DNA of 64,000 bases from Podarcis pityusensis. Taxonomy: Eukaryota. The notes under the pieces were generated by a model. The model was not told the origin of the DNA and made no database searches. It was given only the letters and a program-made list of their open reading frames with translations. The stretch lies in NCBI GenBank assembly GCA_964106645.2, contig OZ067043.1; one strand, written 5' to 3'. Positions 1 through 64,000 of this stretch are shown here, piece by piece. Position numbers and translations under genes: made by a program. Every line of letters begins with the position of its first letter. Positions within the stretch are counted from its first letter, which is position 1.

Positions 1-2310
1 AAATCTGAGTTGGACAATCCTCTCCCTTCCCTCTGGAATGAATTAATGTCCAATCTCCTCCTTCCCAGTCCTATGCAAAATGCTAAGCTTTGACCACTAC
101 TGTATTTATTGCTGGTTGAATCCAAATTGGTTCATGCATAAGTGGAACTGACTTCTCTTGCAACAGAACTTCACCTTCGTCTGTTCTCTTCTGTAGCTCC
201 TACATACCCTGAAAATCTGCTCCAGGAGGTTGAGGGGGGACCCTTTGCTGAAAGGAGAGGAAAGTATTCTGTTGCATTCTTGCAGTGTTGGATTCTGCCC
301 TGTGTCCTAAATAATGTGCCCAACAGCACAGCTTTAATTAGCTGAAATTTTTTTTGCTCTGTTTAAATATACATTACAGTCATGGATGCAACTATGAGGA
401 AAACTGGAATAAAAATAAAGTGCTGGAAGCCCACATTTAACAAGAGGATTATATTTGTTCTAAGTGATAGATTAGAGGAAAGACATTTCTGCAGAGCTAT
501 TACATAAATCGGATTTTGTTTGTGGGCTTAGACATTCAGAATGAAGAACTCTGTTACACTGGGGCTGCTTCTAGACTCACTATTTTCAGGTGGGATTCAA
601 TCATACCCCCAGCAAACTCAGGCTTGGCAATTAAAACTGATTTGAATCTCTTATTGGACAAGCCCACCTCCACAAAGATCAGGCTCTATTTAGGAGGCCC
701 CACAGCATAATAATATGTGTATTAAAGGGTCCTAACTTCGCATGCTAGATGGCCATTCTACCCTTCTATCGTATTGTTCTGTGTCCAAAAGGCTCTGATA
801 TTGTAGCCTATATGCATTGCCTTTCGCATGAGATCCATAGAGGCATTTACTGTAGCCTCCAACACGTTTTATTAAAATTACCTCTGACTTCAGAGTAACC
901 CAATATATGTCTCTTACAGAGCCAAGAGCCAATATGCTGCAGGGGATAGTTTTAGACTAACTAAGGAGACTTCAGCTCAAATCCTCTCCAAGTCATGGGT
1001 TGATCTAGGTTAGGCACATAGACTTAACCCAGACTCTCACTGCTTTGTTAGATTATGAGAGGGACATCTATGCCTCCTTGATGAAAATGAGTGAGATAAA
1101 GATCAATAAAATCTGGGCCTCAAATACCACAATATGCATCATCCCATCCAGTTTTCTTGTAGGGTAATTAAGTAGCAAGCACCCCTTGCATAGGGGTAGA
1201 CTTCAGGCTTCTGGAATGGACTGTGTTTTACTATAACCCCACATTCACCAACTGAAGTAAGGTGCAAAGCAGTGCGAGAAGAATCTGCATACAGAGTTGG
1301 ATGCAAAATTGGGGCTTGGGTGGAGTCAATAATCTTGTGCATCCCATAACTCATTCCCTGGGATAAGCTGCAAGTTCAAGGACAAATATTCACCTGAGTT
1401 TTTAATACAGATCAGGGATGCTAACACAAAGCTCTACAACAGGCCAACAGAGCTGCAAAAAGACCTAGTCAAAGGAAACCAACCATTACTCTTATTTTAC
1501 AAGTGAAGAACACTGAGATGGAAAGATAAGTAGTCAACAGAAAGAAGGTCAGCCAGGACAAATTAGTGTTGTCACTAAATGATTAGAGGACAAAAATCCA
1601 TGCCAATCCATCATAAAATATCTATCAGTAGATCACCTGTCATAAGAACAAACCTATTGGATTGCATCCAACATTTTTCCTACCCTGAGTAGACTCATTT
1701 AATTTAATGACCATGAATAAATTATGTCTTAAAATTTACAACCCATTTTCTTTTTCTTATGGCTCAGCAGGGGAAGCCAAGGCCTACATCACATTATATC
1801 ACATTGGTCTTTGTCTTTCAAAAAAAATTGCAGCATGTGATTCACGAAGTCAGTTCTTTGTATGCTTGGTTGGGACAGCAACACATGACATCTGTGTTAC
1901 TAGTCATACATTACAAAATCAATGAGTGTAGACCTGTGTAAAATATGCAATGTTTTTACACTATTCCTGTATAAGCTCCTCAGGGAGGGATCTGTCCTCT
2001 TGTGCTCTGAAACACATCATGTATGTTAATGATTATATAGTACATGGGATATTTAATGTTATGCTTAACTTATTCACTTTTTATGGGGCATCCACACAAT
2101 GCTATCATCTATTGCATGTCATCCTACATTTCCCTTGTGGGTTTTAAAAAACTTTTCTCAGACCAACAGAATATTTGCCTTTCCTCCCCAGAAGAAAAGA
2201 AGAGTAGTACAGTCTCTACAGGTGCAGGTGCCTTTAATACAAGTCTTTTGGTCTTTTATTATTATTATTAAAGGGGCAGGATTTTGATGTGGGCAAGTAA
2301 ACCTGTCACA

Positions 2311-2568
2311 GAAGAAGAGAAGAAGAAGAGTTTGGATTTGATATCCTGCTTTATCACTACCCTAAGGAGTCTCAAAGCGGCTAACAACTTCTTTTCCCCT
2401 TCCTCCCCCACAACAAACACTCTGTGAGGTGAGTGGGGCTGAGAGACTTCAGAGAAGTGTGGCTAGCCCAAGGTCACCCAGCAGCTGCATGTGGAGGAGT
2501 GGGGAATCAAACCCGGTTCACCAGATCACAAGTCCACTGCTCTTAACCACTATACCACACTGGCTCTC
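2311..2568 (-). mobile_element. tRNA-derived CORE-type SINE (Squam3-like), full length
   Basis: Reverse strand begins gagagccagtgtggtatagtggttaagagc (A box) ... gggtttgattcccc (B box), has core gtgaccttgggctag, and ends in a (CTT)n tail. Confidence 0.8.
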
Positions 2569-2630
2569 AAACAGCTCAAAACAGCTCAAAACAAACAAGC
2601 AAACTCAACAGCTCAAAACAGCTCAAAACA
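2569..2630. repeat. Short tandem repeat (acagctcaaa)n
   Basis: Four imperfect copies directly beside the SINE 5' end. Confidence 0.8.
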
Positions 2631-3616
2631 AATCAATTTTAACCTTTGTGTTGGGTTGCCATTTATTATCCCGTTTCTTTTTGAAAATCCATTGCATAAG
2701 TACACCTTGTTCCATGCATGCAACAACTTAGTTGAATCCTGCCCAATTTGGCATGGTTTTGCAGCAAGGTCTGGATTTTTGTAGCACTAAAATCACTGAA
2801 TGGTAAAGACTGACACTAGTCCACATTAATGTGATCTAAGCTAGTGAGAGCCACTGTGGTGTAATAGTTACTAGACTAAGGCTGGGGAAAAATTGGAATT
2901 CAAATCCACAAAGCCACAACGCTCACCTGAGAGCAACAACTCATGCTGCCTGGAGGTCCTTATAAAAAAGGTGGGATATAAATGTAGCTTAAAAATATAT
3001 AGGCATGTTTACACTTTAGTGTGACTATGACTGGCAGCTATTCGATAGTATCTCTGGCATGTAACAGCATGCTATATATTGCAAAAATATGCATGCTGTG
3101 GCAGGCAGCTTGTGATGTATTCCTGAAAATACTAGGTGGTCAAGAGGAGAAGCAAACACAGAGAACTTGAGCAGAATGCAGGGAGAAAAAGAAAAGTCTA
3201 AATGGGACAATTGCACTTAGAACAAGATTTGAGAGGCAGTTCTCCACCCAGCAGGAAAGCTCCAAGGCTTTGAATATTCCTCTCTAGGACTGTTCACTAA
3301 GAGTCCTCCAACTCTGCCCCAGCATCTAGCTAGCTGAAGGTCTGAGTATATTTGATTTATGGGTTGGGTATATACAACACTTAAATCCTTATTTCTGTAT
3401 CTGGCACAACTTTGAGACTGTTTTAAAAGAGTTCTGTATGTGAAAGAATAAGTGTAAAACAAGATATAGCAAGCCCTTTAAAAAGAGGAAAAGTTGCTAA
3501 ACCTCAACTACAAATTGACTAGACCAGAAGCTTGGTGTAACAATAAAATTGCAAGCACACTTGCAAAGCTAAGCAGGGTCCAGCATGGTTTCAAATTGGA
3601 TGGGATACCAAGTGCT

Positions 3617-3690
3617 GAGATTCCTGCATTGCAGGGGGTTGGACTAGATGATCCTCGTGGTCCCTTCCAACTATACAATTCTATGATTTT
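3617..3690 (+). mobile_element. CR1 LINE 3' terminus
   Basis: gggggttggactagatgatcctcgtggtcccttccaactatacaattctatgatt is a typical CR1 3' end. Confidence 0.75.
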
Positions 3691-4758
3691 ATCTGGTCCA
3701 GTTAATTTCACCAATCCAGAATAATTTATAAGACAATAGGGCTGCATTTATAAACATACACTTAAATGGGAGTAACCTACTAGGACTTATTTCTGAGTAC
3801 ACACATATAGGATTGCCCTATGAGAGAGAAGCAGCTGCAATGAAGAAAACAGAGTGAACTCACTTTTTTCACAGTGCAAAATGGTGCCTGTACATCCATT
3901 ATTTTTGTTAATAGCTGCAGACCAACCAATGCTAAACTGGAGCTGGTTCTAAAACAGAGGTCCAGAAGAAATTGCTCCATGGAAATAAACAGTTGGTGCA
4001 GGCATGTTTTTTCTTTAGTAAGGTTACACCACAGCAGGAAGAATGGAATTTTATAAACAATCTCATACTTTACATTCTATAAAACATCAAAGCCACTTAC
4101 AGATTTATATGACACAGGTCAGTATAATTTATTCTCTTCTCAGTATACTTTATATATGTTTATTTCATTTTTTGATATATAATTTGGGTATTTATTACAA
4201 GGAGGAAACTGCATTCTGATAAACTCTGGAATGAATTCTCAAGACAAAAATAGCTAAATGTGGGAATTAACTATCCAGATTTCTAAACCGCACAGATTCT
4301 AGGTTGCATGCTAGAATCTATCATAACATGTGAATTATGAACATCAGCTTCACAAAGAACACCTTTTAGCTGTTTTTCCTTCATCCTGTTTCTTGTTGGG
4401 AAAAAAGTAACAGAAAGATCTGGATCTTTTAAAAATAAATAAATGAACAAACGTTGCCTGTAGAAATGAAATGAGGAAAAACATTTTGACTCCAGATCCT
4501 CTGTTCCATGCCAGATTTTATAAAATATGCTATGTCTTCTTGCATCCTCATCCTTCCTCTGATTTTGTATAATCCGAACTATAACCCAGCATTATACACC
4601 GTTTTCATACAAATTATCACCACATCACTGCCTCGGACTGAGGAACGTAGCCTTCATGACCTATGACTGGCTGTGAATGACAAATCAAAAGTCAGCGTTT
4701 CAGAAATCAGCTGGGTTTTTTTTCCCTGCTGAGCTGCAGCAAGGAGAGGGAAGGGAGG

Positions 4759-4780
4759 ATGAAAGAATCTGAAAATAAAG
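4759..4780 (+). CDS. DNAJC6: DNAJC6 alternative first coding exon 1a (MKESENK + first base of Gly)
   Basis: aggATG AAA GAA TCT GAA AAT AAA G|gtaagg. Strong donor, phase 1, matching the exon 2 acceptor. Resembles the recalled N-terminus MKDSENKG of the human auxilin reference isoform. Confidence 0.88.
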
Positions 4781-7700
4781 GTAAGGAAAACCTATAACTA
4801 GGAACATGTACAGTGTTATAAACATATGATGCTTGAGTCATTTATGTGGTACTATTTACAGTCTATTCTGCTGAGTAACCATTTTAAAATTGCATCGTGC
4901 ATCTTGAATGCAAACAAGCCATGTTTAAAAATAAATGCAGTTATATAATATGCTAAGGGATAGACTTTGTATGAAATCTCCTTCTTATTTGAAGCACAAA
5001 TTAGGATGCCAAATTTGTTAGTTCATAGCTGTGAATGCAGTATGTCTTACAGTATGACTGCAAGGCTTTCTTCAAATACCAATGTATATATTTACAGTGC
5101 AACCCTAGTCATGTCTACTCAGAAGCAAGCCTTACTGAGCTCAATGGGACTGATTCCCAGGTCATTGTATATAGGATTGCAGTCCTAATGTTTAATGTTA
5201 TGTTATCTGATAATATTGATAATAGCAAAAAGAAATGGGATGTCTCCCCATTAAAATATTTATGGAAGCTTGTGGTCTACAGTAAATAAACAGACCTCTA
5301 CTTCCTTTCAGTGTGTGTATGAAAAGTATCCAGTATTTGAGGATACTTGACCTTCATAATTGTATCAGAGTGATATTGCAAAACTGAACATAATTTTCTT
5401 CTTTAGGGGAAAATACTTTTAAATCTACATTACAAATCACCTGACATTTATGTCACATTATTTCTGCTTTGAAATCTGAATTATCAAAACTAAGGCTGCC
5501 CAAAGGAGTGAAGGGAGATTGGTTGAACTGTGTGCTTGTCACAATGTTGCTGAGACAGTGATGTGACATTACTGCCACTATTCGATGCTATAGGTAGGTT
5601 TATTCCACAATTTTGCATTGAAGTGTTTGGCCTTTCCTATCATGTTTCTGATTTATATACAAATGTCCTTTCAATTTAGCAAAAAATAATGTGAGCAGTA
5701 TAGATTCAGATGCCGAATTTGGGATGAGGCCTCCATCTTCCAATGCTCCTTGAGGGAAAGAGCTGTTTATTTCAGTCGCAGCTTCATCTGAGAGGTACAG
5801 CCTCTTTCTATCGCCTCATGTAATTTAGATGCTACCAATAGCAGCCTGAAGACAATGCAGGGGTGCACTATATTTAGCCAGCTGTGACAGCATCTGTTTC
5901 CTTCTGATCCAAGAAACCCAAAGCTCATATGTGCAGCATTTATGAATTTCTTTAACCTTTAAGGAGAAACCATGGTGGTTTTTTTGCCCTTGAAGCTCAT
6001 GGTTGTGTGTGTTTGGTTTTTTTACTGCATGCCAACGGTAGTATAAGCACTCTCATTTAATTGCTGACTGACCTAATCTGTTCTGCATACGGCTTTTACC
6101 CAGCTGCAGATTAATCCTCAGAGTAGGAAAGAAAGCCTAGGCCTCAAGTCTATATACACTGTTTCCCACTCAGAGTGGAGTTAGAGTTGTTGCAGAGTCA
6201 GGCATGTTAAAAACAACATCATGGATTTTCCCATGCAGCACAAAATCTATAGGATATTATATATTACAGAAGAGGTAATTGTATGAAGGAGATCTGTAGA
6301 GACTATTTTGAATGAATCATAAGCCAGTCATATGTACACACATTAAACCATCTTATCAATTGAATTATATAGAAGCTGCAGTATATATTCACTTCTTCAC
6401 CTTCTACTTTCAAGGTGTAAATACCTTTGTATGAGAATTGCATATTGCATAATATTACATTAGCATATTGAATTAAAAGGTGAAGAATAGTTGGTACCTT
6501 TAGCTGAATCAAACAGTAAAGCTTTTCTGGGACTGTACTACTTCACACTACCAGAGGACTTGCACATTCAAAAGCCCCTCCAATAAGAAATAAAGCTGCC
6601 CAGCACATACGTACAGAAAAATGGTGTACCAGGGTGAACGCTCCTAGGTTTCGAGACTTAATTCTCCCTTACATGCTAGCTTTGTACATGAAGGGAAATA
6701 TATAATGTGCTCCCGCTCCTATTGTTGTACAGCCCAGGAAATCTTTTCAACTTGATTCTGCTGAATGTATAAACATGTGCCCTGAGAGATTATTTAGGGA
6801 TACAAAGAAAACATTCCTGACTCTAGATCAAAGTGATTAGGGCCAGTCTCCTCATTGGTACATGACTAGGGATAGACAAATTTGTCATTTTTTATATCTT
6901 TCAGTTTTCCAAACTTCGGTTCTCAATAGTTTGCAAGTGTTTTTTTTTTTAAGTCCCCCTAATATGCACTTTGTACTGTTTTCCATTTTGCCCAATACTG
7001 ATTGTTGCAAAGCTATTTCCCCCAATAAAAAAAAATGTTCATTTTTTTTTTTACTAATATATGCATTTTATGCACACTTGTCCTCAGTATGTGGAAAAAT
7101 ATTTTTTTACACATCACTTGGCAAACAAGTACATTGCAAAACTCTGAGAAGTGCGACTTTTTGAACCATGGCTATTTTGTTTCACAAATTCACTAGATTT
7201 GCCTTTAAATGTGATCTGAATCAAGTTTCTCCCCCATCTCAGAATATGACTCATTTGGCTTGTTAGTGTCAAAGGGGCACTTTCCCTGGATTCTATGACT
7301 CACATTCTCAAGCCATCTGGCTGCATTACGTAAACTCATCCCTTGTTTTAAAGATACCTCTGACTTGGTGCTCTTTTTAATTATTTTTGCTGCATTTTGG
7401 TCACACAGTGCAAGATGCATGATGTGCTTTGTTAACCAGTAATTGGACTGGCTACATAGAAGATCCTAGCTCAGGCTGCAGAGTATACTTACTCAGGACT
7501 CTGAGCTCGACTGAACATAGCAGGACTTACTTCTGAGTAAACATGCATAGGACTACATTGTCAGTGCCTGAAGCTACATTGCATTTTCTGCAAGTTGAGC
7601 ATAGTTCTGTAATTCTTTAGCGCAGCCAAATAATAGAAACTGTCACTGTCAAAAAAAAAGCTTTAGTATTTTGTATTTTGATGGGGCAGCTTCTGTTAAT

Positions 7701-7783
7701 TGTTGACTGCTATTTTATATTGTGTTTTACACAGTGTTTTACTACAGATCATTTTGATTTTTTATAGTTTTAAAATCATTGCT

Positions 7784-7873
7784 CATATCTGTCAACTTTC
7801 CCCTTTTTTTAAGGGTAATTCCCTTATTCAGAATAGGATTCCTCGCAAGAAAAGGGAAAAGTTGACAGGTATG
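7784..7873. mobile_element. 90-bp hAT-type MITE
   Basis: TIRs catatctgtcaactttcccc / gggaaaagttgacaggtatg. Perfect 8-bp TSD tcattgct (7776-7783, 7874-7881). Confidence 0.85.
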
Positions 7874-8627
7874 TCATTGCTCCTAGTTGTCTCACACAGC
7901 AACAATTCCCAGAGTGGTTTAGCAATTTTTGAGGGGAATAAGGATCTCCTAAGAACACTCAGCGTCCTTAGCTAACTAGACTTCCCAGGATCCTTTGGAG
8001 GAAGACACAACTGCTTAAAGTGGTATGACACTCCTTTAAATGTATAGTGCAGATGCGGCGACAGTTACACTTATCCTAGTACTACACATGGACATTTTAA
8101 AGTACGTCCTACCCTATCCTTTTGTGGATTTTTAAAGGTTAACTCTGGAGAAATCCTTTTAAAAGGTATTTAAAACATTCACAGAACACATACACACGCA
8201 GAGTACTTATGAGGTGAACCAAGGCCTACTCTCTCCTTTGTGTTGTTTTTTTCTTATTTTAACACTTATTTCAACACTTATTTCATCCCATTGCACCTCT
8301 ACCGTGTACTTTAAACACTATAAAAATGGTACAGAAAGTTACTGCATGCCACTTTCTATGTAATGGTATGTACAAAGAGCATTTTATGAACAACAAGATG
8401 ACTGATCCCATGTACTGATGGCTATTTCAGAATGGCACAGGATACCACGTACTCAGTTATTATGCCCCACAAGTGGCATAAGGAACATACCAGTACTATG
8501 TATATGCCATTTTCCATACATACATTGCCCATTTGTACATACAGTTACACACTTCCTGCAGAAAAAAGTGTTTTTACTTAAGCCACGATGCCTAAAAGCT
8601 GCTCCAAGCAGCTTTGCACTGTTACAG

Positions 8628-8628
<1 letters not shown>

Positions 8629-8657
<29 letters not shown>
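8629..8657. repeat. (AATC)n microsatellite
   Basis: About 7 tandem copies. Confidence 0.9.
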
Positions 8658-8660
<3 letters not shown>

Positions 8661-8925
8661 GAGAGCAAGCCCTCAGTTGACCTCCTAAGTACAATGGCTG
8701 AACCAACCCTCAGAAAGAGTCGTAGATCTAAAGAACTAAACTGCAGGTCTGTGGCCTGTTTGCACTGGTCTGATGACTGGTTTCGCAGCAAAATCTGGTA
8801 TTCTCTGACATCCCAAATCTAATCTAATATCTGTTTACCCTAACTGGAAACAGTTCTCCATGCTCTCAGATACAGACCTTTCCTCAACACCTGCTACTTG
8901 ACCCTTTAAAAACAAAACAAAACAA

Positions 8926-9054
8926 TAACCCTATGAGGTAGGTGAAGCTGAGTGACTGGCCCAAGGTCGCCCAGTGAGCTTCATGGCTGATTGGGGATTT
9001 GAACTCTAGTCTCCAAGGTTCTAGGTTAGCACTCCAACCACTATACCACACTGG
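8926..9054 (-). mobile_element. CORE/MIR-like SINE 5' fragment
   Basis: gactggcccaaggtcgcccagtgagcttcatggctg...ggatttgaactc...aaccactataccacactgg, homologous to the 2311-2568 element. Confidence 0.7.
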
Positions 9055-9530
9055 TTTTTATTATGAGCTCCGCCCATGTGGCCCAGATCTTCCCAACATT
9101 ATCTGAATAATGTGGGAGAAGCACAAGCTGCAGTGAACCCCACACCACCCAAGGACAGACCTTAGGACATGGTAGGCCATGCTAAAAAGAATACTAATAA
9201 TCATTTCAAATATTATTCATAAGGACAAACTAATGGTAGTGTGGGTCCACCACAATCATTTGTGTGCACCCAATTCTAAAATGCATGTTTCAGGACTATG
9301 GAATCTTGCCCACCCTCCCATTGCCACCACTACTGCAAGGCTTACTTCTAACAAGTCATTCCTCCAATATCACATTTTCATCAGCCAGGCTCCAGTTTGA
9401 AAGTGAATCCAGCTAGGAGATAAATATTTTGGGTGGTAAAAGGCAGGGTGCTGTGGAAGGAGTGTTCTGAACTCCTTTCTTTACTGAGCCAAAATAGGCA
9501 AGCTGGTAATGAGATGTAAGTGTTGTTGTA

Positions 9531-9882
9531 GGGACGCGGGTGGTGCTGTGGGTTAAAACACAGAGCCTAGGGCTTGCCAATCAGAAGGTCGGCGGTTTGA
9601 ATCCCCGCGACGGGGTGAGCTCCCGTTGTTCGGTCCCTGCTCCTGCCAACCTAGCAGTTCGAAAGCACACCAGTGCAAGTAGATAAATAGGTACCGCTCC
9701 AGTGGGAAGGTAAACGGCGTTTCCGTGTGCTGCTCTGGTTCACCAGAAGCAGCTTAGTCATGCTGGCCACATGACCCGGAAGCTGTACGCCGGCTCCCTT
9801 GGCCAATAAAGAGAGATGAGCGCCGCAACCCCAGAGTCAGTCACGACTGGACCTAATGGTCAGGGGTCCCTTTACCTTTACC
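9531..9882 (+). mobile_element. Sauria SINE, full length
   Basis: Begins gggacgcgggtggtgctgtggg, has the tRNA-like head and conserved body (gtcatgctggccacatgacc), and ends (tttacc)n. Flanked by TSD taagtgttgttgta / taagtgttgtcgaa (12/14). Confidence 0.92.
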
Positions 9883-10319
9883 TAAGTGTTGTCGAACCAA
9901 TTGAGAGCAGTAGCCATAAAGCTATTGTGTTAAATATACATGCAAATTGCTAAGAAAACTCAACATGGTCACATCTGATTTCAAAAGAGGAAACCACCCC
10001 GAAATGAAGAGATTGGTAAAAAGCCAAGGGGGTCAAATCTCTCTGAAATGCTTGGGAGTTGTTTAAAAACACAAAATCAGAACTGGCATGCATACTGCAG
10101 ATCAGAAAAGGTATCACCAAGGCCAAGAATATGCCAGTATACAAGCAGAGTAGAGGAAGCTATTAGAGACAATAAGGTTTCCTAAAAATGGAAGTTTTGA
10201 ACATGCGAGAACAGAAAGGAACAGAAATTTGGCAAAAGAAATGCAAGCAGACAATAAAGGATGGTAAAATTACATAAAATTTTAGGAGCACATTGCTAAA
10301 AACATAAAGACAATCACTG

Positions 10320-10480
10320 TCAACAAAATCTTTAAATATATTAGTAGTAGGAGAAGGAGAAGGAGAAGGAGAAGTAGTAGTAGTAGTATAGGGAGGGAGT
10401 GATAAGGGAGTTAAAGGCGTGCTGAAGGAAGATAAGGTTTGCTGAATGAATTATTTTCATCTGTCTTCACGGCAGAATAT
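10320..10480 (+). mobile_element. Degenerate CR1 ORF2 internal fragment
   Basis: Translates to FKYISSR...LNELFSSVFTAE, resembling the CR1 ORF2 linker motif. Interrupted by (GGAGAA)n/(AGT)n repeats. Confidence 0.55.
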
Positions 10481-11379
10481 ATCAGATCCTCCAAGTGTCC
10501 CTATTTTCCGAATTCTAATTGGATCTGTGAATGTCCCGCTTTCCCTGCCAGAGCTTGTGGCGGCTATCGGCGCCAAAAAAAAAATATTATTATTTTTTGC
10601 AAACAGAGCCAGGAAGTCTGCGCGCGAGTATCACTCTTCGCTTTTTCCTATCTCTAGGGACACGCCTGTTCTCGGTACAAAGACTTGCTCTGCCAGCAGA
10701 GCCAGGAAGTGTGCACACGAGGATCACTCTTTACCTTTTCTCTATGGTGCTAGCCTGGACTCATCATCCACCGGTGGATCCAAGGCTGCTATCTAGACCT
10801 GTCCGAGCTGTGGCATGTCGGTGCCCAGTAAGCTGCCCATGAGCAGGCGGGAAAGGCTCATTGAGAAGGTCCCTCTCTCTGTCTCCCCTTCCCCCCTTTA
10901 GGGTCTCTCGTATACTCTGTGTGCCTCAGTGCCAGGATCCCCACCCCACCCTAGTGCATTAGCCATTGATTGCAGATAAGCTGACTCTATTCTGCAATAC
11001 TAGAAAGATCTAAGAAAAGAAAGAGCGACCTGCTAGTAAAAATGATCTCAAGCTCTCTCAGTCCTAATTAAAAGTTATTTGTCCAATGGGCATTTGGATA
11101 GCTAGTTAAAACACACATCTCTCATGTATGGTCAGGGAATGCCCCCCTCCTCATTTTTTTGTGTTAGCAGACTGGAGAAAGTAAGTACTGGGGCTTGGGA
11201 GGGTGGAGAGTGGAAAAAATGGCTGAAGCACTGGGACCCCATTTCCCCCCTAAAAGCTTTGCTCCCTTCCTTTGATCACTGTACTGCTTCAATCTTCATA
11301 TTGTGTTTCTTTTGGCCACTATGTGACCCCCGAGCCAAGGAGATAAGTAACAATACAAGCTTTAGAATACATCTGAAGG

Positions 11380-11529
11380 CAGCCCTGTATAGAGGTTTTT
11401 ATAAAAACATTTAATGTTTTTTGTTATGCTTTTTTTATAGGTTGGAAGCTGCCCAGAGTAGCTGGGGCAACCCAGTCAGTTGGGCAGGGTATAAATATTA
11501 TTATTATTATTATTATTACTATTATTATC
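11380..11529 (+). mobile_element. LINE (L2-like) 3' end with (TTA)n tail
   Basis: ggaagctgcccagagtagctggggcaacccagtcagttgggcagggtataaa(tta)n. A reverse-complement relative lies at 34300-34610. Confidence 0.65.
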
Positions 11530-14500
11530 AAATAGGATGTCCCTATTTTTTATCGGAGAAATGTTGGTGGGTATGGAAAAGTGAGAGGGGAAATGCAGTG
11601 GAAAGCACAAAATAACAGCCAAGTGCTTGCAATGTCATGTAGCTTCTTCGAAAACATATAGGCATGACTGCTCACTAAACAACCCATTTAGAAGCTTTCA
11701 CTCTTCCTTCTGACTCCCTCTTGAGGCTTATATAGTAGATGTCTGGAGGCTTGCAGCCTGTATTGTCAGCACCAGCCTTATCCACCTGTAGCCCAGCCTG
11801 GCTGATTACTGGTTGTACTCCTCATGAGCAAGTGGATAGTCTAGGAGCTGCTTCTTCACATCCAGGTCTTCAAAATATTCTAAAAAGGGTGGTTTGCCTA
11901 CTGATGGAGTGGGGGAAATGTTTAGCTTTGTTAATGTTCCCACCCATCTTTTTAAACTATGTTGGTGCTGTCTTTTCATATCTATTTCTTCTTGTCAAAA
12001 GCCACAGTGCATAGGGGTAAGCAGCCATATTGACCCTGACTCACTTTAAAAGTTGCTTTAAAACATTTGGGCACTGGAAACCCTCTGTAAAGCAACACTT
12101 TGCGGCAACTGCTCTTGGAAAGTTTAATGCCTTTCATTCATTTCTATGAAACGTCTGCCACTTGCACAATCTTCTCAAACACCTTGACAATTCTACAGTG
12201 AAACAGACATTGTTCCATTGAATAATTGTGGAAGAATTCATTGATTGCCTCCCACCCTCTTTCCACCTGACCTCCCACTTCATACATTCTTTATGAAATC
12301 ACATTCATTCTCTTGGATGAGGAAAGGAACAAGAGAATGACATACAGACTGAAATTGCTTGATAACTACTGCTGAAATGAAAGCCTTGGGAGAATAATCA
12401 ATAAAAAGGGAAAGGCTGCTTTATTTGGTGAGTCAATGAAGAAAAACACAAGGCAAGCAAAACTAGACAGGATGCCAGTAATGTTAGAGGAAGAGTTTGT
12501 AAAGAAAGTCTTGACATTTTTGAGGGACTGAATAAATAGTTTGCTGGACAGCAAAAGGAGGTGGCTTGGAACTTCCATCAGCTGTATGTTTCAGAAGGTA
12601 TGCTTCTCAACTGCCATTGACGGGAAGCCCCACTGGGCTTGATTGCATTAAGAAGTTACCCATTGGGATGGGGTGGTTTCAATACAAAGTGCTTATGAGT
12701 GGACTTCAGAAGGGATATCTCTGCTCACTAATCAGCTGATTGGTGCACAAAGCCAGCCCCTTTAAACTTGTTACCTGACATCATAATAATGTCAGGTGAT
12801 TGACAGATAGGTGGTCCCACAAGGGTAGGAAGGTTCTAGCTCACCAGCCAGATCCAGTTATGCACTCCTAATCTAGGTGGCAACAAACAAATTTCATTTT
12901 ACATAACAGTGTTTTGGGGGTGCCAGCTACCTCTTTCTGGAGATCCAATGTGGCAGCAGTGGACTTTGGCTGTCAGTTGGAATATTTTAAGTTCACCTAT
13001 GTTCAACCTGTGTATTTGTAAATAAATGCAAATATTACAAAATGCAATAAACCTCCAGTAATCCTTCATTTGAAAGGCAAACACAAACCTCTGGAGCTTG
13101 TCACAGCTCAGACAAGCAGAGAGAGCATAACAATATACACAGATTTAATTTATAGAAGTCTAAATGCAGTCACTGAGTGGAAGTCCTAGTAATGAATATA
13201 AGCACTAGTAATGAATACACATCTTGATGCACTTCAGTGAGCTGCAGGCATAAAAGAAAGCATTACATTTATCCAAATTATCTCAGTAGTTCTTAGCTGC
13301 ATTCTCTTGCAAACATTTAGCATTTTGCACATAGATGAAAGTGCAGCAGCATCTTGTGCTAAACAATGTGCATGGACTGAAGCTGGGACATAGCAGAAAG
13401 CTTTTTCCATGTTCACAGACCACTGTATAGATCTCCAAAATGTGTAGATATTGGTAAGAATATTGTCCATTTCGAAACCTTTTTTTGCGTTTGCTATAGA
13501 CTATTCTAACAATATGTATGAATATTATACTGGTTCAGCAACTTATATAGCGTTTAGAAACACCATTTTATAAACAAACTTATGCGGAGGAGCAACAGAG
13601 GAGCATCTTTTTGTATGATACAATCAATCTGTAAATGTTACTCCATTCTAATAAGCTAATCATCTTCATTGCACTTGTGTGCTATAGCCTGGCTGACAGG
13701 ATTTGTTCAGGAGCCCAGAAAGGATTAATTGGGATTCTAATGAATTTGCACTGAAATCACTCAATTTCACTGCCACTCTACTCTTGTTCTATAGTCCTTC
13801 TGCATCACTGTACCCAGTCAGAGGAGAACCTAACCTCTATCTGGGTTAATGAAGCTAGGACAATATAAGCATGAGAACGCAAAAAACTTCTGACACTGTA
13901 TTTCATAAAATATATATTGCCTATGATTGTGTTTCTATGTTGGCTGAAAAAATATCTGTGTTGCTTTCTCACATCATGGAATAATTATGGCTAGGCTCAG
14001 GCTCTGGGATTTTTGTGGGTCAAAGGAAGAGTAAAAGCTTCTCAGTAACAGGGTACTGCTCCCAGGCAGTTTGGAGTCCAACAACTCTTTCTTTTCTTCA
14101 AATAATTGCTCTTCTTTTGATTTGCTGTAACAACAGATGAATCATTAAGGTCATCCTAAACCTAGCGACTTTGGGCATGGTGACCAGTTGCTCTTTGATA
14201 TTTTTGTGTGTCACAGTTCTGCTGGCTAATCATCATTAACCTGCCTCCATGTTGACCCAGGTTCTGTTAATGCTCTAGGGAATGGTGTAAACCCTCTAGC
14301 CACCACTCTCAAAACATTTCACTCCATAGTGACTTTGTTGTATCAGTTACCATCTCAACATTTCGTCTGAATCTACTCCTACCTATCTAGCAAGTAAGAC
14401 CTTCCAGTTTCCCAGGCTGCAACGTGATGGTAGAGAAGTCCATTTGTAACTGCGCTTCTCATGCTGACCCCACCATCAGGTGTTTTTTTTTTTTATTTAA

Positions 14501-15890
14501 AAAAAAAAAAGATTTATATACATATATTCACCCTACCAATAGTTTTTGCAAAAGTCACAGAGGTTAGCAGCTGTAAGTCAACTGCATTGAGCCCTATAAC
14601 TGCTTAAATTGAGCTGATATCATTTGTGTTACTCCCAAACTGAATAGTAAGGCCTTGACAGTCTTGGAAAATGAAGCACCCTAGAGGTACGGTTAGGACT
14701 GCAGCCTTTGTAAACAGAGCTGTATAGTAAGGCTATAGAAAAAATGGCTCAAGCCATAGGTGGCAGGTTTAACAGACAGAGCCTGTTTCTACAGCACTAT
14801 CTTTTCCTTTCAGAAAAGGTTTCTTAATGGACCACATTAGGGCATGCAAAGGAACTCAACTTATTTCAGCAAGTTAGGGCCACTTCCTTCCAGTGATATG
14901 GTTGTTTTTGCTTTTCTCTTTCTGCAGATGGGCCACCTATTGCCACATTTTAGGCTGCAAATCTGTGCAGTCTAAAAACCCTGTTTAACCCAGTAAGACT
15001 TACTTTTTAACTAACATAGCACCCAGTGTTTTAACACCCACATGTACCTTGATGCTATTGTTGGACAGATCCCCATCTACTTCACTTTTCCTTTAACATT
15101 CCAGTTATCCTGATTACAAACTCAGGGTAGCTCTAGGCTTCCCTTCCCCTTCCTTTGGTTGTAGTCTCTCTCTTTCTCTCTCTCGCCCCTTCCTAAAACA
15201 AGGGAAAGAGGCGGCAAAAAATAAAATAATAAATAAACCTGGGAGAACTGGGACGTGAGAAAGTGCTGGAGTCAAGAGTGGAGGGAACATACAGGGCGTG
15301 GGAGGGAGCTGGGAAAACTTCCGCTTTTGTGTAATTCTGCCGGCTGACTTAAAACCGAGGAACACTCCTGGGTTGTGGAACGCGGAGCTCTGCAGCTTTC
15401 ACCGTCGGGATTCAGTAGGGCTGCTCCTGCTGTGGAGCCCCCGCGTCCCCTTTCTGCATGACCATTGAGATTGACAGTTGCATGGCTGGCGATGCTCTGT
15501 GCACGGAGAGGAGAAGCCCAATGGCAACGGAGGCACGGCTAAGGCGCCTCCCGGATTGCTTCCGGGCACCAGATCTCTGGAAAGCGATGTGCTCCCTAAT
15601 GGCCAGGCCCCGGCTCTCGTCCGTGGAAGGCGAGGCGTGCCTTGCCCAGGCTGCTCCAATCGCTTCCAGGCAGAGAGGCGGGGACGGCGGGTAGGCTGCC
15701 TCCGCGCGCGCATACACCCACCAGCTCGCTCGCCAGGAAGGCCCTGCTGGGGCTGCAGCCCCCTTTCTGGGCGTGTGGCTGCCTCCGCCTCTCGGGGAAG
15801 GTTATGCACTTGTGATTCCCTTTCTTCCTCCTCCTCCTCCTGCCGCTTCCTCCTTTATGCCGGTGGAGACCCTCTGTGCCTGACTAGCCC

Positions 15891-16128
15891 ATGAGCCTCC
15901 TCGGGAGCTACCGGAAAAAGACCAACAATGATGGCTATGAATCTTTGCAGCTCGTGGACAGCAACGGTGACTTCTGCGGCAGCCGGGAGCGAACCGGCGG
16001 CGGCGGAGGCGGCGGCAGCATCAGCAAACAAGGGGTGATCCCCGCGGTGGTGGCGGCAGCAGCAGCAGCCCGGAGCCCAGCGCGACAGCAGCACCAGCCG
16101 CTCGACTGCAGCACCATGGACAGCTCAG
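15891..16128 (+). CDS. DNAJC6: DNAJC6 coding exon 1b (238 nt)
   Basis: MSLLGSYRKKTNNDGYESLQLVDSNGD...RSPARQ...STMDSS(G) matches the long auxilin isoform N-terminus. Donor cag|gtagcg, phase 1. Confidence 0.95.
16107..16127 (+). promoter_or_regulatory. RE1/NRSE (REST-binding) element within coding exon 1b
   Basis: tgCAGCACCATGGACAGCtCa matches TTCAGCACCATGGACAGCGCC at 18/21, with both half-sites and the 2-nt spacer intact. Confidence 0.75.
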
Positions 16129-18384
16129 GTAGCGGCTTTAACTTCTTGGCCGGGGAGGGGAAGGAGGCTGTGGGTGATGGGAGGCTCTGGTTACAGCCCC
16201 ACCTTGCTTCCCAGCAAGATCTGAGAGGCCCAGGCGTGCTCTGCTGCTGGGAGGATGGCAAGGCTGGCCGGGGTCCAGGCCATCCTCCGGTTTCTGAGGC
16301 AAGGAAACCTAAGAGGGCCCGGTGTTGCAATTTTAAAGAGCTTTGAAGACCAGCTAATGAGGAAACGTATCCCAGCTGTCACTCTCTTCTGTTAATTGAT
16401 GGGGAAAGGAGTGAGGAGAGATGCAAAGGAACTGCTGAGGTCAGTGTATTGTTCTCAGGATGTGTGCTAAGTGGGCAGGAGAGTGATGGAGGGAAGATGG
16501 CTTAGGTTTCATTGGGTGGTGTGAAGAAATCATAGTAAACTCAGGGTGATCATTGGAAGAAGGAAAATGTATTTTTCAGAAAGTATTGGGTGCATGTCCA
16601 GTTTATCTTATGGCGAACATGCTTAAGAGCAGTTTTAAAAGGACCACATTATAACAGTGGAAAAAGTGCTTTGGGTCATTGTTTAATGGGGGTAAAATAT
16701 AACTGAATATCAGATGTGGAATAAATGTTGATGTTGTGTTGGAAGTGAAGGCTACTAAACAATGGCTCATTTATTTCTGCAAACAACTATCCTGAGTGGC
16801 TTGGCCAAAAGAGTTCTTTTGTTATCTGTAAACGCTAACAAGCATGCTAGTATTGTCTCTAGATCTATTGATAGGGAACAACACAAGAATAAATTAGGAA
16901 ACACTGCTTTATTGGCAGGTAAATAAAGTTGTGCCTCCTCACAATAGCAAAGGGAAGGAAAGCTTGAATGTAATTTTGCTGGAATGTTTTCTTCATGACC
17001 AGTGGAATTAGACTGGCATGCTGCATGAGTTGGGAAACTACCCCCACCCATTGCTAAATCTTCCAATTGTATAGCCAGATGGCTCACAGGATTGGTAATG
17101 AGAAGCTATGCACTTCAGGGGTCCTGGTTCAGATTGGCCTGGATTGCTGAGAGTAGTTATTGATGGATTATCAGCTATGTACTGAAATGTGTGGATGGGT
17201 GTGTTCCTTCCTTCCTTTTTTTTTTAAAAAAAAGGGTATTTCAATACTATTGATACCAGCTGTGTTTGCTAACAATTTTATCCATAGCTCTGTTTCATTT
17301 CTGACGCTAGCTTCATTTTTCCTCCAGAGAACATCTTCTTGATGTATAAGCAGTTTCCACAAAGTGATGTGCTGCCAGTCCGTTTAAAAATATATTCTCA
17401 TATCCAGTGAAGTGGAATCCCAAAGCACAACTGTTAGAGTGAGAATATGATAGTCTACAAGAACTTAGTCCCCATCCTTGAATTTATGTGGTGTGATTAA
17501 CTTGGTTGATATAAAGAGGATTGGACTTGAGAACTGGTTTATTCACTGTCTCAAGGTTGGGGGTAGAATTCCAGATGCTTTACATGATAGAAGAGTAATA
17601 CACATGATGAACCATATGTCCTGAATTTAGGAGTCCAGTTTATAATACAATACAACTGAACTAATGGTTTATTTTAAAAAATAGACTCCATGTAGGTTTC
17701 AAAATGGTAGAAGAAGAACTAAGGCATCTGCTGTGATTACTCCTCTTCCCCCAATGAGCTGAGCAGATGTTAAATTGTAGCCTGTGCTGGCTAGGCCTGA
17801 TGGGAGTTGTGACATAAAGTACTTGGAGGACACCAGGCTGGGGAAGACTAGTATAGTCACACACAATGCGTTACCTCCACTTGGTAATTAGCAGAAGGCC
17901 AAATCCCAGTTTACATGCATCAGTTCGTTTTAAACAAACAGGTGTGTTTAGTGTTAGCGTGCACCCACAATGGAATAACTTTGATCTAAGAAAACTTTGT
18001 CTTGGTCTTGTAGAGGTAAGGAGTATTTTTTCCTAACTGTTACTGATCAGAGAAGGATGTAAGGGGTAAAACTTTGGTTTCTATTGGAATAGAAGGAGAA
18101 ATGAGGTCTGTGCAAACTCATAAATTGTGCTGGACTTTCCAGGTACAGTTCAACCCTCTTGACCCTTGCCCATCTTGGCTTTTTAAAGCTAACCATAGGA
18201 GATTAATAGGGTCCAGGGAGTGATTGGTGCTTCATTGGAATGGGTGAGGAACCATTTGTCTTGAAGTAGGCGGTGGTGTGTCCACTCTTTAAGAGAACCT
18301 CCCTAGACCTGGAATTCAGTGGCAAATATCCTCTTTTTGGAGAAGGTGCTTGAGAGGATCGTTGCAATTGAGCTTCAGACATGC

Positions 18385-19300
18385 TTGGAGGAAAATGAAT
18401 GTCTGTATCCATTTCAGTCTAGCCTCGGGCCCATTCATGGCCCTAAACTGTCTTGATCACAGTGGTTGATACATTTGTTAGAAGAGAGATGGAGGGGAGT
18501 GCAATCCTGTTTATTCTTTTTAGAAGCTTTCGATACCATAGACCATAGCATCCTTCTGGAGGAGCTCAATGAGGTGGTGTTTGAGGGCACTGTATTTCAG
18601 TGGTTCCACTCCTACCTCCAGGGTCATTTCTAGAAAGCATTTATGGAAGGCCACTGACATCATTGGAGTTCCCTGTGGTGTTCTATAGGATTCCAACTCG
18701 TCCCCCATGCTATTTAACATCTATATGAAGCCCCTGGGAACTGTCACCAGCAGTTTTGGAGTTAAGTGTTACCAATATGTGGGTAGCACTTCTATCTCTC
18801 TGTTCCATCTGAATCAAGAGAGGTGGCTGAGGTATGAACGCAATGATGTGGGCCAACAATTGGAAACTGAAGCATGAAAGGACAAAGGTGTTATGTGTTC
18901 CAAGTCTTGAGTTGAAGAGGTTCTGTACAGAGTTGCAGTCCCCTGGAAGGATCAGGCTTGTCGCTTGGGGGTACTCCTCAACCCAGTGAAGTCACCTGAG
19001 GCCCAGGTAGCCTCTGTGGCCAGGAGTGCCTGTTTCCAGCTCCAGCTGGTTTGTCAGCTACACATTGTGGGTTTCACCTTGATCTGGTAACTTCCAGATT
19101 GGATTATTGCAGTGCTCTCTATGTTGGTCTGCCCTTGAAGTCAACTCAGAAGCTTCAGCTGGTTCAAAATGCAGGGACCAGATTACTGGCTAGGGTTTTC
19201 TTTAGAACTCTTGTATAATCCCTATTTTAAAACAGCTACACTAGTTGCCATTTTGTTTCTGGGCCTAGTTCAAGATGCTCACATTAGTGTTGAAAACCCT
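18385..19300 (+). mobile_element. L2-clade LINE reverse-transcriptase fragment (degenerate)
   Basis: Recognisable AFDTIDH, QWFHSYL, GVP..S..SPMLFNIYMKPL and LQLVQNA motifs, with frameshifts and stops. Confidence 0.8.
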
Positions 19301-20559
19301 ACATGACTAGTTTTGAGACTACAATTTCCATCATCCCTGACCACTGGGTCCTGCTAGCTAGGGATCATGAGAGTTGTAGGCCAAAAAACATCTGGAGTGC
19401 CAAGTTTGAGGAAGCCTGCTATAAAGTTTTCAGTGAATGCTGGAGACATACATCTTTACACTGGCCTTTGACAACTGAGAAGTGTGTTTCCAGAAGGCAT
19501 CCTATTCCTGTGACTATAATTTGTTTTAACAGGTTTTATTACCAAATATCCAGATCTGCAAAACAGATATATTCAACACTATTGTAGCGACTCATTTAAG
19601 ATTAGAGGAGGAGGTGTAACTTACCCTTACTTTGTTGTTCTGTGTAGTCCAGTATTTGTATTTTATAAATTAATTAAATATTATTTAATTTATTTAAAAA
19701 ATAATAGAGAATTTTAAATTATTGTAACCTGCCCTGGGGCTTGCTGGTGAAGGCAGGTAATAAATGTAATAATGCTGATAATAATACAATCCTAGAAAAC
19801 TTGACAGAAACGAGTGCAAAAGTTGGCTTAATTTTTCATTAAGAGCATTTGCACTGAAATTAAGTAAATGGTAAAGAGGAAAGCCACAGGGGGCAAAGTT
19901 TTCAAATACTGAATCTGCAGCTTTGAAATCTAATGCTTTTGAGTTCTGAGGCCACAATCAGAACACCACAAATTAATTGGTGTTCCCTGCATTAAGGAAG
20001 AGACACTCTCTTTCTTCCTCCACCCTAGTTCACTATTCTTCTGTGCTCTGCCCATGGGCAAACGTATCTGTAAGGTATAATGTTTTTTAGTATTGCATGT
20101 ATGTGTCTGTATTGACGTGGTGGGATCGTATTTCTGCAGATCTATAAGCTCTAAGCTTCCAAAGAATATAGGAATCAAGTGTGTTGGCGCTTGATAAATG
20201 CCACAAAGTAGTATCCACACACTGGGGTAAAATGAAAGGAAAAACTGAATATAGATTTGTCTAAAGACATATAACATGTCCTATGAACTTGAGGCAGGTA
20301 AAGAGATCTTAAAATTAAAATACATATATGCTTCCATTTTATTAGAATATGCTTAGGCTCATAATTCCATGGACCTCTGAGAATAGGCAATTTCAGGCCA
20401 GCCCTGGGAGAACCTCTGTGTCTCCTTGCTGGTTATATTTTTTGTCTTGTGCATTCTTGAGATGGCTGAGTTATGATGGAAAACATGACAGAAATCTTTT
20501 AATACCTTTTTGTCCCAAGACCATAACATTCTAAATGGCAAATCCAAATACAGTTAATA

Positions 20560-21200
20560 ATGACGTAAGACCCCTTCTGGATCAGGCCAAAGGATTGTCT
20601 AGTCCAGCATCTTTTTTTCCAGCAGTGAAAAACCAGATGGCAATGGGAAGCCCACAACTAGGACATGAGGGCAATACCAACTCCCGATGCTGTTCTTCAG
20701 CAACAGGATTTCAGAAGCACATTGCCTCTGATCTTGGAGGTAGTCATTTTGGTTCTTTTAAAATTATTGGATAGATTTCTAGTACACTGTTTAGAGTGTT
20801 TATTTTCCTTAAATGGCTTACAAGAGATCAATAAACTACATTAAAATTCAAGGCTTGAATAGCAATAAACAACTGAGAAAATTAAAATACAGTAGTAGAT
20901 AAAATAGTCATCAGTGGTATGCAGCCATCATGGCTAGTAGGCTTTATCCTTTGTGAAATTGTTTAATCTAGGTTGGAGGCCATTACCACATTTTGTGACA
21001 GTGAATTTAATAATTTAACAACTTGCTGGAAGAAGTCCTTCTCTGTCCTTAGTCTTCTGCCAGTCAGCTTCTTTGAGCGACCCAGTTCTAGTATTATTCA
21101 GAGAACAAAAAAAATTCTCTGTCCACTTTCTCTACAGACATAATTCTATACACCACTATATGCCTCCTCTTTTTGCCTCTCTACCAAGCTAAAAAGCCTT
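20560..21200 (-). mobile_element. CR1 LINE 3' region, interrupted near 20750-20910
   Basis: tctggatcaggccaaaggattgtctagtccagcatc is the reverse complement of the CR1 end at about 28520-28570. Confidence 0.6.
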
Positions 21201-21459
21201 GTGAGGACAATGATGCTGTCAGTACAGATTCTAACAGTGCCATCCCATATACTTTGGTTTGGAAGCAAGTTCCATAGAATTCAGTGAGACTTTCTCCCAG
21301 GGAAGTAGGTGTAATATTGCAGTTTTAATCATGGGTAGCATATTACTAGAAAACATTGCCATTGAGAGGCAAACCTGCCATGCTATGCACTGTATGAAAC
21401 TGCAACTGTTTGGCATTTATTTAGTTTTAAAAGTGTGCAATACTAAGCAACAGGTCTAA

Positions 21460-21840
21460 GAATCGGGAGAGGGGGTTGCCTGTTCTAGATGGGGTCACAC
21501 TCACTCTGAAGGAACAGGTATGAAGCTTAGGAATGCTCTTGGGGTCATCTTTGTCCATAGAAACTCAGGTGACCTCAATGGGGAAGAGTGCTTATCACCA
21601 GCTTTGGCTGGTACGTCAACTATATCCTTTCCTGAACAGGGATAATTTTGCCACTATGTGTGCCTTCCCTCATGGCTGGTCTGGAGACTGCAGCTGGTGC
21701 AGAATGCCACAACCCCAGTGGTGAGTGATGCCTCTCATCAAGCACATATCACACTAGTGCTAAAAGATATGTGCTGGCTGCCTTTAATCACTGAACCAGT
21801 TTTAAGGTTCTACTACTAACATATAAGGTCCTGAACAACT
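21460..21840 (+). mobile_element. L2-clade LINE fragment
   Basis: SAYHQLWLVRQLYPFLNRD is homologous to SAFHQLQLVAQLCPYLDRN of the 23150-24470 element. Confidence 0.75.
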
Positions 21841-23149
21841 CCGAACTATGTTACATTTCCCAACTCCGAACTATGTTACATTTCTGGTAAGGGCATTAAT
21901 ATCACTTCTAATACATCATGGCTACATTTCTATGTGCATACAAAATACTATAACTGCTGCATGCGATGCATATGCAGGCCTAGCAGGACATAGATTAACC
22001 CAACTGCGGCTAGAAATTTCCAAACCCACTTCCTCTATGTAGCTTCCATTGTCTCAACCAAAGTGCCTCTGACTTAGCCTGCTGCAGATTCCTTTCCCTC
22101 CATGAAGAGCTTTGTTCCCTCCAGGTATCTTGTGTCTTTCCATCTCCCTTCCTTGCTTTTAGCAGAAAGGCAAGATGGGAACTCAGCCCAGAATGCAAAG
22201 AACTACTGGAAACCAGTTCTGTGAGCATCTACCAGATCCTTCAACTGCTTGTTCAATACCTCATGATCAGTGGGTATTAAGGGACTTCTGAACATCAAAA
22301 AAGACCAACATACTACAATTATGTCCGCTTCAAATTTACTGTATGCATACTGCATAGCTAGTATACTTTCAAAGTAATCAAAGTAATCAAACTGAATGCA
22401 CTAGGATAATGAAAAGAGGCATGTTACATAAAACAGATAGCAATTTATGCCTGAATATAGAAGCCATGTGGTGAATATTATACAGTTGTTTAAGCTGCTG
22501 CATTTGTTCTGCAACAGCTGGTGTGTGTGGATGCATTGTTCAATTGATCACTAGCAAAAATGCTTCTGACCCCAAACTGCTCCTGGGATAATATTTTTCC
22601 CCTGCTCTCGAGATTTTGCATTGTAAGCTATTATCAGTTCTTGCAAACCTTCATGCTTAAAAAAATATACATGAGAATATCTTCATTTTTATTATTTTCA
22701 TTCATTTCATTATTCTAATTTTAAAAATGTCTATGGTGAGCTACTCTCTGAAATTTATAGGCATTGCATACCAGTTCTAGTACTTCTATGAATTTAATTA
22801 TCTTCCTTTTTATGATAAAGGCACATGCATATTTCCAGTTTATTACTTCTAGCAATACATCTTCTGCAGGCCTTGCTAAAAATTCTAATAATTCAGTTGT
22901 AATAACTAGACAAATGAGAGTATGTAGAAGACTGTACAGTTCTTTACCATCAGCACCCGTCAGATTCTGAACAGGTATGAAAAAACATTTCCACTGATTT
23001 CCGTAAAGCAGTGCTGATGACCATAAGCAGATAATTTTTTTTGCCATGGTGTGCTTTGTTTTTTTAGGGGTGCTGGTAGTAGTGATTTCAATATAATTGC
23101 TATATGAGGCCCTAGGGGTGGACATTGGCAATCTTTTGTAATGGTTGAA

Positions 23150-24470
23150 GAGCAACATTTTTGCCTGCTGTAAAATAAAGGCACCAGCTGAGCCTCTCTG
23201 GGAAGAGCATTCCACAAATGAGGAGTCACTGCAGAAAAGGCCTGTTCTCTTGTTGCCACCCTCTGGGCCTCTCATGGAGGAGGCACACAAAGAAGGGCCT
23301 CAAATGATGATAACAAGTTTTGGGTCAGTTCATATGGGGAGAAGTGGTCCTTGAAATATTGTGGTTCTGAGATGGTTCTGAGCTGTTTAAGGCAGCATTT
23401 CCCAACCTTGGGCCTCCAGCTGTTTTTGGACTACAACTCCCATAATCCTCAGCTAGCAAGACCAGTGGTCAGGGATGATGAGAATTGTAGTTCGAAAACA
23501 GCTGGAGGCCCAAGGTTGGGAAACACTGGTTTAAGGCTTATAGGTGAAAACCAGCGCTTTCAATTGGGCCCAGAAACTAATTGGCAGCCAATGCAGCTTG
23601 GCCAGGATTGGTGTAGTATGCTCAAAACCATCTTGCCCTGGTGAGCAACCTAGCTGTTGAATTCTGCACTAGCTGAAGTTTCTGAACTGCCTTCAAAGGC
23701 AGCCTGATGTATAACGTGTTGCAGTTATCTAGCCGAGAGGTTACCAGACTACAGACAGCAGAAGTTATGCTATTCCTGTCCAGATAGGGGCACAGCTGGG
23801 CCACCAGCTGAAGCTGATGGAAGGCACTCCACATGAGTCTTAAGCAACAGCAATGGATCCAGGAGTAACCCGAAGCTGTGTGCCCACTCCTTCAGTGGGA
23901 GTTTAACACCATCAAGAACAGGCAACCTCCTATCCATCTGGTCTATGGAACCACCCACTAACAGTGCCTCAGTCTCATCTGGATTGAGCTTCAGCTTGTT
24001 GCCTCTCATCCAGCCTATTAGCAAGGCAAGACAAAAGTCCAGCACACCCACTCCCATACCTGCAAATGTAAAGAAGAAGTAGAGCTGTGTGTCACCAGCA
24101 TAATCCAAAACTCTGAATGAGGGAGGTTTTATGTACATGTTAAACAGCATGGGGGATAAAATCAAACCCTGAAGAACCCCACATTGAAGGCTCCATGGGG
24201 CCAAGGAGCACTCCCCAAGCAGCATCCTCTGGAAATGATCACCGAAGTAGGAAAAGAACCATTGCAAAGCAGTGTTACCCACCCCTAACTTGGACAGCTG
24301 CTCCAGAAGGTTACCATGGTTGATAGTATCAAAAGCCACTGAGAGGTTGAGGAGAATTAATAGGGACACATTTCTGCTGTCTCTTTCCCAATGGTGGTTA
24401 TCATACAGGGTGACCAAAGCAGTTTCTGTGCCAAAACTGGGCCTAAACCCCAATTGAAATGAATCTAGAA
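23150..24470 (-). mobile_element. L2-clade LINE RT and 3' region (degenerate)
   Basis: ORF 23770-24453: GFRPSFGTETAL, LLNLSVAFDTINH, GVLQGLILSPMLFNMY, YAGDTQLY (degenerate YADD), NKLKLNPDETE. Confidence 0.9.
23393..23528. mobile_element. 136-bp palindromic hAT-type MITE inserted in the L2
   Basis: TIRs cagcatttcccaaccttgggcctccagctg / cagctggaggcccaaggttgggaaacactg. 8-bp TSD gtttaagg (23385-23392, 23529-23536). Confidence 0.9.
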
Positions 24471-27213
24471 ATGCAAAATATCACTTTAAATTTGCTTTCT
24501 GAAACTTCATAGCTGCAGGGTGGACTATGAGAACAAAGATCCTCTATTTGATTGACAAAACTAGATTCATTTACAAAACACTGACCATTCAATTAGTCCA
24601 AAATACCTTCAGACCAGGAAATGTCAGTGAAGATAAGACCTTTGGAGTTGGGTTTCTCATAGATTAATCTCAAGAGCTAGCAGTGATCAGCTGAAGTAAG
24701 CAAAGTATTCTTTGATTTTCTAGAAGTTAACATCTCTTGTCTTTTTATATTTGCTTTTCAATAAGCCAAGAGATATCTCTGTATCAGTGAAAACAAAATA
24801 AACCAAAACAATCTGTTAGACAATGTCTCGTCTGTCTTTCTCCTTTTTTAAAACAGAAGAGTCCATTTCATAAGCCTCTTTGTTTCTAAGAACTGAATAG
24901 CACCGCCAGATCGCTTGCACATCTTTTGCCATTGCATCATTAGTGCTTGTTTTTACACAGTTTTGCCCTTGACTGTGTTTCGTATTGTTGTTGTTTAAAT
25001 GACAGTTCTAAGCACAAATTTAATTGCTTTTTTGCTAGTGAGATAATAATTTGAAAAAGTAAATAAATATAAGATTTTAGTGCACATAAAGCTTAAGTAA
25101 CAAGCTGATAGAAATGTCAAGGTAATGAGAAAAAGTTAAACATTCCCTCTCCCTTTTCCTATGGTAGGTGAAATCATGCAGGATTATAACTTAGTCTGCC
25201 ATCAAGGCTATTAGAATCAGAACAGTATTTATTGTTATTGTGTTATCTAATTAAGGTCCGTAAACCATAGAAGAATAAAACAACAATGTACAAGGCAATT
25301 AAGACTTTCATAAAGGTGTAGATAAGGCTATTAACAGCAGCTGCATTGAATTAAAAAAAAATCCTTCCAATGAGATGTTAGCAACTGACTTAGGAAAGCA
25401 TGCCTGTTACCAAATATCCTAGTCTTATTTCACAACCAAAGTAGCAGTTCTTTACCAAAAAGTTCAGAGTTAACTAGTTTATAACTGATGTACTACATAC
25501 CGTAATTGTTTGTGGTCTCTGTTGAAAAAGTGGAAAGAAGAATCAATTGCACTAGCTATGCCCAAGAGGCTCTTTGGATCCCGGCTATATTCTTGGCTAT
25601 GCAAAAAGGACTTTCAAATCTGTAGATGCAATGCTAAGCACATAGAGTGTTATGCAGAGGTGCCCTAGTATTTAGTAGAGCTTTACACTCCCACCCCCAG
25701 GTTGCCACTGTGCTGTCTGGTGCACAGCATTGTGGCCAGTATGTTAATTCCAAGGCAGGCTTTCCGCACCTTCCCTGTAAGCATTTGTAGGGGGAATCTG
25801 TGGACCCCTGATGAAGAGGCTACTGCCCAGAAACACAACAACAGTTAGCTTTTGGGTGCTTGCAAAGGAGGTGTGGAAGAAGAATCTGCCTTGGAATAAA
25901 TAGCACAAAGGTGGCCCAGTGGGGGACCGAGCACTCCATTAGGGCACCTGCACATACTACTGTGTAACCGTTTAACCCTGTAAGTTCTGATTCTCCTCAC
26001 AACATCTGCACCCATTTGCTCATTCTTAATTAGCAGCTGTGCTGTTACAAACACACCTTTGTTTTATTTTATTCTTTTGTGTTCATGTATGCTCCAGTCC
26101 AAGGATCCATTGCCCATTCAACTCTGTGGATCTGTTTCCTCCTTTGGAGTGAATGGGAATGCTGATGCAGTCATTCACTCAATATATGTGGTGTAGCTTC
26201 CACAAAACAAATTGCAGATTGACAAAATGGTTCAAAGAGAGCTGTGCAATGGGCTTTTAAGTAGGGGAACTTGCATAAGAAGAGTGAGAGATGTTAGAAT
26301 GCTCTCTCTGTGCATGGATATCATTGCGCTTGCTGTAAGAATTTATCACCGCTGGGTTTCAGATCATAAGAACCCAATGTCTGGATACATGTCAGAGTGT
26401 GAATTTCCCAATGTAATTCTGTTAAATTCTCTTTAAATGGGTAGTGTATTCAAATGCTGAAAATATCTGATGCCACAGGCTTAGCCTGTCCAGGGAAGAT
26501 GGACTGATAAACAGAAATTCTTTTGCATTTGTCAGAGTTGGGCATGGTTGATAGTATGCCTTTGTTCCATTCTTTTAAATGCCTTGCAACTTTACTTGAG
26601 ACATGTGGTTCTGTATTTAGCAAGCCATGCATTAGTGATATAATGACTCAGATGGGCTTTGTCACATCAACACCTGCCTCTGAAAGCTGTCTCAGGTCCT
26701 GCAGTACATCCTGCTGAGCAGGAACCTGAAAACAGGCTTTCCTATCTGAAAAATGCTTCTTTCTGTGATACCCTGTTTCCTGTTGCTAGTCTCTCTCTGT
26801 TCCAGGTACATTCACCTCTGATTCTGTCCAGCCCACAGCCCACAAGGAACAGAACAAAACAGTACAGTACAGTGTTTGTTGCAGAACTGGTGCTCCTCAT
26901 ATGTGCCTGGTTTTGTAGTGACCATGCAATGTCATCGGTAGCCTCTCTTTTTGCACCATTTAATCTGATTTTTTGCTTTCCAGGAAAAATTCTGTTAACC
27001 TTTCTCCCCCCTAAAACAAAAATTGTAACATTCTTTGATTATGTCACTACCACAGTTAAATAACTCTGATGCATCCTGTTGTTTACCAGAGATTGTGACT
27101 AACTTGGTTAGCATTTACATCTCCATTTGCTCGTTCCTAACTGGAAGCTGCATTGTTGCTGCTGATGTGTGCTAAGACCTGGTGCTTGTGGTGGTTGGTA
27201 AATCTCCAGCAAA

Positions 27214-27217
<4 letters not shown>

Positions 27218-27250
<33 letters not shown>
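27218..27250. repeat. (TG)n microsatellite
   Basis: About 16 units ending about 30 nt upstream of the exon 2 acceptor. Confidence 0.95.
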
Positions 27251-27251
<1 letters not shown>

Positions 27252-27279
27252 GTCTTATGTCTGGTTTTCTTCTTTTAAG

Positions 27280-27430
27280 GTGCCTCGTCTCCGGACATAG
27301 AGTCTAACTATGGGGGAGGCCTGTTAGACATGATGAAAGGAGGAGCAGGGAGACTGTTCAGCAACTTAAAGGATAACTTGAAGGACACTCTTAAAGACAC
27401 TTCTACGAAAGTTATGCAATCTGTTGCAAG
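27280..27430 (+). CDS. DNAJC6: DNAJC6 exon 2 (151 nt)
   Basis: ttttaag|GT GCC TCG TCT. ASSPDIESNYGGGLLDMMKGGAGRLFSNLKDNLKDTLKDTSTKVMQSVA. Donor AG|gtacta. Confidence 0.96.
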
Positions 27431-28024
27431 GTACTATGAAACAAAAGCCCTGGAGAGCTCAGCTAGTAAAATAGTAAGCTTAGTAATTATTTCCCTGTCA
27501 CAGGGAAATAATCAGATTTTAGTAGGCTTGGACAAAGGGATTATTTAGCACCCTGGTGAGATCTTAGGAGGGAAACAGAAAAGGTTGCTGTGAATTAAGC
27601 TGAATTCACTAATGCAAAACGTAGAAGCCTGAAGTTTGAATAATATTATGATGGCCCTCAAGCCACTGTGGCAAACTCCAGGAAGTCCATAAGGAAGGCA
27701 TGGAGCTACTAACTTTCCCTTTCTCTTGTTCCTCCAGCTGATACTCAGGAGCATACTTCTAGATATGAAACAGTTCCCTTTAGCCATCATAACGAATTAG
27801 CTATCAATAGCCTTATCCTCTATGAATTTGTCCAATCCTCCTTTTAGAAGCTGTCTTGTGGAAGTGAACCCCATAAATTAACTCTGTACTGAGTGAAGCT
27901 TTATTTCTGCTTGTTTGCTCTGAACTTACTGTCAGTCAAAACCACTGGTAGACCCTGAGTTATAGACAGGAAGAAGAACTTCTCTCTAGCCATAAATTAT
28001 TCACTTTTTGGAAATGAATATCCT

Positions 28025-28572
28025 CAAAAAGGTTAGTGTAGAACTGAAAAGGGTTCAGAAAAGGGCAACCAAAATGATCAAGCAGATAGGAAAAAAATCC
28101 CCTGTGAGGAAAGGTTACTGCATTTGGGGCTTTTAAATTAGAGAAAAGGCAAGAAGAGGTGATATGACAAAAATTTATAAAAGTTTGCATGGTGTGGAGA
28201 AAGTATAGAGAGAGAAGCTTTTCAATGAAGCTAAATACTGGATGATTCCAGACAGACAAAAGAAAGTAATTTTTCACACAGTGCATAGTTAAACTATGGA
28301 ATACACTCCCATGAGAGGCAGTGCTGGCTACAAATTTGGACGCCTAGAAAAGAGGGTCAGAGGAGGGTCATGGAGGATAAGGCTATCAGTGGATGCTAAC
28401 CCCAATGGCTATTATTCTGTCTTTGCTGTCGAATGCCATTTTACTGGAATCACTGTTGTCTTCAGGTCCTGTTCATGGACTTTCCATAGTTATCTGTTAG
28501 GCCACTGTGAGAACAGGTGTTGGACTAGATGGGTCACTGGCCTGATCCAGCAGGCTCTTCTTGCATTCTTAA
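28025..28572 (+). mobile_element. CR1 LINE 3' portion
   Basis: gaactgaaaagggttcagaaaagggcaaccaaaatgatc (degenerate LEKVQKRATKMI-type motif) through ggcctgatccagcaggctcttcttgcattctta. Confidence 0.8.
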
Positions 28573-29801
28573 CTTGGTCTAAAAGTGTGTGGAATTCAAG
28601 ATAAGTAAGGGATTTGTCTGAAAGCTGAGATCTTCAGTATTCAGGCTAGTGGTAACCATGAGCACAAATTCATGAGGCAGCTTCTTTCCTAATGTTCAAA
28701 GTGACCCCTGCAGCCACCATTTTCTTGCTCTAAGAGGCCCTTCTGTCATTTTGCTCTTTGAGTCAAATGTACTGAAACAGCAAAGGAACATTTAATATTA
28801 GTTGAGTAAACACCATGGGTGGTATCTAACAAAGTAGTTCCCTTAGTGCAAGAATTTCTGTTTGCACAATGGAACTTGCCCTCCCTAAATTTACTCCAGA
28901 GGTTTTGGGGAAAACCCAGAACAGATTTAGGGAGCATGAATGAAAAGAAGAGGGAGGGGAAGTTTTCTTGGCTGCCCAGGGATCCTTGTCCTAACAGAAC
29001 TACATTCTTGGATACTATCTATTGAATTATTTAGCTGCCATTATATGCAGTTATCTACAAATAAAGACCCAGGATGAGCTTTGTAGTTGTTGTTTTTTTA
29101 ACTACCTAATTTCTAATATTACAAAATAGCTTGAGATTTTAGACATTTCCAACAGAGTCGTGAGAGTGAAAGGCAATGAATCCCAATTCAGGAATGAAGC
29201 AACTGTGGCCATCCCAGAGGTTGGGCTACAACTTCCATCATCCCTGACTACTGTACTTCCTGGTTGGTGTTTATGGGAGAAGGAGACCAGCAACATCTGA
29301 GGTCACAGGTTTCCCATCCCTCATATACTTTACTGTTACCTGAAAGAGAGCGAGAGAGAAAGCTCATGGGAACTATTTCTTAAACCACCTTAGGTTCCAT
29401 GACAGAAGAAAAGGAGGGCTATACATATAAAAATATTTTTTTGGTTCATCTCTTAACGCATTCTGGTGCAGGGCCAGTTTAAAATCAATAGCTAATTGAC
29501 ATGAAATATCTTCATAATTGCAAGAGAGAGAGATATTCAGCTGCATAGTCAGAAGTGAAGTAATATGAATCCAGGAATCAGAGAGGAACCACAGGGGCAT
29601 AGTGCACCCCCAAAATATGGGGAAATGCTGTGCATTACAAGATGCTGCAGTTGTCTCTTTGCTGAGCGAATATGATTATTACTTTACAGACACAGGGAAG
29701 TCTTGTGCATAGGCCTTAATGGGACATGGAACATCTATAAAATTTCTGTTGATTTTGGTGTGTGTATTAACCAGCATTTATTTTCCTGTCTTTTAAAATA
29801 G

Positions 29802-29851
29802 CTACACCAAGGGAGAACTAGATATTTCTTACATTACCTCAAGAATTATTG
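29802..29851 (+). CDS. DNAJC6: DNAJC6 exon 3 (50 nt)
   Basis: atag|C TAC ACC AAG. YTKGELDISYITSRII, start of the tensin/PTEN-like domain. Donor G|gtaagt. Confidence 0.96.
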
Positions 29852-29984
29852 GTAAGTGTGTGAGTTACTTCAAACAATGAAGCAGTGCTCCATGTAGCAA
29901 TGCAGCCATGTTAGACTTGTTAATTGTCAATCTTGTATCTTTTCTGGTTTAGAATGTAAACTTACATTTTTCATGTCTTGATAG

Positions 29985-30133
29985 TGATGTCATTTCCTGG
30001 TGAAGGAGTTGAACTAGGATTTAGGAATCATATTGATGATGTACGGACGTTCTTGGATACAAGACATCCTGACCACTACACAGTTTTCAATTTGTCACCG
30101 AAGTCTTATCGTACTACCAGGTTTCATAATAGA
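29985..30133 (+). CDS. DNAJC6: DNAJC6 exon 4 (149 nt)
   Basis: VMSFPGEGVELGFRNHIDDVRTFLDTRHPDHYTVFNLSPKSYRTTRFHNR. Flanks ag| and |gtaagt. Confidence 0.96.
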
Positions 30134-31925
30134 GTAAGTGACTTCTGCCGGTACTGTGATTTGACACAGACTATCACAGGGTGTTAGCTCTGTTTGTAAG
30201 ATTATGCATGTTATCTTTACGACCTTCTCTATGCAAAACAGGTGCTCTACTGGTGAGCTACATCCACTCAAGTTGGCAAGGAAAAAAGAGGTGCCTAAAT
30301 TATGGAAAGGCCTCTAAAAGTAGAGGTTCAGATGGGTACTTCTTTGCCTGCTTTTAACCAATATCATAAGACCATGTTATTCTGATGGACTTATATTTTT
30401 GGATGGAGCCTGTACTAAGTTTTTGTTTGTTATTTGCTGATATTTATATGGTGCTGTCTTACTGATATTTGGCTAGTTTGTGTATTGTTAGGACACTTAT
30501 TGTTAGACTGTTATATGCTTCCATTAAAAAAATCGCCTTGGAAATAATGTGGAAATGAGTGCTTAACTTGTGCTGTATTCTACTATAATCCACTATAATT
30601 CTGGAAGTAGCTTTTACATCAAGCTGCTTTTATATAATATGGAAATTAGATTTTAGGGAAGTGTCATGAAAATGGAATAAACTGCCATGTGAATGCAGCT
30701 TTTGAGAACAATGGCAGGGCCTAGCCCCAAGCTGGATAAATACACTTACTGGAAACAAATACCATTGAGACTAATGAGGTGTACTACCACAGAATAATGT
30801 GGGTGCATGCAACCTGGAATTTTGTAATAGATTGTGGACAAAATGCTAGGGACTAGTGTATACTTGATACAAAGAGCACTTATTAGTCAAGCATGCAGGA
30901 AAAGTAATGCATATTTCAGAAGAGCTACTTTAATTATTATTTAAATTATTTAATTATTATTAATATTATTTAAAATAGTTTTAGGCAGTTTTTCTGGGCA
31001 AAGGCCCACCCAGTGTATCTTCTTCACTGTTCATTATTCTGTATGTGGTGTTATCTAAATTTGCACAGACAGTTCTTTTGCTGCAGTGCAAAGAATGGCT
31101 GGCACTTATATTGTTGTGCCTCAATAATAGAAGAAAGTTCTTGTTCATGGAAACTCATGTATTAGCTTAAGCTGCCTTAATCTTGTGGCTTTCAGTGAGA
31201 TGTAAGCAGCCCAGTTGTACACAGAATTGCAGCCATTGTCCTTAGTTGCCACAGGTCTCTTTGCAATTATATCAATTTCATTTGGTTAGCGACCTCTCTC
31301 CCTTTATTAAATATATTGTAATTTTCAAAGTAGTATGATTGTTTTTTTAAAAAAGCCATGCCTGAAATTTTTGTTTTTAATTCCTGAATTCTGTAATAAA
31401 TTGTTACTGTTAACTGGGTAGCTGCTGAATTATTGTGTGCTATGCAAGCACAGTACTCAAAACACTAGGGCTGCATGCATACACACCATACATTTTAAAG
31501 CACAGTATTATTAATATTATTGTTGTTGTTTCAACAAGTTATATACAGTTTAATTTACAATCATCTCTAAGTGGTGTGCAGAAGATTAAATAAAATTTTT
31601 TTTAAAAACTATTTTAAAAAAACTTCAACTAAAATGCTTGCTGGAATAATAAAAAAAGTCTTCAGTGGATGCCTGACCTAAACTGGAAATTTGAAACAAA
31701 ATTTGACCCACAACACTGAATGCACAGCTCCTAAGAGATATGAGCTGTGCATCCAAGCCTTGGCGGACCATTAACAGTGACTCCTCTGATGACCTCAGTG
31801 ATTAGGCAGGAACTTAAGGTATCAGGCAATCCCTAAGGTATCCAGGGTCTGAGGGCCTTGTAAATCAGTGTAGGAACTTCCACAACTTCTTCCAAATTAT
31901 TCTGGGAACTGTCATTTGTTTAGGG

Positions 31926-32061
31926 CAGGTATAGGCAAACTCAGCCCTCCAGATGTTTTTGGACTACAACTCCCATCATCCCTAGCTAACAGGTCCAGTG
32001 GTCAGGGATGATGGGAGTTGTAGTCCCAAAACATCTGGAGGGCCGAGTTTGCCTATGCCTG
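31926..32061. mobile_element. 136-bp palindromic hAT-type MITE
   Basis: Arms of about 58 bp are nearly perfectly complementary. Perfect 8-bp TSD gtttaggg (31918-31925, 32062-32069). Confidence 0.93.
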
Positions 32062-32286
32062 GTTTAGGGTGCTGGGAATTTTAGCTGTGAGGGGAAAACT
32101 ACAGAAAAGACTTGAATCTTTTCTTTCTAAACCATGAATTTTTATGTTTGCTAAGCAACCCTTTGTTTAATGTTTGAGAAACGTGCTTAAAGGGGCAGCT
32201 TGTCCATTAAAATGAATGGAGCAGATGACCTAACATGTTACTATGAAATTTCAAATTAACCTTTCCTTACTTTGTGACTTCTTTAG

Positions 32287-32409
32287 GTATCTGAATGTAG
32301 CTGGCCAATTAGACAAGCACCAAGTCTCCATAACCTCTATGCTGTATGTAAGAACATGCATAACTGGTTGCAGCAGAATCCCAAAAATGTTTGTGTCATC
32401 CACTGTATG
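32287..32409 (+). CDS. DNAJC6: DNAJC6 exon 5 (123 nt)
   Basis: VSECSWPIRQAPSLHNLYAVCKNMHNWLQQNPKNVCVIHCM. Flanks tttag| and |gtaagt. Confidence 0.96.
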
Positions 32410-33391
32410 GTAAGTCAGGCAGTAAGTAATCACTTTTCAAGAAAAGTCTGATCACAAAACAGCTTGTTTATAGAGGAACTGAGAAACTGCTGACTCATTT
32501 TTAAAAGCTCATGGTGGTGTACAATAAAGTGTGTATGGTGGTATCCAATTAAGTCATTTGTTGTCAGCGAAATTATTTGATTGTGGTGCCCTAAATATTT
32601 TGTGGTTCTTCCCTCAACCTTCTAGAGCAGATTTGGGGAGGGTGCACAAAGTGAGATGGGGGGGGGAGTTGTGCAACTGTAAATCCTTGTGCTGACAGGA
32701 CCTGTTGGTTGGATTCTGCCTGCGTATTTTTATTTTTAAAGATCAATTAATTATGGATAACTTTTTAGTAAGCCTAATTGATTAAAAGTCACAGTCTTAC
32801 TAATATGCTTGATGCTGTACCCCAACAACAAAGCCAAAAAGAGGAATAAAAAGGAATATCAATTCCAGCCTGTCAGGGACACAGAAGTACCTTTCTGAGT
32901 AAATCTCAGCTGAACAGAAGGCTGATTCATGGGTTACTGAGCCAGTGTGGAGATAAATAAAAGCTGTTTCATTGTGGCATTGCTACAATGTTGACAAGCT
33001 TCTTGCCACATCTGCCTACTCAATTGCATGGAGAGTCTCCACACTAGAGCCACTACTGTAGTTGCTAGGGAAATGTAGTGCTGGTATGGAGGCTGGAAGA
33101 TGCAGTAAGAGGTTTGCTGATGGTTTAATAGAAACAGTTTTTCATAGACTCTGTATTGGTCCTCAGAATTAATTGTGTGGATGTCACTGGCTTATGAGTT
33201 GTATCTTTACAGTAGTTTGGGAGCATTAATGGTATTTGCATTCAATTGCTACTGTATGAATTTAGTATTAAAGCCAGGAAGCTTCTATCTTGAGAGAACC
33301 TTGATCAAATAATGTTGTATGCATTACACAGAAACTGGCAAACCTTCCCCTCTAATTAGCCTGATAGATGCTCTTGTGTTTTATTTGACAG

Positions 33392-33525
33392 GATGGTCGT
33401 GTAGCATCAGCAGTCCTGGTCAGTGCAATGTTCTGTTTCTGTCATCTCTTCTCTAATCCAATTCCTGCCATTCAGTTGTTAAATTCAAAGAGACCTGGAA
33501 TAGTACTCTGGCCATCCCACAGAAG
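33392..33525 (+). CDS. DNAJC6: DNAJC6 exon 6 (134 nt)
   Basis: DGRVASAVLVSAMFCFCHLFSNPIPAIQLLNSKRPGIVLWPSHR(R). Flanks acag| and |gtaagt. Confidence 0.96.
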
Positions 33526-34299
33526 GTAAGTTTTCCTGACGGACCAAATGTCTAAACACGTGAAATGTGACTTTCCATTTCTTTATTTCTTGGAGTCAGA
33601 TTTTATTCAGTTCCACCCTTCCTGTCTGTTTAAAGCTATGTATCTACACTGAAATCAGTGGGAATTCATTTTATCCAGTCACTGACTGGTTGAAGGCAGA
33701 TTGGCAACAGTTCAGCAAAACAAATGCTTTCAGCTAGGGCTTCAATGATCCCACTGGGTTCCTAAAGCTGCATTCCAAAACACAAGTATTCCTAAATTGC
33801 TTTGGTCCCGTATAAATTAGACTGTTCCAGTATAAGTGGGAGTAATAATTTTTAGTCATTAGTAATCTCAAGCCCTGGATTTTTGACAATCACAAGAGCT
33901 TCAAGACTTTAAAATGTGGTATCCCTACCACAAATGAGGAGCTGTAATCCAGCAGCATTTGGAGGGCCACAGGTTCCTGATCCCTATTCTGAACTTTAAA
34001 GGAATATTAACTTAGGACCTGTTTTTACACTCAATTGGTAGTAGTCCTGTTGTCAGGGGAGAGAAGAGCCAAATCCTTTTGCAGCTTTCAAACAGAACTG
34101 CATCAGGGATTGCATTTGTAAGATGCTTATGTTATACTTGCTTTATCCTCATGGGATTTTTGCCCCTGAGATCTCTAATCTTATATTTTAAAATTAGACA
34201 CAGCATTCCTGTTCCTTGACAGCAGGATTTCTACTATTGAAAATACTAGATTCTGCAACTTGAGGAACCCCAAATACTTTTATAGAGTTAAAGGATGCA

Positions 34300-34335
<36 letters not shown>

Positions 34336-34610
34336 CCCTGCCTATCTGGCTGGGTTTCCCCAGTCACCCTGGGTGGCTTACAGCATATCAAAAAACATAA
34401 TAAAAACATCAAGCATTAAAAACCTCCTGATACAGGGCTGCCTTCAGATGTCTTCTAAAAGTTGTGTAATTCTTTACCTCCTTGACATCTGAAGGGAGGG
34501 CGTTCCACAGGGAGGGCGCCACTACTGAGAGGGCCCTCTTCCTGGTTCCCTGCAACTTCGCTTATCCCAGTGAGGGAACCAGCAGAAGACCCTCGAAAGA
34601 GGACCTCAGC
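34300..34610 (-). mobile_element. LINE (L2-like) 3' fragment with (TTA)n tail
   Basis: (tta)n followed by taccctgcctatctggctgggtttccccagtcaccctggg...gggagggcgttccacagggagggcgcc. Ends about 50 nt upstream of the exon 7 acceptor. Confidence 0.7.
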
Positions 34611-34658
34611 AAAGCAGTAATATGAATGGACCCCTCTTAATTATTTTTCTCATTGCAG

Positions 34659-34853
34659 GTATGTAGGATATATTTGTGATCTAATAGCAGACAAACCTAT
34701 TCAACCTCACTGCAAGCCTCTAACTATCAAATCAGTCCTCTTCAGTCCAGTGCCCTGTTTCAACAAGCAGAGAACAGGCTGCCGGCCTTTCTGTGACATT
34801 CTTATTGGAGAAACCAGAATCTTCACGACCTCCCAAGAGTATGAAAGAATGAA
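34659..34853 (+). CDS. DNAJC6: DNAJC6 exon 7 (195 nt)
   Basis: YVGYICDLIADKPIQPHCKPLTIKSVLFSPVPCFNKQRTGCRPFCDILIGETRIFTTSQEYERM(K), start of the C2 domain. Flanks gcag| and |gtgagt. Confidence 0.96.
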
Positions 34854-35533
34854 GTGAGTGCCACTGTGTTTACTTAGAATACCTCTGCACCCATATATAC
34901 AAAGCAGGGGAAGGAGCTATCTAGAGCACACAAGTTACTTATGCCCCCAGGCACCAGTAAACATGCTGGTTGTATCCCCTGGTTGATACGTGATCAACAC
35001 CAGTCTGAAATATAGGTATGGGTATCTGCCTGGGTCTGTGTCAATACAGCTGTGGCTATTTGAATGGGAACCAGGATTTCCCAATGCATATGTGTGTAGC
35101 AGCTTCCTATCTTCACACTGGCTCTTATCATACATGAACTGGGAAGTACTGCCACCATACATGTTGGCCATGTTCTGGATGAGCCCTTCACACATTGGGC
35201 ACCTACAGATACATAATGTTTAAATAGGGATAATGTTTTGCCTCTGAAGTTTGATTTTTGTACTATGGACTGTTTCAAATTCTGTGCATTTTCTGCATAG
35301 AGTATATTTGTGGATGTTGGAATAGGCTGTAGCTTGTGCTATGAGAGAGAAGGGAGGTAAACAAACCAGCCAAACCAAGACTTCCTTCTTGTTAACTGGC
35401 CCAACCTACTCCTTCTACTGGGTAGAGTGGTACAGTACTTGGGTGTGGGTTAAGGTCACTGTGAATTTTGTTTTGACAGTTCTGATTAATATTACAAGAG
35501 TTGTAAAGTAAAAGTTATTTTACTTTTCTTTAG

Positions 35534-35651
35534 GGAATTCCGTATTCAAGAAGGAAAAGTTGTAATTCCGTTAGGAGTCACTGTCCATGGCGACGTAGTG
35601 GTTTCTGTCTACCATATGCGATCAACTATTGGGGGACGACTTCAAGCTAAA
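35534..35651 (+). CDS. DNAJC6: DNAJC6 exon 8 (118 nt)
   Basis: EFRIQEGKVVIPLGVTVHGDVVVSVYHMRSTIGGRLQAK. Flanks tttag| and |gtatga. Confidence 0.96.
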
Positions 35652-36679
35652 GTATGACTTGATGCATTTGTTGAATGTAAAGCTAAACAAGTGGGGGGGG
35701 GGGTTAGCCAACTCCAGATTCTTTAATACTGTGGTGAGGTTACAGTGGGATGTCAAAATCGAAAGACACAATGAGAAGATCAAAAGCAGCTGCTGAAGTC
35801 AAATCACAAAAGGGAAGAGAGAATGGTTTCCGGATGTTTTTCAAGACATTCACTTTATCAAGGGAAATTTATTCCAATACTTTGGGGGTAATGCTTGGTA
35901 CTGCTCTTCTTTCAGCTCATCTAAGCAGACCAAAAAGAAAACAGATGTTCCCTTTCTGCAGTACACAGTTCTGCACCCAATTTTTTTTTAAAAAAACTGG
36001 GAGATATGGAAGCAAAATAAGAATGAGGCAGTGGTGCTACTTATTGAAAGATGTTTGGTAGTTTGTCTAATAATATTGCTGAACAAGTATTGATGTCACT
36101 TTAGACTACAGTCCAGTTCAGAAACTTATGGAGAAACTTGAACTGTCTTCACAAAGTAATATCCCTCTATGTGGTGACAACAACACATAAATTCTTATTA
36201 TGCATAGTCCATTCCCTTTCCGAAAGGGGTGGACAGATCATGCAGAACTAAGTCAGAATTTATGTTATTACTGATAACATAAAAGTGATAATAATTCTAT
36301 ATTGTACAGAATAATTCTATACCATGAGCAGTATGTTTCATTCGTGTCTTAGTCACATGAATATTAGGAGGGAGTGCCATCATGTTTTATGACTCAGATA
36401 TCATTACATTTTATGTACTCATGGTAAGCAGGGCAAATGGGCTTCTGTTTCTACCCCCACTGTAAGAATTGAATGCAATAGAAAGATCCATATTTCCTAA
36501 CCCTGATCCAAAAGTATGCAATATTTTCATACTTTGTTATAATGAAGGATTTGAATTTGCAAAATAACTGTTTAAGCCTGCTACACACTAACTTACTAAT
36601 ACCTGCATACTATACACCAAATATTTTATTTTTGTGAGGGGGGTTGATTTTAAAATTGTGTTTTAATGTTTTCTTTTAG

Positions 36680-36759
36680 ATGACGAACACACAAATATTC
36701 CAGATTCAGTTTCACACTGGATTTATAGCCTTGGGAACAACGGTATTAAAATTCAATAA
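36680..36759 (+). CDS. DNAJC6: DNAJC6 exon 9 (80 nt)
   Basis: MTNTQIFQIQFHTGFIALGTTVLKFN(K). Flanks tttag| and |gtaagt. Confidence 0.96.
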
Positions 36760-38294
36760 GTAAGTATCTCATGACTAGAAATGATGCTGTGTTCTGAGTA
36801 GTTAGCTGCATATGGATTATTGCAGCGACACCCATAAGTGTTGATATTGCAATCAAGCAACACCTATTTCAATAGAAATCTCAGGAGTTTGAGTAAATGA
36901 AGCATGTAGTTCCCTATTTATCTTAATATAGTTCATTGCAAAAGCAATGCATGCTTTTAAAATCTCTTTAGCAAAGGTAGTAGATACTAGGCTGGGCATT
37001 CTCCTGCTTCATCCCATGATTTCAGGCACATTGGAGTTTTGTTTCAAGCAGAAGGCCTGCATAGGCCCAGAAACAAAATCCACAGAGAAGCCTGTATACT
37101 TAACTGGTTGTCATAGATCTACCTAATAATACAACAAAATTATGCTCCTTAATTAAGGAATATTCTAAAATAAACTAGAGAAGTCCTGCCTTCTAGACAC
37201 TGTAATTTTGCTAGTGAGTAAGATGTTCTGTTCCCTGGCATGAAAATGTTCCACTTCTCCTAGTAGCAAAATAGGATGTGTTTGAAGTTAAGGTTGAGAT
37301 TAAAACTCATATGTGAAAATTCTTAACTTTCTCTCCATAGTATTTAATTGTAAAGCCCAAGGGGCCATTATGCTCTAAATTTATCCCTCTGCTCCAGGGC
37401 AGGACCATCCATACAAGTCATGTAGATCATGACTTGAATGTTTAAAACACACGTGGTCAGCAAGACTAAGCAAGGTACATTACTCCAGGTGTCTGTAAAG
37501 TAGGCAGGTTAAATTAGCATCCTGTGAACCAGCCCCTGCATGTGAGAGCCATAGCAGATAGCTGCTCTCATCTTTGCAAAGCCACCATAGAAGCTAATGC
37601 CAGTTCTTTCAGCCACGGCTCTCTTGTTTTGCCTGCTGCCTGAGGAAGCCAACCTCTGTTATGATGAGCAAGGAGACAAACACTGGTAGCAACAGTAGCA
37701 TGACTGCTAAATGGGCTAAAATAGGGATGGCTATGGCAACAGCAAGAACTTTATCTGCTACATCTAGCCCAAGGCTTCTATACATGTTAGAGCTGGTTCA
37801 AGATTTCTGAAGTAGCAGAAAGGAGCCCTTTAATACAACTCTGCTCACTGAGGCACAACATGTTTTGAACTAAAATAGCTTTTTATCAGGGAGAAAGTTA
37901 AATGTGAATCAACTTTCATTTTGCATGCTCTAAAATAAAAGGTAGGTGTCCTGTCCCTGTGGATCACTATTAAATACTCCCTGAACCCATTTGGACTAGA
38001 ATTACAAATCCAAACTATCCTCTTCATCTGCAATCAGAAATTTCTTCTGAGATTTTAAATAATTCAGATTGAGAGCACAAATAAAAAAATCCACTAAGGT
38101 AATATTTTGTCATTGCTCCTGTCCACTAGGATGTCACACTCTGTAAAACTTACTTTACATATATAGAATGCGACATATTTCAGCCATATCAAGTACTTCT
38201 TTGTGCTCATCCTATGCAGGCTCAATATTTGATTTTAACAGGATATCTTCAAACTGTTTTATTTTAATTTGAAGAACTTTCTGTCAATGTTTAG

Positions 38295-38488
38295 ACCTGA
38301 ATTGGATGCATGCGACTCATCAGACAAGTACCCCCAGCTGTTCCATGTCATGTTGGAGATAGAAATAGATTCTGCTGATAGACAGACTGATCTAACACCT
38401 CCATGGGAAAACTTCACAACAAAAGATATCAACCCCAGCATTCTTTTCTCATCGCACCAGGAACACCAGGACACCCTTGCCATGGCAG
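38295..38488 (+). CDS. DNAJC6: DNAJC6 exon 10 (194 nt)
   Basis: PELDACDSSDKYPQLFHVMLEIEIDSADRQTDLTPPWENFTTKDINPSILFSSHQEHQDTLAMA. Flanks ttag| and |gtaaaa. Confidence 0.96.
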
Positions 38489-38597
38489 GTAAAAGCTCTA
38501 TAGTTTTAGTGCTGCAGTTTTGACTTTAATGAAAATGCCAAAGTTGGCCATTTATTTCACACATTTTTGGTATGCCTTGACGCTTTGTACATTATAG

Positions 38598-38678
38598 GTA
38601 GAGGTCCTGTAGATGCGCCACAAGATAACCTGAAGAATGTGGGGCAGGGTGCATTCTTGTCATCTCTCAGCTGGCAAG
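38598..38678 (+). CDS. DNAJC6: DNAJC6 exon 11 (81 nt)
   Basis: GRGPVDAPQDNLKNVGQGAFLSSLSWQ(D), homologous to recalled human GQAPIDIPPDNPRHYGQSGFFASLCWQD. Flanks atag| and |gtatgg. The upstream intron is only 109 nt. Confidence 0.9.
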
Positions 38679-39067
38679 GTATGGGTAACATATCTTTTCA
38701 GAACTCATAATTCACATACTAGTTTTCTTCTATCCCTTATCTCATTTCTTGTCCCCAAGGAGCTCGGGAATGCTGTGTTCACATGGCCCCATGGCAAGGC
38801 ATAAGCATTTTCTTGACTCATAGGAAAGAACTGGCCAGCATATAGACATGCATAGTATTCATAGGCTCATCACACTTCATAGAGCTTCTGGCCAAGTTCT
38901 CATGACAGGCTTATTTTGTGCTCATCATTGCAGTTGACTGTAATAATGTCCCTTGGAAAATCAATGTGCTGTCAGCACTGTGTGTTTCCAATTTTGTGTT
39001 TAACCCAAAGTACTTGGGTTAAGTGTAAACGTTGCTATTGCTGGTAGTGTTTACTTCCACATGTGGG

Positions 39068-39087
39068 GTGTGTGTGTGTGTGTGTGT

Positions 39088-39127
<40 letters not shown>
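39068..39127. repeat. Compound (GT)n(GA)n microsatellite
   Basis: Seen directly, about 80 nt upstream of exon 12. Confidence 0.95.
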
Positions 39128-39130
<3 letters not shown>

Positions 39131-39209
39131 GGTATTTCCCCCCTTTGTATCTAGCACTGAAGGATCAACAGAACTACTAGCTAATCTTGAGCTTCTTTTG
39201 GCCACTTAG

Positions 39210-39656
39210 ATCAAAAACTGGAGAGAAGTAGCTCTCATCCCAGCTCTGAGGACCGGGCGGCACTGGTGCATGAAGAAAGTGAGCAGTCAGATGATGAACT
39301 CTTATCCCTCTCCAGTCAGCATAGTAACACCAGCAGTGACAAAATCCACGGGGCACCAAAGCATACCAAGAAGCATCAAGAGCCACCAGGTCCACCACCC
39401 CCAGAGGATGTCGATCTTTTAGGCTTGGAAGGCAGTCCTATGAGCAAGAACTTCTCAGCAGCACCTGCCGCACCGCCCTCAAACTCAGACTTGCTGAGTG
39501 ATCTCTTTGGGGTTGGTAACTCTGGAGGACCAAATCAAGGTGGACAGTCGGCTGTTGAGGATGTATTTCAGATGGGTGGCACTGGATCTACACAATCTAC
39601 CCCACGACGGTCTGCAGCTTCAGCATCCCCATCTCTGTCCCCAAGAGTAGGAGAAG
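39210..39656 (+). CDS. DNAJC6: DNAJC6 exon 12 (447 nt), contains clathrin box DLLGLE (39413-39430)
   Basis: QKLERSSS...EESEQSDDELLSLSS...PPPPEDVDLLGLEGS...DLLSDLFG...QSTPRRS...PRVGE. Flanks ttag| and |gtaaaa. Confidence 0.95.
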
Positions 39657-41967
39657 GTAAAAACTCCTAATTGTGACACTTAAAAAACCCAAAACCTTCT
39701 AAAAAATTCTTGGCAATCATTTCTAAATAGGATTCTCTTTCTACTAGGAATGGGGGAGAAACTCAGTTCAGTTCACATTTGAAATGCATACCACATGCAT
39801 ATATTGTTAACAATAACATACATGACACTAGGGGAAATGTGCAAAAATAGTATCACAAGAGAAATGTGAACTAAAAGGATGGCAAATATTAATGAGGACT
39901 TTTAAAAAATGCAAATTGATGTGGCAAAGTGAACTTAAGATTGTACAAACAAACCCTTAAACAACTGCAGAATTCTAAGAAAGATAAATGCTGTTTTATA
40001 TTAACAGTTACTTGTCTGAAGCGTGGTAGCCTAAGCTGTCAATTTTAGTTTCTAATTTTTACAATCAAGATTCAGATAGTATTATTTCATGATTATTAAC
40101 TTGGAGTAACCATTGGCTTGGTTCTGAAAATTGTTAATGGGAGAAAACTTTCTGCGTGTTTTCAAATTTGGGAAATTTCCTCCTGCCCTTGGTGCTCCTG
40201 TGATGTCCCATCCCCCCCTTCTCAGGAAAGTCTCCTGACCCAGGTGAGAACCTTTTTGCTGGGTGCAGGAAGTTGGAGATGTAATGGGAGAATGAAAGTC
40301 CCCTTCTGTGAACTCCCTTCCATTCACAGTTGTGAGAGCTCAAGCCTTTGTTTATGAGAACAAGAAATTTCTTGTTGTATCAGTCACAAATCCTTTATTA
40401 TCTCAAGTCATTCTGGTCACTTGTTTTCTGTAAGAAATTCTGAAATCCCCCTAACAAAACAGCCATGCTTATTGTTTACCTGATTCTGTTTCAGCCCCAT
40501 AGTGTATGCCAAGGAGGCAGTGCATGTTGTGGCTGCCAGTGGAACATGCTGAGTTTTTAGCACGTAATCACAACTGCCAGCTTGCTTCTGATTGTGACAG
40601 CATGCTAAATGCCTATCCTTCCTTAGCACATGCTGGCAGCAGTCATATGTCATCCCCTCACCCCACCCCCAACACTGATTGAGTGCTGTTGTTGTCAGTG
40701 TTTTGATCCAATAGCAACTGGGCACTGCAGGGGGGGAATGTGCCATATTTTTCCACGTTTACGTGCGTTGCAACAGGAACCATTTAGAATTTGCTGGTTT
40801 TTATTAAAACTCATCACATTATTCTGTCCTTAAAAATGAAAAACCTTCATAAACAACTATTGGTATGCAGTTAAAGATGCCTGCATAGTCCTAATAAATG
40901 CATGAATTTCAGTCCCTGCCCATACTTCTATCAAAGTTTATTTGCTATCCTCACAGACTTGCTTCTGTCCCTTTAACAGATTCTCTTGCTATTTTCTTCT
41001 CTTTCTACCTGGCTCCACTCCCCATTTTCCTAGGCTTCTGTTACCTCCCACTTGCCATCCCACTCCTGCTCTCTTCTCTGCTTTTTAGCCACCTGCCTTT
41101 TAGCACTATGCCTATCCCAAATTTTCTGATGATACAAAGCCCCTCCTGTTTCTTGGTCCTATGTGAAACTTTCTTCCGTTCAACCTGATTCTGAACATCT
41201 GTCACAAAACCTGCTGTGCACTGACATTACTGACACATTCACCTTGAGCTGACAGAACACCTGAACATGGCACCACAACAGCTCGGGGGCACCTTCTGGG
41301 TACATAAGAAGCAACATGCATTTTAAATGCTTCCTCTTTGTGTCAGAATTGCTGTTCCTTAAACCTTCTAGCCTCTTAACTAAATTTAGAAGATAAGAAG
41401 AAATATCTTAGTTCACAGTGAACACAAACAGAAAGGAAACATGAGAAGAAAGTACTGAAATGCTAAAAGTGAATGAACTCACTGAACTTGTGTGCTAGTG
41501 AAATTTATGTACATTCTGGAGGAAACAGTTGGTATAAATGAGAGAGCTGCAGAACATAACGAGAAAGATCCAAATGCAAATCAAGAGCAAACTTGCCTAT
41601 TGCAAGGAGTTACTGCCTTCTTGATTGTTTTTTTTGGTTGCCCGAGTTGAAATTTAAACACACTCCCATAAACTCTCAATTTCACGTGCGTGTGGAAGAA
41701 GGTTGTCACTCTCGTTTCAGCCTCTCCTGCTCCTTCCTCCGCCAGAAGATGGAGCAATGTAATCAATACCTCTACACGAGTCTTTGTCTTCTATAGTTCT
41801 TGATTTGATGGCAAATCCTTAATCTCTTCCCTAATTGTATCCTATTTTTATGTACAAAACAGTTAGGAGTAATATGGGTTTGCTCTGGAGTAAAGGAACA
41901 CAGCTTAATAGTGGACTTGGGGTGAATGGGATACACGTTTAATAGAACAAATATGTTGTTCTTGCAG

Positions 41968-42120
41968 CAGCTGCCTTTGACCCATTTGGCAGTAGTCCCA
42001 AGAAGCCTGCCCCTGATCTTCTAGGTTCTTTTCTTGGTTCATCAAATGCCACCACTGATCCTTTTCTTCAAGGAGCACGGAGTCCCTCACCTACTGTTCA
42101 AGGAGATCCTTTCAATATGG
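41968..42120 (+). CDS. DNAJC6: DNAJC6 exon 13 (153 nt; alternative start 41971)
   Basis: AAAFDPFGSSPKKPAPDLLGSFLGSSNATTDPFLQGARSPSPTVQGDPFNM. Acceptor ttgcag|cag|, donor G|gtagga. Confidence 0.92.
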
Positions 42121-42643
42121 GTAGGAAACATTTCAAATGCCCACTCTTTTGTTTTTGAATAGAAGTTTAGTGGTGATAACCATCTCTTCATACACTTGCA
42201 GATTATTCATAAGGTCAAATAGTTTCTCTTCCAGTTTCTTAAGTGGTTAGTGGGCCTCAGATATACAATACTAAGATATGATTTTCATGTTTTGAAGTTA
42301 ACAGCAACAAGCCATGGGCTCCGAATCGTTCACATGCCAAACAATATGAAATTGTTTGATATGAGGAAGTTTATTGGGGAGACTGTATTCTTTTCCATAA
42401 AATTTGAAAAAGACTGAAATCCTATATACACTTATGTAGGAACAAACACCATTGAACTCTGTGGTGCTTACTTTAGAATGAACACATGGAATATGGTTGT
42501 GTGGCATCAAAAAGCATGTCATTATGAACTGTAGGTCTAGATGGGCTGGGTTTCTCTGAGGGCTACAGTAGAACTTTTCTCCATTTTAAAGCTTAGTATA
42601 AGTGCATCTAAATTTTCCAGCAGGCTGCAAGCTTAATCTAATA

Positions 42644-42884
42644 CAGTGGTACCTTGAGTTACAAACACCTCAGGTTACAAATGCTTCAGGTTACAAACTG
42701 CACTAACCTGGAAGAGTTACCTCGAGTTGAGAACTTTGTACCAGGATGAGAACGGAAATTGTGTGCCGCTGGCGCAGTGGCAGCAAGAGGCCCCATTAGT
42801 GAAAGCACGCCTCTAGTTAAGAACAGTTTCAGGTTAAGAAAGGGCCTCCGGAACGAATTAAGTTCGTAACTAGAGGTACCACTG
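42644..42884. mobile_element. Tc1/mariner (Tigger/pogo-like) MITE
   Basis: ta|cagtggtacct ... aggtaccactg|ta, TA TSD. Confidence 0.9.
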
Positions 42885-43067
42885 TATTAATATCCAGGCT
42901 TGGAAAATAGCATGTACTAATTTCTGATACAATGAGTAACCAATGCACCCAGTGTTCTGTCAAAACTATGAATATAGTGAAATAATGTGCATCCAGAATT
43001 ACTGGAAGGACATTTCCTTAATTTTGATAAACATTGTATGTTAATAGGCAATTCTCTTCTTGTTTAG

Positions 43068-43139
43068 CTTCTTCTAGTACACCATCTGTTTCCATTCAGC
43101 CAGATGTTTCAGGTGATTGGGAATGGCCTAGCAAATCAG
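43068..43139 (+). CDS. DNAJC6: DNAJC6 exon 14 (72 nt)
   Basis: ASSSTPSVSIQPDVSGDWEWPSKS(G). Flanks tttag| and |gtttgt. Confidence 0.92.
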
Positions 43140-44278
43140 GTTTGTCTGAAACTAGTTTCTAACTTGTTTAAGATGATTTGCTATGTGACGTTCATTCCTA
43201 TTGGCTATGAACAGTGACACTTTCCACTAATTTCCAAATAGTCCACTTTACATTAAAATGAACCTATGTGATGAGGTAATTGCACAAATGGAGACCTCTA
43301 ATGGTTATTTTAAATAAACTTATCAAATTCATTTGTTCTTATTTGAACATAAAACATGCACACCAAAGATACCAAGAAGATTGTATCTCTGGTCCAAACT
43401 AGCTATGAAGTTAAATGTGTCTTTGTATTTAACATGCATTAAAAACAATGCAAATAGCCAATGGTTGGTGCTTAATAATTATAATAATTATAATAATTAT
43501 AATTAAAAACATCAGGGGAGAGGAATTTAACCCTTTCCTCACCTTTTGCTGTCCTGATGAACATATGCCTTCTGTGGCTGCTGTTTGCATTGGGAATAAA
43601 TCCCCCATTGGTTTAACCTCCCTTTTCCCTACCTGTTGTGATCCCAATAATCATCACCCTCCACAGAAGCTGCTATTTGCATTAAATATGTGCACATTAA
43701 ATGCAATGATAAATTTGATATCGTCTATAACTTGGCCCTCAGAAACAAAACATACAACGCAGAAAAAACTAGTCTAAGCTTTAAGCAAGAACTACTCAAA
43801 TTTGTTTTAAAAGTCTGAGCAAAATGTAACATTTTTACACACAAAGATTCCCAACTCTCTTTGTGCATGCCTAAACATGGCAAATGGCTTGTATGCTATT
43901 AAAACTGGCATATTATTCATACTACTAGCTACATTTACACAATTGTCAAAAGCCACTTCATAGAACATGAACGAAGTTAAAATTCTTTAGTATTTGTTCA
44001 TTTGATGGCAAAATTTAATGAGGGTGCAGCCTGAGAAATTGCCACCACTGGTGAGTTTTGCCAAAAGTTATTTGGGTCGCAGCAGGAACACCTTCAATGC
44101 TCTGTTCAATGTATCTTCTTGTGTGAATTTTGTACTTATCATTTATCTCTAAATTACACGTCTGCTGAGGTGTCCGTGTGTTGAGCTGACCAACTGATAA
44201 GAAGCAGCAATCTTATATTAATTTTGTATCTGAGGTCATTAAATTATATTTTATAAGCGTTCTCTTTTTTCTTCTTAG

Positions 44279-44413
44279 GTGGTCTACGTATGGGGAGCAA
44301 ATCAGCTGCTACCAGCCCTACAGGGTCACTACACAGCACACCTACACATCAAGCCAAACCACAAACACTGGATCCTTTTGCTGACTTGGGAACTCTTGGT
44401 GCAAATCTGGCAG
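44279..44413 (+). CDS. DNAJC6: DNAJC6 exon 15 (135 nt; possible alternative end 44398)
   Basis: GGLRMGSKSAATSPTGSLHSTPTHQAKPQTLDPFADLGTLGANLA(G). Flanks cttag| and cag|gttaga. Confidence 0.9.
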
Positions 44414-45335
44414 GTTAGATTAAACCTGAACATTGTCCATGTTTTTGGCTACCCATTCTACTCAATCAGATGTGCATTTTTACACTAGGCAATGAAAGGG
44501 GGACCACAGTGAATTGCACAATGGAGCAATTAACCACTTGCCTGCTTCTCTGGAATGAATAGCCCTTGCAAACCCATCCATGGCAGGCAAGCAAATGCTG
44601 TAGAACTACATAGGTTGATCCTGTGATCCTGACATATTATTGCTGCATATTCAACTTGTTATGCTTTTTATGAAGCAGAAAGAGAGAGAAAAGGCAGGCT
44701 GATCTGAGAAAGATGGTAAAAGCAGGCAGATTCAGTGGAGGAGAGCTTTAAAATCTGTTTGCAAAGACTGGCAGATTTAGAAGGCAGGATCTGCTCCATC
44801 TCTTGAGTCAATTAATACAGATCGGTAGCTTGATTAGACTTTCAATAAAATGTTGTATTTAATATGAGTGAAAGGCTACTATTTACCTTTGCCTGATCCC
44901 ACCATAGTTACCATGAGAGAACCACATTGTGGGATGGCATGAAGTAAAGCTATGCTTTCAAGCTCTCACCTCTTTTACACATTCAACAATGGTTTTAGCA
45001 GTACTACAACAAAGCTTTAAAACATACACATTTGTGTTGGATCTGCTGAGACTCATGATAAACTGGCTATGTATCTTAAATATGGTTCTGTTCAATTGAA
45101 TTTGAAAAACCCTTAATTTGCATAAATAACTCCCATTGGGCTTTTACAGTCTTGATTAGCAAACAACAGGATAGAGCAGGTCAGGAAGGGTGTTGAAGTA
45201 AAGAAGGCCATAGAGACATTACCAGTTGAGCACTGAAGGAATTGTCCAAGCCTGCCTGTCTGTGGATCTGCTTATGTGGATCTTTCCCCATTGCTTTAAA
45301 ATTCTCACCAGTCCCCCTACCCTCCAAAAATGCTT

Positions 45336-45471
45336 TACATTTACAGCACACAACATCCTCCAAAGAATCCTGGGAACTGTAATTTGTTAAGGGTGCTGGG
45401 AATTATAGCTCAGTGGGGGTCAAACTACAGTTTTCAGGATTCTTTGGAGGATGTTGTGTGATTTAAATGTA
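45336..45471. mobile_element. Palindromic MITE-like repeat
   Basis: cacacaacatcctccaaagaatcctg pairs with caggattctttggaggatgttgtgtg. Relatives at about 7900-8055 and 31470-32105. Confidence 0.7.
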
Positions 45472-45571
45472 TGCTGTGGCATGTGACCTGAGTCAGACCA
45501 TGGTCTATATCAACTAGCAGCAACCCACCAGACAGCAGGTATTCCCAGCCCTATCTGGCGATGCCAAAGAA

Positions 45572-45829
45572 CAGGGGTCAGCAACCTTTTTCAGCCATGG
45601 GCTGGTCCACCGTCCCTCAGATCATGTGGTGGGCCAGACTATATATTTTTTTGGGGGGGGGGGGAATGAACGAATTCCTATGCTCCACAAATAACCCAGA
45701 GATGCATTTTAAATAAAAGCACACATTCTACTCATGTAAAAACACGGTGATTCCCGGACCATTCGCGGGCCAAATTGAGAAGGCGATTGGGCCACATCCG
45801 GCCCACGGGCCTTAGGTTGCCTACCCCTG
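45572..45829. mobile_element. 258-bp non-autonomous hAT transposon inserted in a tRNA-derived SINE
   Basis: TIRs caggggtcagcaacct / aggttgcctacccctg. TSD ccaaagaa / ccaaagac. The joined flanks form a minus-strand tRNA-like SINE head (tatagctcagtgttagaacatctgatttgcaggcagaaggcccc). Confidence 0.85.
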
Positions 45830-48010
45830 CCAAAGACTAAACTAGGGGCCTTCTGCCTGCAAATCAGATGTTCTAACACTGAGCTATATAGTTCTTCTAT
45901 ATACATTTACAAGGTGACGTTTACAGAAATAAAAACTTGGCAATATAGTAAAAATCCATGTTCACAAGACAGGAATGCATAGAGCTTTGCAAGTAGGCCT
46001 TACAGCAATATATCTGAGAGAAATTATGTCAATTAACCCCAGAAGGCTATAGTACTTTTTTTGACTATTTTTACAGAAAGCCTTTCTCCTCTGATACTTC
46101 TGAATCATGCTCTTCTAACTAACTAAAAAGGCAGCCAGTAAAAAGTGAAGAAGTTGAACTGAGTTTGGTTTTTCTTATATTCTCACTAACTTTTTGTCAG
46201 TTGAACAAAACATGAAGAGCAGTACTGAAGATCTCTTGGGCTAATTAAGTACATTTAATATGTGATAGGAAGATAAAGGGAACTGCTACACTAATTTGTG
46301 CATGGCTGCTATTGTACACAAATATTTGTGTTTGCAATTCAAGGTTAACCTCCAATACAGGCTTTAATATATGAAAAAATTACCCTGGGAAGGTGGCCTT
46401 TCCTCTCCCTGCCCCACCCATTTTAACCATATATCATGATTAATTGGATAGATCCAAGACAGATGGATCTGTCCTGTGAACAATGCAATGTGTGGGTTGC
46501 ATAGGGCATCACTTAAATGTGGGGCACAACCCTAAAAGTCATGGACTGACTTCTTGTCATTGACAACAGTATGTGAAAAGTTAACCTTGCTTAGTAAATA
46601 CAGTTGAGGAACAAAGTAGGAAATTCTGGGAGGGGGTGGGAAGGATGAAAATGTACTAAAACTGAGAGTAAAATGTAGGTCACTGCCTTGTTTGCAAGTA
46701 CCTTCTTCAAGGGATGCTTTCGTCTTTCCTCCTTTTTCTAAATAGGCTTCCCTTCCGTCTTCCCTCCTTGGCCCCCTAATTTCTACCATAACAATAACAG
46801 CTTGCATTACCTCCGCTCCCTGTTGTTTACCACTTCATGTGTCCAAACCTCACATTGGTTCTGAAATTAGGTGTCCTGCTTCCCTCTGCTGGTGTTCTGC
46901 TGCTCTGCAGGATCAAAAACAGAAAATGTGTCTGATGTCACGTAGTGCAACAACTTGTGGCTATTTCTTCTTTTTTTGAAAAAAGAAAAGTCTGCAGTAC
47001 TGAAGGGGTTCCATGATTTTAAGTAAAAAGAAGTTGAATATGCAGAATATTAATATCTGAAGTAAAAAAAACCAAGCAGCCAAAAAAACCCCACAAGCAA
47101 CAAAAAGGCAATTTTTAAATAATCTATAGTTTCTACTATATTTATGTGATCAGAGGAAATGGTGGAAATGGTAAAGTTCTGGTGGTACTTTACCAAAACA
47201 AATGGGTGAAGCTTTTGAATTCTGTAAAAAAAATAATTGTTAAGGACATTGGTGTTGATTGGATTTTCATTCTGATCCAGAAATTGCTGCCTGCAAGTGA
47301 AAATACCATTATGCTTATTTTGCACAATGTTGTGTTTAGCCTTCAAATTGCTGATAGCTTGGAGAAAAAGAATGACACGTAATCTCTTTCTCTCTCTTTG
47401 CCCCCCCCCCCAATTATTAGTAGGTTGAGTAATCATATGTGATCTGTATTTGTGTAGACTGCTCCAGAATGTAATTATATTCAGTATTTACACTCTTGAG
47501 TAACTTACAAGTTTAATCTATGCCAAATCTTCCAAGAAATGCATATTTGCTGTTTTCTGGTGCAGCACATTTCAATATAAGCTATGTTGTTTCCACCTGC
47601 CCTATGCTACATTGGAATATATACCTATAACCCAATGCTACTAATATTCTTCTTTAAATGCTTATATATATTTATTTAAATATCTGTATATTAAATGATT
47701 TTGTTAACAAGTATACAAAAGAATATATAGATGTAGGTGAAATCCAAACATTTATGTGTGCATATCTAAAGTGCTTCCTGGAGACTTTATTGACTTGAGA
47801 GGTTTTTATTTTTGCTTCTTGTGCTGCACTGCAACACTTTTCCAACCTTCAGACATAGAAGGGATGGGTGGAAGCCTCAGTGCTTGGACCCAGGTCCACC
47901 TGCAGTCCTTTGAATCTTAGTAAGGAAATTACCAGATATCAACTGGTAATTCTGCTTTCCTATTACACAGGCAGTATTATTAACACAAAATGCTTTGCTT
48001 CATGTTTCAG

Positions 48011-48277
48011 GCTGTCCTTCCTTCGCTAGCAAACCCAGCACACCGACAGGAATGGGTGGAGTATTTCCTCCTATGGGGTCACCACAGAAACCATCTCCTC
48101 AGCCAATGGGAGGAGGCAGCTGGCAACAAGGCACTGGATACTCTTGGCCACAATCACAGACAAAACCCCAACAAAGCATGCCACATTCCTCTCCACAGAA
48201 CAGGCCTAATTATAATGTGAGTTTTTCTGCAGCGCCCGGTGGCCAAAATGACCGTGGAAAAGGATCAGGCAGTTCTG
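48011..48277 (+). CDS. DNAJC6: DNAJC6 exon 16 (267 nt)
   Basis: CPSFASKPSTPTGMGG...SPQNRPNYNVSFSAAPGGQNDRGKGSGSS. Flanks ttcag| and |gtaaat. Confidence 0.95.
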
Positions 48278-49090
48278 GTAAATTGATTTTTTGATCTTTT
48301 TAGTCTTCCGATGCGGTTTTGTAGTTTTGAAGGCCTAGAGGTGGAGTATTTCCAAGCTGAAAATATTCAGTCAGCTATAATACAGGCGATGTGTTTTGAA
48401 ATTAATTTAGACATTCTGGTTTTAAGTGAAGAACTAGATATTATTGCAGACATGATGTCATGCCCTGACCGTTGTCATCACTGTGGAATAGGGATGGGGA
48501 AACCTGCAGCATTATGACCTTGCATCTTTCATGCTACTGGGAAGATAGGAAGAAAGAAACTCACTCAGAGGGGCTGTCATATTTGGTGGCAGTCCCATAT
48601 CTGCCAGAATGTTCAGCTTCACCCTAATTTGTTCTGCATCAACTTAGTGGGTGTCAGATTTAACAGATGTCGTGAGCAAATAGTTAGAAGGCATCTAGTT
48701 CTTATTTATCACACTATTTTATTCAGTTTGAATTGCTGAGTGAGTTCAAGTTCAAAATGGGCAAGCAAAACTTGTAAGATTCAACTGGGAAATCCTGCTT
48801 GTACATGGATGCTTTAGAAAGGGTGATGTGCTAAGTGACTTGTGTTTTTAGAGTGACCTGTACTCAGCAGGGGGGTGAATGTGCCATCTTTCTCACAACG
48901 GTGGTGTTGGGAATAAAAGTGCTTAAACTCCTTCTGTTTGCGCTGCAGAGGAAAAATACAGGTATGCCCATATGTACTTCTCTGCATCGTACGGAATGAT
49001 TTTGTAAAGTATTTAGAATAATGTGACATTTATATCTTCTTAAATCAAGTAATACTTCCTTTTAACACTCTATACTTTTTTCCCATTAAG

Positions 49091-49236
49091 AATCCAAACC
49101 AAAAGTGTCTGCTGATTTTGAAGACCTCTTATCTGGTCAAGGCTTTAATGCTCACAAAGACAGAAAGGGACCAAGAACAATAGCAGAAATGAGGAAAGAA
49201 GAAATGGCCAAGGAGATGGACCCTGAAAAATTAAAA
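49091..49236 (+). CDS. DNAJC6: DNAJC6 exon 17 (146 nt)
   Basis: ESKPKVSADFEDLLSGQGFNAHKDRKGPRTIAEMRKEEMAKEMDPEKLK. Flanks taag| and |gtaagc. Confidence 0.96.
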
Positions 49237-50526
49237 GTAAGCTGAATGCTTTGGATTTGATTTCCAAATTGTTCAAGATTTTGCTTTGACTGGATTGTAT
49301 AATAGTTGAATATTTAATACTTCAGAGATGTTTTACGATGCAAGCATGATACCAAGATCAGTAACAGGACCTTGTCAGTATTTGGGTTTTGCATGCCTAT
49401 ATTTTTCTAGAAAGCTTCAGTATCCACACAAGGGAACTGGTTGTTCAAAACTGAGAAGGTGGGGATGGACTGTGTCTAAATGTAGGTAAGACTCTGTCTT
49501 GATGGTAGAGACTCCCTATTTGTGCAGGAAAATAGTGTGGGAGAAGGATTAAAACAGTTCCCCCATCTCCGTTCTCCTAAACTCTGTGTGGGTGAAAGTT
49601 GGCATGCATTCTTCCCTCATGCTACCTGGAAATATCTCTGGCAGTAGAGAACAGCATGCAGGTTCTAGGTCTTGACCTGTGTGGGGAGCAAGGACTGGAT
49701 CAGGAAAAAGGGCGGCCTTTGGCCTGCTCCCTCAGACCTTAATTCCCTCTCATCACTTTTTCATAATCAGCCAGCTTCAAACCCTTCAACAAGGTGTGGG
49801 GGGCGGGGGCGGTGGGGGGCTAAGCCCACTTAGCCCAGCTTCTCCCAGCAATGGCTTTGGCCATGGGGGGTCTCTAAACCCATTTTGCTCTTTTCTAATT
49901 ACTGTTTAAGGGGTGAAAAGGTCTGTGATCACTATGGCAAATGAAGGTGTTTAGATGGAAGATAAGTGCAAAACTCACTATGCCTTCTGTTCCAACTCTC
50001 TTCATATGGTCTGTGGGTTCCAACTAATCACTAGTTGGAATGATTACCAGAAAAACTCATGAATAATTATTATAATTAAACTGACATTAATCTTTTATAA
50101 AGGACTAAATAGGGTCTGTCCCAATAACGGTACAAGTCTTTCATTTGGAGGATTATGAATTATGTATATAAGTTACCTAATATTTATTTTGCTAAGTTTA
50201 TTCTATTTATATTGTTGAATCCTTGGGCATGTGATTCACACTAATTTCCTTGGTCACTAGCTATATCCATGTATCCCACAATTCTAATTTGGAGAGTTAC
50301 AGAACAATACTAGCTGAATCTCCATATTCAGAAGCAGTTTTATGTATCTGTTCTTGGAGGTAACAATTTGACATTTCCATTTGATGATATCTATCTCCTG
50401 TCTTTCTGAGATTCAAAGCAAACTGGGAAGAAGCAAACTATAAACTGTTCCAATCAAATAAGTATTCATGCTAGTATAGATATTCTCTTGCAGTTTGGTT
50501 TAGTACTACATTATCTATTTTCACAG

Positions 50527-50703
50527 ATCCTTGAATGGATTGAAGGAAAGGAGAGAAACATAAGAGCCTTGTTGTCCACAATGCACACAGTACTATGGGA
50601 AGGAGAGACAAAATGGAAACCTGTGGGCATGGCAGATCTTGTTACTCCAGAGCAAGTAAAGAAGGTTTACCGGAGAGCAGTGCTTGTTGTGCATCCTGAT
50701 AAA
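50527..50703 (+). CDS. DNAJC6: DNAJC6 exon 18 (177 nt), J domain with HPD (50692-50700)
   Basis: [59 protein letters not shown]. Flanks acag| and |gtaagt. Confidence 0.98.
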
Positions 50704-51694
50704 GTAAGTAATAATATTTTATGTTAATCTGTTACCTCATGTACTCGTTTAATGATTCCTACTTGATCCATCCCTGCAATTACTTTCACCATTATCACTT
50801 TAAAACAATACGGAGCGAAGAGTCACTGCAGTTCACTGAAAATCTTTGGTGTAGCAATTATTACCAGTTGTGTGGGAGCTTAGGGAAAGTTTATTGGGAT
50901 AATTTCAGAAATAGTCTGAAAATGTGATATGGCTCAGTCAAGTGAATGAAAATAATAAGACCTTGCATGTTTACTAATTATGTTTCTGGTTTAAGTTTTG
51001 CAGCAAAAAAAATGTTTTAAAATAAAAACTGTGGTTCATAAAACTGATATGCTTAGGCTAAGAATTAAAGTCTGATGGGTCTGGAAAAAATTAAACAAGG
51101 GGAAATGTTGATAGATTGTGTGGGCAAGATGTGAGGTCATGGTGAACAACATTACTTTATAGCTCAAAACTATATCAATAGGTAAATACTACGCCGGCCT
51201 ATTGGAAGTTGTAAGTCTATCTCCATAAGAACTACAGATTGCAATAAAGCTTATTCACTAAAGGCAAGTGAATATGTACCAGGAGCAACCACAACCTACT
51301 TCTATAGTGTCATTAAAACATACCCTATTACCCCAGGGTAAATGCTGCAAAAAAAAAAAACATGTATGCACAGATCAAAGATATGCTTGCCTTTTATGAG
51401 TAAGAATTGCCTCTAGGCAGCTAGGTAGGAAAACTTTATACTATGTTGACTGTTTCTTTTAATCTACAAATACCTGATAAGTAGATGTGGGGATATAGGC
51501 TAGAAAAGATTTTTGTCAACTCATAACTATTCTGGGTTAATTCAGGGTTTCATGCCACCCTTTTCAGCATGCTTGCTCTTCTATGATAAGCGTAAATTAT
51601 ACCTACACTCTGCTATTGACTTTCTGTATGAACAGTGTCATCTTTAAGCTTATTTTAATATGTTTGTGATGTATCTTGTTTTGCTTTCTTGTAG

Positions 51695-51796
51695 GCTACG
51701 GGGCAGCCATATGAACAATATGCAAAGATGATTTTTATGGAGCTCAATGATGCCTGGTCAGAATTTGAAAACCAAGGCCAAAAGCCCTTGTATTAG
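51695..51796 (+). CDS. DNAJC6: DNAJC6 exon 19, coding part (102 nt incl. TAG)
   Basis: [33 protein letters not shown], the auxilin C-terminus. Acceptor tgtag|. Confidence 0.98.
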
Positions 51797-54190
51797 CGTA
51801 CTTCCTCAGACATTGCTGTAGACCTGTGCTAGTGCTCATATAGTTCCTTGCCACAAGATTTTCACAGCTGAATTAGTATCTGGCTGGAAATTTGGAAAAA
51901 AATAAGACTAGCCCTAACACTAAAACCTTTCGTATGGAGAACGGGAAGGTATGGAGGCTGCTCCTTACGTATGCCATGAATTACAGATGCAAAGAGAGGA
52001 GTTCTAGAAGTTAATCTTATAGTGTTCTTTCAGGTATAAACAGGGTAGGTAAGGTTGCATTCTAGAAAACTGGGATTGCTTGTCTTGGAACAAGTGAGGT
52101 GAAATGAATGGTCTCTCTCACTACGAACCAAATAGATGCTGTGTCACTAGGAATGTGGCTTAGTCTTTGAAAGTTTGTATCCAGGACAAGCTTTGTCAAA
52201 ACAAAGCATAAGGATGTTCATATGTGGTTATTTGCTGTACACTAAACTCTCATAATAATTTGACCCTTCAATTACTTCTTGTAGTGTTTCTTTTTTTTAA
52301 TATGACAGCTAGGCAACTGGATATGTCTTTGGCAACTTACTGCTGCCTTAAACATAGTACTGTATTTCGTGTTTCAGACAAGCAGACAGCTAGACATTTT
52401 ACACCAACAAAGAATTTGGGAAGTGTCTTTAAATTATTATTTATTTATTAACATGCAAAAGCCTGTTGAAGCATTATCCCAAATCAACAGACCACTAAAG
52501 TTGTTTGCTGTTCATTATTATTAAAGTAAGGGTGCAAGAATACCTTGCAAAAAAATTCCCAGTTAAAAAACACTTTGAAACCTGCCTCTGAAACAAACTT
52601 TGCTGCCTTCTTCAGCATTGTGAAGTTATGTTCTTAATTGATTCAAATTGTATATTTAAATTGAATCAAATATCCAGTTTTTCCAGAACATTTGTGAACA
52701 CAAGCTAATGTTACCATGTAGCCTCAACTTCTGGACTTCTATAGGTAACTTACTATGTTCATGTAGTTTTGTAAGATCTGAGGTGAGCAAAAAATACGAA
52801 AATTTACTTACTTACTAAAGTTATATTGGCCCAGTAAGCAATAATGTTCATATATTCACATTATGGTATCTGATGATAAAACAAAAGTATGTTCTCTCAT
52901 CTAATGAAACTAATTTTACATAGCACTTTGAACTGTTTCTCCTTTTGCAGAGAAACTTATAATGGGAGTTTTATTTATTGACATTTCCTGAATGAAATCT
53001 GGTCTCTGGCTTGCATGGGGTAGATTAATATTATCTGGTCTCCTCTCCTTCAAGCAGTTGATAGTTAAGTCAACGTGCAGCAACAGCCATGTGAAACTTG
53101 GTTGTTTATAGAGGTCCAATGTGTTTATAGATGCTGATTCGATATATTTCTTGAAAACCAAGTATCTACAGGCTGTTGAAGGCATCGTGCCACTTGACTC
53201 CATTAAACATTGGATCCCATTATGCAGCCGATTTCTTCATGGAGCTGTTGAATAGTAGCTACAATAGTCACTGTATGGGGGGAAATGGTAACATGCATCT
53301 GCCTTTTTGATGTTCAACAGGTGGACAAAAAGGTTTCCACATGCAGGGAAAACTCTCTAGATGACGTGAAAATCTTGGTCAAATTGGTGTTTTAAGACAA
53401 TCTGTTTTCTGTTGTTCTATTTTCTTTATAGTGGGAAACCCTTTTCTGCAGATACAGCATGTCCACCAGCCTATGTTTATTTTTATATTAAATGCCATCT
53501 TTTTGTTGTATTGATCCATTATTTATTGCCATTACTGCCAATGTGAAACAAAACACCAAGCTCTCCTTTTTATATGTACAAGATATTAAGACGTTTGAAC
53601 AACTATAACAAACTGGATGTTATTTATTAACATATTATGAAATGTTTTGATCAAGTATGTGCTTGTCTATTAAAAACATTTTGAAATGTGAATCATGTTC
53701 CAGTGACTTGTTTTAATCCTTCATTCACTTCTGCAGATATTGTGTGAATTATGCTTATGAAATATAAATGGATTCAGTTAATGTAGCATCAGTTTTTGAA
53801 ATTACAAAAATAACATTAGCTTTGTGCATCAGACTAATAGATCTTTTTTTAAAAGCCCAGGATAAATTCAAATTTTAACAAAATAAATATATCATTTAAG
53901 CTTCATCTAGTTCAGTAAAAAGGAAAAAAACTTACCCAACTTAAACACCTTCTCTAACTGCAGTGCTTTCAATGGTGCATGAAAGTGAGACCTATGTGTC
54001 AAAACTACTGAACTCAAAAGGGCTTTTCCTTTTCCTTTTGGTCCTATCTGCTCGTCAATGTTCAGGTTTACTGTTCTGACTAAAACCACTATTATAATCT
54101 CTCTTTTTTGTAAATATGCAGTATACTCAATGAACTGTGACTGGTTGAAAGCATTTGTATATATATTAAAAAGGTGAAAGAACTTTCAGT
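51797..54190 (+). other. DNAJC6: Probable DNAJC6 3' UTR (end inferred)
   Basis: AU-rich, repeat-poor segment. Candidate poly(A) signals ATTAAA 53669, AATAAA 53882 and ATTAAA 54165; the last is followed by a U-rich tract. Confidence 0.55.
54165..54170 (+). terminator. Candidate distal polyadenylation signal (ATTAAA)
   Basis: Preceded by TGTA elements (54109, 54156) and followed by cctttttatttgtatttt. Confidence 0.45.
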
Positions 54191-54607
54191 CCTTTTTATT
54201 TGTATTTTATCCTATGCAGAGGAAGACAAAGCGCCTTCAAAGGGGATGTTATTAAGTATATTGATACTGAGGCTGCTGTAGCAGGTGAAAGAAAATAAAC
54301 CCACTACTCCATGGGACTGAATAACCTGTTCCTGAATGTACTCTCTTGTGTTACCTTACAGTACTATCCTATATGTCTTCATAGGAGTAAGTCCCATTGA
54401 GTTCAGTGGAGTTTACTCCTGGGTAAGAAAGAATAGATAGAAATGCAGCTGTAAGTCATTTTTATATGCTGAGAGGAGCAAATGACTTCATTCTTATATA
54501 AACTTAAAACTATTGCTCCTCTTTCTGAACTTGCGTCTAACATTATAGAATATGTGTTTTACTGAATGCAAAAATGCTTCTAGCTGCCATGTCTCCCAGC
54601 TTTATAC

Positions 54608-54786
54608 CATAGAAGTCAACTCCTGGGAGCCCCCACAATAAAATATTTGAGGGAGCCAGGCCCCCACAAAGTTGATGGGCATTTCTATTCAAATGGAGGG
54701 GGTGTGTGCACTGCGTCATGTGATTGATTATGCGGTGCAGGGCTTACCTGGGCCCCCACAATATTTCATTCAGGTTGGCGCGTCTG
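54608..54786. mobile_element. 179-bp hAT-type element
   Basis: Perfect 8-bp TSD ctttatac (54600-54607, 54787-54794). TIRs are degenerate. Confidence 0.65.
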
Positions 54787-54989
54787 CTTTATACAAAACA
54801 TTGGCATTGTGGTGAAATCACTTTCGGGGAAAATTGCAGTAGGAAACAGTAGAAAGCATGAATTAGAAAGGTGTGTGGGTATATAAATATGCATGAGGAC
54901 CCCAAGGAGCACTAATTAGACAATGCTTAACGCTTGATTTAAGTAATGGAAACCCCTGGCTGTACAGATGCCACCCATATTTCTAAATA

Positions 54990-55215
54990 CAGTGGTACCT
55001 CAGGTTAAGTACTTAATTTGTTCCGGAGGTCCGTTCTTAACCTGAAACTGTTCTTAACCTGAAGCACCACTTTAGCTAATGGGGCCTCCTGCTGCTGCCG
55101 CGCTGCCGGATCACAATTTCTGTTCTCATCCTGAAGCAAAGTTCTTAACCCGAGGTACTATTTCTGGGTTAGCGGAGTCTGTAACCTGAAGCATATGTAA
55201 CCTGAGGTACCACAG
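54990..55215. mobile_element. Tc1/mariner (Tigger/pogo-like) MITE, opposite orientation to 42644-42884
   Basis: ta|cagtggtacctcaggtta ... taacctgaggtaccacag|ta. The interior is the reverse complement of the 42644 copy. Confidence 0.9.
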
Positions 55216-55779
55216 TATCCATGGGTGTGTGCAGTCAAAAGACTTACCCTCGCTGGAAATGGATCTACATCAATGGATCCATACAAGTGCGATTTATTTG
55301 GGCGAAAAAACCAGCACGCCCACAAACTCCCACTGACTTCTTTCGAAACTGAGGTGATGAATTGTGCATGGCTGGCATGACGGCGCTTGCTTGCTGAGGT
55401 CTTTGCTTTACTAACAGGGCCATCCTACTACGTCTGTCTGCTCTGAAGTAGGCCCCGCTAACCGCATGAGACTTACTCCCAGGGAAGTGTCTGGGATGGC
55501 AGCCCAGACTAAACACCAATTTAAAGTTTTTTGTTGTTTTTGTTTTTAAGATGGAGTTAATATCAGACGAGCACATGCCCGACCTCAAAACCAAAGTTTT
55601 TGCTCTGTGGGGCCTATGCTTGACCCTGAAAGTGAGATAAGAGGCCGCCCAAGCCTTTGCAATCCGAATATGCTCTGGGAGGGCAAAGGGAAATGCGGGG
55701 GGATGGATCCACAAAAAGATGTTTGAACATCTGGCACAAGCAGCAGGAGGACCAGGACCAGCATTTTAAGCCATTTCTG

Positions 55780-56460
55780 AGGGAATTTCTGAGGGAAATT
55801 CCCCTCACTTCGACTGCCTTGGCGCCGCCCTGAGGCAGCTCATAGGCGTGAAAAGAGTCTTAGTTTCTTTTTTTAAAAAAAGAAAGTGCTGCTTTTTTGT
55901 TGTTGTTCCCTTCCCCCTGTGAGAAGGGGAAGGGTTAGAGCAGGAGCCACGTGAGCAGAAGGCGGAAGAAGTCGACACATTATTCTCCGCCTCCTCTGCT
56001 TCGTCGTCCAGCGAGAAAGAGAGAGCGAGCAAAAAAGGCGCCCCGCAAAAGAAAAGGAGACATGGCGGGGATTAAAGGTATCGGGCCGCTTCTCTCCTCG
56101 CGCCTCTGTCTCTCTTTCTCTCTCCCTCCGCTTTCTCCGTCGGCGCGGCTCTCTCGCTCCGCCGTCGCTATGGCTACCTCGCTCCCGCCCCTGCCCGGGG
56201 AAAGTTCCTCTGCAAATACGGCTAAAGGAGCCTTTCGCTGTGCAGCCCCCTCTCGGTTGTCGCCAACAACAGACTTCTCTCTGGGGCAGCGTAACTTTTT
56301 GCACTGCGCCGGCGCTGGGTCTCTTTCTCCTCCTTCCTACGCCCTTTTCCAGGGTGTGGATGTGAAGCACGCGGGGTGGGGAATCCGGAGGCGCCGGCGA
56401 GGGCAGGGCTCTTTTCTCTGGAGCAACTGCCGAGAAGGGCTCTGGCCGGTCACATTTTGC
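55780..56460. promoter_or_regulatory. CpG island / promoter of LEPROT (boundaries approximate)
   Basis: GC/CpG-rich segment around the LEPROT start codon. Contains E-box CACGTG (55948-55953), ETS-like GGCGGAAG (55961), kB-like sites and an X-box-like motif. Confidence 0.85.
56062..56077 (+). CDS. LEPROT: LEPROT coding exon 1 (16 nt)
   Basis: gacATGG CGG GGA... reads ATG GCG GGG ATT AAA G|gtatcg = MAGIK(A). Good Kozak context. Confidence 0.93.
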
Positions 56461-57149
56461 TGAAAATTCCTTTCCCTTGAAGCCTATTTAAAAGTTCAGG
56501 AATTTTCCCAGCTGCTGTGACCTACCCCAAACCATTGTTTTACATGCGATCGGTTTTGATTCGAAAGCAAAAAAAGAAACCCACTATAGTTCTTACCAGT
56601 GCTTTTCTTCTAAAAAAAATATGTTTATGGGTACTCTCATTTTCCTACTCATTGAAATACTGCCCCTCAAAGGAGGTCAAACTTAGATTCACAAAATTTT
56701 TAGGGGTGTGCGTCCCCCCCCCCGAAAAAAAGCACTGGTTATTACAAACTTTTGGACTTTTTGTTTATTGTAGTCACCAAGGCAATGAGTATACAGCTCA
56801 TGCGGAGTGTGGTACTTCACCAAGTTTAAAATCTCTCCATCCCAATTGCAGAAGTATAATTTAAGTGATCAGTGAAGCCCTTAAAAAAAGAAAATTCCAG
56901 CAAGAGGGTCCCATCCTGGAAGTATGGCTGTCGAAAGTGAAACAAACGTTATTTACTTACTTCATAAGATTTATACACCTCTTTATAGTAAAAACACAAT
57001 CTTCAAAGTGGTTTGCAAAAAAAAAAAAACAACAACAGTAAAATTAAGGAAAATTCAACAAACCCTACTTTAAAACACACAAAAGTTAAAATACTAAAGC
57101 ATTGAAATTACCTCGCCTTTCTCTGCATCCAGATAGGCTTGTCTAAATG

Positions 57150-57366
57150 CAAGAAGTAGTGACCGCCACCAATTTGGGATAACTTAAGGAAGAGAAGACA
57201 AATTCATGGAGAATCAGGCTGTCAGTGGATACTAGCAAGTGGTGGTGGTGGCGGGGAGAGCTCTTGCACCCAGGTCCTGGTTCTGGGCTTCCCATAGGCA
57301 TCCCATTGGCCACTGAAGAGGATGTTGGGGCATTGGTCTGATCCATCAGGCTCCTCATATTCTTAA
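57150..57366 (+). mobile_element. CR1 LINE 3' fragment
   Basis: gacaaattcatggagaatcaggctgtcagtgg ... ggtctgatccatcaggctcctcatattctta, same family as 28025-28572. Confidence 0.65.
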
Positions 57367-57813
57367 GGTAGATCAGAATATACTGGTAGATCTCTGGGTG
57401 ATATGCATTAGATTACTAATGGCAGCAACAAGGTGATTTCCACTCCACCCCTATGTAGGCTGCTGAAATGAAGAAAGCTAGCCAGGAGTGGATTTTTTTT
57501 ACATGAAATGACTGTGGGCTCAGTTATGTTCTGGTACTAGAAAGAAATTCCTAGGTTCAGGAGGCACTTTGGTATTTAATTCTAACTTTTTTGTTTTTAA
57601 TTGGCTCTGATTGGAGTTCCAGTAAAAAACAAAGTAGATCCAACAAGCCTGAATTCTGACCACCTCTTGAGATCGAACATCTGCTGTATCAGGAGGCTAC
57701 ACCTTTAACTGCAATGTTGGATCACTTTGTGAATTAAACTGCACAGACTGTGATTGTACAAATGAATGTTAAGCGTGTTAGTGATGTCATTCTTTTTATT
57801 TCCACTTGTGTAG

Positions 57814-57889
57814 CCCTGGTTGGCTTATCGTTCACTGGAGCTATGGGTCTGACGTTTCTTGTATTGGGGTGTGCACTGGAAAGTTACGG
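57814..57889 (+). CDS. LEPROT: LEPROT exon 2 (76 nt)
   Basis: [25 protein letters not shown](G). Flanks tgtag| and |gtaaga. Confidence 0.96.
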
Positions 57890-58244
57890 GTAAGACTGAA
57901 TTAATACGAGATATATCACTGTTCTATGTTGTGTGATGGTTCTAAGCATGCTTATTTGGAATGAAATCCTTAAACAAGCGGTTTATGAACGCAGGTTGAA
58001 TTCTTTTTTCATTCTTACGCCTTTCGGATGATTGAGGGAAATGAGCGGCATCAGAGATTGTAACGGGCTTAATGTGTGGGAGAGCAGTCTGACAGCTGAG
58101 AAGGAAAATGAGGGTAGTTTGGTAAACCTTTGCTAAAGCAGTGGGTGTTGAGGAATAGAAGTTGGTATGTCAGAGAAGATGCAGTAGAATGCTAAAAGGT
58201 TCACAAATTAGAATCTGAGCTGATACGGAGATAGGAGATGACAA

Positions 58245-58614
58245 GGGATGCGGGTGGCGCTGTGGTCTAAACCACTGAGCCTCTTGGGCTTGCTGATCAG
58301 AAGGTCGGCGTTTCGAATCCCTGCGACAGGGTGAGCTCTGTCCCAGCTCCTGCCAACCTTGCAGTTCAAAAGCATGCCAGTGCAAGTGGATAAATGGGTA
58401 TCACTGCAGTGGGAAGGTAAACTGCGTTCCCATGCGCTCTGTTTTCCGTCACGGTGTCCTGTTGCACCAGAAGCAGTCATGCTGGCCACATGACCTGGAA
58501 AGCTGTCTGTGGACAAACGTCAGCTCCCTCGGCCTGAAAGCGAGATGAGCGCCGTAACCCCATAGTCACCTTTGACTGGACTCAACCATCCAGGGGTCCT
58601 TTACCCTTTCTTTA
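58245..58614 (+). mobile_element. Sauria SINE, full length, different subfamily from the 9531 copy
   Basis: gggatgcgggtggcgctgtgg ... gtcatgctggccacatgacc ... caggggtcctttaccc. Confidence 0.92.
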
Positions 58615-58759
58615 AAGAGATGAAACTGCAGAAAACAAGGGGCAAAGAAGGGAGGAGGAAGAAAATGCAATTGGGCTGGAAAACTGAGTATCCTGAAGTG
58701 AGTGGAAGAACAAATGTATATGGCCCTAGATTTATACTTCAGTGACTTTTTCCTATGTA

Positions 58760-58978
58760 CATTGGTACGTCTGGATATGAATTTAATTAGTTGCGGAGGT
58801 CCATTCTTACCCCGAAACATTTGCATCCAGAGGCGCCTGTTCTGCGCAGGCGTGCGTGACCGTAATCCGCTTCTGCATAGGTGCGGGTGGCGGAAATCTT
58901 TCCGTTACTTCCGGGTTTGTCGCGTGCGTATCCTGAAGTATTTGCAAAGGGGACAGTACGTAACCTGAGGTTCCACTG
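58760..58978. mobile_element. Tc1/mariner (Tigger/pogo-like) MITE
   Basis: ta|cattggtacgtc ... taacctgaggttccactg|ta, with a CpG-rich interior. Confidence 0.75.
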
Positions 58979-59103
58979 TATATAATTATGTGTATATTTC
59001 TGTGCTCAGCTGTTACGATTTCAGAGGATGATAATAGGTTGTGCATAAAATTCATTTTAAACGGCATTAACTTCTCTCATCTTTTGTGTTTGTCATTCTG
59101 CAG

Positions 59104-59290
59104 CGTTTACTGGCCTTTATTTGTTTTGATATTTTACTTCATAAGTCCTATTCCCCACTTCATCACAAAAAGAGTAAGCGATGATACTGATGCCGCAAGC
59201 AGTGCCTGCAGGGAGCTGGCATGTTTCTTCACGACTGGAATTGTGGTTTCTGCCTTTGCGTTTCCTATTATCCTTGCACGCGTTGAAGTG
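59104..59290 (+). CDS. LEPROT: LEPROT exon 3 (187 nt)
   Basis: [68 protein letters not shown]/Vps55 family. Flanks gcag| and |gtaagg. Confidence 0.97.
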
Positions 59291-60449
59291 GTAAGGTCTT
59301 ATCACAAGAAAAGTTTATATGTCACCTTTTGACCCCTCACAGTCCTGGGCAAAATACAACATCCCACTCTTCTGATTGCTCCATTAGCACAAGCATTTCG
59401 GCTTGCCAGATGGAATGGACCCCCCCCCCCAAATCTTTCCCCTGTATGCTGTTCCCTCACATTCAGTCAAATTTTTGGGGGGAGGAAGCTTGGTGCTCAA
59501 GCAGAAGTCCTTGCACAGGGCTTCTTCTGATGAGAGTCATTAGGTAAATCCCACGCCCTGTTTTTCTGGTGTATGGCACATTGCCTTGCAGATAAACACT
59601 TCACAAAATGAGTCATCTTAATAATGTCTTCTGGTTAAGTTGCTGCTCACAGTAAACCAGACACAGCACCAAGCATAATTTCACAAATGTCACTGTGAGT
59701 GACGCTGCTGCCCCCTTTTTTTAAAAGAAAAGTTTACATTAAAAAAAATAATTGCTCAGCACTGTAAATAGAAATACTGGGTGAAGCCACTTCTAACTTC
59801 TCAGTTGAGGGGTAGGACCCAGAGTAACTGAGGATAAAGAAAGTTATCCCAACACTTTTCCAGGCCCTCTCAGGAATCCAGAGAGGCCTGGATGCTTCTG
59901 GTTCTTGAGGTGCCCAGCCATAATATCAAAATGTCAATACATGAAAACATAAAAAGCACTAAAAAGAGTGCAGTGTTAAGTAAGTTATTTAACAAATGCT
60001 GCTTCTAACATATGCCTTTTACCAAATCACCTCTTGCTTAAATTTTCAGCTGTGTGATAGTGTCACATTTAGGTCCAGTGTGCATAAAAGCAAGTTGTCA
60101 AATGCCAAAAAATTAACAAGTGACTAAATATAAGCCCCCCCTTTGAACTTGTAGCCCAAGCCGAACAGCCTTGGATTTGCCCTGCCCTTGCAGTTACAGT
60201 TCTGAATGAGGAAGTTGCTGTTAGTGCCATTAATTTCTTTAGTCCCATATCTCTGGGCTCAGACCCTGACATGCACTGGGGATGGAGCCCAGAGGTACTG
60301 TGAATGACTGTGATTGTAGCTGACTCAGCCAGTGTTGAAAGAAAAGTGCTGGGTGTGAGGCAGACACAGATGCTAATAACTTCCTTATTCATATTGTCTC
60401 TGGGAATCCAGCCTGAACACGAGAGGGCAAAAAGTTTGTAGTGAGCTGT

Positions 60450-60450
<1 letters not shown>

Positions 60451-60518
<68 letters not shown>
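60451..60518. repeat. Compound (CT)n(GT)n microsatellite
   Basis: Seen directly in LEPROT intron 3. Confidence 0.95.
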
Positions 60519-61746
60519 ACATGCAGATGTCAGCTCCTTCACTCCTGACCTTCATGTGTTTAGTGTTAAGGCCTGAAGAGGGCTTCTTAAGTGCACTTGG
60601 CTGAACCCCCATTTTGCCCTCAGACTGAAGCAGACTGATAAGTTTTTAGTGGTCTACATGTTTACATGCATTCTGGTTTGTTTCCTTTTGAAAACTTTAT
60701 TTCGCAATAAGGTTTTCACGTGAATAAACCACTGGTTGTGCGGATGGAATTCTGAAATCTCTGCAGTAAATGTTTTCTAGCTGCAGCCTAGAGGAGTGTA
60801 AACACCTAGCTGAACTTATGGCGGTTTAGGCGTAGTTAACACACACCAGATTGCATTGTCTGGCTTTGATGACGGGAGCTCCTTTATATGCCCACCTGTG
60901 CTTGCAAGTATGCATAGCAGGACTTCATACTGCTTTCCATTATCTGCTTGGCAACTTTTCCAAATCCACAGAGAGCAGGAAGGTAGAAGGAGGTGCTACA
61001 TGTTGCGATTACTGATATCTGCAGTTGCTCACCTTCCATGCTTTAAGAAAGTGAACTATTACCTGCTTTAATGAATTATTTTTTGGTGTTTGTGTTAGCT
61101 ATTGCAGATGCTGTTTTGGCTTTCATTCAGGTATTCCTCTCTATCCACTTCCATACCAGCAGGAGTGAGTTCAGCAGCATCAGTAGGCGAGAGCTGCTGC
61201 CCTTGCATGTTGTTATTGTGCTCTGTTCTCCTTCCCCTGTTGGTTGCCTGTGACAAGATAGGCTAATGACAACCATACTGGGTTAAGGACAGCCATACTG
61301 GGCAGCAGAATGCTTGGTGATGCTGGCTGTCTTGCTTGCAGTGTCCAGTTAGAAATCCTTTGAAACTCCAGTCTCCTGCTCACTGTTCTTAAAACATCCC
61401 TCCCATTCACAAATGGTGAACAGTCTGTTTCACCCAATTTACATTTCTATCTTGTTTACTGTTCTGTTTGCTCTCATTCACTTTGGGAGTTTAATAGGAC
61501 AGGTTAAGATGAACAAACTTTTTTTTGTTTTTTGTTAGTGCACTTGACTTTGCCTTAATGATTAAGCCACAGTGCTGTGTTACCAGAACAGAAGCACGTA
61601 AAGATATATTTACATCTTTCTCATATCTACTAGTATTCTCCCTGGTTTCCTTCTCCCGAGCCCTTAGTTGAGGTTTCATAAACTTGTTATGTCTAGAATT
61701 CTCCTTTCCAAGATCTTATCTAATTTATTTTCCAGTAGTAGTACTA

Positions 61747-61955
61747 CAGTCATACCTTGGGTTTACAAACGTGATCTGTGCGGGAGGCACGTTCACAACC
61801 CGCAGCGCCGCATCTGCGCACGCGCGCGATGTAATTTTGAGTTTCTGCGTGAGCGCCGAAACCCGGAAGTGACCTGCTCTGGTACTTCCGGGTTCGCCGC
61901 GGTCCGCAACCCGAAAACGCACAATCCGCTGCGTTCGTAACCCGAGGTATGACTG
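61747..61955. mobile_element. Tc1/mariner (Tigger/pogo-like) MITE, CpG-rich
   Basis: ta|cagtcataccttgggtt ... aacccgaggtatgactg|ta, with an internal inverted repeat acccggaagt / acttccgggt. Confidence 0.9.
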
Positions 61956-63855
61956 TATACATCTTCTGTATACTTAGTCCATTTCTCTTTTTAAGAATGT
62001 TAAATAAGAATAAATAATACAGTCCGACCACTAGAGAGAGCTCTAATTCCTTTTCTTACCAAACAATGTTTTGCTAAAGGTTGAAGATTGTTAAACATCT
62101 GGAAATGCAGAAACCATGGGTGGGAGGAACATTTTTACAGGTTTTTGGTGAAAGAAAATCTGTACAATACATATAAAACCCAAAATTACTTTACTGGAAG
62201 AGCTTAAAGTGAATAATGGCTAAGCCAATAGAATTTTATTTGCTGATCTATGTGGCATATTTATGAAATGTAAAAATATAAGTGCTACGCAGCACAGTGC
62301 TTTGAAGTAAGCTGCACAGAGTTCTATGAGACTTATTTGCTCCGAAGTACAGTAGATCTTTATAGGTTTGCAGCATCAATTGTATTGAAACAATATTTCT
62401 CAATAGTGCCAGTGCTAGAGATAGAATTTTGAAAGTTACTGCTTCCAAAGGTATTTAGGTATATCTTAGTTTTTGTTAGTTGAGAAAACTTAAATAAAAT
62501 ACTGTGGTAGAAAGTACCGAGTTTGTGTTATGGGTCTATAACTTTAACAAATAATAAAACCATGTAATAAAACCTACATTTTGTTTACTACAATCATTTT
62601 ACAGCTTCTAGCTTTTTTAGGTGCTTTTATATAAAAAAGGCTGCTAGCAGTAATAATACCATTTTATTTTTATTTTTTAAAAAACTTGCATATTTTTAGA
62701 AAGTTCAGAAAACCTATAATATAATCAAGAAGTAGCATTAATATGTATATTGAGCCAAGCAGGGTTACTATAAAGTTTATATCATCAACTTTTAAAAATG
62801 GGCTGCTTCCTTTGATCATTGCTCTCAATCTTCCATGTCTGCTTTTTGCTTAATAGTTTGCATGTTTTCAAACAATATTGGTGTGCGTCCCCTGATGCAC
62901 AAGATCAGGAATCGAAGGCTCATTGAGAAGCACAAGAGATTAGTGACTGTGTTGTCCAAACGTCTTTCTGCCTTCCTTGTTGCAGGAACTCAATGTTCCC
63001 AGGTTGACCAGAGTTGTTGTATATACTTCCATTTGAAAGTAGTTTTCCAGCACCAAGTTCTGAGAATAATGCTTGGTGGACCTGTAATCCTATGCCCATT
63101 TTTCTGGGAGCAAGCACTATTGAATTCATGGGACTTATTTTTGAGTAGACAGATGGAGGATTGCCCTATTAGTAATCTAGAGCAATAACAATGGAATAAT
63201 AACATAACAGTTTAAATTTATTTTAACTGTAAGAGATTTACAAGTGTAAATTCTTTTTAATATTATTTTAAAACATTGTCTTTTCAAAACCATTTTACTC
63301 ACAATTCAAAGATAAATGATGTCATATTTGTCTTTATTTTATCAGTTTCACCCAAATATTAGTTTGGCCAAGGTGGCAAAGAGAAGCAATGTGTGGACAA
63401 TGGGATTTCCAGGCCTTCATAGTTCTAGTAATGGGGGCAGACTTTTAATTTGCTCTTTTGAGAAGACTATGGCAGGCTGCCGCTAAATTACTCTAAATTA
63501 TTTTCCCCTTCCATTGTGGATGAGCTTGAAAAATTATCACTGAACATCTTGTAAACTTTTCATGAACTGCTATCTCGACCAGTTTTACTGTACTCATAAA
63601 GGACAAATAATTGTTTATATATATATCACTGCATTTTAGCGAAATGTTTAATTAGTTCCTGTAATGACTACTTAGGTATGTAACAATTTCAGATTACATT
63701 AGTTTGCTTGGTACTCAAAATTTACTGTTTGATCGTAAGCGCTTTTAGCATCCTGATGTTGTATTTCTTTGTATGTGTCTAATGCTCAAAGTAGGGTGCA
63801 TTTTCTATCAATGAATAGAGAGTAAATCTTTCTTCTTATTCACTTTGTATTTCAG

Positions 63856-63972
63856 ATCAAGTGGGGAGCTTGTTGCCTTGTTCTGGCTGGAAATGCAGTA
63901 ATTTTCATTACCATTTTAGGCTTTTTTGTTCTATTTGGAAGAGGAGATGATTTTTCCTGGGAACAGTGGTAG
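63856..63972 (+). CDS. LEPROT: LEPROT exon 4, coding part (117 nt incl. TAG)
   Basis: [38 protein letters not shown]. Total CDS 396 nt = 131 aa. The [11 protein letters not shown] end and the adjacency to DNAJC6 favour LEPROT over LEPROTL1. Confidence 0.97.
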
Positions 63973-64000
63973 ACTTCACTATGGATTTTCATATGGATCT

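Follow-up and report, generated by a model that had tools for sequence, protein, structure and literature searches.

The window analysed here, a stretch of 64,000 nucleotides from the lacertid lizard Podarcis pityusensis, contains the whole DNAJC6 gene. The database cluster representative P0001, named Podarcis auxilin, maps onto it exon by exon on the + strand from position 15891 to position 51793, and the reading frame from 15891 encodes 79 residues that are 100% identical to P0001. The identification of the gene as DNAJC6/auxilin 1, made initially from the letters alone, is borne out by this match and mapping. The features around the first exons are as follows.

4759–4780, + strand: exon 1a, an alternative first coding exon (7 codons and one base; own donor; 11 kb upstream)
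about 15200–16200, no strand: CpG island (GC 0.55–0.66, CpG observed/expected 0.64–0.69)
15891–16128, + strand: DNAJC6 exon 1b, coding part (79 codons and one base)
15928–16038, + strand: three out-of-frame ATGs (15928, 15931 and 15937) with a short open reading frame that stops at 16038
16107–16127, + strand: canonical 21-bp RE1/NRSE in sense orientation, over codons C-S-T-M-D-S-S (long-form residues 73–79)
16116–16118, + strand: in-frame internal ATG in the middle of the RE1 (A at −3, G at +4)
16126–16134, + strand: phase-1 5′ splice site (GT at 16129–16130, exon end at 16128)
27280–27430, + strand: exon 2, with an acceptor common to exons 1a and 1b

Joining 16128 to 27280 gives the frame of the database proteins, and the two neighbouring joins fail. 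All seven residues of exon 1a agree with database isoform P0083, and with this short alternative first coding exon at 4759–4780 the name 'exon 1b' is correct. The protein encoded by exon 1b consists of a conserved N-terminal block followed by a low-complexity G/A/Q linker. The first ∼ 27 residues of the long form (15891–15975) are highly conserved from fish to mammals and contain the stretch Y-E-S-L, which presumably resembles a tyrosine-based sorting motif. The CpG island covers exon 1b together with its presumed promoter. Ahead of the ATG at 15891 come two short upstream open reading frames, one with its ATG at 15804, the other running from an ATG at 15857 to a stop at 15883; they probably lie within the 5′ untranslated region of exon 1b. 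A CpG-rich patch at 9400–10000 (GC 0.51–0.53, observed/expected 0.63–0.65), located between exons 1a and 1b, may represent a repeat or a regulatory element. Another CpG island, stronger than that at exon 1b, lies at 55800–56600 (observed/expected ∼ 1.0), and the exons that come after it (to 59293, and at 63856–63969) match the C-terminal, Vps55-family part of the fused models P0102 and P0132. The segments 55800–59293 and 63856–63969 are probably the promoter and gene of LEPROT/LEPR adjoining DNAJC6, an arrangement also known from mammals.

The 21-mer at 16107–16127 matches an ATGG-type RE1 consensus at 18/21 positions and an ACGG-type consensus at 17/21. The 18/21 match, the sequence and the coordinates given by the initial annotation were all confirmed. 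Against the published pattern NTYAGMRCCNNRGMSAG (PMC4430910), 16 of 17 positions agree and position 2 alone fails. Both half-site cores are exact and are separated by the canonical 2-bp linker. When the two linker bases were left free, this was the only match with three or fewer mismatches on either strand of the 64-kb window, where the next-best candidates carry seven; no match at the same threshold was found in any of 100 dinucleotide shuffles, nor near exon 1a in the same scan of the window. A second left half-site at 16089 was set aside as incidental, since it arises from Gln-His-Gln codons.

The exon end had been described as 'quadruple-coded', by an RE1, a Kozak start, a coding sequence and a splice donor. 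The overlap of Kozak context, RE1 and coding sequence stands: the ATG at 16116 is in frame with that at 15891 and, with A at −3 as well as G at +4, its context was verified as strong. However, the four signals nowhere coincide on one base. The Kozak context (16110–16119) lies wholly inside the RE1, and an ATGG-type RE1 in sense orientation includes such a context by construction, so that the strong ATG context is a by-product of the RE1. The donor was correctly placed at the end of the motif, as judged from the GT at 16129–16130 and the in-frame join to 27280 seen in the database proteins, and it shares with the RE1 only the last two RE1 bases, a weakly specified tail where the site itself deviates from consensus. 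Four independent codes are therefore not supported, because the ATG context belongs to the RE1 and the donor merely abuts it. The donor fits 6/9 positions of the U1-pairing consensus, and the other DNAJC6 donors fit 5–8 of 9, their positions being approximate. The read-through translation of mammalian contigs (P0052, P0053, P0060 cluster) continues after the exon with G-S, as in the lizard, which suggests that the non-consensus intronic bases of the donor are common to lizard and mammals.

Occupancy of the orthologous human site is documented in Table S2 of PMC4055426, where a strong exonic DNAJC6 REST peak is listed in 16/16 cell types (rows 2949–2964; 30 of the 33 DNAJC6 rows covered). The summits lie at hg19 chr1:65,775,605–619, with a median of 610. 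Peak scores in the same table range from 1,087 to 11,409 across the 15 non-neuronal types, as against 103 in neurons, although comparison between libraries is not strict. The human site was placed by way of a published variant in which hg19 chr1:65,775,558 equals c.130 (p.G44R) in exon 1 of NM_001256864, as given in the supplement of PMC8215754. The primate proteins P0049, P0052 and P0044 carry Gly at residue 44 and A-S-T-M-D-S-S at residues 58–64, and, on the assumption that human numbering equals theirs between residues 44 and 64, the orthologous 21-mer falls at c.172–192, that is at 65,775,600–620 with its centre at 610. All 16 published human summits thus fall within the orthologous 21 bp. 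In Table S2 of PMC4499139 the human ES-cell peak is labelled conserved, and a conserved mouse Dnajc6 peak is given at mm10 chr4:101,550,769–944; the mouse peak is known by label and interval and is not base-anchored to the RE1. The initial annotation had proposed REST ChIP-seq at human and mouse DNAJC6 exon 1 as a check, and on the human side the summits above answer it. It had also placed the peptide in human auxilin, and the three primate proteins contain it.

The primate residue before the first Ser is Ala, so that position 2 of the pattern is mismatched there as well, yet binding is strong; the mismatch at position 2 of the lizard RE1 is therefore probably tolerated. A pattern screen in Xenopus tropicalis (PMC4430910) is uninformative here: neither dnajc6 nor auxilin appears in its five supplementary files, but the pattern demands a T at position 2, which the frog Ser cannot give. 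A second, weaker human DNAJC6 REST peak is intronic (hg19 chr1:65,805,5xx–65,805,9xx in the peak tables cited) and is labelled non-conserved in mouse; no second RE1 corresponding to it was found in the 64-kb lizard window.

Conservation was examined in 143 full-length long-form auxilins picked by hand from 286 proteins, so that a genus is represented by roughly one protein, apart from some paralogues. Excluded were fragments, duplicate isoforms, cluster members that are unrelated and forms that begin with a different first exon. Two of the three queries behind the protein set carried the motif, the third being an exon-2 query that lacks it, and the tree used for counting changes was built on the downstream domain. 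The set comprises teleosts, Polypterus, coelacanth, amphibians, reptiles, birds and mammals, and so spans a split of ∼ 430 million years; no shark or lamprey auxilin was present among the protein matches. Across these 143 proteins the RE1 peptide is in frame in the long form. The five columns S-T-M-D-S have undergone 3, 0, 1, 1 and 0 changes on the tree (5 in total), as against 26–43 in each of the 12 upstream columns, where anchoring was ungapped and insertions and deletions inflate the counts. Conservation begins two residues before the Met, and 12 different residues occur immediately before the first Ser. That this residue is never K, E, Q, M or W (0/143) was dropped as evidence, these residues being hard to reach by one base from the codons used. 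In the folded region of the protein, 7% of five-residue windows are as conserved as S-T-M-D-S. Residues just after the exon 1b junction are dropped in many teleost forms; the teleost auxilins (P0134–P0252) fall into two types that differ by the presence of five residues at the beginning of exon 2, a difference that probably stems from an alternative acceptor lying 15 nt further downstream. A 1b-type start without the motif is seen in one gene model from a pheasant (P0108), retrieved with the exon-2 query.

The few substitutions within the core were compared with the RE1 pattern. Met is replaced by Thr in two voles (P0268 and P0272) and a related cluster, and separately in P0053; this change is one base from the other common RE1 core, and the voles without the Met keep the other four core residues. 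The Asp to Glu change in coelacanth and the Ser to Arg change in one Aldrovandia paralogue are one-base changes that the pattern allows, and the two Ser to Gly changes, in duck and Pelobates (P0034 and P0097), break it. In all, 4/6 substitutions are pattern-compatible, a count that includes the off-tree P0053, against an expected one third (13/39 possible changes); with p = 0.10 this is suggestive only. The proposal that the peptide may be kept for its DNA motif as much as for the protein is upheld in so far as the protein pattern fits constraint at the DNA level, which appears likely from these alignments. Thr to Ala and Met to Leu or Val are never seen among the 143 auxilins although the pattern permits them, which points to selection for high affinity, to use of the start codon, or to both. 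The RE1 in the DNAJC6 coding sequence, verified in mammals, is probably ancient.

The paralogue GAK (auxilin 2) and invertebrate auxilin are homologous to DNAJC6 from the start of exon 2 onward and have a kinase domain where DNAJC6 has exon 1b. Among 26 profile-search representatives examined, 17 carry a kinase signature and one resembles vertebrate GAK; the region is covered in 23 representatives, GAK-type or invertebrate, and the motif is absent from all of them (0/23). The lack of the motif in GAK-type relatives agrees with the initial annotation. Human GAK has at least one weak T-cell REST peak among the matches listed in Table S2 of PMC4055426.

The ATG at 16116 is a possible start of a form 75 residues shorter, and 11 database gene models, all of them predictions, begin at this Met. 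The context of the ATG at 15891 is weak, and one of the three out-of-frame ATGs that lie before 16116 has a strong context. These ATGs speak against simple leaky scanning; if the internal ATG is used, a transcript that starts inside the exon is the likelier route. In voles the internal Met is dispensable, since it has been lost.

The claim that REST restricts the CpG-island promoter to neurons is not supported by expression data. None of the 11 supplementary files of PMC11015551 contains DNAJC6, although they include the full changed-gene lists of four T98G and two HEK293 REST-knockout clones; SNAP25, SYP, AP3B2 and SCG3 are strongly up in the same clones. That study used duplicates, 3′ Tag-Seq and a log2FC of 0.58, and its gene-level 3′ counts do not separate promoters. 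Auxilin 1 was reported in HeLa, Daudi and A375 cells and weakly in T98G and HCT-116, the isoform not being resolved (PMC2628426), and HeLa and HCT-116 both appear with a DNAJC6 REST peak in the peak table described above. According to a review, DNAJC6 RNA is ∼ threefold higher in oligodendrocytes than in neurons (PMC13230680). Together, the lack of gene-level derepression in six clones, the protein in five non-neuronal lines and the oligodendrocyte RNA make a classical on/off silencer that confines exon 1b transcription to neurons unlikely. Such a silencer would still account for a peak that is common, strong and motif-bearing and that scores far lower in neurons, and for the restriction of auxilin 1 to brain on a tissue blot in PMC2628426. 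Moreover, section 10 of PMC4055426 states that genes with motif-bearing or common REST peaks are 2.6 or 1.9 times likelier to be unexpressed, about twice as likely for peaks of this kind, and the 3′-end counts of the knockout study would not tell one promoter from another. The supplement of PMC4371837 lists neither Dnajc6 nor the Snap25 control and is uninformative because the control is missing too.

The absence of derepression would also suit the idea that the sequence is conserved for translation and protein reasons, namely a real internal start in strong context plus an N-terminal MDSS peptide, with REST binding by chance and without a selected regulatory effect. The Kozak window of the Met coincides with the two conserved codons in front of it, which counts against a pure RE1 account, the Met is kept in 141/143 proteins despite the degeneracy of the RE1 linker, and the 11 gene models that start there point the same way. 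Nevertheless, this explanation is quite unlikely. The voles lost the Met and retained the other four residues, position −6 is A where the Kozak consensus has G, three out-of-frame ATGs precede the internal one, and the residues past the junction are dispensable in teleost forms; start contexts are seldom so invariant. Splicing signals can be weighed in the same way, since exon ends are known to bear splicing constraint and the donor, at 6/9 consensus positions, leans on the exonic CAG. An exonic enhancer combined with a donor of weak intronic pairing might then drive the conservation, with REST binding incidental. This is highly improbable: the invariant block fits the RE1 half-sites and ends abruptly at the left edge of the RE1, the residue closest to the donor has changed 5 times, more often than any one of the core five, and at 5–8 of 9 the other donors of the gene, at their approximate positions, leave that of exon 1b not unusually weak.

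The reading that we favour, at a probability of roughly two in three, is a joint one, in which REST binds the lizard RE1 and damps the exon 1b promoter, and in which this DNA role explains much of the near-invariance of S-T-M-D-S. Judging from human occupancy and the motif, REST likely binds the lizard site at 16107–16127. Recruitment of SIN3/CoREST-HDAC corepressors is established for REST generally, and the bound protein would bring them to the CpG island a few hundred bases upstream. The promoter-specific effect would likely be to damp the exon 1b promoter, not to switch it off, while exon 1a and other first exons, free of REST, would supply auxilin 1 outside neurons. A promoter-specific damper is proposed because the knockout null, the non-neuronal expression and the enrichment for unexpressed genes all fit it. 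The DNA role of the RE1 likely accounts for much of the constraint on the five residues, which predicts constraint at the codon level, and in many lineages the ATG at 16116 may also serve as a start, which would add a second constraint on the Met.

Parts of this arrangement have precedents. In mouse Oprm1, which encodes the mu-opioid receptor, an NRSE over the translation start is reported to repress transcription through REST (PMC1702488). As at DNAJC6, the RE1 there is on the sense strand with a central ATG followed by Asp-Ser-Ser codons, as read from a cloning primer in the same source. The Oprm1 ATG is, however, the main start and half of its site is untranslated, whereas in DNAJC6 the whole site lies within the reading frame of the longer form, beside a donor, around an internal ATG that voles have lost. 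The 'common' and 'conserved' REST peaks of PMC4055426 and PMC4499139 include that of human DNAJC6 itself, with canonical spacing and in all cell types. In the main text of these two papers, as covered by full-text search, no discussion of DNAJC6 was found, and their relevant passages address neither the codon overlap nor conservation to fish. A REST site over an ATG (Oprm1) and the DNAJC6 peak in public supplementary tables are thus already known. Full-text searches, with most subscription journals outside their scope, returned no paper linking DNAJC6 to REST, and the excerpts of the 2026 review PMC13230680 mention neither REST, nor a promoter, nor a transcription factor.

Transcription-factor sites in coding exons ('duons') offer a second comparison, since codons and binding site share the same bases as in DNAJC6 exon 1b; the summary in bioRxiv 10.1101/2021.09.06.459186 presents the genome-wide claim as disputed for want of verified cases. 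DNAJC6 differs from duons in its long, information-rich motif, in a summit that lies on the motif and in an amino-acid footprint within a low-complexity region. DNAJC6 exon 1b is an unusually clean test case for the disputed idea of transcription-factor constraint on protein sequence, because the motif is long, the summit sits on it, the conserved island stands in a variable low-complexity region and the voles have lost the Met.

A more far-reaching version, which we regard as rather doubtful, concerns the origin of the exon. In this version the RE1 founded that part of the gene. When auxilin 1 lost the kinase domain of GAK, a sense-strand ATGG-type RE1 may have supplied REST control together with a strong start codon, with the preference of REST dictating the five residues since the bony vertebrates split. 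If this were true, Oprm1 would be a second case and 'RE1-born start codons' a way in which new neural first exons arise repeatedly, and vertebrate proteins that start with Met-Asp-Ser, or that carry S-T-M-D-S at an exon end, would be enriched for REST-bound genes.

DNAJC6 is a gene for recessive juvenile Parkinson's disease. Variants in codons 58–64 of the long isoform in humans would pass for silent or benign missense changes, yet the repressor site that they would change is strongly bound.
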